Shown here in pieces: positions 1 to 64,000 of a stretch of 64,000 nucleotides of DNA (positions within the stretch are counted from its first letter, which is position 1; the number at the start of each line of letters is the position of its first letter). The notes beneath the pieces are model-generated. The model was not told where the DNA came from, searched no databases, and worked only from the letters and a program-made list of their open reading frames with translations. This DNA is from SAR324 cluster bacterium. GTDB taxonomy: Bacteria; SAR324; NAC60-12. Both the position numbers and the translations under genes were made by a program. Location: positions 27,436 to 91,435 of the forward strand of contig JADGAT010000001.1 of the NCBI GenBank assembly GCA_015231885.1, given 5' to 3'.

Positions 1-1475
1 CCATTTTACTGATTATTGGGATTTGGGTTCTTTTCATGCGACAGCTGCAGGGAGGAAGCAATAAGGCCTTGGGATTTGGAAAAATTCGTACCCGAGCCGT
101 CGATAAGAATGAAAACGAAATCACTTTTAATGATGTTGCCGGAATTGATGAGGCAAAAGAGGAAGTTGGCGAAATTGTAGACTTTTTGTCGGATCCTCAA
201 AAATTCGAAAAACTAGGAGGAGAAATTCCTCGTGGCGTCCTACTGGTTGGTAGTCCAGGTACTGGTAAAACATTGCTGGCCAAGGCAATTGCAGGAGAAG
301 CCGGAGTCCCATTTTTCAGCATCAGCGGCTCTGACTTTGTAGAAATGTTTGTTGGCGTTGGGGCAAGCCGAGTCCGTGATTTATTTGAGCAGGGAAAAAA
401 AGCGGCTCCTTGTATTATCTTCATTGATGAAATTGACGCGGTAGGGAGAAGTCGCGGTGCTGGCCTCGGAGGAGGAAATGACGAACGGGAACAGACCTTG
501 AATCAGCTGCTTGTTGAGATGGATGGTTTTGATACCAATAATGGAGTGATCATTATTGCGGCAACAAACCGCCCAGATGTCCTGGATCCCGCATTACTGC
601 GCCCTGGACGCTTTGACCGGCATGTCAATGTTCCTCTTCCCGATATCAATGGCAGAGAATCCATTCTAAAAGTGCATACCATGTCTATTGAATTGGCAGG
701 AGAAGTGGATTTGCGTATCATTGCCAGGGGAACACCAGGCTTTACAGGAGCCGACTTGGCAAACCTTACCAATGAAGCGGCGTTATGGGCGGCTCGCCAA
801 GACAAGTCTTGTGTGGACCTATCCGATTTTGAATATGCAAAAGATAAGGTGTTAATGGGGACCGAGCGACGCAGCTTGTTCATCACAGATCAGGAAAAAG
901 AGACAACCGCTTACCATGAAGCAGGACATGCTTTGCTCGCAGCAACCATTCCTGGTGTGGATCCCATTCATAAGGTCACCATCATTCCAAGAGGAAGAGC
1001 ACTCGGAGTAACACAATTGCTGCCTGTGGAAGATCGCCATAGTCACACAAAAAAAGGATTATTGGGCCATATTGCCATGACAATGGGAGGACGTGCCGCA
1101 GAACATCTCATTTTTAATAAATTTACGACAGGCGCAAGTGACGATTTGAAGAAAGCAACGGACTTAGCAAGGAGAATGGTCTGTTACTGGGGCATGAATG
1201 AGAAGCTGGGACCCATTACCTGTGGTGATAGTGACGATCAGGTTTTTCTGGGAAAAGATCTCATGACCCATAGAAACTATAGTGATGAGACGGCGCAGCT
1301 GGTGGATTCGGAGGTCAAGGAACTCATTACCAAATGCTATACTAGGGCTAGCGAAATTTTAACCATGCACCGGCAAGCCTTAGAGCATTTAGCAAAACTG
1401 CTTATTGAAAAAGAGACTATAGATGGAGAGGAAGTAAAGCAAATCATCAAGGAGTTTACCCCTGTAATCAATTGA
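1..1475 (+). CDS. ftsH: ATP-dependent zinc metalloprotease FtsH (5' partial; reading frame continues upstream of the window)
   Basis: Frame is open from base 3. Contains a TM2-like [10 protein letters not shown] segment, AAA Walker A GSPGTGKT, a Walker B DEID region and the zinc motif HEAGHAL. Confidence 0.9.
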
Positions 1476-1570
1476 TCATTTCGGCAGCATTTCTTTTTCC
1501 TGAGAATCCCTTTCATATCCCGACAATCCGAGATTTTGAGAGCATTGTCTTATAGGCCCCCTTTTGGCAA

Positions 1571-2431
1571 TTGGTTATGGAAAATATTTTTTCAAATGTA
1601 GGTTGGCAGGATATTATTGATATTTCTTTGTTAACCTTCATTTTTTATCGACTGCTTGTTTTTTTTAAGGGAACAAGAACAATACCGATATTGGCAGGAT
1701 TTACTTTGTTGCTTGCCCTGTATCTACTCTCGCAGATTTTGCAGTTAGAGGCCATTGGGTTGTTGCTGGACAATCTAGCGAATTCGTTAGTATTAGTGTT
1801 GGTCATTCTTTTTCAAGCAGAAATTCGCAATGCCTTGGCACAGTTTGGTCTGATTACTTTCTTGACAGGTAGTGGCCGTTTTAAAAAAGATGTACTGGAT
1901 GAAGCAATACAGGGATCCTTTTTAATGGCTCGTGAACGCATTGGTGCCCTCATTGTATTTGAACGAGAAGTGGGTTTACGTAATTTTATTGAAAAAGGAA
2001 CAGCAATAGATGCTGTGTTGACTAAAGAGGTATTGATCAGTATCTTTCGTCCCACCTCTCCCCTCCACGATGGGGCTGCCATTGTTGACCGCAAAGGGCG
2101 TCTTGCAGCAGCCAGATGTTTGTTACCCATTACAACGAGCACCAAAATCAGTCCTATTTTGGGGACTCGTCACCGTGCAGCCATTGGTCTTACTGAAGAA
2201 ACCGATGCCATTGTACTGATCGTTTCGGAGGAACGCAGCGAAATCAGTCTCAGTCACAAAGGCGAACTGATCCGAGGTTCTTCGCAGCAGGATATCAAAA
2301 AAGTTCTATTTGAATTGATGGATGTGAAAGCACAGGAACCACCAGTGACCTTAGATACTCCACAAACGGATGCGGTGGAGACCGAAGCCGATATCGAAGA
2401 AGATGAAAAATCAGTGGCCGTGACTGTATGA
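1571..2431 (+). CDS. cdaA: diadenylate cyclase CdaA/DacA (c-di-AMP synthase)
   Basis: N-terminal hydrophobic helices are followed by a DisA_N-like domain with DGA and RHRAA-type motifs. The gene sits immediately upstream of a YbbR-like gene. Confidence 0.8.
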   Translation: MVMENIFSNVGWQDIIDISLLTFIFYRLLVFFKGTRTIPILAGFTLLLALYLLSQILQLEAIGLLLDNLANSLVLVLVILFQAEIRNALAQFGLITFLTGSGRFKKDVLDEAIQGSFLMARERIGALIVFEREVGLRNFIEKGTAIDAVLTKEVLISIFRPTSPLHDGAAIVDRKGRLAAARCLLPITTSTKISPILGTRHRAAIGLTEETDAIVLIVSEERSEISLSHKGELIRGSSQQDIKKVLFELMDVKAQEPPVTLDTPQTDAVETEADIEEDEKSVAVTV

Positions 2432-2453
2432 TTATCTTTCCCTTTTTTTATGA

Positions 2454-3446
2454 ATGATGCTTGTGCGAAAGATAAAGAAAATTTTACCATTCACACTTAT
2501 CTCTTTTTTTCTGGCAATTTTTGTTTGGTATTTAGCCAAGCAAGGAGCACAAACAGTAGGAATGAGTTTTTTTGTTCCAATCGTGTTTAAGAACTTGCCG
2601 CCAAATATGAGAATCACTTCGGATGTTCCCGCAGGTGTTAATGTTTCTGGAAGAATAACCCGACGATACAACAATAATTTCAATCCATCCAGTCTTCAAG
2701 CAGTAGTTGATTTAAAAGAGGCGAGTGCCGGCACATTTCAATATACGTTAACCAAAGAAAATATTGCAGCACCAGAAGACGTCTCCATCACTCAAATCAA
2801 TCCTCTTCAGATAGACTTGTTCATTGAAGAAATTATAGAAAAAAGCTTGATCGTCCGCCCACGGTACCATGGACAAATCAAAAAAGAACACATTCTTCAA
2901 AAAATTGAATTATCCCCAAATATTGTTACAATCCAGGGACCAAAGACCAAACTAGAAACCGTCACATCGATTTTTACTAAAGAAATTAATTTACAGGATT
3001 TGGACCGTACTACAAACATGATCGTACAACTGGACATGCCTGATCGCAATATCCGTTTGGTCAACAATCAAGAAGTGTTTGTTGCTCATGTGGTGATTAT
3101 TGGTTTTCCTATCAGAAAACGATTTGATGATATCAGCATTCATTTGATGAATCAAACCTATGTGGCACTGATCAATCCTAAAAAATTCAATCTATATCTA
3201 GAGGGACCTGAAGAGTTACTGAATAATTTGGATTCATCACAACTCTATGGCATTATTGACATGTCACAGTATACTCCTGGCAGCCATCGGATTCATCCAC
3301 AACCGATCTTACCCAAAGGTGTTTCTTTACTCCAGCAATGGCCAAAAGTCGCCTTATGGGTCAAACCGCAAAAATTATCTGAAGAGGAAAGCTCCGGCCC
3401 TCAATTGCCTCCTCAACAACCGTCCTCTAATTCAATAGGAAATTGA
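2454..3446 (+). CDS. cdaR: YbbR-like CdaA regulatory protein CdaR
   Basis: N-terminal TM segment plus repeated YbbR-like beta-rich region. Its position after cdaA matches the conserved cdaA-cdaR operon. Confidence 0.65.
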
Positions 3447-3450
3447 AACA

Positions 3451-4170
3451 ATGATTGCTCTACATGTGAATGTTGACCATATTGCAACCATTCGTCAAGC
3501 GCGTCAAATCAGAGAACCGGATCCTGTAACAGGAGCCCTACTGGCCGAATTAGCAGGTGCCGATGGTATCACAGTCCATCTTCGTGAAGATCGCCGGCAT
3601 ATACAGCAGCGTGATGTACAAGTGATAAGAGAGACTGTGCAGACTTACTTAAATTTGGAAATGGCTGCTACAGAAGAAATGTTTGCTGTTGCACTCTCAA
3701 TCAAACCGGACATTGTGACTCTGGTACCCGAAAAACGTGAGGAAATCACCACAGAAGGAGGATTGGATCTTACAAGAAATACTTCTAATTTACACCAGGG
3801 CATTGAAAAACTCAAAAATGCGGGCATTCGTGTTAGCCTGTTCATTGATCCAGCACCAGAGCAGATTGAAAAAAGTAAGGCCGTAGCTGCAGATGATGTG
3901 GAACTGCATACAGGAGCCTATGCCAATTCTACTGATTCACTCACAAAAGAAAGCGAATTAGCACGCTTAAAAAGTGCGGCTCTGTTAGCACATGATCTCC
4001 GTTTACAAGTCAATGCTGGACATGGACTGAATTATCAAAATGTCCAGCCTGTTTGTCATTTACCCCATTTAAAAGAACTGAATATTGGCCACAGCATCAT
4101 CAGCCGCTCCATTTTTGTTGGAATCACAGAAGCGGTTAAAGAGATGCGAACCCTAATTCAAACCGCATAA
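3451..4170 (+). CDS. pdxJ: pyridoxine 5'-phosphate synthase
   Basis: Begins with [12 protein letters not shown], the characteristic PdxJ N-terminus. About 239 aa, with a TIM-barrel-like composition. Confidence 0.85.
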
Positions 4171-4177
4171 TACTACT

Positions 4178-5656
4178 ATGCCAAAAGATATGATTATTAA
4201 CCACTCGCCTCATGAAGCGCGGGTTGCTGTGATGGAAAATGGTATTGTTTCTGAACTATATTATGAACGCCTGAAAGAAAGAGGAATTGTTGGTAATATT
4301 TACAAAGGAAAAGTTTTAAAAGTATTACCTGGAATGGAAGCCGCTTTTGTCGATATTGGCGTAGAGCGTGCGGCTTTTTTATATATTGATGATGTCCTGC
4401 CAGAAAATGCTATTTTTGATGATGAAGGGGCAAGGGTTTCCGGCAAAAAAGATGAGAAACCCACCATTGAAAAGCTGCTGCAAGAGGAACAGGAAATTTT
4501 AGTTCAGGTCTCTAAAGGCCCCATTGGGACCAAAGGAGCAAGAATCACCAGCCATATTTCTATCCCAGGACGTAATCTGGTTTATATGCCAACCGTAACG
4601 ACACTGGGGGTTTCTCGCCAGATCACCAGTATTGACGAACGCCATCGTTTGAAAGATATTGTCAATCGCCTTCGGCCTGAAAAATCTGGATTTATTATTC
4701 GTACGGTCGCCGAAGGGCGCTCAGAAGACGACCTGCGTTCAGATTTGAATTATTTAGTCTCTATTTGGGATGAAATTATAAAAGATTACAAACAAACGGA
4801 AGCTCCTGCCTTGCTGCATCGGGATCTTGACATTGTTTTTCGATCAATCCGCGATGTTTTGTCTCCAGAGGTCCGAAGACTCATCATTGATGATAAAGCA
4901 CAATACAAGGCAATCAAATATTTCCTCAATACCTACCTTCCTCGCTACCGCTCTGTACTAGAGTTTTTTACCAAAGATACTCCCATTTTTGATCATTATG
5001 GTATTGAAGCCGAAATTGAGCGTGCATTGGACCAAAAAGTATGGTTGAAATCTGGAGGATATTTGGTGATCGATCAAACGGAAGCATTGATCTCCATAGA
5101 CGTCAATACAGGACGTTTTGTTGGCAACGAAAGTCATGAAAAGACCATTCTTAAAACAAATTTAGAAGCCGTGGAAGAAATCGTCTACCAGCTGCAACTT
5201 CGGAACATCGGAGGTATCATTATTATTGATTTTATTGACATGGGTGTCGCCGAGCATCGGCAGAAAGTCTATCATGCTCTCAAGGAACATTTAAAACACG
5301 ATAAAACACGTAGTAAAATTTTGCAGATCAGTGAAATGGGATTGGTTGAAATGACTCGTAAGCGAGATCGTGAAAATCTGACTCGCTACCTGTGTAATCC
5401 TTGCCCTTATTGTGAAGGCAAAGGTCGAACCAAGTCTGTATCCACCGTCAGTTACGAAATTTTTAGAGAATTATACCGCAACCGTTTGAAAAATCGAAAT
5501 GGTTCTTTTGTCGTCTATGTACATCCGGATGTTTACGAATTCCTCATGGAAGAAAATTCAACCGTAGAACAAGTTGAGCAAGATGTAGGGCAGAAAGTGG
5601 CTTTCAAAATTTCCAATTCTTTGCATCATGAGCAATTTGAACTATACGAATACTGA
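4178..5656 (+). CDS. rng: ribonuclease G (RNase E/G family)
   Basis: S1 domain near the N-terminus (GNIYKGKVLKVLPGMEAAFVDIG) followed by an RNase E/G catalytic core. 492 aa. Confidence 0.85.
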   Translation: MPKDMIINHSPHEARVAVMENGIVSELYYERLKERGIVGNIYKGKVLKVLPGMEAAFVDIGVERAAFLYIDDVLPENAIFDDEGARVSGKKDEKPTIEKLLQEEQEILVQVSKGPIGTKGARITSHISIPGRNLVYMPTVTTLGVSRQITSIDERHRLKDIVNRLRPEKSGFIIRTVAEGRSEDDLRSDLNYLVSIWDEIIKDYKQTEAPALLHRDLDIVFRSIRDVLSPEVRRLIIDDKAQYKAIKYFLNTYLPRYRSVLEFFTKDTPIFDHYGIEAEIERALDQKVWLKSGGYLVIDQTEALISIDVNTGRFVGNESHEKTILKTNLEAVEEIVYQLQLRNIGGIIIIDFIDMGVAEHRQKVYHALKEHLKHDKTRSKILQISEMGLVEMTRKRDRENLTRYLCNPCPYCEGKGRTKSVSTVSYEIFRELYRNRLKNRNGSFVVYVHPDVYEFLMEENSTVEQVEQDVGQKVAFKISNSLHHEQFELYEY

Positions 5657-5680
5657 CACCCGATTTCTAAATTTCCCAAA

Positions 5681-6637
5681 ATGCAGGAACCCTATTGCTA
5701 TACTGTTTCTGATGCGGAGTCAAAAAAAAGGATTGATGCTCTATTGAGTTCATATCCAAAAGTAAGCTCTCGAACAATGGCCCAGCGCTTATTGAAGATA
5801 GGATTAGCAAGAGTCAATGGACAATTGGTTGCGCCAGCATATAAAGTGCGTGCTGGTGATGAAATTCGTTTTTCTCTGCCGGCGCCAGAACCTTTAGCGG
5901 TTGCTTCAGAAGCAGGGAATTTAGACATATTGTTTGAAGACCATTCATTGATTGTTGTCAACAAGCCCAGTGGACTGGTTGTTCACCCGGCTCCTGGCCA
6001 TGCTTCTGGTACTCTGGTCAATTTACTGCTCCATCATTGCCAGGATCTCTCTGGTATTGGAGGAATTTTACGTCCAGGCATTGTCCATCGGTTAGATAAA
6101 GGCACCTCTGGTGTTTTGGTTGTCGCTAAAACCGATGCTGCCCACCGTGGCCTATCAGAACAATTCCAACAGCATTCTATTCAGCGTACATATCATGCTT
6201 TGATTTGGGGGAATCCACTACAAAATAAAGGAACCATCAATGCTCCGTTAGCTCGTAATCCCCATCATCGCAAGAAAATGGCAATCGTTGCAAATGGTAA
6301 GTCTGCAACAACACACTGGAAAGTAATTGTGCGATTTCGGCATTTTACTTTATTGGAATGCCGCTTAGAAACAGGACGGACTCACCAAATTCGAGTGCAC
6401 TTGAGTTCTCAATCAATTCCAGTTGTTGGAGACCCACAATACGGGCAGTCACACCTCCGTCGAATTCGGGTTCAACCCTCATTGTCTGCAATCCTCTCTC
6501 AATTCAATCATCAAGCACTGCATGCTCAAACATTGGGGTTTATCCATCCTATTACCCAAACCCCCCTTGAGTTTACAGCACCGGTTCCTGCTGATTTTCA
6601 AAAGATTTTGGACGAGTTGGCACAATGGGATATCTAA
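5681..6637 (+). CDS. rluD: 23S rRNA pseudouridine synthase, RluA family (RluD-like)
   Basis: N-terminal S4-like domain followed by the catalytic HRLDKGTSGVLVVAK motif of the RluA family. Confidence 0.8.
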   Translation: MQEPYCYTVSDAESKKRIDALLSSYPKVSSRTMAQRLLKIGLARVNGQLVAPAYKVRAGDEIRFSLPAPEPLAVASEAGNLDILFEDHSLIVVNKPSGLVVHPAPGHASGTLVNLLLHHCQDLSGIGGILRPGIVHRLDKGTSGVLVVAKTDAAHRGLSEQFQQHSIQRTYHALIWGNPLQNKGTINAPLARNPHHRKKMAIVANGKSATTHWKVIVRFRHFTLLECRLETGRTHQIRVHLSSQSIPVVGDPQYGQSHLRRIRVQPSLSAILSQFNHQALHAQTLGFIHPITQTPLEFTAPVPADFQKILDELAQWDI

Positions 6638-6789
6638 ATTATTCATAGGGATCTTTGTATCTTCCCATGTTCTATGTTATGAATACAAAGAGTGTGTAAG
6701 AATGGATCCATGCATGATTAACAACTTGTAATTTCTGATCACATACGAAATAGCATGAGAGTAAATTACTCATCACAATTGATAAAGCC

Positions 6790-8997
6790 ATGGCAAAAAT
6801 AGAAAAAATTCAAATAGCACAAGGAGTACATTGGATCACTATACCAGAGGCCAAACTCTATATATTGTGCGGATGCCCTGCTGATAGCGTTAAACTTCTG
6901 ATGAAAAGAGGATTGATTGTCTCCAAAGAAGAAAATGGGGTGGTATTTGAAACAGGCCCAAACGCAATTTTGCTGTCAGATGTCTTGGTTCAAAATGGAA
7001 ATTTTTCTAATCTTGCCGAATTTCCAGTATTACAAATGTTTTACAGGCAAGGCATGATGCTGCCGAATCATCCAAATAATACAGGAATCAAACCTTTGTT
7101 AATTGGTATGGAAGATCAGTTGAAATCACAGTTGCACTATATTTATCGTGGAAATTATGGACTGATCTCAGCAGATGAAATCATGCAAACCGGAATTTCC
7201 AGCAAGCAAGCTAAAGACATGATGCGTTTGAAGTTAAAATTTGCTTTTGGAAAAATTCATCCTACAGAAGACTTGCTGGATACATTGTTGGTCTCCGAGG
7301 ATACCGTAGAAATTCGCAATGGCGTGCATATTCGGCACATCGGTTGGAATCTTTATGAATTCATATACCAGGGAGAAAAAGTTACGGTTGATTTGAATTT
7401 ACCCCCGCATGTGTATTATGAGGCACCATACCGGTTGGAATTCCATAAAGTTCGGAGAGAATATTTTGCAGTTATTCATTCAGGAGAGGGCGATGGATGG
7501 GACACTCATCGACCCTGTATGGCGAGTGTTTTAACATTTCAAGGAAAAATCTATTTGATTGATGCCGGCCCCAATGTACTATACAGTCTGAAAGCCCTGG
7601 GAATCGGAGTTAACGAAATTGAAGGTATTTTCCACACACATGGTCACGATGATCACTTCGCCGGCTTACCCACACTGATGCGTACAGATCGTCGCCTCAA
7701 GTACTACAGCACTCCGCTGGTACGCCACTCGGTCGCCAAAAAACTCTCAGCACTGGTGTCCATCAAAGAAAGGGATTTTGCTGATTATTTTGACGTCTGT
7801 GATTTGGAGCTTTCTAAATGGAATGATATTGACGGTTTAGAAGTCTACCCTACTTTTTCTCCCCATCCCGTAGAAACCAATAATTTTATCTTTCGTACTC
7901 TGTGGAAAGGAGGGTATCGCTCTTATGGACATTATGCTGACATTTCTTCTTTCGACGTGTTAAAAGGAATGATTACCAAAAATGATTCGGAACCCGGAAT
8001 TTCTGAATCTTTTTTTACAGAAGTTAAAAAAAATTATCTGGCTACTGTGGATTTAAAGAAAATTGATATTGGGGGAGGCATGATTCACGGAGTAGCTGAA
8101 GACTTTCGTAGTGACTCATCGGCTAAAATAGTTTTATCCCACACTGCTTTTACCCTCAACGCTCAGCAAAAAGAAATCGGTTCGGAAGCATCTTTTGGCA
8201 TGCCCGATGTGTTGATCGAATCAAATCAGCAGTATGTCATGCAGTATGCCTTCAATTATCTGCATTCTTACTTTCCATCCGTACCCCGACATCAGCTTCA
8301 TATCTTACTCAATAACCACTTAGTATCATTCAATGCGGGAAGCATCTTACTCAAAAGAGGCGAAAGGATTAACGATATCTATCTCATATTGGGCGGTAAT
8401 GTTGAAATGATTCAAGCAGACGCCGGGATAGAAAGCTTACTGTCAGCAGGCTCTTTAGTCTCAGAAAGCTGTGAATTTACTGGATCACCTTCAACATGCA
8501 CCTATCGGGCGGCCAGTTTTGTGCAGGCACTGCAACTACCAAGCTCTTTATATTTCGAATTTGCTAAACAAAATAAAGTCTATACAGAACTGGCAAGACT
8601 TCAAAAAAACAGAGCTTTTTTGCAATCATCCTGGCTGTTTGGTGATGAAATATCAGATCCTGTGCAAAATCGAATTTTACAGACAATAAAATCAGAGAAA
8701 TACTCAAAAGGGCACGTATTCCCGAAAGAGTGCTACTCCAATTTTTATTTGATCAAAAAAGGTAAGTTAGAGAGTTATATTGATGATGATTTGTTTGAAA
8801 CTTTGACTAAAACAAATTTTTTTGGAGAAGAAAATATTTTATTCAAGATTCCATGTTTATTTACGGTCAAGGTTGCCAGTTCTGCAGAAGTATACCAGAT
8901 ACCTGATGAGGCGTTGCGCAATATTCCAATCGCCCGCTGGAAAATGCTCGAAACATTTCAAAAGAGAATGAGAAAATTAGGAAAACATTTTACTTGA
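6790..8997 (+). CDS. multidomain protein: unknown N-terminal domain + MBL-fold metallo-hydrolase + C-terminal cyclic-nucleotide-binding (CAP-family) domain(s)
   Basis: MBL HxHxDH motif within HTHGHDDHF. The C-terminal region carries cNMP-binding-like signatures (FFGEENILF...TVKVASSAEVYQIP, and a weaker one around CEFTGSPSTCTYRAAS). 735 aa. Confidence 0.6.
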   Translation: MAKIEKIQIAQGVHWITIPEAKLYILCGCPADSVKLLMKRGLIVSKEENGVVFETGPNAILLSDVLVQNGNFSNLAEFPVLQMFYRQGMMLPNHPNNTGIKPLLIGMEDQLKSQLHYIYRGNYGLISADEIMQTGISSKQAKDMMRLKLKFAFGKIHPTEDLLDTLLVSEDTVEIRNGVHIRHIGWNLYEFIYQGEKVTVDLNLPPHVYYEAPYRLEFHKVRREYFAVIHSGEGDGWDTHRPCMASVLTFQGKIYLIDAGPNVLYSLKALGIGVNEIEGIFHTHGHDDHFAGLPTLMRTDRRLKYYSTPLVRHSVAKKLSALVSIKERDFADYFDVCDLELSKWNDIDGLEVYPTFSPHPVETNNFIFRTLWKGGYRSYGHYADISSFDVLKGMITKNDSEPGISESFFTEVKKNYLATVDLKKIDIGGGMIHGVAEDFRSDSSAKIVLSHTAFTLNAQQKEIGSEASFGMPDVLIESNQQYVMQYAFNYLHSYFPSVPRHQLHILLNNHLVSFNAGSILLKRGERINDIYLILGGNVEMIQADAGIESLLSAGSLVSESCEFTGSPSTCTYRAASFVQALQLPSSLYFEFAKQNKVYTELARLQKNRAFLQSSWLFGDEISDPVQNRILQTIKSEKYSKGHVFPKECYSNFYLIKKGKLESYIDDDLFETLTKTNFFGEENILFKIPCLFTVKVASSAEVYQIPDEALRNIPIARWKMLETFQKRMRKLGKHFT

Positions 8998-8999
8998 GT

Positions 9000-10361
9000 T
9001 CATGTAAACAATGATTCTGTAAATTCAGATGCATTGAATGGCTGCAGGTCTTGTATACTCTCCCCAACTCCAATGTAGCGTACCGGAATGTCAAATTCAT
9101 TCACTATTCCAATCACAACCCCCCCTTTGGCGGTCCCATCCAACTTTGTAATGATCAACCCTGTTATTTCAGCAATCTCACGGAATTCACGAACTTGAAA
9201 AATAGCATTTTGTCCAGTCGTTGCATCCAAGACAAGAAAAATCTCATGAGGGGCATCAGGAATAACTTTTTTAATCACCCGAATCATTTTTTTTAGCTCT
9301 TCCATCAGGTTGGCTTTTGTATGCAATCGCCCCGCCGTATCACAAATGACAACATCGTAGTTTTCCTGAATCGCCTTGCTGACCGTTTCATACATCACAG
9401 AAGAAGGATCACTGCCGGCTTTTTTAGACACAAAATCACTGTTGGCACGTTTGCTCCATTCTTCCAACTGTTCAATGGCCGCCGCACGGAAGGTATCCCC
9501 AGCACCCATGAGTACCCTTTTTCCAGCTTGTTGATACTGTGCTGCTATTTTTCCAATAGTTGTTGTTTTGCCAACACCATTGACTCCTATAAATAACAAA
9601 ACCAATGGTTTTGTATGATCGACTGTAGCAGATGGATAGGATTTTTCCATAATTTTAATGATTTCTTCCTGGACTGTAATACGCAATGTCTTTGGATCAT
9701 TGAGCTCATTGCGTGCCAATTTGTGATGAAGCACTTCAATAATACGGTTCGTGGTTTCAGGACCAATGTCTGCCGTATACAGTAGCTCCTCCAGGTCATC
9801 AAGTGTATCTTCGTCAATTTCTTTTTTTCCTAAAACAATACCACCAATTCCTTCTATCAGGTTGCTCCGTGTTTTTGCCATCCCTTGCTTTAAACGTTCC
9901 ATGAAGCTGGCGGGTTCTGCAGGAGTCTCTTCCTGATCGGGGATTAAATCACTCTGTAATACTTTGGTTTGACGACGTTCCTCTTCAATTTTTGTAAGTT
10001 TTTCTTGAATCAGCCTTTCTTCTTCTGCAATTTGGGACAACCGAGCTTCATTTTTCTTTTCTTGCAGTGCTTTTTGTTCTTTTTCTTCCTGTTTTTGTCG
10101 TTTGAGGTGGGCTTTTTCTAGCTTTGCCAGCTGTTTGTCTGTACCTTTTTCTGAAATTTCTTCTCCGTCTCCTTTTTTTGCCAGTAAGCGGTACAATGCA
10201 ATTAAAAAGAAAATCGAAAGCAGAAAAAAGAAGACCCCTCCTCCAAGGATATATAAAATAGCCTCTTCCGTTAAATCGGTTCCGAGATCCTTATTCAGAA
10301 ATTGAACAATATCGATACCAAGATCCTCATTCAGAAATTGAGTAATAAAAGTTAAATCCAT
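9000..10361 (-). CDS. ftsY: signal recognition particle receptor FtsY
   Basis: SRP GTPase NG domain (GVNGVGKTTTIGKIA, DTAGR, TKLDGTAKGG). The N-terminus has a TM helix and a charged EK-rich linker. Confidence 0.9.
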   Translation of the reverse strand: MDLTFITQFLNEDLGIDIVQFLNKDLGTDLTEEAILYILGGGVFFFLLSIFFLIALYRLLAKKGDGEEISEKGTDKQLAKLEKAHLKRQKQEEKEQKALQEKKNEARLSQIAEEERLIQEKLTKIEEERRQTKVLQSDLIPDQEETPAEPASFMERLKQGMAKTRSNLIEGIGGIVLGKKEIDEDTLDDLEELLYTADIGPETTNRIIEVLHHKLARNELNDPKTLRITVQEEIIKIMEKSYPSATVDHTKPLVLLFIGVNGVGKTTTIGKIAAQYQQAGKRVLMGAGDTFRAAAIEQLEEWSKRANSDFVSKKAGSDPSSVMYETVSKAIQENYDVVICDTAGRLHTKANLMEELKKMIRVIKKVIPDAPHEIFLVLDATTGQNAIFQVREFREIAEITGLIITKLDGTAKGGVVIGIVNEFDIPVRYIGVGESIQDLQPFNASEFTESLFT

Positions 10362-10534
10362 GATGGTTCGTTTACCTAAAGTTTTCTATTGATTTTAAAA
10401 TTCAATCCATGCGTCTGGGTTGAATAGCCTGAAAAGTCCTTTTCATCTTGAGCAGAATACTATATAGTTTCTAAAAAAAATACTATGAATGTGTACCATC
10501 CTCTCTAAAAATCCAACATTTTATCATTTTTGCC

Positions 10535-12541
10535 ATGGAGGTCTTGAATTCTGCCCAACAAAATATTGTGTCTCATTACCATGGGCCTGCTTTAGTCATT
10601 GCAGGGGCAGGTAGTGGAAAAACTCGTGTGATTACTCATCGAGTTGCTGAGTTAATTCGTTCTGGCATTGATCCCTCCACTATCATGCTCCTGACGTTTA
10701 CCAATAAAGCCGCCAAAGAAATGGCAAATCGAGTTGCCCAGGCAACCAACCAGCAAAAAATAGAACATGCCATGATTCATGGTACTTTCCACAGCGTGGC
10801 CAACCGATTTTTAAGACGCCATGCCAAGCTATTGCTCTATGAGAATAATTTTTCAATTTTAGATAGTTCCGATTCCCGCGATTTGCTCAAGGCTGCTGTA
10901 GCAGAATCTATTGGCAAACCCAGTAAAAACTTTCCCAAAGCCGCTGTACTGCAAAATATATTTTCTCTTGCATTCAATCAGAATTGTGATGTGGCGACTC
11001 TTGAGCGAACTGAATACCTTCAACGATATTTTGATCTAGAATTACTGGTGGAACAACAATATCCTCATTTTTATCCGTTGATTCCAGAAATCCGAATGAT
11101 CCATGCTTCGTACCGCCACAAAAAACGACGTAATAATGCGTTGGATTTTGATGACTTATTAGAAAATTGGTTGGATCTCTTGTTAAAAAAGCAAAAAAGC
11201 CTTCCTTGGGTCGAGCAAATTCAGTTCATTCTGGTTGATGAATACCAAGATACCAACAAAGTACAGGCTTCCATCCTGGATCGTCTTGCTCAGGAACACA
11301 AAAATTTAATGGTAGTCGGCGATGATGCCCAATCTATTTATAGCTGGAGAGGAGCAAATTTTAAAAACATTCTTGACTTCCCCGTACGATATAATGCAGC
11401 TGTTTATCGCCTGGAACAAAACTATCGAAGCACACCTGATATCCTGGCATTGGCCAATAGTAGTATCAACCAGAATAAAGAGCAATTTCAAAAGGAACTG
11501 TATTCTCTCTTGCCTAATTTAGAAAGACCAGCCCTGTATCGTCTCTATGATTTAGAAAGTGAAGCGGAAATTGTTGTTGGACGCATTTTGGAGCTCAAAG
11601 ATCAAAACATCAGCTTAAATGAGATGAGCGTTCTCTATCGCAATCATGTGCAGTCAGCAACCCTGCAAGTCGCTTTGACACAAAGAGGCATTCCTTACAT
11701 TGTGCGATCAGGAGTTCAGTTTTTTGAACAAGCCCATATGAAAGATATTGTTTCGTTTTTAAAAATTATCTTCAACCCCTTAGATGAAATAGCCTGGATG
11801 CGTGTTTTGAAACTAATCCCTGGTGTGGGAAACACAACAGCACAGAAAATATTTCATGTCTTTCTAGAACAAAAAGCAGTACGTTTGACTTTTGATAATG
11901 TGGAACTACAAAAGAAAATTCCAAAGAAAGCAAAAGTTGCCTGGGAACAATTGCTCATCTGCTTCAAGCGGTTGTTGGAAGAAGGAACGACTCCTTCTCA
12001 AATGGTAGCCATTGTCTATCAAATGATCTATCGCGATTATCTTTTTGTCAGTTATGAAAATGCGGTGCAACGAGAAGCTGACATTGCTTACCTGGAAGAG
12101 TTTGCAGGAAAATATAAATCACTGGAACGATTACTCAATGAACTGTCGTTAGTCGGGACCACAGCCATCAAAGACTACGAAGCAGAACGATTTCAGGAAG
12201 ATGAGTGTTTGACTTTAACCACCATCCATCAAGCCAAAGGATTGGAATGGAACGTCGTGTTTGTGATCGGCTTGACAGAAGGGCAGTTTCCACATCAACG
12301 GTGCCTGGAACCACCAAGCCGCCTGGAAGAAGAACGGCGACTTTTTTATGTGGCAATGACTCGTGCACGCCGCTATTTAACGCTGACAGCTCCTATCGTC
12401 AGTAGTTCTTTTGGGGCAAACACCCTGTCATCCAGATCCAGATTTATCGAAGAATGTCCTCAGACCTTAATGTCATGTGTAACAACTCCTGGCACTGAAG
12501 ACATGTCGTATTCAAACTACAAGGCCCGTTTCACTTTCTGA
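10535..12541 (+). CDS. uvrD: ATP-dependent DNA helicase, UvrD/PcrA/Rep family
   Basis: Walker A GAGSGKTRVITHRVA, helicase motifs (DEYQDTN, VGDDAQSIYSWRGA) and a C-terminal UvrD_C region with QAKGLEWN. Confidence 0.85.
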   Translation: MEVLNSAQQNIVSHYHGPALVIAGAGSGKTRVITHRVAELIRSGIDPSTIMLLTFTNKAAKEMANRVAQATNQQKIEHAMIHGTFHSVANRFLRRHAKLLLYENNFSILDSSDSRDLLKAAVAESIGKPSKNFPKAAVLQNIFSLAFNQNCDVATLERTEYLQRYFDLELLVEQQYPHFYPLIPEIRMIHASYRHKKRRNNALDFDDLLENWLDLLLKKQKSLPWVEQIQFILVDEYQDTNKVQASILDRLAQEHKNLMVVGDDAQSIYSWRGANFKNILDFPVRYNAAVYRLEQNYRSTPDILALANSSINQNKEQFQKELYSLLPNLERPALYRLYDLESEAEIVVGRILELKDQNISLNEMSVLYRNHVQSATLQVALTQRGIPYIVRSGVQFFEQAHMKDIVSFLKIIFNPLDEIAWMRVLKLIPGVGNTTAQKIFHVFLEQKAVRLTFDNVELQKKIPKKAKVAWEQLLICFKRLLEEGTTPSQMVAIVYQMIYRDYLFVSYENAVQREADIAYLEEFAGKYKSLERLLNELSLVGTTAIKDYEAERFQEDECLTLTTIHQAKGLEWNVVFVIGLTEGQFPHQRCLEPPSRLEEERRLFYVAMTRARRYLTLTAPIVSSSFGANTLSSRSRFIEECPQTLMSCVTTPGTEDMSYSNYKARFTF

Positions 12542-12701
12542 TGGCCTGTTCGTAATGGACTCACCACGCTGTTCTTCATAGTAATTGCCAGTAATTCGGA
12601 TACCCTCTTTTTTACCAACGTGATAAGCAATCGGAGCTACAACGGCAATCAATAATGCAATTGCTCCAACATGTATGCTGAGTAACATCATAGAAACTCT
12701 T

Positions 12702-12859
12702 CTAAGGAAGGCGAAAATAATAACATGAGAAAGTTATGCGGGATTTTCATCGAGATTCAAGGCGTTTTATCGGGCGCATAGCTTGCACCGGTAAAGCAAC
12801 GCAGAAGATCGTTGAAAAGACAAGTAGATTTGCTAAGTTATTGTTTGAGCATTCCTAAG
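12702..12859 (+). repeat. dispersed ~158 bp MITE-like repeat, copy 1
   Basis: Sequence CTAAGGAAGGCGAAAATAATAAC...GTTATTGTTTGAGCATTCCTAAG. About 23 bp imperfect terminal inverted repeat, flanked by TAA on both sides. Confidence 0.85.
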
Positions 12860-13262
12860 CCAAATCTTTCAAATTATTGATGATGAGCCGAACACTACTG
12901 CGAACCTCTTCCAAATCGAGTCCGTCTTCTGATGCAAAATAAGGATGTGTTTCCGGATTCATGTCAAGGCGATGCATCACTTTGGTAATGTACTCTCGTT
13001 CTTCGTCCTCAAATATATTATCAGCACTTGCTACCAACACGAGGACATCAATCAAAATCTGTTTCCCTTCTTCGGATTTTAATCCCTCAATCGCATCTTC
13101 TAATGATAGCTTTTGCCTGATGGTTTCCAACTCTTCGTTGTTGACACCAATTGCTTTAAACAAGGCAAACAGCACCTTTTTTTCCATCGGATGGAGTTCA
13201 CCATCAGCAGCAGCCATGTGTTTGGCTAAAAACAAAATATCCAGAAATTCTTCACGTTCCAT
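12855..13262 (-). CDS. TerB-like (tellurite-resistance/DjlA N-terminal-like) small acidic protein
   Basis: 135 aa helical acidic protein whose pattern (LAKHMAAADGELHPMEKKVL, ASADNIFEDEEREYI) resembles the TerB family. The stop codon lies inside the terminus of repeat copy 1. Confidence 0.5.
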   Translation of the reverse strand: MEREEFLDILFLAKHMAAADGELHPMEKKVLFALFKAIGVNNEELETIRQKLSLEDAIEGLKSEEGKQILIDVLVLVASADNIFEDEEREYITKVMHRLDMNPETHPYFASEDGLDLEEVRSSVRLIINNLKDLA

Positions 13263-13473
13263 ATTTTATTTCCAAAATACAAGGTTTCAAATCTCATCTT
13301 GTAATCAGGATCACACCAATCGTATTGATGGGTCCTTATTGAGTTTATATTAGATTAACCAATAAATAACTAATTTAAACAACGATTGCCAATAAAATAT
13401 TTTAAAATTAGTGAATAGATTCACGAACAGGACAAAGAGTCGTCAAGATCAGTCATACCAATAGAAATTCGGC

Positions 13474-13500
13474 TTGACAAATATTATATAATATTAGTAT
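13474..13500 (+). promoter_or_regulatory. candidate sigma70-type promoter for tRNA-Gln (TTGACA ... TAGTAT)
   Basis: TTGACA at 13474-13479. An AT-rich spacer of about 15 nt precedes TAGTAT at 13495-13500, which is about 14 nt upstream of the tRNA 5' end. The spacing is suboptimal. Confidence 0.3.
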
Positions 13501-13514
13501 TTTAGTCATTTATT

Positions 13515-13589
13515 TGGGGTGTAGCCAAGTGGTAAGGCAGCGGGTTTTGATCCCGTCATCCGCAGGTTCGATCCCTGCCACCCCAGCCA
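13515..13589 (+). tRNA. tRNA-Gln (anticodon UUG)
   Basis: Cloverleaf folded by hand. Acceptor UGGGGUG/CACCCCA with a U1-A72 pair typical of bacterial tRNA-Gln. D-arm GCC...GGC. Anticodon stem GCGGG/CCCGU with loop UUUUGAU, giving anticodon UUG. T-arm GCAGG-UUCGAUC-CCUGC, discriminator G and an encoded CCA. Confidence 0.9.
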
Positions 13590-13822
13590 ATCTCATAGAG
13601 GATTCAGGAATAATATTCGTTTTAGTGGCCTCCTGATAAACCATCGCGCAGATTCTTGGTTGCTTCATCATTTTAAAATTGAATATTGGCAAAAATTAGC
13701 CTAAGTACTCTCTTTAGAGCTACAGAAAATCATGATCATGAATTCATGGTAAGTTTTTGTATAGAAGTTGTTTTGTAATTTAGTCATATTTGGCTGATAA
13801 AATTGGACCATTAACCATTTGG

Positions 13823-14143
13823 AGTGTAGAGATGACTTACGTAGTAATGGAAAACTGTGACAATTGTAAATATACCGATTGTGTAGAAGTATGCCCAGTA
13901 GAGGCTTTTCACGAAGCACCCACAATCCTGTATATCAATCCAGAAACATGCATTGATTGTAATGCCTGTGTCGAAGAATGTCCAGTAGAAGCAATTTATG
14001 CAGAAGAAGATTTACCGGAAGAATTTGCTGAGTGGACAGAAATAAATGCCACTAAGTGCGAAGAATTCCCGGTTATTACTGAGAAACAAGATGCCCTGCC
14101 TACAGCAAGAACACTGGAGGAGATACAGGCCAGTCGCGGATAA
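13823..14143 (+). CDS. fdxA: 7Fe ferredoxin (FdxA-like, [3Fe-4S][4Fe-4S])
   Basis: MTYVV... start with GGAGTG 6 nt upstream. Two cysteine clusters (CDNCKYTDCVEVCP and CIDCNACVEECP) plus an acidic C-terminal extension typical of Azotobacter-type 7Fe ferredoxins. I prefer the ATG at 13823 to the upstream ATG at 13790. Confidence 0.85.
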   Translation, partial: SVEMTYVVMENCDNCKYTDCVEVCPVEAFHEAPTILYINPETCIDCNACVEECPVEAIYAEEDLPEEFAEWTEINATKCEEFPVITEKQDALPTARTLEEIQASRG

Positions 14144-14251
14144 TTCCTGGACACAAAAAAGTATTTCCAATCAGCGATTGATTCTCTAAAAATCGGCATT
14201 GACAGTCAGTGGTGTCTAAAATTCTGCAAACAGAGTTATTGCGAAGGAAAT

Positions 14252-14776
14252 ATGAGTTTATACATACGAATTCAAGATATTTCCGACCACAAATCCTTTC
14301 ATCATAGTGGAGAAGTCCCATTAGCAAACATGGAAGATCTTGTCACTCTTGCAGGAAAACAAACAGGCTGTGCTGATTTTGATTTACAATTGTCCCGCAG
14401 CGAAGAAATTATTTTCCTAAAGGGAGCAATTGAAGGCAAGATAAATTTAGATTGTGACCGCTGTTTAGAGAGGTTTGAGCATTGTTTCGAAGAGAGCTTT
14501 TCTCTAACCCTGTCACCAGTGGTCCCTCAACAATCACTGGCTAAAGATCAGGTTTTATCGTCCGAAGACCTGGAGGTTGGATTTTACCAAGGAGAATCGA
14601 TTGGCTTACTACAGATTTTGGAAGAACAAGTTGTATTGGGAATACCAATGAAGAGGATTTGTTCTGAAACATGTAAAGGATTTTGTTCTCAGTGTGGAAT
14701 AAATCTGAATTTAAAAGCATGTATTTGTCTTCCCCCAGATCAGCTAGATCACCCATTTTCGGATCTTCGTAGGTAG
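14252..14776 (+). CDS. yceD: YceD/DUF177 family protein (upstream partner of rpmF)
   Basis: Cys-containing C-terminus (CDRCLERF...CKGFCSQCGINLN), acidic composition, and conserved synteny immediately upstream of rpmF-plsX. Confidence 0.7.
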   Translation: MSLYIRIQDISDHKSFHHSGEVPLANMEDLVTLAGKQTGCADFDLQLSRSEEIIFLKGAIEGKINLDCDRCLERFEHCFEESFSLTLSPVVPQQSLAKDQVLSSEDLEVGFYQGESIGLLQILEEQVVLGIPMKRICSETCKGFCSQCGINLNLKACICLPPDQLDHPFSDLRR

Positions 14777-14833
14777 TTATCTCTTCATAAATCCAGCATT
14801 TATTTGCAAAAAACACTTATCACCCTTTCATTG

Positions 14834-14979
14834 GAAGGCAAAAATAATACATGCTAAAGTTATGCAGGATTTTCAACGAGATTCAAGACGCTTTATTGGT
14901 TACATAAGCCGGTAAGGCAATGCAGAAGATCGTTAAAAAGGCAAATAGATTTGGTGAGTTATTGTTTGAGCATTCCTTA
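14834..14979 (+). repeat. MITE-like repeat, copy 2 (diverged; fills the yceD-rpmF intergenic region)
   Basis: Aligns with the family over GGAAGGCAAAAATAATACATG...GTTATTGTTTGAGCATTCCTTA, with multiple substitutions and indels. Confidence 0.7.
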
Positions 14980-14997
14980 TCCATTTTGGAGTAAATC

Positions 14998-15189
14998 ATG
15001 GCCGTACCTAAACGCAGAGTTTCACGAGTAAAACGCGATTCCAGGCGCTCACATAATACAAAATTGAAGACCCCAGGCTTGAGTGTTTGTACAAATTGCC
15101 GCACATTGATCCTTCCCCACCGTATCTGTCCTCATTGTGGTCATTATAAAGGGGTTGCTGTTATTGAAACAGACAGTAGTTTAGTATAA
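14998..15189 (+). CDS. rpmF: 50S ribosomal protein L32
   Basis: MAVPKRRVSRVKRDSRRSH N-terminus and a zinc-ribbon CxxC...CxxC region. Confidence 0.9.
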   Translation: MAVPKRRVSRVKRDSRRSHNTKLKTPGLSVCTNCRTLILPHRICPHCGHYKGVAVIETDSSLV

Positions 15190-15244
15190 CCAAAGTCCGT
15201 TAGCTGCAATAGCAACGCACTACATACTTGTAAACTCAAGGAGA

Positions 15245-16282
15245 ATGATGGCAATTGCAATTGATGCCATGGGCGGAGATTACGCCGTAACAGTACCAGT
15301 GGAAGGTGCTGTGAATGCAGTTAATGATTTTGGCATCGATGTAATTTTGGTGGGCAAACAAACCGAAATTGAAACCGAGTTAAAACGATACAACTATAAC
15401 GAGAGTAAACTCCACATTGAAAATTGCTCAGAGGTCGTGGAGATGCACGAATCTCCAGCGCAAGCACTGCGCCAGAAAAAAGATTCTTCAATACGAATTG
15501 CAGTCAACCTTCATCGCAACAAACAAGCTGATGCAGTCGTAACGGCAGGGCACACAGGGGCATCCATGGCCACTGCAAAGTTTGTCTTAAAATCCATCCA
15601 GGGAATTGACCGTCCTGCTATTGCGACAGTCATGCCTTCCTTAAAAAACCCCTGTGTTATTCTCGATATTGGAGCAAATGCTGATTGCAAACCAGAATAC
15701 TTGCTTCAGTTCGCCTTAATGGGAGATGCTTTTTCTCGCTGTTTACTCAGCGTAAAATCCCCTCGTGTTGCTCTCCTTAGTAATGGAGAAGAAGAAGGAA
15801 AAGGAAATCTTCTGGTCAAAGAAAGTTATGATCTGCTCAAAGAAAGCACCCTGAACTTTATTGGCAACGTGGAAGGAAAAACCATGTTTCAAGGTTTAGC
15901 CGATGTGATTGTTTGTGATGGATTTGTGGGAAATATCACCCTCAAAGTAGCAGAAGGAACCTTTGACTTCATCAAGCAAGTACTCAGGGATGAAGTTTCT
16001 AAATCATGGGTTGCCAAATTAGGTTACTTAGGAATGAGAAATCCATTTCAGTCATTAAGAAAACGAGCCGAATACACAGACTGGGGAGGAGCTCCATTAT
16101 TGGGCATTCAAGGCATGGTCATTATTTGCCACGGCAATTCAACAGCACACACTTATCGAAATGCGATCAAGCATGCTCAGGAATGTGTAGACCTCGGGTT
16201 GAATGAAATGATTGCAAGAGAAATTATGGAAAATGAAACTCTGCTTCAAACAGCAGAGTCAAAAGCAGTGGTTGCCATTTAG
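15245..16282 (+). CDS. plsX: phosphate acyltransferase PlsX
   Basis: N-terminus IAIDAMGGDYA, conserved HTGASMA region, and rpmF-plsX synteny. Confidence 0.9.
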   Translation: MMAIAIDAMGGDYAVTVPVEGAVNAVNDFGIDVILVGKQTEIETELKRYNYNESKLHIENCSEVVEMHESPAQALRQKKDSSIRIAVNLHRNKQADAVVTAGHTGASMATAKFVLKSIQGIDRPAIATVMPSLKNPCVILDIGANADCKPEYLLQFALMGDAFSRCLLSVKSPRVALLSNGEEEGKGNLLVKESYDLLKESTLNFIGNVEGKTMFQGLADVIVCDGFVGNITLKVAEGTFDFIKQVLRDEVSKSWVAKLGYLGMRNPFQSLRKRAEYTDWGGAPLLGIQGMVIICHGNSTAHTYRNAIKHAQECVDLGLNEMIAREIMENETLLQTAESKAVVAI

Positions 16283-16851
16283 ATAAATCCTTTTTCTGTC
16301 AAAATCGCATCCATTGGAATGTCATGAGGCAGTTGAGGAATAGAGTCAACCACTTGGAAATCAAAAGCAAGCCCCAAAAAAAAAGCATGAATTTGGGATA
16401 AAAAACGATCATAATACCCTTTTCCATATCCCAGCCTACCGCCTTTTTCATCAAAAGCAACACCTGGTACAATCACTAAGTCAATTTGTTCTAACTCAAT
16501 GGATTGTCGCATTGCCGAGATGGGTTCCTTTATATTAAATTTTCCTGCTTGTAACTGGTTAAAACTGGTTAAGGGGGAATGGCCCAATACAAAGTTGTTC
16601 CCCACCATATAGGGAACAACAACGGTTTTTTTTATTTTCCAGCAGCTTTCAATAACAGAAACGGTTTGAGGCTCCTCCGATTGGTTTAGAAAAATATGAA
16701 CAACTTCCGCTTTTTGGAAAATAGGCCACTGCACAAGATGTCCATTTATTTTTTGAGAGGCCTGCTCTCGCTGCAAGGCAGAAAATTGAGCCCGCTGAGC
16801 CAATATTTTCTGACGGATTGATGATCTTTTGTCATAGTCATTTTGATACAT
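16279..16851 (-). CDS. 5-formyltetrahydrofolate cyclo-ligase family protein
   Basis: GYGKGYYDRFL motif characteristic of the MTHFS family. The start is placed at the internal Met (MYQNDYDK...) so it does not overlap the upstream response-regulator gene. Confidence 0.6.
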   Translation of the reverse strand: MYQNDYDKRSSIRQKILAQRAQFSALQREQASQKINGHLVQWPIFQKAEVVHIFLNQSEEPQTVSVIESCWKIKKTVVVPYMVGNNFVLGHSPLTSFNQLQAGKFNIKEPISAMRQSIELEQIDLVIVPGVAFDEKGGRLGYGKGYYDRFLSQIHAFFLGLAFDFQVVDSIPQLPHDIPMDAILTEKGFI

Positions 16852-16882
16852 TTTGCACGAGCCGAGATGAACAGCAGAGAAA

Positions 16883-17305
16883 CTACATGGACGAATGCTT
16901 TTTATAGAGAGCATTCCAGCGAGAAACACGACGAGCCGCTTCATTGATAGTTCGGATGATATTATCTATTTTTATTGGCTTTTCAAAATAGTCATAAGCT
17001 CCTCCTTTCATGCACTGAATCACATATTCCAGATTACTGTGCGCTGTAATCACATAAACCTGGATCAACGGATTCAGTTCCTTAATCTCACGTAGTAATT
17101 CCACACCTGTCATTTCAGCCATTTGAATATCAGTAATCACAACATGAAAATGACTCCTTTGCAGAGCAGACAATGCCTCTTCGGCTGTTTTTTCTAGGCT
17201 GACATGGTGGCCCAGTTTGGTCAGGGCCTTGTTCAGTATCATCCTCACATTGTCATCATCATCAACAACTAAAATATGAAGTGGGGTGAGTTCCTCTTTT
17301 TTCAT
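16883..17305 (-). CDS. single-domain response regulator (CheY-like receiver)
   Basis: Receiver motifs ILVVDDD, phospho-acceptor D in VVITDIQMAEM and K in YDYFEKP. The start is placed at MKKEEL, which has an AAAGGAA RBS. Confidence 0.8.
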   Translation of the reverse strand: MKKEELTPLHILVVDDDDNVRMILNKALTKLGHHVSLEKTAEEALSALQRSHFHVVITDIQMAEMTGVELLREIKELNPLIQVYVITAHSNLEYVIQCMKGGAYDYFEKPIKIDNIIRTINEAARRVSRWNALYKKHSSM

Positions 17306-17335
17306 CACATTCCTTTCTATGCATTCACACAAATG

Positions 17336-18205
17336 TTAAGGAAGAGTCATTAGGCTCTTTAGAAATTCAATCCGATCACTTGCCGTCATTACTGCATTGC
17401 CAATCAAAACAGCATCATAAGGCAGAGGCTCAATTTTCTGAACATCTGCGGATTTATCAATACAACTGGCACTGATTAAAATTTTTCCATCTTGCTGTTT
17501 CCAAGCCTGCAACTCTTTTTCAGTATTCCACCACTGCACACTCACATCAATACTGCCTTGGTGATATGTTTGTGTCGGGTCTGCAGGAATTGCGGCAATG
17601 GGGCGGTTGTTGATTAATAGAATATCCGGATTGGCCTGAAGCGCCCTGGGTAATTCCTGTGGCAATGAACACTCAACCACAGCTTCCATGCCTGTCTGCT
17701 TTGCTTTTTCAATCATCTCCTTCAATTCTGCTTCCCCAAAATAATGAACAAGAATCAACGCAGCACTTGCTCCACAAAGACGACCTTGTAACAATTGATA
17801 AGGACTCACAATGAATTCTTTGTGTAGGAGTGGTAATTTTACCAAGCGGTGAACAGCAGACAATATTTCTAAAGAACCACCAAAGTATTTCTGATCGGTC
17901 AACACAGATATTGCTCTGACACCAGCCTTTTCATAATCACGGACTATTGCCTCCGGATCCAGTATTTTTACATTTTCTCGATTCGGGGCTTTTGCTTTGA
18001 CCTCTGCAATGATAGAAAGTGGTTGATTAACGGAGCGGCAAATGGATTGGGAAAACGGAATCGCTGATGGTAGATCCCTGACTTGATGCCATAACTCCTT
18101 TTCAGAAAGCCTTGATTTTTGCTGTGCGATCTCCTCTAATTTTTCTGTACGCACTTTATCTAAAAATGTCTGCAAAATTTCTCCTGATTCCCTTCGTCTA
18201 TCCAT
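17336..18205 (-). CDS. trpC: indole-3-glycerol phosphate synthase-like protein (TrpC family)
   Basis: AISVLTDQKYFGGS, EVKAKAPNREN, LHKEFIVSPYQ and LINNR motifs parallel the E. coli IGPS motifs ECKKASPSKG, AISVLTDEKYFQGS, CKDFIIDPYQ and GINNRDL. The start is placed at MDRRRESG. Confidence 0.65.
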   Translation of the reverse strand: MDRRRESGEILQTFLDKVRTEKLEEIAQQKSRLSEKELWHQVRDLPSAIPFSQSICRSVNQPLSIIAEVKAKAPNRENVKILDPEAIVRDYEKAGVRAISVLTDQKYFGGSLEILSAVHRLVKLPLLHKEFIVSPYQLLQGRLCGASAALILVHYFGEAELKEMIEKAKQTGMEAVVECSLPQELPRALQANPDILLINNRPIAAIPADPTQTYHQGSIDVSVQWWNTEKELQAWKQQDGKILISASCIDKSADVQKIEPLPYDAVLIGNAVMTASDRIEFLKSLMTLP

Positions 18206-18302
18206 GTAAAACTTAGTAATTTTGCTTTCCTGGCAGGAAAGACCTTCCATCAATTTGGATAAAAAAACAGAAAAGTACAATCTAATAGTAACAACCCCTG
18301 AT

Positions 18303-18959
18303 ATGCCTATGAAGAAACTCATAATTTTTTTGGGAATGATGATACTGTTAATAGCTGGGAGTGTTTCCCAGCATCAATTTTTATTAACCCAATATGCTCA
18401 TTTATTCACAGTCAATAATGCCACCAAAGGAGCCGATGCATTAGTTGTTCTTTCCGGCGGTATGATGACCCGTTTGCCCTACGCCATTGAATTGTACCAA
18501 CAACAATATGCCCCAGTTATTCTTTTCACAGAAGAAAAAAAGCGGATCGTTTCGCCCAAATTAGAAAGCTTGGTAAGCTCCAACATGGAAGTGGCCAGAA
18601 AAATCATGACAGCTTTGAAAGCGAATGTGAAGTTCCGTGTGGTACCTTCTGCCAAAGGAGGAGCAACTTCTACCTTTGATGAAGCATATGACTTGCTCCA
18701 ATACGGGCGCCAACACCACTTTAAGCGTGTCATTATTGTCAGTGATGCATTTCATACACGTCGAGCCCTTTATGCATTTAAAAAAATATTTGAAAATAGT
18801 GACATCCAGATAGAAGCAATGGGGGCTCCCAATGCTATCTTTGATGAAACAAACTGGTGGCAGGCTGATGTGGGAATTTCTACTTATGTTCTGGAAGGGA
18901 TCAAATACATGGTGTACCGGTTCACCAACCAAAATGTTTCTTTTGTGAAAAATTATTAG
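18303..18959 (+). CDS. YdcF/ElyC (DUF218) family membrane-anchored protein
   Basis: N-terminal TM helix, then a VVLSGG motif and a DUF218-like Rossmann region (IIVSDAFHTRRA). Confidence 0.5.
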   Translation: MPMKKLIIFLGMMILLIAGSVSQHQFLLTQYAHLFTVNNATKGADALVVLSGGMMTRLPYAIELYQQQYAPVILFTEEKKRIVSPKLESLVSSNMEVARKIMTALKANVKFRVVPSAKGGATSTFDEAYDLLQYGRQHHFKRVIIVSDAFHTRRALYAFKKIFENSDIQIEAMGAPNAIFDETNWWQADVGISTYVLEGIKYMVYRFTNQNVSFVKNY

Positions 18960-18985
18960 TTTTCCACCGAAACAAATAGTTTCAA

Positions 18986-19792
18986 TTATGTATCAGTTGT
19001 TTCACCCTGTTTCGTATCAGCCTTTTTTTTACGGGGCTCCACCATCCTAGAAACCAAAATACTGATTTCATACAAAACAATAAGGGGGCCCGCCATCAAG
19101 GTCTGAGTGAAAACATCCGGTGGGGTAAGGATAGCAGCAACAACAAAAATGACGATGATAGCAAATTTACGATTGCTCCGAAGCCATTGTGCATCAATGA
19201 CACCAAGCCGAGTTAGAAACAGGGAAATGATGGGCAACTCAAAAATTGCTCCAAATGCAAAAAGAATACGGATTGTCAGAGTCAAATAGTTACTCATCCG
19301 CAAGGAAGGTTCGGTGAATAGATTTTGGAAACTGAGAAAAAAATCATAGCCAAAGGGCAGTACAATAAAATAGCCAAATAATCCTCCTCCTACAAAAAGA
19401 GGATAGGAGATGAACAAAAATGGCCAAAACAGTTTCTGTTCTTGAGGATAGAGAGCGGGCTTAGCAAAAAGCCATAATTGCCCTAGAGAAATAGGAAGAG
19501 TAAAAAAAATACTGGCGTACAAACCAACCCTTAGGTAAGTAAAAAAAGGTTCTGTCAATTCATCAAAAACCAGAGGAATCTTACGAGCGTCCAAGGGGTT
19601 GCGAAGTAGGGTCAAGATCGGCTGATTGAGTTCAATCTCAATAGTCGTTGCGATCACAAAACCAACGAATATAAAAGCTCCTGCAATGAGTATACGCTTT
19701 CTCAATTCTCCCAGATGCTCTTGTAGTGGCATAGGGGGGTCGTGCGGATTCTCTTTAGAAGCATAATTTATGGTTTTTTTGGTATTCGGCAT
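18986..19792 (-). CDS. tatC: twin-arginine translocase subunit TatC
   Basis: Six-TM protein with the TatC N-terminal LxEHLxELRxR-type motif (LQEHLGELRKRIL) and conserved P/F-rich loops. Confidence 0.85.
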   Translation of the reverse strand: MPNTKKTINYASKENPHDPPMPLQEHLGELRKRILIAGAFIFVGFVIATTIEIELNQPILTLLRNPLDARKIPLVFDELTEPFFTYLRVGLYASIFFTLPISLGQLWLFAKPALYPQEQKLFWPFLFISYPLFVGGGLFGYFIVLPFGYDFFLSFQNLFTEPSLRMSNYLTLTIRILFAFGAIFELPIISLFLTRLGVIDAQWLRSNRKFAIIVIFVVAAILTPPDVFTQTLMAGPLIVLYEISILVSRMVEPRKKKADTKQGETTDT

Positions 19793-19942
19793 GGTTTCTT
19801 AGTAAGATTTTTTAAAAAGGAATTGTTTCGTTTTTTGTTGTATGTCAAATTTTATTATCATGAACTGCCAGACCCGAATGCAGTTCTGTGAAAAACGGCA
19901 CCATGGGTTGAGTTATGCCGCAATACAAAGGAGTGATCAAAA

Positions 19943-22855
19943 ATGAATATGGGTGTGCTTCATATGACAGCAAAATTCATGCTACGTGCATTCTGTTTGA
20001 TGACCATCTTATGTAGCAGTGCTGGGGTCATGTCAGTTCAAGCAGCAGATGAATATATCATTCAGCAAATTTTAAAATTAGGAAACAAAAAAGCGTATGA
20101 TGCAGTTTTTAGTCCAGACAACCGATTCATAATTACCTTATCCGGAACTCACAAGCTGGAAGTTTGGAATAGCCGAACAGGTAATCCTGTGAAAGCATTT
20201 CCCACCGGAAAACATAAAGCCATGTCGTTGATTTCCCATCCACAGGATTCGGTTTTAATCACTGGGGGTAATGATCATACCATTCATGTATGGGATGTCA
20301 ACCGTGGGAGTACAACTAATGCCATGCGTGGGCATGTGGGAGCAATCACCACATTGGCCATTAATTATGACGGAACCCTGCTGGTTTCGGGAAGTGAGGA
20401 TGGTGCTATTTTGATATGGGATCTGAAACACTTTGCTTTACAAAGTACGATCCAAAAGGCGCATCTCGGCATCGTCCACAGTGTGGACATTCATCCCAAC
20501 GGAAAATTGCTGGCGAGCGGGGGAAAAGATCGCAAAATCAGGATTTGGAACCTGCAAACCGGGAAGATGATCGTTGAGTTCAAGGAGCATGCAGGAGAAG
20601 TAACAAAGGTGGCATTCCACTCGAATGGAAGAATATTAGCTTCGGCCTCTCAAGATAAAACCATCAAATTGTGGAATTGGCAAGAAAAATTTGCAGAACA
20701 TACCCTGAGCAACCATGGCAATGTGGTAACCGGATTGAGCTTTCACGCAAATGGGACGGTTCTGATTTCCAGCAGTGAGGATGAAAGGATCATTCTCTGG
20801 GATATTGAAAAAGGGAAAATGCTTTCCGAATTGAAATCGGTGGATGGCTCCGTCGAAAGTGTTCATTTTGACAGTAGCGGGAAACGAGTTATTGCAGCTA
20901 CAGCAAAAGGATTAGCAGAAGTTTGGGAGTTGGGGCCCTCTTCGTTTCTGGCCTCATTGCAGGGACACCAACGCTTCATTACAGCCCTGGATTTCACAAA
21001 AAATGGCAAGTATTTGCTCTCTGCAGCATTGGATAAAACGATCAAAGTCTGGAGTATGGACCAGCAGCAATTAGCCGTCACGTTCCCATCCGGAAACCAC
21101 CGTGTCCAGGACCTTCGTATGAGTCAGGACAGCCGAAACTTTGCAACCGCAGGTGCCGATTCGCTAGTTGGTATATGGGATACACAATCGGGACAGAGAC
21201 TGGCTTCGTTAGAAAAACATAAAGGAAAAGTCAATAGCATTGATTATCATCCAACACAACCATTTTTAGTGTCTGCTGGATCTGATCGGCAATGGTTTCT
21301 TTGGGATTTGGAGACGAGCCAGGCAACTCAATCCAGCATGACCCATCAAGATCAAATAACCGTAGTGCGGTTCGCTCCTGATGGATCACACTTTGCTACT
21401 GGCAGTGCGGATAAATCTATCATGGTATGGAGTTATCCCCAAGGGCAGCTCGTTCACACATTGACCGGTCATCGTAAAGCAATCAGTGATCTTGCTATTA
21501 GCCCCATTTCACCGATCCTGGCTTCTGCATCTGCTGATGAGACCATTACACTATGGGATATTTCTTCAGAAGGCGGGAAAAAAATACATGATTTGAAAGG
21601 GCATGGCTTTATTGTAACGGGAGTTGCTTTTTCTAAAGACGGCAAAGTTTTGATTTCTGTGTCACGTGATAAAACCGTACGCCTCTGGGATGTGGAAACC
21701 GGAAAGCCGATTAAAATTCTTAGCGGAGAACGCCATCCTATCAGCAAAATGGCCGTACGGCCGGATGGTAAACTGATTGCAGTGGGTACTCTAGGAAATG
21801 AAATCACTTTATTAGGATATCCGCTGGACATCATTGAAGTGAGCAAAAAAAAACAGGGATTGATGACAAAAGGAAACCATGCTTCAAACCAAAATCAGAA
21901 AACTGCGCAAAGGGTTGATATTTCTGATGCTGAAGCTTATATTGTGGATCAATCTGACCTGGAGGAAACTGTCGAAGAGTATGTCGAAGAGCAGATTTAT
22001 CAGGTAACGCAAAAAGAAGACTTTGCCAAGATCCAGGAAACCCGTCAACACAGCCTGAATATTGTGTTGAATAAAGGAGAAGTCTGTGAAAACGCGAACG
22101 ACTTGGAAGAAAAAGCCATTGAGGTATTGCAGATGGCTCCAGGAGACTTATCGGCATACCATGCATTTTTAAAAGTTGCTATCACACGCCAAGATATCAA
22201 TATGATATTTTTGCTGGCAAAAATCAGTTCATACGCATCCTTTGTTCCAAGTCGTTACAACTATGCACTTCCCATTGATGTAGAAAATAACTTCCGCTCC
22301 TGGATAGAAGATATTTTTGAGCAATCTCATATACGACAACAGGATAGTTTCCTGCTTTCACTCAAAAATTGCCTGGGAAAAACAATACAAATGAGGATCC
22401 CAGACATGCTGTATTATTTGGATATTCCAGAAGAATTTATACAAAAAATAATCACCATCCCACGATTTATCGACTTGCGCGATTTTAAAGGTTTAGGAAC
22501 AGAAGAATTTAAAAACCGTTTGTTTGGACAAATTTTGAAAAAACTGGGAAGTTCCACACCATATCAGGATAATCGAAGTCCCTTGGGAAATAATTTTATT
22601 TCCCCACCCGTGCCTTCAGGGCAGCTTGTTGTGAACCTGACACAAACACAACTCTGGGGCAATCCAACGCAGGTTCGCTTCCAGCTCAGAGAAAGAAGCA
22701 ATCCGTGGCAAACGTATTATACGGCAATGGATAAACAGAAAATTCTGTTTCTCCCAACAGGTCAATATTATCTTAAAATTGATAAAAGCATTCGACGTGC
22801 TTTTGTGCTAAAAGCAAATCAGAGCACCCAAATAAAAGGACCTGATTTACAATAG
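19943..22855 (+). CDS. secreted WD40-repeat protein (about 14 blades) with a C-terminal domain of unknown function
   Basis: Signal peptide ending VQA/ADEY. Fourteen WD-type blades, each with a W[DNES] dipeptide at its C-terminal end (LEVWNS, IHVWDV, IRIWNL, IKLWNW, ... VRLWDV). An acidic linker is followed by a ~300 aa C-terminal region with no recognisable motif. An AAGGAGTG RBS precedes the ATG. Confidence 0.8.
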   Translation: MNMGVLHMTAKFMLRAFCLMTILCSSAGVMSVQAADEYIIQQILKLGNKKAYDAVFSPDNRFIITLSGTHKLEVWNSRTGNPVKAFPTGKHKAMSLISHPQDSVLITGGNDHTIHVWDVNRGSTTNAMRGHVGAITTLAINYDGTLLVSGSEDGAILIWDLKHFALQSTIQKAHLGIVHSVDIHPNGKLLASGGKDRKIRIWNLQTGKMIVEFKEHAGEVTKVAFHSNGRILASASQDKTIKLWNWQEKFAEHTLSNHGNVVTGLSFHANGTVLISSSEDERIILWDIEKGKMLSELKSVDGSVESVHFDSSGKRVIAATAKGLAEVWELGPSSFLASLQGHQRFITALDFTKNGKYLLSAALDKTIKVWSMDQQQLAVTFPSGNHRVQDLRMSQDSRNFATAGADSLVGIWDTQSGQRLASLEKHKGKVNSIDYHPTQPFLVSAGSDRQWFLWDLETSQATQSSMTHQDQITVVRFAPDGSHFATGSADKSIMVWSYPQGQLVHTLTGHRKAISDLAISPISPILASASADETITLWDISSEGGKKIHDLKGHGFIVTGVAFSKDGKVLISVSRDKTVRLWDVETGKPIKILSGERHPISKMAVRPDGKLIAVGTLGNEITLLGYPLDIIEVSKKKQGLMTKGNHASNQNQKTAQRVDISDAEAYIVDQSDLEETVEEYVEEQIYQVTQKEDFAKIQETRQHSLNIVLNKGEVCENANDLEEKAIEVLQMAPGDLSAYHAFLKVAITRQDINMIFLLAKISSYASFVPSRYNYALPIDVENNFRSWIEDIFEQSHIRQQDSFLLSLKNCLGKTIQMRIPDMLYYLDIPEEFIQKIITIPRFIDLRDFKGLGTEEFKNRLFGQILKKLGSSTPYQDNRSPLGNNFISPPVPSGQLVVNLTQTQLWGNPTQVRFQLRERSNPWQTYYTAMDKQKILFLPTGQYYLKIDKSIRRAFVLKANQSTQIKGPDLQ

Positions 22856-22886
22856 CAGCAAAGCATACCAACAGAATCGTGTTAAT

Positions 22887-23049
22887 CTAAGGAAGGCGAA
22901 AATAATAACATGTGAAAGTTACGCAAGATTTTCATCGAGGTTCAAGGCGTTTTATCGGGCGCATAGCTTGCTATGTCACTGGTAAAGCAACGCAGAAGAT
23001 CGTTGAAAAGACAAGTAGATTTGCTAAGTTATGTTTGAGCATTCCTAAG
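22887..23049 (+). repeat. MITE-like repeat, copy 3
   Basis: Near-identical to copy 1 with an 8 bp internal variant. Followed by a second copy of the TAAGGAAGGCGAAAATAA left-end sequence, which supplies the metX-like RBS. Confidence 0.85.
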
Positions 23050-23064
23050 GAAGGCGAAAATAAA

Positions 23065-24138
23065 ATGATTGTTGAAAGTAAAAGATTACAACTTTCCCAA
23101 CCTTTCTACACAGAAAATGGGGATGTCATTGAAAAGCCTATAGTTGCTTATGAAGAATATGGTCAAAAAGAAGGCCACGTTGTATTGGCCCTTCATGGAG
23201 GGTTAAACAGTCATCATGTTGCAGGAAAGTATGCTGCTGAGGATCGAAAATCAGGAGAGTGGGATGGTTTGATTGGTCCTGGAAAAGCAATTGATACAAA
23301 CCTCTATCGTGTGATTGCTCCAAATGCTTTGGGCAGTATGTACGGAACGTCCTCGCCGTTAACCCTGAACCCTGATACAAAACAACCCTGGGGTGCGGAT
23401 TTCCCAAATATTACATTTATTGACATGGCTCATTTCCATAAAGTATTTCTGGAAGAAATAGGAGTGTCTAAAGTATTCATGAGTGCAGGCCCTTCGATGG
23501 GTGCACTACAATCCCTTCAATTGGCCGCACTCTATCCAGATTTGATGGACAGTGTCGTGGCAGTAGCATCTTCAGGAAGGATGACTCCTTCGGGAATGTG
23601 CATGCATCACTTTATCATGAATGCCATGCGCATGGACCCTGACTTCAATGAGGGCCGGTATGAAATTGGTACACCAAAATTGGGTTTGCGCTATGTTCAC
23701 CAGGTCATCATGATTTACTATACCCATGAAAGCATCGTCAGGGATTTATGCTGGGACGAAACTTCTCAAGAGAAAAGAAGTGAAAAAGCCCGAAATTTTA
23801 TAACTCCTCATTACATAGAAGAACACCTCCAAACATTAGATCCCAATTGTTTTATCCGGGTTCTCAATGCACTGAATTCTTATGATCTGGCAAAAGGAGC
23901 ATCAAGCTACGAGAAGGGTGTGCAGCGTATTCAATGTCCTGTTTTAATGATGAATGTTGACACCGATCAAGAATTTCCCCCCTACTGGGCCGAAGAAGTC
24001 GCTAATATTTTAAACCAGAAGAATCCAGGTCAAGCAGAGGCTATCACTATTCGTTCCAAGTGGGGGCATGCAGGGTGTCTAAAAGAAATGCAAACCATGG
24101 GGGAACATATCAAAGCCTTTATCAAACGGATTTCTTAA
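23065..24138 (+). CDS. metX: homoserine O-acetyltransferase family alpha/beta hydrolase (MetX-like)
   Basis: LALHGGLNSHH oxyanion region, nucleophile elbow GPSMGALQS, about 358 aa. The start at 23065 is preceded by AAGGAAGG. The longer ORF beginning at 22912 runs through repeat copy 3 and is rejected. Confidence 0.65.
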   Translation: MIVESKRLQLSQPFYTENGDVIEKPIVAYEEYGQKEGHVVLALHGGLNSHHVAGKYAAEDRKSGEWDGLIGPGKAIDTNLYRVIAPNALGSMYGTSSPLTLNPDTKQPWGADFPNITFIDMAHFHKVFLEEIGVSKVFMSAGPSMGALQSLQLAALYPDLMDSVVAVASSGRMTPSGMCMHHFIMNAMRMDPDFNEGRYEIGTPKLGLRYVHQVIMIYYTHESIVRDLCWDETSQEKRSEKARNFITPHYIEEHLQTLDPNCFIRVLNALNSYDLAKGASSYEKGVQRIQCPVLMMNVDTDQEFPPYWAEEVANILNQKNPGQAEAITIRSKWGHAGCLKEMQTMGEHIKAFIKRIS

Positions 24139-24140
24139 AA

Positions 24141-24581
24141 TCACTGACTGAAATCCATGTGATAGAGCATGATATAGACAAGCACTCCTGTTACTGAGAC
24201 AAAAAGCCAAATGGGATAGGCCCATTTTACCATCTTGCGGTGAGACTCTCTCTCTCCGCAAAACGCTTTATAAACAGCAATCAAAATCAGAGGAACCTGT
24301 ACGGCTGCCAAAATAATGTGCGGTATCAAAATGGCAAAATAGATAACACGGATGGTCCCAACCCCCTGAAAAGGAACTGAGCCCACATTGACATGGTAAA
24401 TCGAATAGCCGATCAGGAACAGTGCGGAGAACCCACAGGCAAGCAGCATGTAAAGCTTATGCCTGTCTTCCTGACCGTTTTTAATGGCCAAAAAGCCCAG
24501 CAACAGGAGACATGTTGTGATGCCGTTGAGAATTGCATTAAGAGTGGGTAAATCAGTAGTGCTCATGGACAGATTTAGCAA
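24141..24581 (-). CDS. DUF420-family small membrane protein (often linked to heme-copper oxidase loci)
   Basis: Four predicted TM helices and about 146 aa. Lies adjacent to ctaA on the same strand. Confidence 0.45.
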   Translation of the reverse strand: MLNLSMSTTDLPTLNAILNGITTCLLLLGFLAIKNGQEDRHKLYMLLACGFSALFLIGYSIYHVNVGSVPFQGVGTIRVIYFAILIPHIILAAVQVPLILIAVYKAFCGERESHRKMVKWAYPIWLFVSVTGVLVYIMLYHMDFSQ

Positions 24582-25581
24582 AAGAGTAGCTCAATAAACC
24601 GACAATTGTAGCCGCAATGGCAGTGTGTGCGGTGGATATCGAGGCAGGGATGCGATAAAGCGCATTCAAAATGCCGATGGAGATCTCTCCTAAAATTAAG
24701 ATACAGATCCAGATTCCGATCATGCGATAGGTTTTGTTGGAGTGATTATATAATGTTCGCCAGGATAAAACAAGCATTGTCAGTCCACCAGCAACAGCAA
24801 TCAAACGGTGTGTCATATGGATCCATTCGTTCTGAAATTTTGGCAAAAAAGCACCTTCTGCTACAGCCTCTCCCACATGAAAAGAAAAAACGCTCCCTTC
24901 ATGACATCCAGGAAATGCCGCACATGCATACCCGGAATAAGTACTACTGTTCGCCCCACCTGAAATCAGAATTACAAAAAACAGCAACAGCATTCCGGCT
25001 TGTTGTTTACTTAAATTCGACCATTGACGATTAGGAAGGCTATTCGGATGATGCTCATCATAATACGCTCGATAAGCCAGGAAAATCAACAGGCCAAATA
25101 AGACATTGCCTCCCACCAAATGGAAAACAACGGTTGGCGGAGAAAGCCGCATCAAAACCGTCAATCCACCCAAAATTCCCTGGATACAGACAAGCACGAA
25201 AATCCAGGCAGAAAGAAAACGGTAGTTTTTATACAGGGGTTTGGAATACGATAAAATCAAAAGGATGGTAATAAACAAGCCTAGCAAGGAGGCCACAAAA
25301 CGATGTCCAACTTCCAGCGCAATTTCAAATCCTGCAGGGGGTATAATTTGTCCATGGCATAATGGCCAATCGGGACAAGACATCCCTGCATTTTTCAAAC
25401 GCACATACGTACCAAAAGAGATCAACGGCCATGTCAAAATGGCAGATGCCAGCGTTATCCACCGGAAAAGCGGGTGTCTTTTAATCGAGATATCGCTGCT
25501 AACATCTTTTGTAATCGTTTCTTCTCCTGGAGAAAACTCATCAACTGGTGGAGGATTGCCGGGGGATGGAGATGGAACCAT
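24553..25581 (-). CDS. ctaA: heme A synthase CtaA (COX15 family)
   Basis: Multi-TM protein with the conserved Cys pair in the first loop (MSCPDWPLCHG) and His-containing helices. Confidence 0.75.
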   Translation of the reverse strand: MVPSPSPGNPPPVDEFSPGEETITKDVSSDISIKRHPLFRWITLASAILTWPLISFGTYVRLKNAGMSCPDWPLCHGQIIPPAGFEIALEVGHRFVASLLGLFITILLILSYSKPLYKNYRFLSAWIFVLVCIQGILGGLTVLMRLSPPTVVFHLVGGNVLFGLLIFLAYRAYYDEHHPNSLPNRQWSNLSKQQAGMLLLFFVILISGGANSSTYSGYACAAFPGCHEGSVFSFHVGEAVAEGAFLPKFQNEWIHMTHRLIAVAGGLTMLVLSWRTLYNHSNKTYRMIGIWICILILGEISIGILNALYRIPASISTAHTAIAATIVGLLSYSFAKSVHEHY

Positions 25582-25822
25582 TGTTTTCCGAAAGCTCGTT
25601 TATAGCATGATCGATTTTTTTCTGATGCCGCCTATAAAACCAAACAAATAGGCCGACCATCGTCAAGGGGAGCAAGCTCAAAAATATAGCAGTTGAATAA
25701 TAGGCAACCATGGACCCCTCTTTACCAGTAAAGCACACGGTGCAGGCAAATACTGGTGAAGAGAAGATCAATAATCCCAGGAACGTAATCACCGATTGTA
25801 TCAGCTTTGCGAACAAAATCAC
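25541..25822 (-). CDS. small 2-TM membrane protein of unknown function within the cox cluster
   Basis: 93 aa, two hydrophobic helices and a CTVCF motif. It overlaps the ctaA start by about 40 nt and could be spurious. Confidence 0.3.
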   Translation of the reverse strand: MILFAKLIQSVITFLGLLIFSSPVFACTVCFTGKEGSMVAYYSTAIFLSLLPLTMVGLFVWFYRRHQKKIDHAINELSENNGSISIPRQSSTS

Positions 25823-25823
25823 C

Positions 25824-26417
25824 TCAAATCAAATAAACCAAAACATAAAGGAAAGGCCAGACACCAACAACAAAATACCAAAAAATCTGCATGGAAAGAA
25901 ATTCTGCAGAATCAGGTTTTGTCTTTCTGGCAGGACTCAATCGCCAATAAGCATAGAACAACACCAACAGTGCCAGAACAGCATGAAGGGCATGAGTTCC
26001 AATAATTAAATAGAACAAAGCACCATAGGTACTGGATACCATTGTCAATCCAAACTGGATCAACTGCACCCACTCATATCCCTGGAATGCTACAAAAAAA
26101 ACTCCCAAGGCAATAGAAATACCAACCAATTTTTGAGGAAGAACAGAATTATCTTCCCTGAAAAATGTTTTATGGGCTTTGAGTAAAGCAGCACCACTCA
26201 AAAGTAAAATCACTGTATTGAATGATGTTGCAGCAACAGGCAACCTGGGTTGTCCCCACGGCGGCCATTCCAATGCGCCAGCACGAATAACCAGGTAAGC
26301 ACTGATCAATGAGGCAAAAAACATAATTTCTGTTGCCACAAAAAGCAGCATGGCAATCACCCCGCTGGGAACTACCTGCCTCCTGGGAATAGCGTTCGTG
26401 CCAGTATGAAGTGTCAT
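25824..26417 (-). CDS. heme-copper oxidase subunit III-like protein (second paralog)
   Basis: Five TM helices with the subunit-III conserved pattern (GTHALHAV..., YWHFVV-like). Confidence 0.65.
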   Translation of the reverse strand: MTLHTGTNAIPRRQVVPSGVIAMLLFVATEIMFFASLISAYLVIRAGALEWPPWGQPRLPVAATSFNTVILLLSGAALLKAHKTFFREDNSVLPQKLVGISIALGVFFVAFQGYEWVQLIQFGLTMVSSTYGALFYLIIGTHALHAVLALLVLFYAYWRLSPARKTKPDSAEFLSMQIFWYFVVGVWPFLYVLVYLI

Positions 26418-26428
26418 TAGGCTCCGTA

Positions 26429-26761
26429 TTACAGACGTTGTTCAACACAGGAAGAAGTGGCGATACAATCTTCCCAATTCTTGCCGGTATCAGTCATGAT
26501 ATCGGAGGACAACCCGACAAATAAAACCAAAAGTGCTACCAAGCCTGAAATGAGCATATACCAGACATACCTTTTCTCAATATTCAGGTGCATGAAGTAG
26601 GCAGCCACCATCAATGCTTTGACAATGGCAATACCAAAAGCAGTGATGAGAGTCAATACCGGTATTTCCAGCATTGGCCCTACAACACTAACTACCAACA
26701 GGAACAATAAAATGCCCCAAATTTTTACATAATTGGTGTGACCATGTGATTCTGCAGTCAT
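26429..26761 (-). CDS. cytochrome c oxidase subunit IV (prokaryotic CoxD/CyoD-like)
   Basis: About 110 aa and three TM helices. Sits between two subunit-III genes, as in cox/cyo operons. Confidence 0.5.
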   Translation of the reverse strand: MTAESHGHTNYVKIWGILLFLLVVSVVGPMLEIPVLTLITAFGIAIVKALMVAAYFMHLNIEKRYVWYMLISGLVALLVLFVGLSSDIMTDTGKNWEDCIATSSCVEQRL

Positions 26762-26782
26762 TATGAGTCTCCTGATAAAAGC

Positions 26783-27361
26783 TTATTTAGCAATGTAAAG
26801 TAAAGGAAATAAAAAGATCCAGACAATGTCTACAAAGTGCCAGTAAAGACCAATCAGCTCAACACGCTGCAACTCTTTACCTTTTTTCACATCCATGGAA
26901 ATAATGCCCATGATGACCATACCACCAATGACGTGAAGCGCATGAAGCCCCGTAGCCGTATAGTAGAATGACCAAAATACACTTTTAAAAATAGTATATC
27001 CATGAGAAATTTCCGTGGTATATTCATAGGATTTGACAAGAAGAAACACGAGTCCCATACCAATGGTGTACCAAATGAACTTAAAGGCTTTTTCAGTGTC
27101 CTTTTTTTCTGCTGCGGCATGAGCAAGTACAATAAACAAACTTGAGGTCAACAGCACAAAGGTATTGGTTGCTCCAGCAGCAGTACTGGTGTGCGATGCT
27201 TCATCTCCCCAGGATACGTTATTGAGACGCATGAGTAGATAACAAGTAACCAATCCTCCAAAAATGACTATTTCAGAAGCAATGACCCACCATACTGCCA
27301 GACGACCTGTAGGTATTCCAGTGACTTCCCTGGTGGTTGCTATTGGTTTCGCTAAAGACAT
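26783..27361 (-). CDS. ctaE: cytochrome c oxidase subunit III
   Basis: Subunit-III signatures (ATGLHALHVIGG, YWHFVDIVW). Confidence 0.8.
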   Translation of the reverse strand: MSLAKPIATTREVTGIPTGRLAVWWVIASEIVIFGGLVTCYLLMRLNNVSWGDEASHTSTAAGATNTFVLLTSSLFIVLAHAAAEKKDTEKAFKFIWYTIGMGLVFLLVKSYEYTTEISHGYTIFKSVFWSFYYTATGLHALHVIGGMVIMGIISMDVKKGKELQRVELIGLYWHFVDIVWIFLFPLLYIAK

Positions 27362-27408
27362 ATTCCATTCTCCAGAGTTCGATGTTTTTGAAAAATAAGT
27401 AGCTTTAT

Positions 27409-29112
27409 TTAATTGGGAGCATTCTGAGGCCAGTAGTCTTCGTCACGGCCTGGCACACTGTATTCATAAGGACCGCGATATACCGTGGGCAGTCCATCAG
27501 GAAAATTACCATGAGGTGGTGGAGAAGGAGCCACCCATTCCAAAGTATTGGCCTTCCAAGGATTATTGCCTGCTTCTTCTCCAGATTTCATGCTACGGAA
27601 CCAATTGATTACAAAAGGGATCTGGAAAAGCAGCATAATCACCGTTGCGGTAGTAGCTAATACGCGTAAATTTTGAAATTCTGGGCTCGCTAAATCAGGG
27701 AAATTCAAATAATTATAAATCCTTCGGTGCTGTCCCCCAATCCCAAGAGAGAAAAGAGGCATGAAAATAAAATTGAAAGGAATGATAGTTCCCCAAAAAT
27801 GAATTTTACCAAGCGTTTCGTTCATCATACGGCCAAACATTTTTGGATACCAGTAGTACATCCCTGCAAAACCACCAAGAATCACAATGGGAAACATGGT
27901 GTAATGGAAGTGAGCTACTACAAAAGTATTTTCATGAAAATAAATATCCAGTCCACTGGCACCCAAATAAATTCCAGTCACTCCGCCAACCAGAAATTCT
28001 GCAATCATCCCAATTGCCCACAGCATTGGCAGTTTGAATTCAATCGAGCCTCCGTATAGAGTCGCAATATAAGCAAAAAACGTGACAGCAATAGGAATCG
28101 AAATCAGGATGGTGGTGAAGCTGAAAACAGAAGCCATTCTTGGGTCAATTCCTGCGATAAACTGATGATGTGCCCACACAATCATGCTTAAAATTCCTAC
28201 CATGAATGTTGTATAAACAATCAGCTTGTAACCAAATAATTTTTTTCGAGAAAAAACCGTAATAATTTCTGCAACAATTCCCATTTCCGGCAACAAAATC
28301 ACATATACCTCAGGATGACCAAAGAACCAGAACAGATGCTGGAATAAAACCGGATCTCCTCCTCCAGACGGAATAAAAAAGCTGGTACCCAGCACCTGGT
28401 CAAAAAGCAGCATGACCGCTCCAGCAACCAGTGGGCCAACAGAAAACATGAACAAAACCACTGCGATGATTATCATCCAAATCACAATAGGGATATCCAT
28501 CATTTTCATGCCTGGCGCACGAGAGTTCATCACCGTGGTTACAAAATTGATCCCTCCCAGTAAGAAGGCCACAATCTCCAGTGCCACAGCCAGCAACCAT
28601 ATTGGAGCTCCGAGAGGAGTTAGATTATACTCACCACGAGCAGCAAGCGGAGGGTAAGTTGTCCATGCACCGCCAAATGCACCGCCTGGTACAAAAAAAC
28701 CAGCAAGAAGAAGAATCGTACTGATTAAAAAAATCTGGTACGATAAACGATTCAGCCGGGGAAATACCATGTCATCACAGCCGATCATCAGTGGAATTAA
28801 AAAATTTCCAAAAGCAGCAATCAGCATCGGCATGGCAACCCAGAAAATCATAATGGTGCCATGATTGGTAATCAAAGCGTTGTAATCCCCTGGTGTGACT
28901 AATCCAAAACCAGGCACGGATTCGCCGGGAAATGCCAATTGCATGCGGAAAACATACGCCATGAATCCACCAACGGCAGCCATGAATAAACCGGTAAATA
29001 AGTATTGAAAACCAATCATTTTATGATCGGTTGAAAAAACATATGTGCTCCAAAAATCCTGTTCGTGATGACCATGATGATCATCAACATGAGCAGTTAC
29101 GGTGTCACCCAT
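27409..29112 (-). CDS. ctaD: heme-copper oxidase subunit I
   Basis: 567 aa, 12 TM helices, His ligands (WAHHQF, HFHYTM, GHPEVY), and the canonical D/K-channel-era sequence. Confidence 0.92.
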   Translation of the reverse strand: MGDTVTAHVDDHHGHHEQDFWSTYVFSTDHKMIGFQYLFTGLFMAAVGGFMAYVFRMQLAFPGESVPGFGLVTPGDYNALITNHGTIMIFWVAMPMLIAAFGNFLIPLMIGCDDMVFPRLNRLSYQIFLISTILLLAGFFVPGGAFGGAWTTYPPLAARGEYNLTPLGAPIWLLAVALEIVAFLLGGINFVTTVMNSRAPGMKMMDIPIVIWMIIIAVVLFMFSVGPLVAGAVMLLFDQVLGTSFFIPSGGGDPVLFQHLFWFFGHPEVYVILLPEMGIVAEIITVFSRKKLFGYKLIVYTTFMVGILSMIVWAHHQFIAGIDPRMASVFSFTTILISIPIAVTFFAYIATLYGGSIEFKLPMLWAIGMIAEFLVGGVTGIYLGASGLDIYFHENTFVVAHFHYTMFPIVILGGFAGMYYWYPKMFGRMMNETLGKIHFWGTIIPFNFIFMPLFSLGIGGQHRRIYNYLNFPDLASPEFQNLRVLATTATVIMLLFQIPFVINWFRSMKSGEEAGNNPWKANTLEWVAPSPPPHGNFPDGLPTVYRGPYEYSVPGRDEDYWPQNAPN

Positions 29113-29837
29113 TTTACCTCTCCTATGTTACTGTTTGTTTGGTTCATTGCTACGGTTGCGACTTCATTGCCTGGATTCTTACTGGCTTTCGCCATCCATT
29201 GATCGTAGTCTGCAGGAGTGTGTATAAAAATTCTTGCTCCCATCAGGCCATGTCCAATTCCGCACATTTTGGTACATTGGATATCAAATTCCCCAGTTAA
29301 AGTTGGTTTGAACCAACCCGTAATGATCCTGCCAGGAATGACATCCTGCTTCAAACGAAAAACTGGCACAGAAAAACCATGCAGCACATCTTTGGATTCC
29401 AATTCAAAATGCACCACTTTGTTGACATTCACATGCAATTCATTGACGGTAGAAATGTCATCGGCCGTATTCAATTTGCCATCGGGTCCTTCGTGAATAA
29501 AGATCCAGGACCATTGCTGTCCAATGGCACGTACCTTTTCATCTTCAGCCGGCAAATTTAATTTAATATTGTTCCACACTTTGACAGTGGCTAAATCGAT
29601 CCATATATCGCACATCACCACCAAAGCTAAAGGAACAAAAATCCAGGCTAATTGCTTTTTTGTCTCCCCTGTAATGTAGAGGGCTTTCACTCCTTCTTTC
29701 TTGCGAAACCGAAAAACCAGGTAAAACAAGACAATTTCTGCCAAAATAAACCAAAATCCCACAAGGGAAGTTATTAAATTGAATAAATAATCCACCTCCC
29801 CACTAAAGGAAGCTGCACTCACAGGGAATTCCCACAT
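29097..29837 (-). CDS. ctaC: cytochrome c oxidase subunit II (CuA-containing)
   Basis: Two N-terminal TM helices and a cupredoxin domain. The CuA motif has canonical spacing (H...CTKMCGIGHGLM). There is no fused cytochrome c domain. Confidence 0.85.
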   Translation of the reverse strand: MWEFPVSAASFSGEVDYLFNLITSLVGFWFILAEIVLFYLVFRFRKKEGVKALYITGETKKQLAWIFVPLALVVMCDIWIDLATVKVWNNIKLNLPAEDEKVRAIGQQWSWIFIHEGPDGKLNTADDISTVNELHVNVNKVVHFELESKDVLHGFSVPVFRLKQDVIPGRIITGWFKPTLTGEFDIQCTKMCGIGHGLMGARIFIHTPADYDQWMAKASKNPGNEVATVAMNQTNSNIGEVKWVTP

Positions 29838-29899
29838 TTATAACTCCTATCTATTGGATAAATATACTGTACATGCTTGCATTTTAAGTAAACCGCTGA

Positions 29900-30004
29900 T
29901 CAATGAGCTGCCATGTAGCCGGCGATCATGAACCCAAAACAAGCAATCAACGTGACTATGAAGACTTGTAACGCAAGAACATCTGCTTTATTTGCATCTG
30001 ACAT
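29900..30004 (-). CDS. candidate 34-aa single-TM peptide upstream of coxII (MSDANKADVLALQVFIVTLIACFGFMIAGYMAAH)
   Basis: Unannotated small ORF on the cox strand with an AGGAA motif just upstream. Its size and topology recall small oxidase subunits such as Thermus subunit IIa. This is speculative. Confidence 0.3.
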   Translation of the reverse strand: MSDANKADVLALQVFIVTLIACFGFMIAGYMAAH

Positions 30005-30340
30005 ATCATTCCTATATTTTATTCTAATTTTTGTAAAAAATTGGATTTTTTTGAGTAATCAACAAGGCGGGCGTGTTATGTCGATTACGTTTGAGGATTT
30101 TATCTTACCCGTGACTCACATCAAAAATCTTCAAAAATATGCGGGGCTGTAAATTCAAAGCCATATACATAATGAAGTGAATACAGGAAATCAAGTAATT
30201 ATTTATATTTACTTTATAATGTTCATATATTAGCATCCAATTAAGACGATTCTATTAAATGAGAGTTTTATCCGTTCGCAAAAGCACTTTTCGTGATGAA
30301 GCTACAACCATTTCAACCATTTTTTAACAGAGAAAGCAGA

Positions 30341-30898
30341 ATGTCCAATCCCGTATGTAAAAAAATTCGAGCACTGCGATTGCAGCATAATTTAACCCAG
30401 ATGGAGCTGGCATCAAAAGCTAAAATCCCCCGGGCATCTTTGGCAAACATGGAAAGTGAAAAAGGAAATCCTTCAATCATAGTCGTCACCAAAGTAGCAG
30501 AGGCATTAGGGGTGACAATAGATGACTTAGTTGAAAACAAAGACCACAGTTCTGTTACCAAAGTGAAGCGGGGCGATATGCAAGTGAACCGACAGGATGA
30601 AGGAAAATTTGCGATTACCTTGCTTTCACCATTGAATGCTCCTTATATCAATGTCAATGAAATAAATATGCTTCCGGGATGCTATTCAAAGGGAAAACCA
30701 CACCCTAAAGGAAGTCATGAGTTTTTTTATTGCCTTGAAGGAACTGCGGTTTTAGAAATTCAAGGAGACGCAATAGAGGTAAAGAGTGGAGATCTGGTCT
30801 ACTTCCCAGGAAACTTGCCTCATGTCTATTCTAACCCTGGGATAAAGCCGGTACACGCGGTTGCTGTCGTCAATATTGTGGAGCTTTCAAAAAGGTGA
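30341..30898 (+). CDS. XRE-family HTH + cupin domain transcriptional regulator
   Basis: N-terminal HTH (LRLQHNLTQMELASKAKIPRASLANME) and a C-terminal cupin fold (GDLVYFPGNLPHVYSNPG). Convergent with ctaB, with stop codons 2 nt apart. Confidence 0.7.
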   Translation: MSNPVCKKIRALRLQHNLTQMELASKAKIPRASLANMESEKGNPSIIVVTKVAEALGVTIDDLVENKDHSSVTKVKRGDMQVNRQDEGKFAITLLSPLNAPYINVNEINMLPGCYSKGKPHPKGSHEFFYCLEGTAVLEIQGDAIEVKSGDLVYFPGNLPHVYSNPGIKPVHAVAVVNIVELSKR

Positions 30899-30900
30899 AA

Positions 30901-31821
30901 TCATGCAAAGATCTGCTCCAGAATCATGACAAACCATAAGACAGGAAAATAAACGATAGAAGCAATAAAGACCCTCTTTGCATTGAGTACACTCTTTTCT
31001 TTAAAGAAAAGAACTGTTGTCATCAAAAATAAGCATCCTAATCCTGCGGCACTAACCAAATAAAAAATTCCTGCTTGATTGGTAAAAAATACAGACAAGC
31101 TGGCAATCAAAAGCAAAAGCGTATTGACAAATATCTGGTAGCTCGTTTTTTTACCAGTTGGGTCATCCAGGGAAAGCATCCGAAAGTTTCCGTTTCTGTA
31201 GTCATCACGGTACATCCATGAAATGGCAAAGAAATGAGGAAGCTGCCAAAAATACAAAATAGCAAAAAGGGTCAGTGCTTCCAGTTCCAGAGTTCCACGT
31301 GCCGCAGTCCAGCCCATGAGGGGAGGCAGTGCGCCAGGGACTGCACCAATCCAAGTGTTTAAAACGGTTTTCTGTTTAAGGGGAGTATAAATAAAAAGGT
31401 AAGAGCTCCAGGTCAGAAAACCCAAGATGGTAGTGAGCCAGTTGACCGTCACAGCAAGATAGCTCAATCCTATCAAGGAAATGACCATTCCAAAGCGCAG
31501 TGCTTCATCACTGCTGATTCGCCCTGATGGAATAGGACGATTTTTTGTCCGCCGCATACGAGCATCAACATCCTGCTCGTACCATTGATTCAGCGAGTTA
31601 GCTCCGGCTCCTACACACCCAGTTCCCAACAAAACATTGAACAATAACAAAAAGTTTTGTCCTTGCCAGGAAGATAAATAAAAACCAATACCGGTTGTAA
31701 TCAGAACCAGCATCAATAAACGCAATTTACCAAGTTCCGTATAGTCGGAAAGTTTGTTTCGTCCGGCTGGCACAATAGACTCGAGAACAATCGATTTTTC
31801 TTTTAACATACAACTCACCAA
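30901..31821 (-). CDS. ctaB: protoheme IX farnesyltransferase (heme O synthase) CtaB/CyoE
   Basis: UbiA-family polyprenyltransferase with the NQWYEQDVDARMRRTKNRP motif and about 9 TM helices. Confidence 0.8.
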   Translation of the reverse strand: MVSCMLKEKSIVLESIVPAGRNKLSDYTELGKLRLLMLVLITTGIGFYLSSWQGQNFLLLFNVLLGTGCVGAGANSLNQWYEQDVDARMRRTKNRPIPSGRISSDEALRFGMVISLIGLSYLAVTVNWLTTILGFLTWSSYLFIYTPLKQKTVLNTWIGAVPGALPPLMGWTAARGTLELEALTLFAILYFWQLPHFFAISWMYRDDYRNGNFRMLSLDDPTGKKTSYQIFVNTLLLLIASLSVFFTNQAGIFYLVSAAGLGCLFLMTTVLFFKEKSVLNAKRVFIASIVYFPVLWFVMILEQIFA

Positions 31822-32015
31822 TTCAATCCAAACAGAAATAAAACGTCAGATACAACATGAATATGACAGATAATTCAAGTTATTTTTTTTGGAGGGAGCC
31901 AAATATAAAAAGAAAAATCACTTTAAAGTAGGGAGTGCTTGCAGTTTTGTACATTTATTGAATATAACTTATCATAAGGTCAATCGTTTCGATACCAAAA
32001 AAACTTTTCCATCTT

Positions 32016-33584
32016 TTGAACCGTGACATGAATAACCCTTCGAAACAAAAATATTACCAGCAAATCGCTAATAAAAAACGCGATTTTCCGGCATTAATCA
32101 TCATCAGTGAAAACAGTTGTGTCGTGTATACCCATTGCGGAACAGGACCCAAATATGAGGAAGTCTTCAAAGAATTTGAATCGTTTCATGAGCAAAACCT
32201 TGGTGGATCTCTCCTGGCATCGTTGTCTGAAAATGATCGTACTGCTTTGCAGAACTGGATAGATATTCTCTATGACGAAACCTATGTCGAATTGATGATG
32301 CCGGAAGATATTGTCAAACTGTGCCCCTCATTTTCTCTCACCTGGACAGATGGACAAAACTATGAGGTGCGTTTTGAAGCAATCAAAACCGAAGTCATTT
32401 ATGAGTATGTTCTGGTATGGCTGGAGCCCCATGGACACACTCAGCAGCAGCAACTGGCATCCGATATTATTGAATTGATGGGCGAGTTGAGAGCAGCCCC
32501 ACGAGAGGTGATCAATAATCTAAGAGAATACCTGCCAGAAGTGAATACGAACATCAATTTCGCTAGCTATGCCGATATTGAAGACTCAGAAGAGTTATTG
32601 CATCAACTTTCCCGGCATTTGCACGCAGCAAAGGGGACCACTTTTTTTCTTGGATTTTCCACATTGGGGAATGCATGTCATGGTGCTGAATCGAAGCTTG
32701 GAGAGTTGAGAGGCACATGGCAGCTGTCCGATGGACTGCAGCCGATTCGTGACGTACTCAGCCAATTACAATTGTTATTGAACCTGGCAGAAGGAATCAG
32801 TACAAAAGTATACAACTCTAGCGCAGAATCTGAGGAAGAAGAAATGTCTGTCTCTCGCTCTGATTATTATGAGATATTGGGCAATGCTGCTTTGATTTAT
32901 GAGGAATGGAAACATTTATTTGAAAAAGAAGAAAAACTCGTTCTTTTGATCGATCAACTATATCATGGGTTGATACATCTAGATGCTGTGCCTATTACAA
33001 CCCTTTTTGAAAGATTAAATAGCTCAACAGCTCAACTTTCAAAAGAGCTCGACAAATCCGTGGAATTTTCCGTTGGTTCGAACTCTCCCACGGTACACCT
33101 CCCTCACCGGGTATTAGATGGTTTATGGAATGCCCTCTATCAGGTGTTAAAAAATGCGATCGATCATGGAATTGAAGATCCTCCCACCAGAGCCAAGTGC
33201 AACAAATCTCCTGTTGGACAAATTATATTCACTGTGAACGTAATAGACGAACTGCTCGTCTTACAATTACATGACGATGGTAGGGGAATCAATCCGCAAG
33301 ATATCATTCGAACTGCTGTAGAACGAGGGGTCATTTCCAAGGAAAAAGCAAAGCAACTGGAAGGGTTCGATTCTACAGATGAAATTTACCAATTGCTATT
33401 CTCTCCAGGATTTTCCACACAGAAAGTAGTTACGACCATCTCAGGCAGGGGGGTTGGCACCGATGTCATTCGCGAAGAAATTGAAGAATACTCGGGACAA
33501 ATTTCTATTGTTTCTGAAGTCGGACAGTGGACGGAATTTATTTTGAGAGTCCCCATTGCTCCTAACCACATTGTCGTAGAATGA
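32016..33584 (+). CDS. CheA-like HPt-containing histidine kinase lacking a CheW-like domain
   Basis: HPt-like motif LHAAKGTTFFLGFSTLGNACHGAESKLGEL (compare CheA P1 HSIKGgagtFGf). The C-terminal HATPase_c has G-box motifs (DDGRGINPQDI, GRGVGTDVI). The protein ends right after the ATPase domain. Confidence 0.55.
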   Translation: MNRDMNNPSKQKYYQQIANKKRDFPALIIISENSCVVYTHCGTGPKYEEVFKEFESFHEQNLGGSLLASLSENDRTALQNWIDILYDETYVELMMPEDIVKLCPSFSLTWTDGQNYEVRFEAIKTEVIYEYVLVWLEPHGHTQQQQLASDIIELMGELRAAPREVINNLREYLPEVNTNINFASYADIEDSEELLHQLSRHLHAAKGTTFFLGFSTLGNACHGAESKLGELRGTWQLSDGLQPIRDVLSQLQLLLNLAEGISTKVYNSSAESEEEEMSVSRSDYYEILGNAALIYEEWKHLFEKEEKLVLLIDQLYHGLIHLDAVPITTLFERLNSSTAQLSKELDKSVEFSVGSNSPTVHLPHRVLDGLWNALYQVLKNAIDHGIEDPPTRAKCNKSPVGQIIFTVNVIDELLVLQLHDDGRGINPQDIIRTAVERGVISKEKAKQLEGFDSTDEIYQLLFSPGFSTQKVVTTISGRGVGTDVIREEIEEYSGQISIVSEVGQWTEFILRVPIAPNHIVVE

Positions 33585-33795
33585 AGTTTTCTATTCATGT
33601 CACGAATCAGCATTTCTGCGTTTAACTTTATAAGACTTCCTTATTTACCCTGAACTTTCACCTCAACTTCAGATATTTTTTCTATTGCTTCTTTGCCAAT
33701 GTTCCGCTAAAAATCATATGCTTATTATCAAAATAAATTTGTAATTTCTTACTGAGAAATCAAAAAAATATATTCTGCATACGTAAGGAGGATGA

Positions 33796-34320
33796 GTGTT
33801 TTCCCCAGAGGGACAAAAAAAAGTAAATCATCTACTCAGTCGCTATCCAGTCAAAGCCAATGCATTACTGCCTGTCCTACACCTAGCCCAAAAGGAAAAT
33901 AAAGGTTATTTAACTCCCGAATGGCTCGAGCATGCTGCCAAATTGTGTGAAGTTCCATTAGCTCATGTCGAGGGAGTAGCAACATTTTATACCATGTTTA
34001 AATTTCGTCCTCTTGGTAAATACCACCTTCAGGTTTGTACTAATGTTTCCTGCACACTGTGTGGCGGATCAGAGATTTTAGAGCACCTGGAAGAACGTTT
34101 GAATGTTCATGCAGGACACACAACAGAAGATGGACAATTCAGTCTAGAAGAAGTGGAATGTTTGGGGGCTTGCGGTTATGGGCCTGTTGTCATTGTCAAT
34201 GAGGACTATCATGAGCACCTTACCATTGAAGAAATGGATGCAATGATTGATAAACTGGCAAAGAGTACCGAAGAGTGGCCTGAACGGATCCTCCCCATCA
34301 CTGGAGCATCGTCTTCATAG
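33796..34320 (+). CDS. nuoE: NADH-quinone oxidoreductase subunit E (24 kDa)
   Basis: Thioredoxin-like [2Fe-2S] cysteine motifs (CTNVSCTLCG...CLGACGYGP). GTG start with an AAGGAGG RBS. Confidence 0.85.
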   Translation: MFSPEGQKKVNHLLSRYPVKANALLPVLHLAQKENKGYLTPEWLEHAAKLCEVPLAHVEGVATFYTMFKFRPLGKYHLQVCTNVSCTLCGGSEILEHLEERLNVHAGHTTEDGQFSLEEVECLGACGYGPVVIVNEDYHEHLTIEEMDAMIDKLAKSTEEWPERILPITGASSS

Positions 34321-34363
34321 ACTTGCTTGTGTTGACTAATTTACAACAGTTGGAAAGTTTCCC

Positions 34364-35620
34364 ATGTTACAAGAAACACTTGTTCTGTTTAAAAATGTAA
34401 GAAAACCCGGGTACAAAGGCAACTTAGCCAGTTATAAAGCAGAAGGGGGCTACTCTGCTCTCAAAAAAGCATTGAAAATGACGCCGGAAGAAATTGTGAG
34501 CATTGTCAAAGAATCCAATGTTCGCGGCCGAGGCGGTGCTGGATTTCCGACAGGCCTCAAGTGGAGCTTCATGGCAAAAAATACAGGAAAACCCAGTTAT
34601 CTGATTGTCAACGCAGACGAAGGAGAGCCTGGTACCTTCAAAGATCGTGAAATCATGCTCAAAGATCCACACATGTTTCTCGAAGGATACATGATTGGAT
34701 GCTATGCCTTGGGTTGCCATCATGGTTATATTTATGTTCGGGGAGAATTCGTCCCAGCCATGAAACAACTGCAGAAAGCCATTGATGAATGCTATGAGGC
34801 CGGACTTCTTGGTCCTTCTATGTGGGGTTCTAAATTTCCTCTGGACATGACCATTCATCCTGGTGCTGGAGCCTATGTTTGTGGAGAAGAAACAGCATTG
34901 CTGGATTCGTTAGAAGGAAAGCGGGGCCAGCCTAGAACCAAACCGCCATTTCCTGCGGTTGCCGGGTTCAACGGATGCCCAACAAGTGTCAATAATGTAG
35001 AAACCATCACCGCTGTTACCTCCATTATCAATGATGGTGCAGAAGCATTTAAAGAATTGGGCACTCCAAATAACTCAGGAACTCACTTGGTCAGTCTCAG
35101 TGGACATGTTAACAAGCCTGGAGTCTACGAATTACGGATGGGAGTTTCTTTAAAAGATATCATTTATGATTTAGGAGGGGGCATTAAAAATGGAAAGAAG
35201 CTCAAAGGCGTCATTCCAGGAGGTTCTTCTACTCCCGTCCTGCTGCCGGAAGAAATTGACATCCCTTACGATTTTGACTCCTTGATGAAGGTTAAAAGTA
35301 TGATGGGATCTTCCGCCATTATGGTGTTTGATGAGGATACCGATGTAGTCAAACTTCTGCATCGGATGGTACGATTTTATAATCACGAATCATGTGGACA
35401 ATGCACTCCATGTCGAGAAGGAACCCATTGGAGCAGTATGATTTTACGGGACTTTGTGTACAAACAAGGCTCTGCTGCAAAACTGGATCGTTTGAAGAGA
35501 GTCAGCGGCAATATCCTCGGTGCTACTTTATGTGCCCTCGGAGATGCGTGTGCCATGCCGATTCTATCCTTTATTGAAAAATACCCTGAAGAATTCCGTG
35601 CCTATTTTGCGGATGCTTGA
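34364..35620 (+). CDS. nuoF: NADH-quinone oxidoreductase subunit F (51 kDa)
   Basis: FMN/NADH-binding GRGGAGFPTG motif and the C-terminal [4Fe-4S] motif ESCGQCTPCREG. Confidence 0.9.
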   Translation: MLQETLVLFKNVRKPGYKGNLASYKAEGGYSALKKALKMTPEEIVSIVKESNVRGRGGAGFPTGLKWSFMAKNTGKPSYLIVNADEGEPGTFKDREIMLKDPHMFLEGYMIGCYALGCHHGYIYVRGEFVPAMKQLQKAIDECYEAGLLGPSMWGSKFPLDMTIHPGAGAYVCGEETALLDSLEGKRGQPRTKPPFPAVAGFNGCPTSVNNVETITAVTSIINDGAEAFKELGTPNNSGTHLVSLSGHVNKPGVYELRMGVSLKDIIYDLGGGIKNGKKLKGVIPGGSSTPVLLPEEIDIPYDFDSLMKVKSMMGSSAIMVFDEDTDVVKLLHRMVRFYNHESCGQCTPCREGTHWSSMILRDFVYKQGSAAKLDRLKRVSGNILGATLCALGDACAMPILSFIEKYPEEFRAYFADA

Positions 35621-35642
35621 TCATTAAATTGAAGGAATTGTA

Positions 35643-37235
35643 ATGCCGACATTTTATCTCGATGACAACCCTATAGAATTCGAGCCTGGTGAAAAGGTTC
35701 TGGCTGCTGCGCTGCGATCAGGATTTCATATTCCTCACTATTGTTACCATCCTGCGTTGTCTATTGTTGCTACCTGCCGAATGTGCCTTGTTGACGTAGT
35801 GGACATGGGAAATGGTCGTCCTGCCCCCAAGCTGATGACCTCATGTTCTATGGATCCTGCCGATGGTATGAAAATCGAGACAAAAAATGAAAAAGTGAAA
35901 GAAGCTCGAGAGTTGGTAATGGAATTTTTACTGGTCAATCATCCTTTGGATTGTCCGATCTGTGATCAAGCAGGAGAGTGCACACTGCAAGACTTTTCTT
36001 TTGAGTACGGTTCTGGCTCTTCAGAAATGGAATATTCCAAACGTGTCTATGGGTGGCGTGATATTGGTACGTTTGTGATGTTGGAACGGAACCGCTGTAT
36101 CCACTGTACCCGTTGCCACCGTTTTACGACAGAGGTTACCGGAACCCATGAATTTGGAACATTCAACCGTTCTCATCAATTGACGGTAGATACGTTTACG
36201 GATCGCCCGATGACAAATAAGTTCCAGGGAAATATGGCCGATATTTGTCCGGTCGGATGCATCACAGAGCGTGAATTCCGCTTCAAACGCCGTGCATGGA
36301 AACTGCAAAAAACAAACTCCATCTGTACCCACTGCTCCACGGGCTGCAATATCACGGTAGAGCAAGACCAAAACACGGTATTTCGTTTGAAGCCTAGAGA
36401 AAATCAAGAGGTTAACCAGTGGTGGATGTGTGATGATGGCCGTGTTAGCCTTCGCCAGTTCAACAACAAGAAAAACCGAATCATGCAGCCGATGGGACGT
36501 GTGCAGGGGACTCTTGTTAAAGCCAGTTGGGAACAAATCTATGAGGCCATAAAAGACAAAGTGAAACAATTGGCTGTCAAAAAAGATGAAGTTGTGGCCA
36601 TTACAGACACACATGCCAGTAACGAGGAATTGTTTTTGTTGAAAAAACTGCTCCACGATGTTTTTAGCTCAGAGCATGTTTTCTTTCCGCTCCGTCTCTG
36701 GGCACAACCCGATTCTCCTAATTTTATTGATACATTGATTACAACAGACAAAAGCCCGAATACAGCAGGAGCAATCGCACTGGGAATAAAAGGCAATGAG
36801 GATGATAGTGCTCTCAAACAAGTGCTGAGTGAAAAAACCAAGCTCGCTTTTGTGTTGGGCAATCCGTTGGGCAAAGAATCTGAAATTTATGATTTGGTAT
36901 CGAAAGCAGACCTGATCATTTGTATTGGTACAGTTCTTAATGAGTGGGCAGAGCGCGCAGATGTTCTGCTGCCGGGCTCCACACCTGTGGAAAAAGAGGG
37001 GACATTTATCAATAAAAATCACCGGGTCCAAAAAATCAATGCTGCCGTTAAAGCTCCCCGGCATGCTAAAGCCGACTGGTTGATTCTACAGGAGTTGATT
37101 CAATCTTTGGGAAAACAATCAACATTTCAATCGACATCTGAAATTTTTAATTCCCTGGCCACCACATTAGAAACATTTCAAGGGTTAACATTCGAAGATG
37201 TGGGCGATCTTGGCTGCTCACTCCCGGCCACATAA
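35643..37235 (+). CDS. nuoG: NADH-quinone oxidoreductase subunit G (75 kDa, short 530-aa form)
   Basis: N-terminal [2Fe-2S] and [4Fe-4S] cysteine clusters (CRMCLVDV, HPLDCPICDQAGEC, CIHCTRCHRF) plus a molybdopterin-like region. AAGGAA RBS. Confidence 0.85.
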   Translation: MPTFYLDDNPIEFEPGEKVLAAALRSGFHIPHYCYHPALSIVATCRMCLVDVVDMGNGRPAPKLMTSCSMDPADGMKIETKNEKVKEARELVMEFLLVNHPLDCPICDQAGECTLQDFSFEYGSGSSEMEYSKRVYGWRDIGTFVMLERNRCIHCTRCHRFTTEVTGTHEFGTFNRSHQLTVDTFTDRPMTNKFQGNMADICPVGCITEREFRFKRRAWKLQKTNSICTHCSTGCNITVEQDQNTVFRLKPRENQEVNQWWMCDDGRVSLRQFNNKKNRIMQPMGRVQGTLVKASWEQIYEAIKDKVKQLAVKKDEVVAITDTHASNEELFLLKKLLHDVFSSEHVFFPLRLWAQPDSPNFIDTLITTDKSPNTAGAIALGIKGNEDDSALKQVLSEKTKLAFVLGNPLGKESEIYDLVSKADLIICIGTVLNEWAERADVLLPGSTPVEKEGTFINKNHRVQKINAAVKAPRHAKADWLILQELIQSLGKQSTFQSTSEIFNSLATTLETFQGLTFEDVGDLGCSLPAT

Positions 37236-37256
37236 CTCAAATACAACGGACTCCAT

Positions 37257-37763
37257 ATGCTGTTTACTTTTTATCTTTTTGCCGTGATCGCAGTTGCCAG
37301 TTCCTTGGGGGTACTGATTTGCAGAAACCCCATTTATAGTGCCATGTCCCTCGTATGTACCTTCTTTTGCTTGGGAGTGATTTACATACTGCTCAATGAA
37401 GAATTTGTAGCAGTGATACAAATCTTGGTTTATGCAGGTGCAATACTGGTTCTGTTTCTATTTGTCATCATGCTTCTCAATATCACTCCGGATGGCGAAT
37501 TGTTTCGATTGAATATACCAAAAGTCATTGGCATTGGAATTACTATCGGATTCCTTGCACAAATCATTGGTTTGTTTTTGAGTGGTCTCCAGTATGGACC
37601 AAAGGACATCTACACCGTAGAAAAATTGACTGAAGAAGGTTCAATTGCCGTAATTGGACGCCTGTTGTATGGAGAGTATGTACTTCCTTTTGAAGTGGTA
37701 TCTCTCTTGCTTCTGGTTGCCGTGATTGGTGCCGTCATAATTGGTAAACGCCGTTTAGACTAA
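37257..37763 (+). CDS. nuoJ: NADH-quinone oxidoreductase subunit J
   Basis: Five-TM hydrophobic ~168 aa protein in the conserved position between G and K. Confidence 0.7.
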
Positions 37764-37773
37764 GGAAATTCTG

Positions 37774-38076
37774 ATGATTCCTACACAACATGTTCTCATT
37801 CTCAGTGCTGTTTTGTTCACAACAGGTGTACTGGGGGTCATGTTGCGACGCAATGTGATTGTAATATTCATGAGCATTGAATTGATGCTCAACGCCGTGA
37901 ATCTTTCTTTTGTTGCTTTTGCCAGAGCGCTGGACTCGATGACAGGTATCATTTTTATCTTTTTCATCATCGTAGTTGCTGCTGCAGAGGCAGTGGTTGG
38001 CTTATCCATCATTCTATCCATCTATCGCAATCAAAAAACTCTGAATGTGGATGAATTCAACTGGCTCAAATGGTAA
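37774..38076 (+). CDS. nuoK: NADH-quinone oxidoreductase subunit K
   Basis: 100 aa, three TM helices, conserved Glu residues ([19 protein letters not shown]). AAGGAAA RBS. Confidence 0.85.
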
Positions 38077-38142
38077 TTGCCTTCCAGTGGCACAGGCGGC
38101 TGAAAACAAACACTCAGACCATTATTTCCAGGAGAAATGTAT

Positions 38143-47833: not shown

Positions 47834-48118
47834 GAAGAAAAAAATATTTTATTTTGCCTGATACAACAATACAAATCAATGCCTATTTGATGCATAAACA
47901 CCATGGATCTTAGATAATTGATAAAACTACGTAGATTTACGGATAGATTTCTTAAATTGAATTAACTTATAATGCCGACGCTGCAAGGACTCAAGGTAAC
48001 TTGTGTCATACTGTCAGCAACAGAGGATTTCTGTTAAAAACTAAATCAAGCGTTTCCGGTGAAAAATCAGGAATTTTCCTGATTTCCTTTAATCCAATCT
48101 TACTATGAAGGATCAACT

Positions 48119-48760
48119 ATGGGCTCAGACTTTCTCCTGCGTCGTATCCACAGTATTACAGGTATTGTTCCAGTAGGTCTGTTTTTGATTTATCATCTCT
48201 ATACACAACTTTATTTGCATCATGGAGCTGAGGTTTATAATCAACAGGTCAATGGCTATTACGATAGTCCTCTTGCAATTCTGGCTTTAGTCATTTTTGT
48301 CTACATTCCTCTTATTTTTCATTCCGTTTATGGTTTGAAAATATCTTCCAGTCTTGCGAACCCCTCAGAAATCAAGGCAACGCAGGAATATAAATATTTT
48401 TCCAACCTTCTGTATTGGCTGCAACGGTTGAGCGGAGTGGGAGTTTTCTTATTTGTTGTTGCTCATTTGGCCAATGCCCAGATCATTCCATTGATGAATG
48501 GAGAATGGGGAGCACATTATGAACATTTGCAGGGAGGTTTTCTCAATCCCAGCAGTGGTTGGCTTACACTAACAGTCTATATCCTGGGAATTACTGGCGC
48601 TGCATTTCACTTAGGAAATGGTATCAGTACTTTTTGTATGACATGGGGAATTGCATTGACTCCGTTGTCACAAAAAATGGTTCGTACTTGCGGTATTGGG
48701 GTGTTTTTTGTCCTCGTACTCAGCGGTTATTATTCAATCAGTGTTTTCTGGCTTAACTAA
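48119..48760 (+). CDS. sdhC: succinate dehydrogenase/fumarate reductase diheme cytochrome b subunit (B-type, 5 TM)
   Basis: Five TM helices with His residues in helices, order C-A-B as in B. subtilis/Wolinella-type enzymes. Confidence 0.7.
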   Translation: MGSDFLLRRIHSITGIVPVGLFLIYHLYTQLYLHHGAEVYNQQVNGYYDSPLAILALVIFVYIPLIFHSVYGLKISSSLANPSEIKATQEYKYFSNLLYWLQRLSGVGVFLFVVAHLANAQIIPLMNGEWGAHYEHLQGGFLNPSSGWLTLTVYILGITGAAFHLGNGISTFCMTWGIALTPLSQKMVRTCGIGVFFVLVLSGYYSISVFWLN

Positions 48761-48775
48761 TTCGGAGAAGAGCTC

Positions 48776-50710
48776 ATGTCAAAACAACGCGTAATAGTAA
48801 TAGGCGGTGGTTTAGCAGGATTAGCTGCAACCATGAAAATTGCAGAGCAGGGAATGCAGGTGCTGCTGGTTTCATTTCTACCAGTGAAGCGTTCGCATTC
48901 TGTATGCGCTCAAGGCGGCATTAACGGTGCTGTTAATATTAAAGGGGAAGGAGACTCTCCTGACATTCACTTTTATGATACAGTAAAAGGAGGTGATTTT
49001 CTTGGACACCAGCCTCTTTGTAAAGATATGTGTTACAATGGACCATTTGTCATTCACCTGATGGATCGTCTAGGTGTAACTTTTAACAGAACCCCTGAAG
49101 GCAACCTTGATTTCCGCCGTTTTGGAGGAACACTTCACCATCGTACCGCATTTGCTGGTGCGACCACAGGTCAACAATTACTGTATGCACTGGATGAACA
49201 GGTTCGCCGGTTAGAAGTAGAGGGAATTGTAGAAAAAATGGAATGGCATGAATACCTCGGTGCTATCCTGAATGATGAGGGGCGTTGTGTTGGAGCCGTC
49301 ATTCACAATTTACGCAGCGGAGAAATTGTATCTGAGCGTGGAGATGCGGTGGTATTGGCAACAGGCGGCCCAGGTCTGGTTTATGGACGTTCCACCAACT
49401 CTGCGGTTTGTACAGGGACAGCCACCACTTCTGCCTACCTGCAAGGTGCTAAATATGGCAATGGCGAATTCATACAAATACACCCATCTGCCATCCCGGG
49501 GCATGATAAACTGCGTTTGATGAGTGAATCAGCTCGTGGTGAAGGCGGTCGTGTGTGGGTTCCTCGCAAACCTGGAGACAATCGTCCTCCGAAGCAAATC
49601 CCCGACAATGAACGGTATTACTTTCTGGAAGAACGCTATCCTTTGTTTGGTAATTTGGTTCCTCGTGATGTGGGCTCCCGTGAAATCTATGATGTTTGTA
49701 TCAATGGTGGCCTAGGAGTCGGTGGAGAAAATAAAGTATACCTGGATTTGACTCACCATAGTCGCGAACACTTGAATAGACGTCTGGGAGGAATTTTAGA
49801 AATTTATGAAAAATTCACAGGTGTGGATCCTCGTGAAAACCCAATGGAAATTTTTCCTGCAGTGCATTATTCCATGGGAGGCATCTGGACCGATTATGAG
49901 CGTACTGAAGAAGGCTTGATCAATCATGAATCTCCTCGCAATCAGTCGACCTCTCTTACAGGATTGTATGCAGCGGGAGAAGCCGATTACCAATATCATG
50001 GCGCTAACCGTCTGGGAGCCAATTCACTGCTCAGTTGTATCTACACAGGACTGATGATGGGCCCTGGAGTTGTGAATTATGTGAAAAACGTGGATCAGGC
50101 AGCAGAAGATATTCCCAGCAGTGTATTTGAAAAAGCTGTTCAAGAAAAGAAAGAGCGCTTTGACCAGATCAAGGCGATGAAAGGAAAAGAAAATCCCTAT
50201 GCCCTTCATCACGAACTGGGTGAACTGATGATCGCCAACGTATTGATTGTGCGGGAAAATGACAAACTGGAAAAAACCTTGGATGTTATCAATGAGTATG
50301 AAGAACGCTGGAACAATGTTGAATGCGTCGATACCCAGGTTTGGACCAACCCTGTGCCCAGTTACATCAATCAGTTGTATAACATGATCCAACTCTCTAA
50401 AATCATTACCAAAGGTGCAATGTTGCGTAATGAATTTCGAGGGGCCCACTATAAACCTGAGTTTGATCTGAATCAACCAAAAGACTTTAAACCAGAAACT
50501 TATCTGGAGTATTACGAGCAGAAGCAAAATGGGAAGGTCAACGAAGATTCGTTTACCCCGGAGCATATGGAGTATATGAAACGATTTGAAGCAAATAATG
50601 ATAAATGGCTGAAATCATCCATTGCCCAATTTAAAAATGGACAGCCTGATATTACTTATGAAGAAGTGGATACATCTTTAGTCACCCCTCGACCTCGTAA
50701 ATACGACTGA
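48776..50710 (+). CDS. sdhA: succinate dehydrogenase/fumarate reductase flavoprotein subunit
   Basis: FAD-binding VIGGGLAGLAA, covalent-FAD His region (RSHSVCAQGG), and catalytic HPTAIPG-like and R..GE motifs. Confidence 0.92.
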   Translation: MSKQRVIVIGGGLAGLAATMKIAEQGMQVLLVSFLPVKRSHSVCAQGGINGAVNIKGEGDSPDIHFYDTVKGGDFLGHQPLCKDMCYNGPFVIHLMDRLGVTFNRTPEGNLDFRRFGGTLHHRTAFAGATTGQQLLYALDEQVRRLEVEGIVEKMEWHEYLGAILNDEGRCVGAVIHNLRSGEIVSERGDAVVLATGGPGLVYGRSTNSAVCTGTATTSAYLQGAKYGNGEFIQIHPSAIPGHDKLRLMSESARGEGGRVWVPRKPGDNRPPKQIPDNERYYFLEERYPLFGNLVPRDVGSREIYDVCINGGLGVGGENKVYLDLTHHSREHLNRRLGGILEIYEKFTGVDPRENPMEIFPAVHYSMGGIWTDYERTEEGLINHESPRNQSTSLTGLYAAGEADYQYHGANRLGANSLLSCIYTGLMMGPGVVNYVKNVDQAAEDIPSSVFEKAVQEKKERFDQIKAMKGKENPYALHHELGELMIANVLIVRENDKLEKTLDVINEYEERWNNVECVDTQVWTNPVPSYINQLYNMIQLSKIITKGAMLRNEFRGAHYKPEFDLNQPKDFKPETYLEYYEQKQNGKVNEDSFTPEHMEYMKRFEANNDKWLKSSIAQFKNGQPDITYEEVDTSLVTPRPRKYD

Positions 50711-50725
50711 TTTATGGAGAAACTC

Positions 50726-51481
50726 ATGGCAGAAAAAACCATTACTATACAGATTAAACGCCAAGACAGTAGAGATAGCTCGTCTTACTGGCAGACCTTT
50801 GAAATTCCGTACAAGCCAAATTCCAATGTGATTTCGTGCTTGATGGATATTCGAAGAAACCCGGTTACGAAAGAAGGGAAGCAGGTACCTCCCGTTATTT
50901 GGGAATGCAACTGTCTGGAAGAAGTGTGCGGGGCATGCACTATGGTCATCAATGGTCGTGTTCGGCAATCATGCAGTGCATTGATTGATACACTGGCACA
51001 ACCAGTCCGTTTGCAACCAATGAGCAAATTCCCTGTTGTTCGTGATTTGGCGGTTGATCGTTCTCGGATGTTTGAGAACCTCAAGAAAGTCAAAGCCTGG
51101 ATGCAGGTGGATGGGTATCATGATTTGGGTCCAGGAGCAAAAGTTCCAGAAACGAATCAGGGCATCGCTTATAAACTTTCAGAATGCATGACCTGCGGTT
51201 GTTGTATGGAAGCATGTCCTCAATTCTCGCTGAACAATAATTTTATTGGTGCTGCGCCTATTAGTCAGGCCAGGCTCTTCAACATGAACCCTGTGGGCAA
51301 ATTCATTGCAGAACAACGGCTTCAGCCCTTGATGGAAGCTGGTGGAATCGGAGACTGCGGAAATGCGCAAAACTGCGTTGAAGCCTGCCCCAAGTCCATT
51401 CCTTTAACCGAATCGATTGCCGAAATGAGCAAACAGGTTTCTGTTCAAATGTTTAAAAATATTTTTCAGAAACGCTCATAA
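50726..51481 (+). CDS. sdhB: succinate dehydrogenase/fumarate reductase iron-sulfur subunit
   Basis: [2Fe-2S], [4Fe-4S] and [3Fe-4S] cysteine clusters (CLEEVCGACTM, CMTCGCCMEACP, CGNAQNCVEACP). The start is placed at the second ATG, which has a GGAGAAA RBS. Confidence 0.9.
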   Translation: MAEKTITIQIKRQDSRDSSSYWQTFEIPYKPNSNVISCLMDIRRNPVTKEGKQVPPVIWECNCLEEVCGACTMVINGRVRQSCSALIDTLAQPVRLQPMSKFPVVRDLAVDRSRMFENLKKVKAWMQVDGYHDLGPGAKVPETNQGIAYKLSECMTCGCCMEACPQFSLNNNFIGAAPISQARLFNMNPVGKFIAEQRLQPLMEAGGIGDCGNAQNCVEACPKSIPLTESIAEMSKQVSVQMFKNIFQKRS

Positions 51482-51482
51482 G

Positions 51483-52955
51483 TTAAAAGATATTTCCCTC
51501 GAATTTTCCGTATATGAGGTCTTGGAGCTCATATACGGTTCGCAGGGAATCTCTTAAAAATCGTCCTTGAAGCGGATTCAATTCGCGAAAACTGATCATA
51601 TTATCCGTCCTGGTACTGCCTTCTTTTCTTGCAAAATCCTGCCGAATTCTCAACAATAAAATAAAATCATACGCTTCTCTGACTGCTCCGACTACCTCAG
51701 GAGACAGCAGACCCGCTTTTTCAATCACATCCAAACGTTCCATAGAATGAGTAACCGGTGATCCGCAGGTCAAGGCAAGAACCCGTATGGCCCTCACTAA
51801 CGGAGCCAGTGCTTCCCTTTTGATATCAACAGGTGGGGGAAACATTTCTATCAAGCGGCGGAGTCTCCATTTCCAGTTCTTGACTGGAGGGCGCCCTGCC
51901 TTAATCATGTTTTCTGTTAAAAATCGGAGAAAACTTTTATTATTCTCTATTGCCTGTAGCAATCCTTCCCATAATTCATCAACAAACCTTGTTTGTCCAT
52001 ACAACGCTCGAAAATCAAAATAAGTAGAGGCCTTGAGCAAAGAGTCAGGTTCCGGATTGACAACAATCGAGTGAAATATCTGATGCCAGCGGTCTACTGA
52101 CAGACAAAGTTCCGGATTGCTGGCCATGATGTTACCTTCGCAGCGGGGAAAACCGCATGTTTCCAGGCCCTCAACCGCTTTTTCAGCAAATTGCAGAAAC
52201 CACTGCTGTACTTCGACAAACTGACTGTCTGGAACATTAGCAAATACAATTCCATTATCCTGGTCGGTACTGGAAGTTTGCTCTTTTCTACCTTCACTGC
52301 CCATTGCCATCCAGCAAAATTCAACAGGAGGCTCCCCTTTTCCATCTTCCTTCATCTCTCTGAGTGAATTTGCTATGATTGCTTCTGTAATGCGGTCGTT
52401 GACTTCTGTCACAATCATGGTGAGAGACCGGGCATCTCCTTCTTCTTCAAATATGTTTTCAATCAGAACATTGGACTCTGTTTTCAATTCAGCAGCATCA
52501 GCAATCGTACTTGCTTCTTCAATAGCACGAAACAAATAGGCGGGATGCCGTGCTTGATAGCGCACCCAGTCATGCTCCGAGATCATACCCACCATTATCC
52601 CTTCGCCTATCACCAGAAGGTGGGTGATTTTATGACGAAGCATCAGCAGCAAGCCCTCAAAAATGGGCCGATCGTACTCAATAGAGAGGATTTGGGGACT
52701 CATTATTTCTTCAATAGGTAGATTGGTTTCCTTGCTGACTGCCAACACGCGGCGCACCAAATCCGTCTTGGTTACAATTCCGATGGGTTGTCCCTTTTCG
52801 ACAACCACTAACGATCCAATGGACTTTTTGGTCATTTTATTGGCCGCTTCTTGAATCGAGGTACCTTTACCGATTGTGTGGATCGGCCCTTTGACCAATT
52901 CATAGACTATATTGGAAAAAGGAGAAAAAGCTTTGGTGTGTACAGGAGTATTCAT
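51483..52955 (-). CDS. CBS-pair + DUF294 (putative nucleotidyltransferase) signal-transduction protein
   Basis: Tandem CBS domains at the N-terminus, followed by a DUF294-like nucleotidyltransferase region and a C-terminal substrate-binding-like region. Its stop lies 1 nt from the sdhB stop. Confidence 0.65.
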   Translation of the reverse strand: MNTPVHTKAFSPFSNIVYELVKGPIHTIGKGTSIQEAANKMTKKSIGSLVVVEKGQPIGIVTKTDLVRRVLAVSKETNLPIEEIMSPQILSIEYDRPIFEGLLLMLRHKITHLLVIGEGIMVGMISEHDWVRYQARHPAYLFRAIEEASTIADAAELKTESNVLIENIFEEEGDARSLTMIVTEVNDRITEAIIANSLREMKEDGKGEPPVEFCWMAMGSEGRKEQTSSTDQDNGIVFANVPDSQFVEVQQWFLQFAEKAVEGLETCGFPRCEGNIMASNPELCLSVDRWHQIFHSIVVNPEPDSLLKASTYFDFRALYGQTRFVDELWEGLLQAIENNKSFLRFLTENMIKAGRPPVKNWKWRLRRLIEMFPPPVDIKREALAPLVRAIRVLALTCGSPVTHSMERLDVIEKAGLLSPEVVGAVREAYDFILLLRIRQDFARKEGSTRTDNMISFRELNPLQGRFLRDSLRTVYELQDLIYGKFEGNIF

Positions 52956-53526
52956 AAAATCAGGAATTAGAAATTATAGGGCGGATCAACAAAGAGAATG
53001 GATCATTATACTCGACTTTTAGAAAAATAGTTGAGATTTTTTAAAAAAATGGCATATTTTTTGTGTCATGCGGCCTCTGGCAAAGAAAGATCGTCAAGAT
53101 GCTTTAAATCGGCTACCCACTTAATCAGGGCACTCTTTACCACCCTCGGCCCCTCCCAGGAGAGGATAGGGGTGGTGCACAAGCAAGCGATTGATTAACG
53201 GCCCCGCTTTTGTATGAAACCAGTTACTAAGTTATTGATTTAAAATATTATTTATTATTGTTTTAAAGATTTATATTTTGATTTCATCTATAAGACACAA
53301 TACGAGCGTGCTTTTCAAAAGTATAGCTTTTTTGCAAAAAACTCGTTTAAAAATATAAACTCAGCTGAACTGAATATAGTTTTGTATGCGTAGTCGAACT
53401 AACAATTTGTGGTACAATCAGCTGAGCAGTCATGTTAAGTTCGGGCTCGAGGCATCATTTGCGGGACGACCTGAACGAGTCATCACTCAAAAGCTTTGAG
53501 TAAACATTTTCAGTAAAGTGATTGCT

Positions 53527-54300
53527 TCAGGATGTCACTGGTACTAATTCAAATCCAAATTGTTTAGCCTGACGTTTTAGACGTTGTAACGCGTTTGAAT
53601 CCTTTTGAGAGAAATACTCTTCTCCGAGTTCGTGATAGGATTTTCCCTCTTTGAGGATCAAGTAAATAACTTTGAGTATTTTATGAGCAATAGCGACAAT
53701 GGCTTTTTTAGAACCTCGACGGGATTTGAGTCGATAATATTTGGCTTTCCAAAAGCTGTTTTTCTTTTTGACAGCGGCCCAGGCCATTTCCACAAGCATT
53801 TCTCGAAAAAGATGTTTTTTAGCCGGGTTGCTCCCATTGCGTCTTTTGCCGGCACTTTCGTTATTGCCGGGACAAACTCCGGCCCAGTTGCTCAAGGCCT
53901 CCGGGGATCGAAAGGCCATCAGATCAGGGCCCAATTCGCCTAGAATAGATTGAGAGGCGACTTTATCAATGCCAGGAATTTCATCGAGCCGTTTCAAGGC
54001 TTCTTGATGGTCGCCCATGAGGCTTTCTACTTGCTTTTCAAGAGCGGTAATCTCATTCTCTAGTGTATTCAGGATATGGAGCAAACTCCGTAATTGAAAA
54101 CGATGGTGGTCATTAAAAAAGCCTTGGATAGAACGATATAATTCCTCAGATTTATTAACAAGGGTTCCACGACATTGTTGTTGAACGCCCTCTAAAGTGG
54201 GTTGAGAACATTCAAGTAAATAGCGCATCAAATTTCGACCGGTCACTCCAAAGAGTTCGGAGACCACAGAATCAATTTTGATATTAGCTGTTTCAAACAA
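53527..54300 (-). mobile_element. IS110-family transposase remnant (C-terminal Transposase_20 region only; N-terminal DEDD catalytic domain missing)
   Basis: 257 aa matching the C-terminal two-thirds of IS110-family transposases (LDEIPGIDKVASQSILGELG, HLFREMLVEMAWAAVKKK, AIVAIAHKIL). An in-frame stop lies immediately upstream, and no N-terminal domain is found in any frame of the adjacent 210 bp. Confidence 0.7.
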
Positions 54301-54512
54301 TTTATGAACCCGACGTTAAGTGGGTAGCCGTTTTTACATGAGCACATACATGGGCAGCCGCCCTCAAACTGAGCGTATTTCAGTATAACTCAGTATAAAT
54401 GGCTGATTTCAGCAATCCCTTAATTTAACTAGCCTGGTAGAGCTTTATAACACTCAGCATAAATAAGTCAAATTCGTTCAATACGAGCCAACTGCTCGTT
54501 TGTGGGTTCTGC

Positions 54513-55886
54513 TCAACAGTACCAGGGTTCGTTCAGGTAAGGAAAATCCGTACGACCTGGAACCAGGGGAAGCGGTGGTAAGGAGGAATGGGGACTGGTT
54601 TTTGTACTGGCACAATTCCAGAGTGCCTCAAATATCTCTGGTCGAGTCTGGTTCTTTTGCATTCCTGATGAGACCAACTCCAACACGTCTGAATAAAGTT
54701 CATCCATTGTTGAATCGGGATGCTCCCATTCATAAACTAAACTCTGCTGGTTAAAATTTTCTGATTGTTTCTGCATGTCAGGAATTTCGAACAGCATTGA
54801 TCCTTCTGTGATCAATAAGCGTATTGCCAATTGAATGGGGGATGTTTGCTCCGCCAATCCCAATTCAAATAAAGATGAAAGAAATTCCTGGTAGCCGGTG
54901 ACACTGCTCCATGGAGTAAAAGGGATGAAGGTAGGATTGAGAGTCAACCCGGCTTTTTGGCACAATTGAACCACCTGGATGAAGTCTGCAACCGTATGTT
55001 TTTTATTCAAAAGTGCCAGAATATGGTCATCCATCGCCTCCACGGCACTGGTAACGACCACACAGCCTGTTTCTTTCAGAAGCGGGAGATGTTCAGAATG
55101 CCTCAGCAAATGCTCCACCTTGATGGTGACATCATAAGTAACTTTGGGAAATTCCTGGTGCAATGCCTGAACAATCGGAACGGCATGTCCCACGCCATTG
55201 AAAAAATCGGGATCACCAAATGTAATATGTTCGGCACCAGCCTTCACCTGTTGGCGAATGTCTGCTAACACAACATCCTTTTGGATGATTCGAAAATTAC
55301 CTTCATAAACCGGAACGATCGGACAATGACGGCATGAATGTTTGCAGCCCCTTGTTGCCTCCACGTAACCTGTCTTTCGGGGTGGATGACTGCCCCAATG
55401 GAGTTGTGCATATTTCGATAATTCTGGTAAATCGCAACGATCCGGGATTAAAAATTGCTGACGGGCCAGAGAAACCAAAGGTTCGGTTTGTTGATCAGAA
55501 AGGCTTCCTGCTAAAATACTGTGCAGTCGATGGCAAAGGTGGAGTAATCCGGATTCATATTCTCCTCCCAGGATCGTTTGAGCACCCAGCTTACGGAGAA
55601 AGACTTCATTCAAAGGAGCATAAAGCCCGTAAAAACAAAGATGGGCCAGGGGATTGAGCTGACGCACATGAGTGAAGACTTCTACGGCAAGCCGGGTTGC
55701 TGTGTGCATGGGAATATAAAAGGCAACCAGATGGGCCTGACGGACGATCTCTGAGGGCAGAGAATCGACCGCAAGATCCACACAGTTCACTTGAAACCCG
55801 CTTTGCCGCAGCCAGGCAGCCGGTGAAGCAAGTCCGAATGGCTGATGTCCCAGGTCGTATGTCGAAACTAATACAATTTGCAACAC
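54513..55886 (-). CDS. B12-binding domain-containing radical SAM protein
   Basis: N-terminal cobalamin-binding Rossmann-like region, a radical SAM CxxxCxxC motif (CKHSCRHCP) and a C-terminal Cys (..EPWYC). Confidence 0.75.
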   Translation of the reverse strand: MLQIVLVSTYDLGHQPFGLASPAAWLRQSGFQVNCVDLAVDSLPSEIVRQAHLVAFYIPMHTATRLAVEVFTHVRQLNPLAHLCFYGLYAPLNEVFLRKLGAQTILGGEYESGLLHLCHRLHSILAGSLSDQQTEPLVSLARQQFLIPDRCDLPELSKYAQLHWGSHPPRKTGYVEATRGCKHSCRHCPIVPVYEGNFRIIQKDVVLADIRQQVKAGAEHITFGDPDFFNGVGHAVPIVQALHQEFPKVTYDVTIKVEHLLRHSEHLPLLKETGCVVVTSAVEAMDDHILALLNKKHTVADFIQVVQLCQKAGLTLNPTFIPFTPWSSVTGYQEFLSSLFELGLAEQTSPIQLAIRLLITEGSMLFEIPDMQKQSENFNQQSLVYEWEHPDSTMDELYSDVLELVSSGMQKNQTRPEIFEALWNCASTKTSPHSSLPPLPLVPGRTDFPYLNEPWYC

Positions 55887-55891
55887 AGGCT

Positions 55892-56833
55892 CTATTTTCC
55901 AGGCTGATAATAAGGGTTGGTTCCATTGGCATGATCTGTCACATCCAAAACCTCAACAATCCCTGGAATGTGTTCTTTGACCAATACTTCGACACCTTGC
56001 TTCAATGTCACATTGACCATCCCGCATCCTTTACAGCCGCCGCCAAATTCCAAGTAAACCCGTCCGTCTTCAATATCAATTAATTGAATGACGCCTCCAT
56101 GAGAGGCGACCATGGGGTTGATTTGTTCTTCAAGCAGCTGCTCCATTGCTTCTTTCACGGATCCTGTCAAAGGACTCACTTCTCGGTTTGGATTTTTAAT
56201 GCTCAAACCATGCTCTGCATCTGACTCACGCTCCACTATTGTATCTTGAAGGTATAACAAGCTTTCCTGGTTCAGATAAACGTCAATCTCCCCCACTTTA
56301 ATGATGGTATCTTGTGCCGTGTCCTCACTTTCCTGGACAAAATCAACGCTGTACTTTGCTATTTTTGGAGAAATGGCACTTGCGATGATACGGAAGCCTT
56401 TCAATGACGATCCCGCTTCCTGCAGCCTTTTTTTGATTTCCTCCAAAGCCGCATCCGTGATGGTGAATTTTGAATCGGCCAGCGCCTGGAGCAATTCTTC
56501 ATAATCTTCAATAAAATAAAAGGAATCAAAACCATTTTCATAGAGCAGTTCTGCTGCTTGTCTTGCTTCACCATGGTTGCTTCCATATATCAAAATATCC
56601 CCCTCGTAAGGCATCTGGTAGATGGAATTCTCAAAATGTTCGATGGGTAATGAGTGAGCTCCTGGTAAATGGGACTGTTCAAAATCTTCTGATGACCTCA
56701 GATCAAAAACATAGGATTTCGTTGCAGTTCTGCGTTTTTCCAAAAACTCTTCATAAGACACCTTGAACTCATCTGAATTGAACTTTGGTTCTTCTGACTT
56801 CTCATTTCCGGTTAAATTTTTAAATTTGAACAT
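55892..56833 (-). CDS. rhodanese + IscA/HesB-like + NifU-like (NfuA-type) fusion protein
   Basis: N-terminal rhodanese fold, a middle A-type-carrier-like segment, and a C-terminal Nfu domain with the GGGCKGCGM motif. Lies 6 nt upstream of the radical SAM gene on the same strand. Confidence 0.6.
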   Translation of the reverse strand: MFKFKNLTGNEKSEEPKFNSDEFKVSYEEFLEKRRTATKSYVFDLRSSEDFEQSHLPGAHSLPIEHFENSIYQMPYEGDILIYGSNHGEARQAAELLYENGFDSFYFIEDYEELLQALADSKFTITDAALEEIKKRLQEAGSSLKGFRIIASAISPKIAKYSVDFVQESEDTAQDTIIKVGEIDVYLNQESLLYLQDTIVERESDAEHGLSIKNPNREVSPLTGSVKEAMEQLLEEQINPMVASHGGVIQLIDIEDGRVYLEFGGGCKGCGMVNVTLKQGVEVLVKEHIPGIVEVLDVTDHANGTNPYYQPGK

Positions 56834-57080
56834 GAATTTTTCCTTTCTCCAAGCAAATGTAAATCAAATAGGACTCTTTTAGTCCTGATTTTACCCGAAG
56901 TATTACGGATGTCAACAGTTCTGTTTTGAAACAAATTCCTAATTTATGAGCTTACATGGCAGGACACCCGATACCATTCTTGTATTGCAACTAATCTTTT
57001 CTTACATTACAATTTTGTCTGACAAATCATTTCTAAGAATGAAAAAAGACCATGCATGCCTTGTTTAATGTAGGACAATC

Positions 57081-59336
57081 ATGAATGACAACGATAAACC
57101 AAAAGGGGGGTTAATAGAAGAACTGAACGAATTACGACAGAAGGTTGCCCTTTTAGAAAAGACTCTTTCTCAAAAGGAAATGCATGCATCTGAAGAAGTA
57201 ACGTCAAGGCTCTATAAGACAAACGAATCCGTTAATCTGCGAAAGCTGGCCGAACAACATTTACCAGCACCTCCACCCATTGATCTGCTGGAATTAACCC
57301 GGGAAGATATCGAGCACTTGTTTCATGAGCTGCAGGTCCATCAGATTGAGTTAGAGCTCCAAAACGATGAGCTTCTCAAAAACCAGCAAGAATTGGAACA
57401 ATCCCGAGATCTCCTTTACGATCTCTATGACCTTGCCCCAGTAGGATATCTGACGGTTAATAAAAGCGGCATCATCCGGAAAGCCAACCTCACCCTGGCA
57501 GCTATGCTCAATGCCGATAAACAAAGTTTGGTTGGCAAGCCGTTATCGCATTTTGTACATCCAGAAGACCAGAATCTGTATTTTTTGAAGGGCAGGGATC
57601 TGTTTAGAAGCCCCAGTTTGAAACAAACTGAGATCAGGATGCTAAACAGTGACGGTTCCTTCTTCCATGCGATGCTGACAGGAAGGAAAACAGAAAATAC
57701 GAAGGAGGCGCGACTGGTTGTTACCGACATCACCCCCCTCAAAAGAACCGAAGAGGCACTGAAGTATGCAGAAAAAGAAAACAAACGTGCTGCGGATATT
57801 GTGGCCAATATAGGCGTGGGGCTTCACATATACCAGTTGGAAGATATTGACGATGATTCTTCTTTGAGGATGATCACTGTCAATGAAGCAGCAGCCGTGA
57901 TGACAGGCATTCCTGCTGGAAAGACGATCGGTAGAACCCTGGATGAGAATTTTCCTGAACTGCGCAGGATGGAAGTGCCCCAAAAGTATGCACAGGTGGC
58001 TCGTTCCGGCATATCAATAGAACTTGGAGAAATCCATTACAGTAATGAACAGATCGGCTTTGCGACATTTTTTGTAAAAGTCTTTCCGCTTCCTGAAAAC
58101 TGCGTGGGAGTTTCGTTTGAGAATATTACCAAACGCAAACTGCTGGAGTCCCAGCTCCATCATTCGCAGAGATTGGACTCCCTGGGAACCCTGGCAGGAG
58201 GGATTGCTCATGAGTTCAATAATATTTTGTCGATTATTCGAGGCTACGGCGACATTCTGCTCCAAAAACTTCCTGAAGACAGTACAGAGAAATCCTATAT
58301 GGAGAACGTCCATACAGCCAGCAGAAGAGCCGTTGATCTGACAAAACAAATCTTAACCTTCAGTCGGATGGAACATCAAAAAAACGATGTACATTACATA
58401 CAGCCTTTGATTAAAGAAGTCCTCAAAATGATGAGAGCCACCTTACCTGTCACCATTGAGATCCAGGAAGATATCGATTCCAATTGCGCCCCCATCCTGG
58501 CAGACCCATCACAAATACATCAAGTACTTGTCAACCTCTTTACCAATGCGTTCCATGCCATGGAAGAGACTGGAGGTCTTCTGACAGTCACTTTAAAGCA
58601 AGAAACCCATAATGGGAATCAGCCGCTGCTATCCGAATTAAAAGGTGATTCGTTTCTGAAGCTGACAGTCAGCGATACAGGATATGGCATTCCAATCGAA
58701 GATCAGGAAAAAATATTTGATCCCTTTTTTACCACAAAAAAAGTAGGTGAAGGAACCGGACTTGGTTTATCCATGGTTCACAGCATTATCAAACAACATG
58801 GAGGCATCATTACGGTAGAAAGTGAGATGAAGACGGAGCAGTGCTCTGGGGGAACCTCTTTCCATATTTATCTTCCGACCGCTTCCAGAAGTTCCGAAAG
58901 CCAGCAGGAAGAAAAAAAGACACTTCCCAGAGGAAGAGGACACATCTTAGTTGTTGATGACGACACGTTGATCACCGAAGTGTACCAAGATATATTGACG
59001 GAAACTGGATATGACGTCACTGCTTTTGACAACGAGTTGGATGCATTGAAAAAATTTCAGCAAAATCCAGATCAATTTGATTTGATTTTTACAGACTTCA
59101 CCATGCCTCACTTAACCGGAGATCAGTTGAGCCAACAAATATTAAAGATCCGACCCGACATTCCCATTATTCTGACAACAGGTTACAGCAATATGATCTC
59201 TGAAAAAAAAGCAAAAGCTCTTGGAATTCAAGAATTTTTGATGAAGCCTGTTGAAAAAATTCAGCTGCTTGAAACCATTCAGAAGCTGCTTAAAAAGAAT
59301 CCAGAAAATAACCATTCAAATACGATTTTTTCTTGA
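57081..59336 (+). CDS. PAS-domain hybrid sensor histidine kinase (coiled coil, PAS, HisKA, HATPase_c, receiver)
   Basis: H-box IAHEFNNIL, N/G boxes (NLFTNAFHAM, DTGYGIP, GTGLGLS) and a C-terminal receiver (ILVVDDD...DLIFTDFTMP). Confidence 0.8.
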   Translation: MNDNDKPKGGLIEELNELRQKVALLEKTLSQKEMHASEEVTSRLYKTNESVNLRKLAEQHLPAPPPIDLLELTREDIEHLFHELQVHQIELELQNDELLKNQQELEQSRDLLYDLYDLAPVGYLTVNKSGIIRKANLTLAAMLNADKQSLVGKPLSHFVHPEDQNLYFLKGRDLFRSPSLKQTEIRMLNSDGSFFHAMLTGRKTENTKEARLVVTDITPLKRTEEALKYAEKENKRAADIVANIGVGLHIYQLEDIDDDSSLRMITVNEAAAVMTGIPAGKTIGRTLDENFPELRRMEVPQKYAQVARSGISIELGEIHYSNEQIGFATFFVKVFPLPENCVGVSFENITKRKLLESQLHHSQRLDSLGTLAGGIAHEFNNILSIIRGYGDILLQKLPEDSTEKSYMENVHTASRRAVDLTKQILTFSRMEHQKNDVHYIQPLIKEVLKMMRATLPVTIEIQEDIDSNCAPILADPSQIHQVLVNLFTNAFHAMEETGGLLTVTLKQETHNGNQPLLSELKGDSFLKLTVSDTGYGIPIEDQEKIFDPFFTTKKVGEGTGLGLSMVHSIIKQHGGIITVESEMKTEQCSGGTSFHIYLPTASRSSESQQEEKKTLPRGRGHILVVDDDTLITEVYQDILTETGYDVTAFDNELDALKKFQQNPDQFDLIFTDFTMPHLTGDQLSQQILKIRPDIPIILTTGYSNMISEKKAKALGIQEFLMKPVEKIQLLETIQKLLKKNPENNHSNTIFS

Positions 59337-59562
59337 TTTCTAAGCATTTGAAATCAATGATTTTAAAATCTTTCCCGACAAATTGGGTACCTCGTCCCCA
59401 TATTTTTAATCAAACTTTTCTGTTACCGTAGGATTGTATTTTTTTATTCCATGGAAGTCGTTTTCTATGGGACAAGTCATGACATACATCAAGGCGACAG
59501 AGCTGGAATGAACATAAGGCTCATGTTAGTGAAATGAAGCAACTGAAACAAAATGGATTACC

Positions 59563-59886
59563 ATGCCAATCAATTATGAAAAAGAAAAAAATGCTCTTAT
59601 TTTCAAACTCGCAGGAAACATTGCTTGGGAAACCGCACACAGATACAGCGAAGAAATGATGAATTTGGCGGAACAAGAAGATTATGAGTCGATACTGGTC
59701 GACTTTGAAAACGTCGATTTTGTTGACTCAACAGGAGTTGGATTATTAGTCGAGTTATATAAAATCGCACAGACCAGGAAGAAAAAGCTCTCCGTCTGCA
59801 GGATGAAAATGGCCTATAAGCTGGCAATGATTGGATTAGGCAGTATTATTGTCAATTATGACAGCAAAGAAGAGGCTTTGTGTTAA
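59563..59886 (+). CDS. STAS-domain protein (anti-sigma factor antagonist-like)
   Basis: 107 aa with the SpoIIAA-like DSTGVG motif. Overlaps the GTG start of the downstream kinase by 7 nt. Confidence 0.7.
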   Translation: MPINYEKEKNALIFKLAGNIAWETAHRYSEEMMNLAEQEDYESILVDFENVDFVDSTGVGLLVELYKIAQTRKKKLSVCRMKMAYKLAMIGLGSIIVNYDSKEEALC

Positions 59887-61913
59887 CAGATGATACGGAT
59901 AAAACCATCCGAATACTGGTTATCGATGATGATGCTCTCATTCTCCATGCGACCTCACAGACTTTGAGGTCGGCGGGTTATGAAGTGATAGAGGCATTGA
60001 CAGGCAGGGAAGGGTTGCGCCTGGCCACAGAAATAATACCTGAATTGATTCTTCTTGATGTTGAGCTACCGGATTTGCATGGTTTTGACGTGTGCCGCAG
60101 CATTAAGGCCGATCCGGCACTGGCACACACTTATGTAATGATGATCTCGGGCATCAAGATAAAATCGGAGCACTTGGTAGAAGGTCTTGAAATTGGAGCA
60201 GATGATTATGTGGTACGCCCTGTCCCAAATCGTGAACTTCTGAAACGTGTACAAATTGCGTTGCGCATCAAGCAAACAGAAGAGGAGTTGAAACAACACA
60301 GGGACCAGCTGGAACAATTGGTCGAAAAGCGTACGGCGGAATTACAGGCAAGCAATGCACAGCTGCAGCAGGAAATCACGGAGCGCAAACAGATCGAAGA
60401 TAAGGTCAATAAGCTGGCATTGGCCGTTGAATATAGCCCCAGCATGGTTATGATAACAGATAGCAATGGCATTATCGAATATGTCAATCCTAGATTTGTC
60501 GAAATCACCGGCATCCCGGCTCAAACCATAACTGGGAAAAATGCCAATACCGATTTAGGACTGCCCACCTCAGCAACGGATGATCAAGCAGCACTTTGGA
60601 ATAAAGTCCGTTCAGGGCAATTATGGAAAGGAGAGTTTCATAATAAACGGCATGATGGAACCTTTTATTATGAAGAAGCGTCTATTGCCCCTCTCACAGA
60701 TGAATCCGGCCGCATTACCCACTATATCAAAATTGCCAACGATATCACGGAGCGCAGACAACTTGAGTCTCAGGTACGACAATCCCAAAAACTGGATGCC
60801 TTAGGAACACTGGCAGGAGGAATTGCCCATGAATACAACAATATTTTAGCAATAATACAGGGATATGGAGATCTGTTGCTTTCTAGACTCCCGGAAAACG
60901 GCAAAGAAAAACACTATGTTGAGAAAATACGTGAAGCAGGAAAAAGAGCGGTTGATTTGACAAAGCAAATTTTGACTTTCAGTCAGATGGATAGTCAAAA
61001 ACTCCGAGTGCAATACCTAACCCCCTTGATCAGCGAGTCACTTAAAATGATGAGGGCAACGCTACCTGTCACCATTGATATTCAACACAACCTTGATCCT
61101 GGCTGTTCTCCAATTTTAGCGGATTCCTCCCAAATACATCAGGTACTAGTAAATTTATTTACCAATGCGTCTCATGCGATGGAAACAACAGGAGGTGTCC
61201 TGAAAATCAGCTTGCAGGAAAAGAAACATCATAACACTCAGGAGGTGTTGCCCAAACTAAAAACGGATACTTTTTTAAAGCTGACAGTCCAGGATACAGG
61301 CTGTGGTATACCATCAGAAGATCAGGAAAAAATATTTGATCCCTTTTTTACAACCAGGCAAGTTGGTCAAGGCAGAGGATTTGGACTGTCAGTTGTTCAC
61401 AGTATCATTGAAAAGCACGGAGGGGCGATTACAGTAGAAAGTGTAATCAACCAGGGAACAGCTTTTCACATTTATCTTCCTATTTCTCATGAAACAGTTC
61501 ACGAAGCCCAAGAAAAAAAGAAACAAGAACGATCTCTTTACCAAGGGAAAGGTCACATTTTAGTGGTGGATGACGAAGAGGCACTAGTGGTGATTCATGA
61601 AGCACTATTGACAGACATTGGATACGAAGTCACGAGCTTTACTGACGCATTGGAAGCATTAGCAAAATTCCAAGAAAGTCCATCTCGATTTGATTTGGTA
61701 TTTACCGACTTCACCATGCCTCATTTAACCGGAGACCAATTGAGCCAGCAGCTGTTGAAGATCCATCCCGATATTCCAATTATTATGGCAACGGGTTACA
61801 GCAGTATGATTTCTAAAGAAAAAGCAAAATCCATTGGTATTCGTGAATTCATGATGAAGCCTATTGATAATGATCAGCTGGTTGCCACCATTCAGAAACT
61901 GCTAAATGCATAA
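59880..61913 (+). CDS. hybrid sensor histidine kinase (receiver, PAS, HisKA, HATPase_c, receiver); paralog of the 57081 kinase
   Basis: GTG start. N-terminal receiver (ILVIDDD), H-box IAHEYNNIL and a C-terminal receiver. The kinase core is highly similar to 57081-59336. Confidence 0.8.
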   Translation: MLTDDTDKTIRILVIDDDALILHATSQTLRSAGYEVIEALTGREGLRLATEIIPELILLDVELPDLHGFDVCRSIKADPALAHTYVMMISGIKIKSEHLVEGLEIGADDYVVRPVPNRELLKRVQIALRIKQTEEELKQHRDQLEQLVEKRTAELQASNAQLQQEITERKQIEDKVNKLALAVEYSPSMVMITDSNGIIEYVNPRFVEITGIPAQTITGKNANTDLGLPTSATDDQAALWNKVRSGQLWKGEFHNKRHDGTFYYEEASIAPLTDESGRITHYIKIANDITERRQLESQVRQSQKLDALGTLAGGIAHEYNNILAIIQGYGDLLLSRLPENGKEKHYVEKIREAGKRAVDLTKQILTFSQMDSQKLRVQYLTPLISESLKMMRATLPVTIDIQHNLDPGCSPILADSSQIHQVLVNLFTNASHAMETTGGVLKISLQEKKHHNTQEVLPKLKTDTFLKLTVQDTGCGIPSEDQEKIFDPFFTTRQVGQGRGFGLSVVHSIIEKHGGAITVESVINQGTAFHIYLPISHETVHEAQEKKKQERSLYQGKGHILVVDDEEALVVIHEALLTDIGYEVTSFTDALEALAKFQESPSRFDLVFTDFTMPHLTGDQLSQQLLKIHPDIPIIMATGYSSMISKEKAKSIGIREFMMKPIDNDQLVATIQKLLNA

Positions 61914-61966
61914 GAGACGGCGGGTTTAAATCGTCTTCAAACAGGAGGAAAAAGGATAGCGGTATA

Positions 61967-63097
61967 TCAATCAGACTCAGCCTGTTTCAAAACCAATTTC
62001 ACTTCCGTTCCATGCTCGTCGATTCCTTCCATCTGTTCTTTTGAGAAAACTTCAATGCTTCCTCCATAAGCATGCATAAAGCTCCTGACAAGAGACATTC
62101 CATACCCTGTTCCCTGTTCACCATCTGTTCCTTTTCTAATGGTCATTTGATTAAAATCAAAAATACCTCCAAGCAGCTGTTCGGACATTCCAATACCCTG
62201 ATCTTTTATTGAAACAGCAACCTCCTCTCCATTTTGCGTTGCATCAATAGTGATGATTGACCCTGGATAAGAAAACTTTATGGCATTTGTCAACAGGTTG
62301 GCTAAAACAACATTCACAAAAGAAACCTGTTCTGTCAAGACATTCAAAGTCTCGGATATGTTGATTTCTAATTCAATATTTTTTTTTGCAAACACTCGTT
62401 TAACAATCTCTGCAGCTTCACCAACGCCCTCTTGAAGATTTAATTTTGTCAGTTGAAGAGAAAATTCTTGATCAACCAAGGACCTCAATTGCCGGCCTAA
62501 TTTAACCAGCTCTACACTGTTTTTGAGGCCCTTCAGAACAACATACTTCATTTGATGGGCAACTAGCGGGTTTGTATCCAGTTGCTCTAACATAAAAATG
62601 GAACCACTCAATGAATTAATGAGGTCATGGCTGAGCACATGAAGCAGTTGTTTTCGTTCATTATTCTGTCTTTCTGTTAACTTTCTCCTAAAAGTAAGCT
62701 CAAGGTGAGTTTTCACCCGTGCTAGAAGCTCTAAGGGATTGAATGGTTTTGTCACATAATCCACTGCCCCCAGCTCAAATCCTTCTGTAATGCTTTTTGT
62801 ATCTATTTTTGCTGTAAGAAAAATAATGGGAATCCTGTGAGTCTTTTCATTCTTTTTCAACTGACGACAGGTTTCAAAACCATCGAGCTTCGGCATCATG
62901 ATATCTAAAAGAATCAAATCAGGCTTTGTTATTTCAACCTTTTCCAGTGCTTCAATGCCATCTTGCGCTACATGTATTTCATAATCCTGAGCACTTAAAA
63001 TTGTTGCCAGTAGCTGAATGTTGACAGGCATATCATCCACAATTAAAATACAGGCTTTTTTGTCTGGTTCATGCATATTTTCCTTTTTACCACGCAT
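61967..63097 (-). CDS. response-regulator/histidine-kinase hybrid (receiver, HisKA, HATPase_c)
   Basis: N-terminal receiver (ILIVDDMP...DLILLDIMMP), H-box LSHDL, and a G-box (GTGYGMS). Confidence 0.75.
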   Translation of the reverse strand: MRGKKENMHEPDKKACILIVDDMPVNIQLLATILSAQDYEIHVAQDGIEALEKVEITKPDLILLDIMMPKLDGFETCRQLKKNEKTHRIPIIFLTAKIDTKSITEGFELGAVDYVTKPFNPLELLARVKTHLELTFRRKLTERQNNERKQLLHVLSHDLINSLSGSIFMLEQLDTNPLVAHQMKYVVLKGLKNSVELVKLGRQLRSLVDQEFSLQLTKLNLQEGVGEAAEIVKRVFAKKNIELEINISETLNVLTEQVSFVNVVLANLLTNAIKFSYPGSIITIDATQNGEEVAVSIKDQGIGMSEQLLGGIFDFNQMTIRKGTDGEQGTGYGMSLVRSFMHAYGGSIEVFSKEQMEGIDEHGTEVKLVLKQAESD

Positions 63098-63117
63098 ACG
63101 TTCTTATAAATCATTGG

Positions 63118-64000
63118 TCATGATAAGCCATCACTAAGTTTTTGAACAATTTCAGGATAAATGAGCATTATCTTGTTTGTGGCTTCTATGTCAAATATTT
63201 CAGCAGCCTCCCGCAACAGTTTTCCCCAGTTGAGCAAAGGACTGTATTGATACTGCTCGCCCAACTGCTTCAACTCACTTGCAAATATCACCGTATCCTG
63301 CAATGACAAACCGGTACGCTGATCCCACTTCTTTTTCACTTCACCTTCAAGCAGTTGAAGGAGCTGCGGTAACTTGTTCCGATTTTCAGGAGTAATGGGT
63401 TCTACACTCAATAAATCTTCTGTGATTGAAATGTTTTCAGTCAATGACGGAGTCAAAAGAGTATATTCCAAATGCATGGATTGGGGATCAAGCGATTGCT
63501 CTAAATAATCATCGGATTCTGCCATGGAATGGGATTGAACACCCGGTAAAATCACTTCAAACCGACTGCCTTGCTCTTGCTGACTGGCAACCAAAATGGT
63601 CCCTCCCATCAACTCTACAATCTTTTTGGTAATACTCAGCCCCAATCCAGTTCCCCCATATTGTTTTTGCTGCTGATCTTTTTGTTGTTCAAAAGCCTTA
63701 AAAATTTTTTCTTGCTGGTCTTCTGGAATTCCAATGCCACTGTCAACTACAACAATATGGAGATCTGACGATTGTTTTGTCTGTTCTTCAGTCTTGTGCA
63801 AAAAAGCAGACAACCGGATGTATCCGTTGTCCGTAAATTTAACAGCATTGCCGATGAGGTTGATCAGAACCTGGCGCAACCGGGTTTCATCAAGAATGAG
63901 CAGATTCGGCATGTCTTTGTCAAATTCCACGCTGAATTCCAGCCCTTTATCAACGATCTTCTGGTTAAAAAGAGTCTGCATTTCCTGTAAGAGTGCCTGA
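63118..64000 (-). CDS. sensor histidine kinase, C-terminal part (HATPase_c plus extra C-terminal domain); gene continues beyond the window end
   Basis: HATPase motifs (NLIGNAVKFT, DSGIGIP, GTGLGLS). The frame stays open to base 64000, so the HisKA and sensor regions lie outside the window. Confidence 0.7.
   Translation of the reverse strand, partial: QALLQEMQTLFNQKIVDKGLEFSVEFDKDMPNLLILDETRLRQVLINLIGNAVKFTDNGYIRLSAFLHKTEEQTKQSSDLHIVVVDSGIGIPEDQQEKIFKAFEQQKDQQQKQYGGTGLGLSITKKIVELMGGTILVASQQEQGSRFEVILPGVQSHSMAESDDYLEQSLDPQSMHLEYTLLTPSLTENISITEDLLSVEPITPENRNKLPQLLQLLEGEVKKKWDQRTGLSLQDTVIFASELKQLGEQYQYSPLLNWGKLLREAAEIFDIEATNKIMLIYPEIVQKLSDGLS

What the first reader, a model, noticed from the sequence alone, without database searches (positions are those of the whole stretch)
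32016..33584. Orphan CheA-like kinase (HPt + HATPase_c) without CheW-binding domain or chemotaxis neighbours
The protein has a CheA P1-like HPt motif, LHAAKGTTFFLGFSTLGNACHG, and a C-terminal CheA-type ATPase domain. It ends immediately after the ATPase and has no P5/CheW-like domain. No che, mcp or flagellar genes are nearby. It sits between ctaB and the nuoEFG genes. The ~180 aa N-terminal region is unassigned. This architecture suggests a non-chemotaxis phosphorelay input.
Basis: partly seen in the sequence, partly recalled or inferred. Interest (0 to 1): 0.5.

Follow-up and report, generated by a model that had tools for sequence, protein, structure and literature searches.

The report
CheA-type kinase with PAS sensor, no CheW domain
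A marine SAR324 bacterium carries a conserved relative of the chemotaxis kinase CheA that has lost the module which plugs CheA into chemoreceptor arrays and has instead its own PAS-fold sensor domain, so it probably signals on its own, possibly in connection with aerobic respiration.

The parts
32028..33584 (+). Coding sequence of the PAS-P1-P3-P4 kinase (518 aa plus stop). The TTG at 32016 is an upstream in-frame alternative that adds 4 aa.
   Evidence: ORF list. P0001 is 100% identical and 518 aa. All orthologues start at this Met. dN/dS is about 0.05 against the 86%-identical orthologue.
32079..32435 (+). N-terminal PAS-fold domain (residues 18-136). It has two strands, a helical segment and three strands, and is the most conserved domain of the protein.
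32442..32810 (+). Connector helix (139-156) plus a CheA-type P1/Hpt helical bundle (159-261). The phospho-acceptor is His199 (nt 32622-32624), with R196, K202, G203, H218 and E221 around it.
   Evidence: Pfam Hpt. The Hpt profile hits CheA P1 structures first: 1tqg E 3e-6, then 2ld6, 8c5v_C and 1i5n. H199, K202, G203, H218 and E221 are invariant in all 17 members, and R196 is nearly so (Lys in the outgroup P0122). Translation checked.
32856..32981 (+). P3-like two-helix hairpin (277-318), the presumed dimerization domain. It is the least conserved part of the protein.
   Evidence: AlphaFold2 helices 277-294 and 302-318. Foldseek aligns 257 columns to the 250-residue P3P4 chain 4xiv_A with TMt 0.70. 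phmmer and hhalign cover only the second helix. Pfam H-kinase_dim is not detected. Mean identity is 37%.
32985..33557 (+). CheA-type P4 catalytic (HATPase_c) domain (320-510). The N, G1, F and G2 boxes are present. The N-box residue equivalent to T. maritima His405 / E. coli His376 is an invariant Gln372 (nt 33141-33143).
   Evidence: Motifs KNAIDHG, DDGxG, PGFST and GRGVGT are conserved. Gln is present in 17/17 family members against His in 22/22 canonical CheAs sampled.
33558..33581 (+). Eight-residue C-terminal tail (PIAPNHIVVE region) with invariant N513 and I515. It corresponds to the P4-P5 linker and the first strand of the missing P5.
   Evidence: Alignments, hhalign end point, predicted strand 515-517.
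31922..31936 (+). Conserved intergenic block TTTAAAGTRGSGAGT between ctaB and the kinase gene. It is a candidate shared cis-regulatory element, followed about 12 nt later by TTTGTAYA.
   Evidence: Unique in the window, with 0.02 matches expected by chance. It occurs as a single copy 88-108 bp upstream of the kinase ATG in L001, L006/L011 and L009, although synonymous sites between these lineages are saturated.
30901..31821 (-). ctaB (heme O synthase, UbiA family), divergently transcribed from the kinase gene.
   Evidence: Pfam UbiA, E 6e-56. The same arrangement occurs in L001, L006, L009 and L013.
24141..29837 (-). aa3-type cytochrome c oxidase cluster (coxII, coxI, two COX3 genes, ctaA, DUF420). 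This is the recurrent neighbour of the kinase family.
   Evidence: Pfam, ORFs, and synteny in 7 of 10 lineages.

Best explanation
The gene encodes a soluble, self-contained sensor histidine kinase of CheA (class II) ancestry that works outside chemoreceptor arrays. A cytoplasmic PAS-fold domain is joined through a highly conserved helix directly to the P1 phosphotransfer domain, and it takes the place of the receptor/CheW/P5 input. Two subunits pair through the P3 hairpin. P4 binds ATP and phosphorylates His199 of P1, and P1 then passes the phosphoryl group to a response regulator encoded elsewhere in the genome. The PAS domain most likely sets how readily P1 reaches P4. Because the gene stays next to the aa3 cytochrome oxidase/heme-A genes while everything else around it changes, the cue or the output is probably tied to aerobic respiration (oxygen, redox or energy state). 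What is shown: the domain anatomy, the conserved catalytic residues, the absence of P2 and P5, purifying selection, the lineage restriction and the cox linkage. What is inferred: kinase activity, dimerization, PAS control of P1, the nature of the signal and the partner.
For: Domain anatomy. The P1 active-site residues H199, K202, G203, H218 and E221, and the N, G1, F and G2 boxes, are invariant in 17 members spanning 32-100% identity; R196 is conserved in all but the outgroup. dN/dS against the 86%-identical orthologue is 0.04 for PAS, 0.02 for Hpt and 0.07 for P4. All members end at the same point and none has PF01584. No CheW, MCP or CheY lies within about 10 kb in 10 lineages, and there is no che or flagellar gene in the 64-kb window. 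The PAS domain and the PAS-P1 connector are the best-conserved parts, at 72% and 78% mean identity. The gene is divergent from cox/ctaB in 7 of 10 lineages, including the outgroup P0122 at 33% identity, while the flanks on both outer sides differ. A conserved intergenic element is shared with ctaB.
Against: No biochemistry exists. The N-box His that coordinates Mg2+/phosphate in CheA (PMC10410752) is Gln in the whole family, so the catalytic rate could be altered. P3 is supported only by the structure prediction and a partial sequence match. The PAS fold comes from an AlphaFold2 model built on 16 sequences, and no cofactor signature is evident (no invariant His or Cys in the PAS core). Three lineages (P0013, P0016, P0017) lack the cox neighbourhood, so the respiratory link may be inherited gene order and nothing more. 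The rest of the genome could not be searched for CheW, MCP or CheY genes, and some SAR324 genomes do carry chemotaxis genes (PMC4782131).
Confidence: 0.6

Rival explanations
1. It is still a chemotaxis kinase. It would be one half of a split CheA, with the P5/CheW-like module or another adaptor encoded elsewhere, perhaps docking on the conserved C-terminal N-H-I-V tail, so that the kinase is still controlled by chemoreceptor arrays.
For: Bipartite CheAs exist, such as separately encoded Hpt domains and the Cereibacter CheA3/CheA4 pair (PMC10782961). The tail that corresponds to the P4-P5 linker and first P5 strand keeps invariant N513 and I515. An MCP gene lies 6.5 kb away in the TL4 contig. 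Some SAR324 genomes have chemotaxis genes (PMC4782131).
Against: Known split CheAs keep their parts in one operon. Here no CheW-like gene lies within about 10 kb in any of 10 lineages. The protein carries its own sensor domain, which the surveyed CheAs lack (PMC10782961). The context is respiratory and not motility-related.
Confidence: 0.12
2. The protein is mainly a phosphorelay intermediate or phosphate sink. On this view its Hpt domain shuttles phosphate from the receiver domains of the many hybrid kinases, and the P4 domain, weakened by the His-to-Gln change, is regulatory and not catalytic.
For: The N-box His is replaced by Gln in all members. The window itself encodes at least three hybrid kinases with receiver domains that would need an Hpt partner.
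Against: Every other ATP-binding motif (N-box Asn, G1, F, G2) is invariant and P4 is under strong purifying selection. The Hpt is closest to CheA P1 and keeps the K/H/E residues that line up with CheA K51, H67 and E70; that these assist P4-catalysed phosphorylation is from my knowledge of CheA. Gln is a conservative, hydrogen-bonding replacement. None of the hybrid kinases is linked to the gene in other lineages.
Confidence: 0.1
3. It is an array-independent PAS sensor kinase as proposed, but the cox neighbourhood is only inherited gene order. The signal and output would then have nothing to do with respiration.
For: Three lineages lack the cox neighbour. All cox-linked lineages belong to one phylum-level group. 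No response regulator or transcription factor is consistently linked. The PAS domain has no recognizable heme, flavin or LOV ligand residues.
Against: The adjacency survives in the outgroup member at 33% identity and across rearrangements on both outer flanks. It also survives a change of the immediate neighbour from ctaB to coxII. A conserved non-coding block lies in the shared promoter region.
Confidence: 0.35
4. It is a decaying CheA remnant or an assembly or frameshift artefact.
For: None beyond the truncated appearance.
Against: 17 independent sequences have the same ends. dN/dS is about 0.05. Only 211 bp of intergenic DNA lie before nuoE.
Confidence: 0.01

Closest known systems
CheA chemotaxis histidine kinase (class II HK; P1-P2-P3-P4-P5)
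   Same: P1 has the CheA-type phospho-His site (R-x-x-H-x-x-K-G ... H-x-x-E). There is a P3-like hairpin. P4 is 31-38% identical to T. maritima CheA P4 and keeps the N-box Asn and the G1, F and G2 boxes. The order P1-P3-P4 is the same, and like about half of all CheAs it lacks P2 (PMC10782961).
   Different: It has no P5/CheW-like domain, which was found in 100% of 13,673 surveyed CheAs. It carries an N-terminal PAS-fold sensor, whereas CheA 'lacks a sensor (input) domain' (PMC10782961). It has no che, MCP or flagellar gene neighbours. The N-box His is replaced by Gln.
Cytoplasmic PAS-containing class I sensor kinases (for example FixL, NtrB, KinA, LOV-HK, YF1)
   Same: A soluble PAS-fold sensor lies N-terminal to a kinase core, joined by a helical connector. 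The likely logic is a sensor domain directly controlling autophosphorylation. The full-length model also draws weaker Foldseek hits to LOV-histidine-kinase chimeras.
   Different: The phospho-acceptor sits on a monomeric Hpt four-helix bundle and not on a DHp/HisKA dimerization helix (no HisKA hit). Dimerization (P3) and phospho-acceptance (P1) are separate domains, so PAS-to-kinase coupling cannot use the usual coiled-coil-to-DHp route.
Split or atypical CheAs (Cereibacter sphaeroides CheA3/CheA4; CheAs with a separately encoded Hpt)
   Same: They depart from the canonical five-domain CheA by losing domains.
   Different: Those retain P5 on every part, are co-encoded in che operons and reside in receptor arrays (PMC10782961). 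This family has no P5 and no che context.
Aer / Aer2 energy- and oxygen-taxis receptors
   Different: In Aer and Aer2 the PAS domain sits on a separate chemoreceptor that controls CheA through CheW/P5. Here it is fused to the kinase itself, and the heme or FAD ligands are not recognizable.

Membership tests
CheA (core domains as defined in PMC10782961) | P1/Hpt domain with the conserved phospho-acceptor His | tested here: met
   Pfam Hpt scores 29.2 bits against a cut-off of 24.6. The Hpt profile hits CheA P1 1tqg at E 3e-6 with the H, K, G, H and E residues aligned. These residues are invariant in 17 members.
CheA (core domains as defined in PMC10782961) | P3 / H-kinase_dim dimerization hairpin | tested here: inconclusive
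   Pfam H-kinase_dim is not detected, which PMC10782961 reports is common. AlphaFold2 predicts a two-helix hairpin at 277-318. Foldseek aligns the whole P3P4 chain 4xiv_A with TMt 0.70. Sequence and profile matches cover only the second helix. Dimerization itself was not tested.
CheA (core domains as defined in PMC10782961) | P4 CheA-type HATPase_c catalytic domain | tested here: met
   E 3e-34 to T. maritima CheA P4. hhalign probability 99.9. Foldseek TMt 0.85-0.88. The N-box Asn and the G1, F and G2 boxes are kept, but the N-box His is Gln.
CheA (core domains as defined in PMC10782961) | P5 / CheW-like receptor-coupling domain (present in 100% of surveyed CheAs) | tested here: not met
   There is no PF01584 hit at E<=10. 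None of the 17 precomputed family members has it. The protein ends 6 residues after the P4-P5 junction. Only 211 bp of non-coding DNA follow.
CheA (core domains as defined in PMC10782961) | No sensor domain of its own; input comes from chemoreceptors; encoded with che or MCP genes | tested here: not met
   A PAS-fold domain is present at the N-terminus. No CheW, MCP or CheY gene lies within about 10 kb in 10 lineages. There are no che or flagellar genes in the window.
Class I (HisKA/DHp) sensor histidine kinases | DHp/HisKA dimerization helix carrying the H-box histidine | tested here: not met
   No HisKA-family hit at E<=10. Matches to class I kinases are confined to the C-terminal part of the ATPase domain.
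PAS domain superfamily | Five-stranded antiparallel sheet with flanking helices (PAS fold) | tested here: met
PAS domain superfamily | Recognition by PAS sequence models, or known cofactor-binding residues (LOV Cys, heme His, PYP Cys) | tested here: not met
   No Pfam PAS model hits at E<=10. No PDB sequence hit. There is no invariant Cys or His in the PAS core once P0122 is included. Ligand binding cannot be tested with these tools.

The most novel reading that the evidence does not exclude
This is a natural CheA lineage that has exchanged receptor-array control (P5/CheW) for a built-in PAS sensor. That would make it the first array-independent, one-protein 'sensor CheA'. It would be dedicated to sensing oxygen, redox or energy state and to tuning aa3 cytochrome oxidase and heme-A biogenesis in SAR324. 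It would also provide a minimal soluble system in which control of P1 access to P4, the unresolved core of CheA regulation, could be studied without arrays.
Probability: 0.3. Interest if true: 0.65.

Novelty: new variant of a known kind. Interest (0 to 1): 0.5.

Why it matters
CheA is the textbook example of a histidine kinase that has no sensor of its own and is controlled only inside receptor-CheW arrays. The largest survey found the array-coupling P5 domain in every CheA. A conserved and clearly selected family that keeps the CheA phosphorylation machinery (P1, P3, P4), drops P5 and adds a private PAS sensor shows that the class II kinase core can be rewired into an ordinary stand-alone sensor kinase. 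If it is active, it would be a simple soluble model for how P1-P4 encounters are gated. It would also point to an unrecognized regulatory input near the respiratory genes of SAR324, an abundant but uncultured deep-ocean lineage. The find is lineage-restricted and purely computational so far, which keeps the interest moderate.

Tried and rejected
1. Frameshift or hidden P5: rejected. Only 211 bp lie before nuoE and all 17 members end at the same point.
2. HisKA instead of Hpt: rejected.
3. Sequence-level identification of the N-terminal domain: no credible Pfam, NCBIfam or PDB hit. Only the fold search succeeded.
4. Search for the N-terminal domain in other architectures: 4 hits among 1.84 billion representatives. 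Three are family members and one (P0123) is a spurious cadherin-like repeat protein.
5. Conserved adjacent partner: the stand-alone receiver in the window (16883-17332) and the one near P0016 share only 27% identity and are not orthologues. The window receiver is most like NtrC-type receivers in the PDB.
6. The STAS gene that follows the kinase in the P0011 lineage has no counterpart beside the window gene. The only weak hit is at 59557-59808.
7. The promoter/terminator scan around the gene found nothing above chance.
8. The AFDB (afdb50) fold search for proteins of the same architecture was not available.
9. The metagenome-contig scan added only one locus and the GTDB genome scan only four, so context statistics rest on 10 lineages.
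10. Literature searches for a P5-less or PAS-fused CheA found no precedent. The library covers open-access papers only, so absence is not proof.
11. Whole-genome presence of CheW, MCP or CheY in the host could not be tested with the tools available.

Full report
**1. The observation**

The window has an ORF at 32016..33584 on the + strand. The TTG at 32016 only gives the longest possible reading. The identical NCBI protein (P0001, 518 aa, 'Hpt domain-containing protein [SAR324 cluster bacterium]') and all orthologues begin at the ATG at 32028, so I number from there.

Pfam finds an Hpt domain (29.2 bits, cut-off 24.6) and HATPase_c (53.8 bits). It finds no CheW, H-kinase_dim or HisKA model even at E<=10. 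The ATPase is specifically CheA-type:
- NCBIfam CheA equivalogs are the top partial hits.
- T. maritima CheA P3P4 and P4 chains match at E about 1e-33 to 3e-34 with 31-38% identity.
- A profile comparison with Thermotoga CheA aligns to residues 338-541 of 671. The alignment stops at the 'LPLTL' P4-P5 junction, and the SAR324 protein ends six residues later.

The next gene, nuoE, starts 211 bp downstream behind a strong Shine-Dalgarno sequence. There is therefore no room for a 130-residue P5 in any frame.

**2. The window**

Pfam scans of 48 ORFs show a respiratory neighbourhood:
- Upstream on the minus strand lie DUF420, ctaA, two COX3 genes, coxI and coxII. An XRE-cupin regulator follows on the + strand, and then ctaB on the minus strand, divergent from the kinase gene.
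- Downstream lie nuoE, F, G, J, K and L, followed by skp and fabZ. Further on are mfd and sdhCAB.
- There is no che, MCP or flagellar gene anywhere in the 64 kb.
- Other two-component genes exist but are distant: a stand-alone receiver at 16883-17332, and a cluster of PAS-HisKA-HATPase-REC hybrid kinases at 57-64 kb.

**3. A conserved, sharply bounded family**

The protein database returns 17 full-length relatives (47-100% identity, 518-568 aa), none with a CheW domain. Scores then drop abruptly from 520 to 147 bits, where canonical CheAs match only the P4 region. A profile of the N-terminal 150 residues was searched against 1.84 billion representative proteins. It finds only family members plus one spurious repeat protein. 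Among the hits is a further, very divergent member, P0122 (496 aa, 32-33% identity), with the same architecture from end to end.

The named sources are SAR324 cluster bacteria and 'Deltaproteobacteria bacterium TL4'. Against the 86%-identical orthologue, dN/dS is about 0.05 overall, 0.04 for the N-terminal domain, 0.02 for Hpt and 0.07 for P4. dS is near saturation, so these are rough values. The truncation is therefore an ancient, selected state and not a frameshift or a decaying gene.

**4. Anatomy**

The full-length AlphaFold2 model has mean pLDDT 79 and pTM 0.46, so the domains are reliable but their mutual arrangement is not. It gives the following domains.

(ii) A helix at 139-156 leads directly into the Hpt bundle (159-261). 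A profile of this region hits CheA P1 structures first (1tqg at E 3e-6, then 2ld6, 8c5v_C and 1i5n). The alignment pairs R196, H199, K202, G203, H218 and E221 with the T. maritima residues R-x-L-H-x-x-K-G ... C-H-x-x-E. From established knowledge of CheA these are the phospho-acceptor His48 and its helpers Lys51, His67 and Glu70 (E. coli numbering). H199, K202, G203, H218 and E221 are invariant across all 17 sequences, and R196 is Lys only in P0122.

(iii) After a disordered linker comes a two-helix hairpin (277-318). Foldseek superposes the model on the complete P3P4 chain 4xiv_A (257 columns, TMt 0.70). This is the least conserved part of the protein (37% mean identity), which agrees with the statement in PMC10782961 that P3 is poorly conserved and often missed by HMMER.

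(iv) P4 (320-510) has KNAIDHG (N box), DDGxG (G1), PGFST (F) and GRGVGT (G2), all conserved.

(v) An eight-residue tail carries invariant N513 and I515. It corresponds to the P4-P5 linker and the first P5 strand.

P2 is absent, as it is in about half of all CheAs (PMC10782961).

One active-site deviation stands out. The N-box residue equivalent to T. maritima His405 / E. coli His376 is Gln in 17 of 17 family members and His in 22 of 22 canonical CheAs that I sampled. PMC10410752 lists this His as a conserved Mg2+-coordinating residue. Its effect here is unknown.

**5. Context across lineages**

I obtained the neighbourhoods of ten distinct lineages. In seven of them the gene lies immediately next to, and divergent from, the aa3 cytochrome oxidase cluster:
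- In the window and in the P0002, P0005, P0006 and P0012 lineages the immediate neighbour is ctaB.
- In the P0011 and P0122 lineages it is coxII.

The far side of the cox cluster and the downstream side of the kinase differ between lineages. Downstream I found nuoEFG, a STAS gene followed by nuoEFG, sarcosine-oxidase-like genes, a peptidase and a metallo-beta-lactamase. In a midpoint-rooted distance tree P0122 is the outgroup, so the linkage is probably ancestral. The three lineages without it (P0013, P0016, P0017) probably lost it.

No receiver, CheW or MCP gene is consistently nearby. One MCP lies 6.5 kb away in the TL4 contig. One receiver lies 3.5 kb away in the P0016 contig, and it is not orthologous to the window's receiver (27% identity).

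The ctaB-kinase intergenic region holds a conserved block, TTTAAAGTRGSGAGT. It is unique in the window (0.02 matches expected by chance). It occurs as a single copy 88-108 bp upstream of the kinase ATG in four lineages whose synonymous sites are saturated. This looks like a shared regulatory element.

**6. Mechanism**

The most economical reading is a self-contained cytoplasmic sensor kinase. Subunits dimerize through P3, P4 phosphorylates His199 on P1, and P1 passes the phosphoryl group to an unlinked response regulator. The PAS domain and the connector helix are the best-conserved segments (72% and 78% mean identity). They would replace the receptor/CheW/P5 input, most plausibly by controlling whether P1 can reach P4.

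The persistent cox/ctaB linkage suggests that the signal or the output concerns aerobic respiration. I hold this part with lower confidence. It rests on gene order within one phylum-level lineage, and the PAS core has no invariant His or Cys that would point to heme, or to a LOV- or PYP-type chromophore.

The rivals are: a split chemotaxis CheA whose P5 is supplied in trans; an Hpt relay or phosphate sink with a weakened ATPase; and the same sensor kinase with no respiratory role. Each is set out in the report sections with the result that would refute it. The artefact and pseudogene reading is excluded.

**7. Comparison with what is known**

The protein works like a cytoplasmic PAS sensor kinase but is built from CheA parts. 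As a member of the CheA family it fails two defining features that I tested:
- It lacks the P5/CheW domain, which was found in 100% of 13,673 CheAs.
- It carries a sensor domain and has no chemosensory gene context (PMC10782961).

It is not a class I kinase either, because it has no HisKA/DHp domain. Known atypical CheAs, whether split, duplicated or fused to REC or CheC/CheX, all keep P5 and a che operon context. My literature searches found no description of a P5-less, PAS-fused CheA. The library is limited to open-access texts, so this is absence of evidence only.

**8. Verdict**

I rate the finding as a new variant of a known kind: a lineage-specific, array-independent derivative of CheA with its own PAS input and a recurrent link to the cytochrome oxidase genes. 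Interest is moderate (0.5). The architecture contradicts a stated universal about CheA and offers a simple system for studying CheA regulation. However, it is confined to an uncultured lineage, and activity, ligand and partner are all untested.

Noticed in passing
window 31922-31936 (and L001 9913-9927, L006 9903-9917, L009 5936-5950): There is a conserved 15-nt block, TTTAAAGTRGSGAGT, in the divergent ctaB-kinase promoter region. It is followed about 12 nt later by TTTGTAYA (a TGTATACA palindrome in two lineages). It is unique in each locus and is conserved although synonymous sites are saturated. It may be an operator or promoter element.
   Followed up: partly
window 33796-40050: The complex I genes here are nuoE, F and G followed directly by nuoJ, K and L, and then skp and fabZ. 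No nuoA-D, H, I, M or N gene lies in this cluster. NuoG is short (530 aa). The same E-F-G-J-K-L order occurs in the P0011 lineage (L004). This is an unusual partial nuo operon.
   Followed up: no
window 33141-33143 (Gln372 of the kinase): The N-box His that coordinates Mg2+/phosphate in CheA (T. maritima H405, E. coli H376) is Gln in all 17 family members. It is His in 22 of 22 canonical CheAs sampled.
   Followed up: partly
L004 11600-11971 (-) and L005 8088-8459 (-): In the P0011 lineage a 123-aa STAS-domain protein is encoded convergently, immediately after the kinase gene and before nuoE. The window has no counterpart at that position.
   Followed up: partly
window 57081-63981: This is a cluster of conventional two-component proteins: PAS-PAS-HisKA-HATPase-REC (57081-59336), REC-PAS-HisKA-HATPase-REC (59880-61913), REC-HATPase (61967-63097, minus strand) and a further HATPase protein (63118-63981, minus strand). 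A small STAS-like ORF lies at 59557-59808 between the first two.
   Followed up: no
window 30293-30898 (+): An XRE-HTH/cupin regulator is inserted between coxII and ctaB. It is present only in the window and its closest relative (L009). It is absent from the same position in L001, L006 and L013.
   Followed up: partly
window 19943-22855 (+): A 970-aa bacterial protein with at least nine WD40 repeats (two or more beta-propellers) lies next to an alpha/beta hydrolase, just beyond the cox cluster.
   Followed up: no
window 6790-8997 (+): A 735-aa protein combines a metallo-beta-lactamase domain with two cyclic-nucleotide-binding domains. A CdaA-type diadenylate cyclase and its YbbR partner lie nearby at 1571-3446.
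   Followed up: no
window 53527-54300 (-): An IS110-family transposase (Transposase_20) is the only mobile-element gene seen in the window.
   Followed up: no
window 13515-13586 (+): A single tRNA gene is the only Rfam gathering-threshold hit in the window.
   Followed up: no
window 41255-42475 (+): A 406-aa ORF has no Pfam match at E<=0.001.
   Followed up: no

What the first reader, a model, noticed from the sequence alone, without database searches (positions are those of the whole stretch)
54513..56833. Two-gene module: rhodanese-IscA-Nfu fusion protein upstream of a B12-dependent radical SAM enzyme
The two genes are 6 nt apart on the same strand. The upstream product fuses a rhodanese (sulfurtransferase) domain to an A-type-carrier-like segment and a NifU-like GGGCKGCGM domain. 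This reads as a dedicated sulfur and Fe-S delivery protein. The downstream product has an N-terminal cobalamin-binding domain, a CKHSCRHCP radical SAM motif and a C-terminal Cys (EPWYC). The substrate is unknown. A dedicated cluster-maturation partner for a class-B radical SAM enzyme, sitting beside an IS remnant, suggests an uncharacterised modification or biosynthetic step.
Basis: partly seen in the sequence, partly recalled or inferred. Interest (0 to 1): 0.6.

Follow-up and report, generated by a model that had tools for sequence, protein, structure and literature searches.

The report
Selenoprotein radical SAM beside NfuA carrier
The downstream gene does not end where it seems to: its TGA "stop" encodes selenocysteine, placing it in a widespread radical SAM selenoprotein family of unknown function (CUAEP-tail, sister to the arsenic-carbon bond-forming enzyme ArsL), and the upstream gene is an NfuA-type iron-sulfur carrier whose rhodanese domain is catalytically dead.

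Summary
Both minus-strand ORFs and the quoted motifs are real, and the genes lie 5 nt apart. Three parts of the reading fail.

1. The radical SAM ORF does not end at EPWYC. The TGA at 54513-54515 is followed in frame by AEPTNEQLARIERI and a SECIS-like hairpin. The same codon is TGA in 68 of 80 related genomes and TGC/TGT in 12. The true gene is 54468-55886 (472 aa). It scores 597 bits against NCBIfam NF040546, the uncharacterised "CUAEP/CCAEP-tail radical SAM (seleno)protein" family.
2. The rhodanese domain contains no cysteine, so it cannot carry sulfur. The rest of that protein is NfuA-like: a cysteine-free A-type domain plus an Nfu CxxC.
3. Cobalamin dependence is unsupported. The Pfam B12 hit is below threshold, and the closest characterised relatives are ArsL and AprD4.

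Across phyla this radical SAM gene keeps company with one orthologous L-amino-acid ligase and with iron or Fe-S trafficking genes (NfuA, YggX, IscSU). In this window only the NfuA partner remains, next to an IS110 remnant.

My best reading is inferred, not shown: ArsL-like transfer of a SAM-derived aminocarboxypropyl group onto a soft atom held by the Cys-Sec tail, with NfuA supplying the cluster. This is a new member of a known but unexplained family.

The parts
55892..56833 (-). nfuA-like gene (313 aa; stop codon included). It encodes an N-terminal cysteine-free rhodanese-homology domain (about residues 1-120), a cysteine-free (degenerate) A-type-carrier domain (122-216) and an Nfu domain with CxxC (Cys267, Cys270).
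   Evidence: Pfam scores: NifU 77 bits, Rhodanese 36 bits, Fe-S_biosyn 27.6 bits. NCBIfam NfuA TIGR03341 scores 126 bits, below its cutoff of 269.
54468..55886 (-). CUAEP-tail radical SAM selenoprotein gene (472 aa including Sec458). It has a GTG start at 55886, or alternatively a TTG at 55883. CX3CX2C lies at Cys181/185/188, and the tail reads ...NEPWYC-U-AEPTNEQLARIERI.
   Evidence: NF040546 scores 597 bits (cutoff 500). 118 of 120 database homologues end at EPWYC. In 80 genome loci the next codon is TGA in 68 and TGC/TGT in 12, always followed by AEP (VEP in L042).
54513..54515 (-). In-frame UGA read as selenocysteine (residue 458).
   Evidence: Cysteine-containing homologues P0067 and P0096 read CCAEP at the aligned position.
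54483..54499 (-). SECIS-like hairpin ACGAGC-AGUUG-GCUCGU. Its loop (54489-54493) starts 19 nt after the UGA. The stem extends by 3 more pairs across a 1-nt bulge.
   Evidence: The equivalent hairpin averages 6.4 bp in 72 TGA loci, against 4.4 bp in 12 Cys-codon loci and 4.5 bp in shuffles (Mann-Whitney p = 6e-6). There are 41 distinct stem sequences. The commonest loops are AGUU, GUU, AGGUG, GGU and AGUUG (47 of 72 loci).
56888..56915 (-). Promoter-like site TTGACA-16 nt-TAAAAT (11 of 12 matches), about 55 nt upstream of the nfuA-like start codon. It is a candidate operon promoter.
   Evidence: This is a consensus match only, and the number of such sites in the region is no higher than in shuffles.
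53527..54300 (-). IS110-family transposase remnant (C-terminal 257 aa; the N-terminal catalytic domain is missing). It starts 167 nt downstream of the radical SAM stop codon, where relatives carry CobS/CobT-like and/or L-amino-acid-ligase genes.

Best explanation
Shown: this is a two-gene operon in a SAR324-cluster bacterium.
- Gene 1 encodes an NfuA-type [4Fe-4S] carrier: a degenerate, Cys-free A-type domain plus an Nfu CxxC domain, preceded by a catalytically dead rhodanese-homology domain.
- Gene 2 encodes a member of the CUAEP/CCAEP-tail radical SAM family (NCBIfam NF040546). It is a selenoprotein. UGA458 is decoded as Sec with the help of a hairpin 19 nt downstream, giving a flexible C-terminal arm ...EPWY-Cys-Sec-AEP....

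Inferred mechanism:
- Like its closest characterised homologue ArsL, the enzyme uses its single CX3CX2C [4Fe-4S] cluster to cleave SAM at the C-gamma-S bond.
- It then joins the 3-amino-3-carboxypropyl group to a soft (chalcogen or metalloid) atom that the vicinal Cys-Sec pair on the mobile tail carries into the active site. The product would be a methionine- or arsinothricin-like amino acid.
- In most genomes a co-inherited L-amino-acid ligase would then couple that amino acid into a dipeptide.
- The NfuA-like protein (YggX in Acidobacteriota) loads or repairs the oxygen- and turnover-labile cluster. It does not deliver sulfur through its rhodanese domain.

In this window the ligase is not within 64 kb. 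An IS110 remnant occupies the downstream position.
For: Identity of the two genes:
- NF040546 scores 597 bits, above its cutoff of 500.
- The UGA is followed by an in-frame AEP tail.
- The aligned codon is TGA in 68 loci and TGC/TGT in 12 of 80.
- The SECIS hairpin is enriched relative to Cys-codon loci and shuffles, and its stem covaries.
- 118 of 120 database homologues are truncated at the same Cys.

Relationship to ArsL:
- The second-best family is ArsL NF040542, at 302 bits.
- The protein is about 35% identical to a Bacillus cereus RCCLKC-tail protein over 410 residues, and Cys457 aligns with the first Cys of the ArsL CC pair.
- The ArsL tail cysteines bind As(III), and the aminocarboxypropyl group of SAM is transferred to it (preprint 10.64898/2026.04.29.721666).
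- An ArsL variant ending in MCCA, which keeps only the vicinal CC, is the most active variant (PMC13598754).

Structure:
- The AF2 model has pLDDT 89, and the tail (residues 431-457) has low confidence, consistent with a flexible arm.
- The other conserved cysteines (C35, C84, C275) lie inside beta strands. Only the radical SAM triad and the tail pair therefore look functional, as in ArsL.

Sign of an amino-acid product:
- One orthologous ligase family (44-63% identical between phyla) lies within 3 kb in 41 of 56 loci that have adequate flanks.
- Its closest solved relative is BL00235 (3VOT, E 9e-34), which makes Met-Gly and Met-Met (PMC6920838).

Fe-S link:
- NfuA, YggX, IscU, IscS or Rrf2 genes lie within 8 kb (the fetched flank) in 41 of those 56 loci.
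- NfuA is known to rebuild the cluster of a radical SAM enzyme, LipA (PMC13066941).
Against: - No experiment exists on any family member. The SAM cleavage mode (aminocarboxypropyl versus 5'-deoxyadenosyl) cannot be read from sequence.
- No ars, mer or other metalloid genes were seen among the recurrent neighbour clusters that I annotated in the 80 loci, or near the gene in this window, so the heteroatom is unknown.
- The ligase persists next to the rhodanese-NfuA gene in a clade with no radical SAM gene in the fetched stretch (7 kb each side). The ligase therefore does not strictly depend on this enzyme.
- Many of the 80 loci are Acidobacteriota, so part of the shared gene order reflects common descent.
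- Sec-decoding genes (selA, selB, selD, tRNA-Sec) are not in the 64-kb window. The organism's ability to insert Sec is therefore inferred, not shown.
- The window hairpin alone is not significant (z = -1.1).
Confidence: 0.4

Rival explanations
1. Canonical 5'-deoxyadenosyl radical enzyme with a redox-active tail. The C-terminal Cys-Sec pair would act like the Gly-Cys-Sec-Gly arm of thioredoxin reductase. It would serve as a mobile selenenylsulfide/selenol that donates a hydrogen atom or electrons to quench a substrate radical on an unknown small molecule, for example in a dehydratase- or reductase-type reaction like AprD4. NfuA would simply mature the cluster.
For: The best structural match is AprD4 (6fd2: Foldseek E 1.7e-19, TM 0.67-0.70; sequence E 2.4e-7). 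The tail is flexible in the AF2 model. Sec is strongly preferred over Cys (68 versus 12 loci), which fits redox or H-atom chemistry in which a selenol outperforms a thiol. No metalloid-handling genes appear nearby.
Against: By sequence the protein is far closer to ArsL (302 bits) than to AprD4 (30 bits). The ArsL tail is a substrate-binding site, not a redox shuttle. This reading leaves the conserved ligase partner unexplained.
Confidence: 0.25
2. Sulfur (or selenium) insertion enzyme of the LipA/BioB/MiaB type. It would consume an auxiliary Fe-S cluster or a persulfide as the chalcogen source, and the neighbouring NfuA or YggX would be there to rebuild the sacrificed cluster after each turnover.
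For: Fe-S trafficking genes recur as neighbours across phyla. NfuA regenerates the sacrificial cluster of LipA. Foldseek finds MiaB and RimO at E about 1e-11 to 1e-12, and their N-terminal Rossmann-like domain holds an auxiliary cluster.
Against: No loop-located Cys triad is available for a second cluster. C35, C84 and C275 sit inside predicted beta strands and are absent from ArsL. In several phyla the NfuA gene belongs to the general isc block rather than being private to this enzyme.
Confidence: 0.15
3. A class B cobalamin-dependent radical SAM methyltransferase is served by a private partner that delivers both sulfur (via rhodanese) and Fe-S clusters.
For: The N-terminal domain is a five-stranded Rossmann-like fold, and Foldseek matches TsrM, OxsB, MgmA, CysS and TokK. 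Many homologues carry precomputed Pfam B12-binding hits. CobS/CobT-like genes follow the radical SAM gene in SAR324 relatives L082, L084 and L090.
Against: In the window protein the B12-binding hit is 18.1 bits against a gathering score of 32.1. Every NCBIfam B12-rSAM model scores far below its cutoff. Of the three ArsL papers searched, two do not mention cobalamin and the third mentions it only for TsrM. The rhodanese domain has no cysteine. The fusion also occurs with no radical SAM gene in the fetched stretch (7 kb each side).
Confidence: 0.08

Closest known systems
NCBIfam NF040546, CUAEP/CCAEP-tail radical SAM (seleno)protein
   Same: The match is full length (profile positions 1-457 of 468) at 597 bits, above the cutoff of 500. 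The CX3CX2C motif, the ...EPWYC-U-AEP tail and the Sec/Cys alternation are all as the family name describes.
   Different: Nothing differs in sequence terms. The family has no known function, and Haft's 2022 preprint (10.1101/2022.07.06.499078) calls it uncharacterised. No paper in the searched library was found to describe the ligase, NfuA and YggX neighbourhood found here.
ArsL (NF040542, RCCLKC-tail radical SAM; arsinothricin biosynthesis, C-As bond formation)
   Same: ArsL is the nearest characterised homologue (302 bits; about 35% identity over 410 residues). It has the same domain order: a Rossmann-like N-domain, a radical SAM core and a short Cys-rich C-terminal tail. Cys457 aligns with the first Cys of the ArsL CC pair. 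An ATP-grasp gene also lies near a B. cereus ArsL-type gene.
   Different: The score is below the ArsL cutoff of 450. The tail is C-U-AEP followed by about 10 or more further residues, not RCCLKC, so there are two chalcogen ligands rather than three thiols. The extra invariant C84 and C275 are absent from ArsL. There is no arsR, ACR3, MIP or arsM context. The partner ligase family is different (22-26% identity to the B. cereus ATP-grasp).
NfuA (TIGR03341/PRK11190), Fe-S biogenesis protein of Gammaproteobacteria
   Same: Residues 124-309 align end to end with the 190-residue NfuA model. The protein has a Cys-free A-type domain followed by an Nfu domain with CxxC.
   Different: It scores 126 bits against a cutoff of 269. 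It also carries an extra N-terminal cysteine-free rhodanese-homology domain of about 120 residues, an architecture seen in about 1800 SAR324 and related proteins of 308-313 aa.
AprD4 (PDB 6fd2), radical SAM 1,2-diol dehydratase
   Same: AprD4 is the best structural match to the AF2 model (Foldseek E 1.7e-19, TM 0.67-0.70) and the only PDB sequence hit (E 2.4e-7).
   Different: Identity is only 18%. AprD4 has no Cys-Sec tail, and its substrate (paromamine) and context (aminoglycoside cluster) are unrelated.
Thioredoxin reductase C-terminal Gly-Cys-Sec-Gly arm (comparison from memory)
   Same: Both have a vicinal Cys-Sec pair on a flexible C-terminal extension.
   Different: The fold and cofactors are entirely different. 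Here the pair is followed by a conserved AEPTEEQ... segment that also encodes the SECIS element. This is an analogy, not homology.

Membership tests
NF040546 CUAEP/CCAEP-tail radical SAM (seleno)protein | Whole-protein score above the curated cutoff (500 bits) | tested here: met
   597.3 bits, E 1.8e-179, profile positions 1-457 of 468
NF040546 CUAEP/CCAEP-tail radical SAM (seleno)protein | C-terminal C-U/C-A-E-P motif | tested here: met
   ...EPWYC-TGA-AEPTNEQLARIERI-stop. The same motif occurs in all 80 fetched loci, with one VEP variant
NF040546 CUAEP/CCAEP-tail radical SAM (seleno)protein | Radical SAM CX3CX2C cluster motif | tested here: met
   C181, C185 and C188 are invariant in alignment A1. 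Pfam Radical_SAM scores 54.6 bits
Bacterial selenoprotein gene | In-frame UGA aligned with Cys in homologues, with conserved coding sequence after it | tested here: met
   68 TGA, 9 TGC and 3 TGT among 80 loci, followed by AEPT[EGR][ED]Q... in frame. Cys forms P0067 and P0096 align at this position
Bacterial selenoprotein gene | SECIS stem-loop just downstream of the UGA | tested here: met
   The window hairpin is at 54483-54499. Family-wide the stem averages 6.4 bp, against 4.4 bp in Cys-codon loci (p = 6e-6). The loop starts 19-20 nt after the UGA in 54 of 72 loci, and there are 41 distinct stem sequences. The window hairpin on its own is not significant (z = -1.1)
Bacterial selenoprotein gene | Genome encodes selA, selB, selD and tRNA-Sec | not testable with these tools
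   No tRNA-Sec was found in the 64-kb window, and none of the 20 larger ORFs scanned is selA, selB or selD. The rest of the genome is not available
ArsL (NF040542) | Score above the curated cutoff (450 bits) | tested here: not met
   302.4 bits
ArsL (NF040542) | C-terminal RCCLKC (CCxxC) arsenite-binding motif | tested here: not met
   The tail is C-U-AEP..., and only the first Cys aligns
ArsL (NF040542) | Cleaves SAM to methylthioadenosine plus an aminocarboxypropyl group and forms a C-As bond | not testable with these tools
   This needs a biochemical assay
NfuA (TIGR03341) | Score above the curated cutoff (269 bits) | tested here: not met
   126.5 bits, although residues 124-309 align with model positions 2-190 of 190
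NfuA (TIGR03341) | Degenerate (Cys-free) A-type domain followed by an Nfu domain with CxxC | tested here: met
   Pfam Fe-S_biosyn at 122-216 and NifU at 231-295. The only cysteines are C267 and C270
Rhodanese sulfurtransferase | Catalytic cysteine in the active-site loop | tested here: not met
   There is no cysteine anywhere in residues 1-266. The loop reads YGSNHGEAR. 114 of 120 homologues have no Cys in their first 125 residues
Class B (cobalamin-dependent) radical SAM | Recognisable B12-binding domain | tested here: inconclusive
   Pfam B12-binding scores 18.1 bits against a gathering score of 32.1. The fold is Rossmann-like and matches both AprD4, which I recall works without cobalamin, and the B12-dependent enzymes TsrM and OxsB
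Class B (cobalamin-dependent) radical SAM | Binds and requires cobalamin | not testable with these tools
   This needs biochemistry. Of the three ArsL papers searched, two do not mention cobalamin and the third mentions it only for TsrM

The most novel reading that the evidence does not exclude
The CUAEP-tail family is a second ArsL-like 'carbon-to-heteroatom' radical SAM enzyme, present in at least 589 of the 600 pattern-matched stretches across GTDB species genomes and in many phyla. It would use a Cys-Sec clamp to attach the aminocarboxypropyl group of SAM to a chalcogen or metalloid other than arsenic (for example Se, S, Te or Sb). A dedicated Met-type L-amino-acid ligase would then turn the product into a so far unknown dipeptide metabolite tied to iron-sulfur or redox homeostasis.
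Probability: 0.25. Interest if true: 0.85.

Novelty: new member of a known kind. Interest (0 to 1): 0.55.

Why it matters
The window's gene is an ordinary member of a catalogued family, but that family is one of the largest radical SAM selenoprotein families with no known reaction.

Its only characterised relative, ArsL, performs very unusual chemistry: non-canonical SAM cleavage and carbon-metalloid bond formation. The conserved genetic company shown here consists of one orthologous L-amino-acid ligase plus NfuA, YggX or Isc genes. I found this company described in no paper of the searched library. Together with a cultured carrier (Thermomicrobium roseum DSM 5159), it turns 'function unknown' into a concrete, testable biochemical proposal.

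There is also a practical annotation point. Public records, including the SAR324 record identical to this window and the RefSeq entry for T. roseum, truncate the protein at the selenocysteine.

Tried and rejected
- I looked in the window for the partners seen elsewhere. tblastn with L-amino-acid ligase, CobS, CobT and DUF169 queries found nothing in 64 kb. Pfam scans of 20 larger ORFs found only housekeeping genes (FtsY, UvrD, PlsX, Nuo, Cox, Mfd, Sdh) and no selenium genes.
- I tried to fetch the window's own contig through exact-protein look-ups of P0001 and P0121. Neither is on record. I therefore could not tell whether the SAR324 ligase P0242 (L091) belongs to the same genome.
- I considered an auxiliary Fe-S site made of C35, C84 and C275. 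I rejected it as unlikely because these residues lie inside predicted beta strands and are missing from ArsL.
- I considered the rhodanese domain as a sulfur or selenium relay and rejected it, because the domain has no cysteine.
- I considered the B. cereus ArsL-linked ATP-grasp as an orthologue of the CUAEP-linked ligase and rejected it (22-26% identity).
- Rfam has no match in the region, and no bacterial SECIS family matched at gathering threshold.
- Literature searches for CUAEP, CCAEP, NF040546 and ArsL-like, and for radical SAM combined with L-amino-acid ligase and selenocysteine, found only Haft's one-sentence mention.
- I checked whether the short NuoG-like ORF (35643-37235) continues past a UGA. 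It does not; nuoJ and nuoK follow it.
Full report
OBSERVATION

ORF 55892..56833 encodes 313 aa. Pfam finds Rhodanese at residues 33-108 (36 bits), Fe-S_biosyn at 122-216 (27.6 bits) and NifU at 231-295 (77 bits).

ORF 54513..55886 encodes 457 aa. Pfam Radical_SAM scores 54.6 bits. The B12-binding hit is only 18.1 bits against a gathering score of 32.1.

The TAG stop of the first gene and the GTG start of the second are 5 nt apart. The motifs GGGCKGCGM and CKHSCRHCP are present. Downstream, 53527..54300 (-) is the C-terminal 257 aa of an IS110-family transposase. It matches model positions 160-343 of 343, so it is a remnant.

THE RADICAL SAM GENE IS A SELENOPROTEIN GENE

NCBIfam places the protein in NF040546, 'CUAEP/CCAEP-tail radical SAM (seleno)protein', at 597 bits (cutoff 500). 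The runner-up is ArsL NF040542 at 302 bits (cutoff 450).

The ORF's 'stop' is TGA at 54515-54513. It is followed in frame by AEPTNEQLARIERI and a second TGA at 54470-54468. The true product is therefore 472 aa and ends ...NEPWY-Cys-Sec-AEP....

Comparative evidence is strong:
- 118 of the 120 best database homologues end exactly at ...EPWYC. The other two continue with CCAEP....
- In 80 loci fetched from species-representative genomes of many phyla, the codon after EPWYC is TGA in 68 and TGC/TGT in 12. It is always followed in frame by AEP(T)(E/G/R)(E/D)Q... (VEP in L042).
- A hairpin follows the UGA. In the window it is ACGAGC-AGUUG-GCUCGU at 54483-54499, and its loop begins 19 nt after the UGA.
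- Across 72 TGA loci the best local stem averages 6.4 bp. It averages 4.4 bp in the 12 Cys-codon loci, which encode the same peptide, and 4.5 bp in shuffles (Mann-Whitney p = 6e-6).
- The loop starts 19-20 nt after the UGA in 54 of 72 loci and is AGUU, GUU, AGGUG, GGU or AGUUG in 47 of them. The stems have 41 different sequences, which indicates compensatory change.

The window hairpin alone is not statistically remarkable (z = -1.1). The case rests on the family comparison.

No tRNA-Sec or sel gene lies in the 64-kb window. The host's Sec machinery is therefore inferred.

The identical NCBI record (P0001, a SAR324 cluster bacterium MAG on a 290-kb contig) is annotated as truncated at the Cys. 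So is the RefSeq protein of Thermomicrobium roseum DSM 5159, whose gene also reads C-TGA-AEP.

THE UPSTREAM PROTEIN

The whole protein has two cysteines, C267 and C270, which form the Nfu CxxC.

The rhodanese-homology domain therefore has no catalytic cysteine. Its active-site loop reads YGSNHGEAR. In addition, 114 of 120 homologues of this fusion have no Cys in their first 125 residues. It cannot be a sulfurtransferase.

The A-type-carrier segment is also Cys-free. That is the 'degenerate' form typical of NfuA, and residues 124-309 align end to end with the NfuA model. The score is 126 bits against a cutoff of 269.

The three-domain architecture (308-313 aa) is common in SAR324 and related 'Deltaproteobacteria', with about 1800 hits.

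FOLD OF THE RADICAL SAM PROTEIN

The AF2 model has pLDDT 89 and pTM 0.88. It shows a five-stranded Rossmann-like N-domain, a TIM-like core and a low-confidence, presumably mobile tail from residue 431.

The best solved matches are AprD4 (E 1.7e-19), then TsrM, OxsB, MgmA, CysS and TokK, then MiaB and RimO. By sequence, the only PDB hit is AprD4.

The family-specific invariant cysteines C84 and C275, and the near-invariant C35, lie within predicted beta strands and are absent from an ArsL-type sequence. The exposed candidate ligands are the radical SAM triad and the Cys-Sec pair, which is the same logic as in ArsL.

Cobalamin dependence is neither shown nor favoured. Of the three ArsL papers searched, two do not mention cobalamin and the third mentions it only for TsrM.

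GENOMIC COMPANY

I clustered all ORFs in the 80 loci and annotated cluster representatives.

Among 56 loci with at least 3 kb on both sides:
- 41 have an L-amino-acid ligase (ATP-grasp_4 + ATPgrasp_N + LAL_C2) within 3 kb. It is usually immediately downstream on the same strand.
- 41 have an iron or Fe-S trafficking gene within the 8-kb fetched flank.
- 38 have both.

The iron or Fe-S genes are:
- NfuA-like, in Calditrichota, Latescibacterota, NC10, Gemmatimonadota, Actinomycetota and SAR324.
- YggX 'Iron_traffic', in Acidobacteriota.
- IscS-IscU-SufT-Rrf2 blocks, in Gemmatimonadota and Latescibacterota.
- Nfu_N plus 2 x NifU proteins, in two Proteobacteria.

NC10 loci read PntB-LAL-NfuA-rSAM, and L007 reads LAL-NfuA-rSAM-DUF169-FIST, all on one strand.

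The ligases from six phyla are 44-63% identical to each other, so they form one orthologous family. Their closest solved relative is BL00235 (3VOT, E 9e-34), which makes Met-Gly and Met-Met.

Much of the Acidobacteriota signal reflects shared ancestry. The cross-phylum recurrence is the meaningful part.

CLOSE RELATIVES OF THE WINDOW

- L081 (radical SAM protein 74% identical) has RhdNfuA-rSAM with a 5-nt gap, and the ligase 3.3 kb away.
- L082, L083, L084 and L090 have RhdNfuA-rSAM-CobS-CobT, followed in L084 by the ligase and in L090 by a metallo-beta-lactamase-fold gene and then the ligase.
- L089 has Usp-RhdNfuA-rSAM.
- An abundant clade with the 308-aa form has IscU-DUF6494-RhdNfuA-MBL-ligase and no radical SAM gene.

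The window has no ligase, CobS, CobT or DUF169 gene within 64 kb. The IS110 remnant sits where relatives carry those genes.

A SAR324 ligase (P0242, 78% identical to that of L081) exists on other contigs. I could not link it to this genome.

INTERPRETATION

Shown: this is an nfuA-like gene plus a CUAEP-tail radical SAM selenoprotein gene, probably co-transcribed. A promoter-like TTGACA-16-TAAAAT lies at 56888-56915, but it is a consensus match only.

Inferred, about 0.4:
- ArsL's C-terminal cysteines bind As(III), which receives the 3-amino-3-carboxypropyl group of SAM. An ArsL variant that keeps only the vicinal CC is highly active.
- By analogy, the Cys-Sec arm carries a soft heteroatom into the active site for carbon-heteroatom bond formation.
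- The product would be a Met-like amino acid, which the Met-type ligase then couples.
- NfuA or YggX keeps the cluster loaded. The window also encodes an aa3-type oxidase, so the organism respires oxygen.

The identity of the heteroatom is open. No ars or mer genes accompany the family.

Rivals:
- A thioredoxin-reductase-like redox or H-atom-donor tail on a canonical 5'-deoxyadenosyl enzyme (0.25).
- A LipA/MiaB-style sacrificial-cluster chalcogen insertase (0.15).

Whether the NfuA is 'dedicated' leans towards no. It looks like the lineage's general NfuA, positioned beside a favoured client.

NOVELTY AND SCORE

The gene is a new member of a known, named family. Its selenoprotein nature is already encoded in the NCBIfam name.

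No function is published. The one mention found in the library calls it uncharacterised. I did not find the ligase and Fe-S-trafficking association described there. It makes the family's chemistry directly testable, for example in T. roseum.

Interest is 0.55.

Noticed in passing
L085 10339-10440 (Thermomicrobium roseum DSM 5159 megaplasmid NC_011961, gene TRD_RS12835 / WP_012643191.1): [quoted passage not shown] The next codon is TGA, followed in frame by AEPLEDPSGPVASQVRMVDQPLR and a GGACCC-GUC-GGGUCC hairpin. It is probably a truncated selenoprotein annotation. Its neighbours are a PLP aminotransferase, an MFS transporter and a GNAT.
   Followed up: partly
L086 (Bacillus cereus AH820 plasmid pAH820_272, 244212-255465): An ArsL-type 'RCCLKC-tail radical SAM protein' sits with two ArsR genes, a MIP channel, a GTP-binding protein, a GNAT, ACR3 and ArsC, and also an ATP-grasp protein and a phosphate transporter. 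This suggests that arsinothricin-like products may also be ligated in Bacilli. That ATP-grasp is only 22-26% identical to the CUAEP-linked ligase.
   Followed up: partly
L087/L088 6243-9967: In an abundant 'Deltaproteobacteria'/SAR324-like clade the gene order is IscU, DUF6494, rhodanese-NfuA (308 aa), a small metallo-beta-lactamase-fold protein, then a convergent L-amino-acid ligase. There is no radical SAM gene. The NfuA-ligase pairing therefore survives loss or relocation of the radical SAM gene.
   Followed up: no
L082 7861-10770; L084 9560-12422; L090 9611-12534: In SAR324 relatives a CobS-like AAA+ protein (CobS_N + AAA_5) and a CobT-like protein (CobT + CobT_C) follow directly after the radical SAM gene, with no CobN in view. 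Both are absent from the window. Their role is unknown; it could be cobalt or corrinoid handling, or a generic AAA+/VWA chaperone pair.
   Followed up: no
window 53527-54300 (-): This is an IS110-family transposase fragment lacking about 160 N-terminal residues (the catalytic domain). It starts 167 nt after the radical SAM stop codon. It may mark the rearrangement that separated this gene pair from the ligase seen in relatives.
   Followed up: partly
window 56870-56886 (-): A terminator-like hairpin (AGGACT-AAAAG-AGTCCT followed by a T-rich run) lies between the promoter-like site and the nfuA-like start codon. It could be a leader or attenuator structure, or chance.
   Followed up: no
window 57081-59336 (+), 59563-59886 (+), 59880-61913 (+): Two large hybrid PAS histidine kinase / response-regulator proteins have very similar C-terminal halves (shared stretches such as LGTLAGGIAHE.NNIL and TDFTMPHLTGDQLSQQ). 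They flank a small STAS-domain protein and are transcribed divergently from the nfuA-like gene. They are probable paralogues.
   Followed up: no
window 19943-22855 (+): This 970-aa protein is dominated by WD40 beta-propeller repeats (Pfam WD40, nine stretches, 343 bits). That is unusual but not unknown in bacteria.
   Followed up: no
L007 9532-11572; cluster 16 in 11 loci: A DUF169 (PF02596) gene directly follows the radical SAM gene or the ligase in 11 loci from several phyla. In L007 a FIST-domain sensor gene follows it. It is another uncharacterised, recurrent component of the system.
   Followed up: partly

What the first reader, a model, noticed from the sequence alone, without database searches (positions are those of the whole stretch)
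57081..61913. Tandem paralogous PAS hybrid histidine kinases separated by, and translationally coupled to, a STAS-domain gene
The kinase cores of 57081-59336 and 59880-61913 are closely similar at protein level. Examples are LGTLAGGIAHE[FY]NNIL, KMMRATLPVTI[ED]IQ, DQEKIFDPFFTT and the whole C-terminal receiver. At DNA level they are about three-quarters identical, for example at 58701 versus 61322. This points to a tandem duplication that later diverged in the sensor regions: the first kinase has a coiled coil plus PAS, the second a receiver plus PAS. The STAS gene between them overlaps the GTG start of the second kinase by 7 nt. STAS proteins are usually substrates of partner-switching kinases, so pairing with hybrid HKs suggests a mixed phosphorelay and partner-switching circuit.
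Basis: seen in the sequence. Interest (0 to 1): 0.55.

Follow-up and report, generated by a model that had tools for sequence, protein, structure and literature searches.

The report
STAS switch gene between paralogous kinases
In a SAR324 bacterial genome, a small SpoIIAA/RsbV-type STAS switch protein is encoded between two related hybrid histidine kinases and overlaps the start of the second; the genes are ordinary members of known families, but the repeated pairing of STAS genes with kinases in this one genome, with no usual STAS kinase or phosphatase nearby, is a modest untested lead.

Summary
K1 (57081-59336), STAS107 (59563-59886) and K2 (59880-61913) are real ORFs, and the 7-nt STAS/K2 overlap uses the only possible K2 start. 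The K1 and K2 cores are 65% identical in protein and 70% in DNA; their sensor regions are only 27% identical.

The tandem-duplication reading is only partly supported. The same genome (SAR324 MAG, GCA_002753255.1) has two unlinked paralogs, P0003 and P0004, that are equally close (61-67%). K1+K2 are sisters with only 59.5% bootstrap support. dS is about 1.5, which is saturated, so the event cannot be dated.

STAS107 is a canonical SpoIIAA/RsbV-type protein. It passes TIGR00377, its model fits SpoIIAA at TM 0.90, and it keeps the phospho-Ser56. No RsbW-type kinase, PP2C phosphatase or sigma factor lies in the window or the 8 kb beyond it.

The new point is recurrence. All three loci that carry this kinase family in this genome also carry STAS genes, and a second STAS-kinase-kinase operon converges on K2. 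Nine loci holding related kinases from other assemblies have none.

Circuits that combine two-component and partner-switching signalling are already known (HsbR/HsbA, SypE/SypA, RsfSR/RsfB), and a STAS protein binding a histidine kinase is known (CheS-CheA). This is a lineage-specific variant of moderate to low interest.

The parts
56985..57013 (+). Sigma-70-like promoter match (TTGCAA-17-TACAAT) about 68 nt upstream of K1. It lies in the 247-nt divergent region shared with the NifU/rhodanese gene.
   Evidence: This is a consensus match only; the number of matches in the region is not above the shuffle expectation.
57081..59336 (+). K1: 751-aa hybrid histidine kinase. Order of parts: coiled-coil 'S-box' leader, PAS_9 (aa 120-218), PAS_4 (aa 259-350), HisKA (368-432), HATPase_c (475-600), receiver (622-733).
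   Evidence: best NCBIfam matches are VirA-like and CckA-like, all below their cut-offs.
59337..59562 (+). 226-nt spacer between K1 and the STAS gene. No predicted intrinsic terminator on the + strand, no Rfam match, and no unusual RNA fold.
   Evidence: z-score 0.52.
59563..59886 (+). STAS107: 107-aa single-domain STAS protein of the SpoIIAA/RsbV type. It carries the motif VDS56TGVG, with Ser56 as the putative phospho-acceptor.
   Evidence: PF01740 E = 9e-14. TIGR00377 scores 60.1 bits against a cut-off of 53.45. PDB sequence alignment to SpoIIAA places Ser56 on the SpoIIAA phosphosite column. AF2 model has pLDDT 94. Foldseek gives TM 0.89-0.90 to SpoIIAA in its complex with SpoIIAB. S56 is conserved in at least 90% of 66 homologs. 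dN/dS is 0.32 against paralog P0122.
59871..59886 (+). Translational-coupling junction. AGAGG Shine-Dalgarno-like site at 59871-59875; K2 GTG start at 59880; STAS stop TAA at 59884-59886. The overlap is 7 nt.
   Evidence: Read directly from the sequence; ORF table.
59880..61913 (+). K2: 677-aa kinase with a receiver at both ends. Order of parts: REC (about aa 12-125), coiled coil, PAS (180-291), HisKA (308-372), HATPase_c (415-535), REC (560-671). The N-terminal receiver has Arg where CheY has Lys109.
61967..63097 (-). REC-HK376: 376-aa kinase with an N-terminal receiver, a divergent H-box (LSHDLINSL) and HATPase_c. It is the last gene of the operon that converges on K2. It has a weak, sub-threshold match to the RsbW-type HATPase_c_2 model.
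   Evidence: HATPase_c 70 bits; HATPase_c_2 25.4 bits against a cut-off of 27.4. Also.
63118..64000 (-). C-terminal part of a 915/890-aa sensor kinase (sensor, HAMP, PAS, HisKA, HATPase_c). The gene continues past the window end. A second STAS gene (127 aa, motif VDSMGLG) lies directly upstream of it at L001 16315-16698 (-).
   Evidence: L001 is identical to the window over 14,438 nt.

Best explanation
This is a lineage-specific signalling island in a SAR324 genome. It consists of two convergent operons: K1 > STAS107 > K2 on the + strand, and STAS127 > HK915 > REC-HK376 on the - strand.

K1 and K2 are two members of a SAR324-specific expansion of CckA/VirA-like PAS hybrid histidine kinases. 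The genome has at least four members. They share a conserved HisKA-HATPase-receiver cassette joined to different sensor modules.

STAS107 is a genuine SpoIIAA/RsbV-type phospho-switch protein. The stop/start overlap means it is probably made together with K2.

My proposed mechanism (inferred, not shown) has three steps:
1. K1 and/or another kinase feeds the N-terminal receiver of K2, as in the common 'sensor kinase followed by receiver-fronted kinase' gene pairs.
2. STAS107 binds K2, or K1, as a stoichiometric modulator or adaptor of the phosphorelay. This would resemble the STAS protein CheS binding the kinase CheA.
3. The binding state of STAS107 is set by phosphorylation of Ser56, carried out by a GHKL Ser kinase and a PP2C phosphatase encoded elsewhere in the genome.

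The result would add a second input to the two-component pathway.
For: Shown:
- Gene structures, domains and the 7-nt overlap with an SD-like site.
- Both kinases keep the H-box His, the N/G1/F/G2 boxes and the receiver Asp residues.
- dN of about 0.24 against dS of about 1.5 shows purifying selection on both cores.
- STAS107 passes the anti-sigma-antagonist superfamily cut-off and models onto SpoIIAA at TM 0.90.
- Ser56 is kept; it is conserved in at least 90% of 66 homologs.

Recurrence in the same genome:
- A truncated STAS (VDSSG) lies 302 nt upstream of paralog P0004.
- Two STAS genes close the operon that contains paralog P0003.
- STAS127 heads the convergent kinase operon.
- So 3 of 3 loci of this kinase family in this genome carry STAS genes, against 0 of 9 loci from other assemblies.

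Supporting context:
- A 36% relative of STAS107 in another SAR324 MAG follows a cNMP-binding PP2C (SpoIIE) phosphatase. That STAS relative therefore sits in a classical PP2C context.
- Receiver-fronted kinases directly follow another kinase in L003, L004, L005, L012 and on the minus strand of L001.
- Precedent for a STAS-only protein binding a histidine kinase: S. meliloti CheS-CheA, as summarised in PMC12654446.
Against: - No physical or expression data exist.
- The arrangement was found in only one genome. STAS107 has no ortholog in 5.8 billion clustered proteins. Its closest relative, P0122 (54% in BLASTP), is a paralog in the same genome with no kinase directly adjacent.
- K2-like kinases in other taxa have no neighbouring STAS gene.
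- No STAS-kinase fusion proteins appear among the best STAS107 homologs.
- No Ser kinase or PP2C phosphatase was found in about 100 kb of this genome that I examined.
- The spacing between STAS and kinase genes differs among the loci (overlap, about 11-86 nt, 302 nt, or two genes apart). That argues against a strict stoichiometric module.
Confidence: 0.4

Rival explanations
1. The genes share an operon but have no direct functional link. STAS107 works in a conventional partner-switching module, with an RsbW-type kinase or anti-sigma factor and a PP2C phosphatase encoded elsewhere. It sits between two kinases because this genome is rich in both gene types and signalling genes tend to cluster. 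At most the genes are co-regulated.
For: STAS107 is in every tested respect a canonical SpoIIAA/RsbV-type protein. A relative in another SAR324 MAG sits in a classical PP2C-STAS pair. The nearest paralog, P0122, stands alone. Related kinases elsewhere never carry a STAS gene.
Against: All three loci of this kinase family in this genome carry STAS genes, and a fourth STAS-kinase operon lies next door. Six STAS genes were seen in about 100 kb, and none lies beside an RsbW or PP2C gene. The stop/start overlap with K2 points to co-translation.
Confidence: 0.33
2. The kinases themselves are the STAS kinases. The Bergerat-fold ATPase domain of K2 (or of REC-HK376, P0003 or P0004), under control of the N-terminal receiver, phosphorylates Ser56 of the operon-encoded STAS protein. 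It would thus take the role that RsbW or SpoIIAB plays in classical systems.
For: RsbW and SpoIIAB belong to the same GHKL superfamily as kinase ATPase domains. No dedicated RsbW-type gene lies near any of the six STAS genes examined. REC-HK376 gives a sub-threshold HATPase_c_2 match of 25.4 bits against a cut-off of 27.4. The common feature of the four STAS-associated operons is a receiver-fronted kinase.
Against: All these kinases keep an intact HisKA H-box His and score far better on HATPase_c than on the RsbW-type model. I know of no HisKA-class kinase shown to phosphorylate a STAS serine. The rest of the genome was not searched, so ordinary RsbW-type kinases may exist elsewhere.
Confidence: 0.12
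3. K1-STAS-K2 is simply the relic of a tandem duplication. One ancestral kinase duplicated in place, the sensors were then swapped, and the STAS gene was inserted or retained by chance.
For: K1 and K2 are each other's best match in the core (63.7% in BLASTP). They have the highest identity at four-fold degenerate sites among pairs that involve K1 or K2 (0.49 against 0.34-0.42). The receiver region has a lower dS of 0.87.
Against: The sister grouping has only 59.5% bootstrap support, and the family tree is star-like. The unlinked pair P0003-P0004 is closer (66.7% aa, dS 1.1). K2 shares its N-terminal receiver architecture with P0003 and P0004, not with K1. The low dS in the receiver could equally reflect gene conversion between neighbouring genes.
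Confidence: 0.35

Closest known systems
SpoIIAA / RsbV anti-sigma-factor antagonists (STAS, PF01740; TIGR00377)
   Same: Single STAS domain of about 110 aa. The predicted fold superposes on SpoIIAA (TM 0.90) and RsbV. The DSxG motif with the phosphorylatable Ser is kept. STAS107 scores above the superfamily cut-off.
   Different: The neighbourhood has no adjacent SpoIIAB/RsbW-type kinase or anti-sigma factor, no PP2C phosphatase and no sigma factor. Instead the gene overlaps a HisKA-class hybrid kinase.
Partner-switching modules coupled to two-component systems: HptB-HsbR-HsbA (P. aeruginosa; PMC6482189, PMC8256260), CrsR-CrsA, SypE-SypA (V. fischeri), RsfS-RsfR-RsfB (M. smegmatis; PMC10950880)
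   Same: A phosphorylatable STAS protein is placed genetically with histidine-kinase and receiver signalling.
   Different: In every known case the link is a receiver fused to a PP2C phosphatase and/or an RsbW-type Ser kinase. No such protein is present in this locus. Here the receiver is fused to a complete HisKA-HATPase kinase.
CheS-CheA (Sinorhizobium meliloti / Agrobacterium; summarised in PMC12654446)
   Same: A STAS-only protein is encoded beside a histidine kinase. CheS binds the kinase directly and alters its phosphotransfer to receiver proteins. This is the mechanism I favour by analogy.
   Different: CheA is a class II (Hpt-type) chemotaxis kinase in a che operon. Here the kinases are class I HisKA hybrids with no che genes nearby. 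Sequence relatedness of STAS107 to CheS was not tested.
Vibrio-type stressosome loci (RsbR-RsbS-RsbT-RsbX followed by two-component genes; PMC9237108)
   Same: STAS proteins are genetically linked to two-component proteins rather than to a sigma factor.
   Different: A stressosome needs an RsbR-type sensor-STAS protein, RsbS, the RsbT kinase and the RsbX phosphatase. None of these is present here except small STAS proteins.
CckA / VirA-like 'PAS S-box' hybrid histidine kinases, and gene pairs of a sensor kinase followed by a receiver-fronted kinase
   Same: H-box AGGIAHE[FY]NNIL, HATPase_c and a C-terminal receiver. The best NCBIfam matches are PRK13557, VirA-like and CckA. K2-type kinases commonly sit directly after another kinase (L003, L004, L005, L012).
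   Different: All NCBIfam scores are far below the equivalog cut-offs, so K1 and K2 are not orthologs of CckA or VirA. In the other loci the upstream kinase is unrelated (25-30% identity), whereas K1 and K2 share 65% of the core. Those pairs have no STAS gene between them.

Membership tests
Anti-sigma-factor antagonist (SpoIIAA/RsbV-type STAS) | STAS domain profile match above the curated cut-off | tested here: met
   PF01740 scores 51.5 bits against a cut-off of 22.6. TIGR00377 scores 60.1 bits against 53.45.
Anti-sigma-factor antagonist (SpoIIAA/RsbV-type STAS) | SpoIIAA-like alpha/beta fold | tested here: met
   AF2 model with a 66-sequence alignment has pLDDT 94. Foldseek gives TM 0.89-0.90 and rmsd 1.7-1.8 Å to SpoIIAA (1th8/1thn), and it also matches RsbV (6m36).
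Anti-sigma-factor antagonist (SpoIIAA/RsbV-type STAS) | Conserved phosphorylatable Ser in the DSxG motif at the start of helix 2 | tested here: met
   VDS56TGVG aligns with fmDSsGlG of SpoIIAA in the PDB alignments. S56 is at least 90% conserved in 66 homologs. All five other STAS proteins of this genome examined here keep DSxG.
Anti-sigma-factor antagonist (SpoIIAA/RsbV-type STAS) | Cognate GHKL Ser kinase / anti-sigma factor (RsbW/SpoIIAB, PF13581) encoded with it | tested here: not met
   No PF13581 hit above cut-off among 52 of the 55 selected ORFs scanned in the window (three short ones not scanned), nor in L001. The only trace is a sub-threshold hit in REC-HK376. The rest of the genome was not searched.
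Anti-sigma-factor antagonist (SpoIIAA/RsbV-type STAS) | PP2C (SpoIIE/RsbU-type) phosphatase and a target sigma factor | tested here: not met
   No SpoIIE or PP2C domain and no sigma-factor domain in the window or in L001. A 36% relative in another SAR324 MAG does follow a cNMP-binding SpoIIE gene.
HisKA-class hybrid histidine kinase | HisKA with H-box His, HATPase_c with N/G1/F/G2 boxes, and a receiver with the acidic pocket and phospho-Asp | tested here: met
   Pfam hits are above cut-off for all three domains in K1 and K2. The motifs IAHE[FY]NNIL, NLFTNA, DTG[YC]GIP, FDPFFTT and GxGxGL, and VVDD...TDFTMP...TGY...KP, are visible in the alignment.
CckA / VirA orthologs | Score above the NCBIfam equivalog cut-off | tested here: not met
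   The best hits score 266-323 bits against cut-offs of 631-1000.
Partner-switching system coupled to a two-component system (HsbR/SypE/RsfR type) | A receiver domain fused to a PP2C phosphatase and/or an RsbW-type kinase that acts on the STAS protein | tested here: not met
   No such protein in the window, L001, L002, L003 or L011. The receivers here are fused to HisKA-HATPase kinases.
Stressosome (RsbR-RsbS-RsbT) | RsbR-type sensor-STAS protein together with RsbS and the RsbT kinase | tested here: not met
   Only single-domain STAS proteins are present, and there is no RsbT-type kinase. RsbS structures rank below SpoIIAA and RsbV in the fold search.
CheS-type STAS accessory protein of a histidine kinase | STAS-only protein that physically binds its neighbouring kinase and changes phosphotransfer | not testable with these tools
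   Only adjacency and stop/start overlap are shown. No multimer prediction or binding assay was available, and there are no che genes in the locus.
Tandem duplicate pair (K1/K2) | K1 and K2 are each other's closest relatives, to the exclusion of other paralogs | tested here: inconclusive
   They are reciprocal best hits by a small margin (63.7% against 60.5-63.0%). NJ sister grouping has 59.5% bootstrap support. The unlinked pair P0003/P0004 is closer.

The most novel reading that the evidence does not exclude
In this SAR324 lineage, receiver-fronted HisKA kinases (K2, P0003, P0004, REC-HK376) may have become the direct partners of SpoIIAA-type STAS proteins. They would bind the STAS protein and perhaps phosphorylate its serine. 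The kinase would then take the place of the RsbW/SpoIIAB anti-sigma factor. That would be a partner switch whose 'partner' is a two-component kinase, with no dedicated Ser kinase or sigma factor in the module.
Probability: 0.15. Interest if true: 0.65.

Novelty: new variant of a known kind. Interest (0 to 1): 0.33.

Why it matters
If STAS proteins directly modulate HisKA-class kinases, or are modified by them, two of the main bacterial signalling systems would be joined without the usual REC-PP2C or RsbW adaptor. Those systems are two-component phosphorelays and partner switching. It would also give a role to some of the many orphan 'anti-sigma antagonist' genes found in environmental genomes. 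As it stands, the evidence is gene order in one uncultured genome. The practical value is a specific, cheap hypothesis to test: STAS107 with K2 in vitro. It does not resolve any open question.

Tried and rejected
- Orthologs of STAS107: the word-indexed search returned only the protein itself. The exhaustive HMMER search gave 9 hits below 1e-10. The best, P0122, turned out to be a paralog in the same genome.
- Wider synteny: an 11-sequence STAS alignment was too divergent for locus scanning. A 3-sequence alignment found one locus in genome contigs. Both metagenome scans found nothing.
- Fusion ('Rosetta stone') proteins: the multidomain STAS107 homologs are multi-STAS, TPR, hemerythrin, WecG or HATPase_c_2 fusions. 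None is fused to a histidine kinase.
- Neighbourhoods of nine related kinases from other assemblies contain no STAS gene. The cut ORF upstream of P0032 is not a STAS protein.
- RsbW, PP2C or sigma factor in the window: none.
- The 128-aa protein in the P0003 operon is not detectably STAS-like (hhalign probability 0.6%; no Pfam or NCBIfam hit).
- The K1-STAS spacer has no terminator, no Rfam family and no unusual fold.
- Single-sequence AF2 of STAS107 gave an all-helical model at pLDDT 49, which I discarded. The alignment-based model replaced it.
- Dating the duplication: dS is saturated at about 1.5, so no date can be given.

Full report
**Source.** Database names identify the window as a SAR324 cluster bacterium MAG. 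The same locus occurs on GCA_002753255.1 contig PDZZ01000026.1. I fetched it as L001, and it is identical to the window over 14,438 nt.

**1. Observation**

The three ORFs are as described:
- K1, 57081-59336, 751 aa
- a STAS gene, 59563-59886, 107 aa
- K2, 59880-61913, 677 aa, GTG start

Pfam gives these domains:
- K1: PAS_9, PAS_4, HisKA, HATPase_c, receiver
- K2: receiver, PAS, HisKA, HATPase_c, receiver
- the small ORF: STAS (E = 9e-14)

The junction reads ...AAAGAAGAGGCTTT GTG TTA A.... GTG at 59880 is the only in-frame ATG/GTG/TTG before the N-terminal receiver. The STAS stop is at 59884-59886, and AGAGG sits 4 nt upstream of the GTG. The 7-nt overlap and the plausibility of translational coupling are therefore confirmed.

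Similarity between K1 and K2:
- BLASTP: 52% over 553 aa.
- HisKA-HATPase-receiver core: 64.7% aa and 69.7% nt over 380 codons. Third positions are 52% identical against 26% expected.
- Sensor regions: 27% aa.
- Related kinases from other taxa are about 50% identical in the core. The similarity is therefore beyond generic domain conservation.

**2. Is it a tandem duplication?**

The best database matches to K2 include two further kinases from the same assembly. P0003 is REC-HisKA-HATPase-REC. P0004 is REC-PAS-HisKA-HATPase-REC.
- All six pairwise core identities among K1, K2, P0003 and P0004 fall between 61% and 67%. The unlinked pair P0003-P0004 is the closest at 66.7%.
- In a neighbour-joining tree these four, together with two kinases from assembly GCA_028282505.1, form a clade with 100% support. 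Its internal structure is star-like, and K1+K2 are sisters at only 59.5%.
- Nei-Gojobori estimates for K1-K2 are dN 0.24 and dS 1.5. Within that, dS is 2.2 in the kinase part and 0.87 in the receiver. For P0003-P0004, dS is 1.1.

The cores are under purifying selection, and the duplication is old enough that it cannot be dated. K2 shares its N-terminal receiver and coiled-coil architecture with P0003 and P0004, not with K1. A tandem duplication followed by sensor swapping remains possible. It is not distinguishable from an old dispersed family in which two members happen to be neighbours. The lower dS in the receiver may reflect gene conversion between neighbours.

**3. The STAS protein**

STAS107 looks like a canonical SpoIIAA/RsbV-type protein on every test I could run:
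- It passes the NCBIfam anti-sigma-antagonist superfamily cut-off (60.1 against 53.45 bits).
- By sequence it matches SpoIIAA, RsbV and RsbS structures. Its VDS56TGVG aligns with the DSSG phosphosite motif of SpoIIAA.
- S56 and G58 are at least 90% conserved among 66 homologs.
- An alignment-based AF2 model (pLDDT 94) superposes on SpoIIAA from the SpoIIAA-SpoIIAB complex at TM 0.90.
- Against its closest relative, dN/dS is 0.32, so it behaves as a real coding gene.

That closest relative, P0122 (54% in BLASTP; 52% over the codon alignment), is another paralog in the same genome with no kinase directly adjacent. Outside this genome the best relative found with context is 36% identical. It lies in another SAR324 MAG directly after a cNMP-binding PP2C (SpoIIE) phosphatase, which is a classical partner-switching pair.

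**4. Surroundings**

I scanned 52 of the 55 selected window ORFs against Pfam; three short ones were left out. None is an RsbW-type kinase (PF13581), a PP2C phosphatase or a sigma factor. The rest of the window encodes housekeeping and respiratory genes.

Beyond the window end, L001 shows that the two minus-strand kinase genes belong to a convergent operon: STAS127 > HK915 > REC-HK376. HK915 has sensor, HAMP, PAS, HisKA and HATPase domains. The island therefore holds four kinases and two STAS genes.

The other two loci of this kinase family in the same genome also contain STAS genes:
- A truncated STAS (VDSSG) lies 302 nt upstream of P0004.
- The operon ETR1_N-PAS-kinase > P0003 > 128 aa > 514 aa ends with two STAS genes of 117 and 110 aa.

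In contrast, nine loci holding related kinases from other assemblies contain no STAS gene. That is 3 of 3 against 0 of 9, about p = 0.005 by Fisher's exact test (my own arithmetic). The association is real but specific to this genome. It is not a property of the kinase family.

Six STAS genes were seen in about 100 kb of this genome. Five of them share an operon-like cluster with histidine kinases, and none lies next to an RsbW or PP2C gene. This sample is biased, because the loci were reached through kinases and STAS genes, so a whole-genome census is needed.

A second regularity also emerged. Receiver-fronted kinases like K2 commonly lie immediately after another kinase, often overlapping it. 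This is seen in L003, L004, L005 and L012, and for HK915 > REC-HK376. In the four pairs I compared (L003, L004, L005, L012) the upstream kinase is unrelated, at 25-30% identity. This suggests that K2's N-terminal receiver is fed by an upstream kinase, and K1 is the obvious candidate. K2 and P0003 carry Arg in place of the conserved receiver Lys (CheY K109). Ten other homologs keep Lys.

**5. Mechanism**

Shown:
- two apparently competent hybrid kinases;
- a canonical phosphorylatable STAS protein, probably co-translated with K2;
- recurrence of STAS-kinase operons in this genome;
- absence of the usual STAS kinase and phosphatase nearby.

Inferred best explanation (confidence about 0.4): STAS107 is a stoichiometric modulator or adaptor of the K1/K2 phosphorelay, and its state is set through Ser56 by enzymes encoded elsewhere. 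The precedent is CheS, a STAS-only protein that binds the kinase CheA and redirects phosphotransfer (PMC12654446).

Rivals:
- Mere co-location, with STAS107 acting in an unlinked conventional partner switch (0.33).
- Direct serine phosphorylation of STAS by the receiver-fronted kinases (0.12).

Whether K1 and K2 arose by tandem duplication is a separate question about evolutionary history, which I rate at about 0.35.

**6. Comparison with known systems**

Circuits that mix two-component and partner-switching signalling are well documented:
- HptB-HsbR-HsbA (PMC8256260; PMC6482189)
- SypE-SypA
- RsfS-RsfR-RsfB (PMC10950880)
- stressosomes followed by two-component genes in Vibrio (PMC9237108)

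In the first three of these circuits the coupling protein is a receiver fused to a PP2C and/or RsbW-type domain; the Vibrio stressosome uses the RsbT kinase instead. Such a receiver fusion, the defining feature of the coupled circuits, is absent here. I therefore do not file the locus as a member of any of these systems. It is a lineage-specific variant of the same general theme.

**7. Verdict**

The kinases and the STAS protein are ordinary members of large families. The recurrent coupling of STAS genes to kinases, without the usual partner enzymes, is a modest and testable lead that rests on gene order in one uncultured genome. Interest 0.33; novelty: new variant of a known kind.

Noticed in passing
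L001 12405-16698 (-), window 61967-64000 (-): A second STAS-led kinase operon, STAS127 > sensor-HAMP-PAS kinase (915/890 aa) > REC-fronted kinase (376 aa), converges on K2. The island therefore holds four kinases and two STAS genes.
   Followed up: partly
L003 4272-10308; L002 2-2460 (same genome, other contigs): The two unlinked paralogs of K1/K2 also sit with STAS genes. A cut STAS lies 302 nt upstream of P0004. Two overlapping STAS genes (117 and 110 aa) end the operon that contains P0003. That operon also holds a 128-aa and a 514-aa protein with no family match.
   Followed up: partly
L004 2690-7025, L005 2527-7055, L012 5798-9644, L003 4272-7635: Receiver-fronted hybrid kinases of the K2 type recurrently lie directly after an unrelated sensor kinase (25-30% identity), often overlapping it. 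This suggests a conserved two-tier kinase cascade.
   Followed up: partly
window 59880-60260 (K2 N-terminal receiver); L003 6001-6400: K2 and P0003 have Arg in place of the otherwise conserved receiver Lys (CheY K109): DYVVRPV and EYLVRPV. Ten homologs from other genomes keep Lys. The phospho-Asp and the acidic pocket are retained.
   Followed up: no
window 58950-59336 versus 61563-61913: The C-terminal receiver regions of K1 and K2 have much lower synonymous divergence (dS 0.87; up to 83% nt identity) than the kinase part (dS 2.2). This may be a gene-conversion tract between the neighbouring paralogs.
   Followed up: partly
window 53527-54300 (-): A 257-aa ORF with only the Transposase_20 (IS110-family C-terminal) domain. 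It lies between a CBS/DUF294 gene and a radical-SAM gene and looks like an IS remnant at the left edge of the signalling island.
   Followed up: no
window 32016-33584 (+); L011 4589-6682: Kinases with Hpt and HATPase_c domains but no Pfam CheW-domain hit (522 aa in the window). The same genome also has a 697-aa version with cNMP-binding, Hpt and HATPase domains. These are unusual CheA-like architectures.
   Followed up: no
window 19943-22855 (+): A 970-aa protein made largely of WD40 repeats (9 WD40 stretches, about two beta-propellers). This is large for a bacterial WD40 protein.
   Followed up: no
window 6790-8997 (+): A 735-aa protein combining a metallo-beta-lactamase domain with two cyclic-nucleotide-binding domains. 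Together with the cNMP-PP2C (L010, a different SAR324 MAG) and the cNMP-Hpt-kinase (L011), this hints at heavy use of cyclic-nucleotide inputs in SAR324.
   Followed up: no
window 41255-42475 (+); 42864-43787 (-): A 406-aa ORF with no family match above threshold (only a weak TonB_2 trace), next to a DUF6765 protein of unknown function.
   Followed up: no
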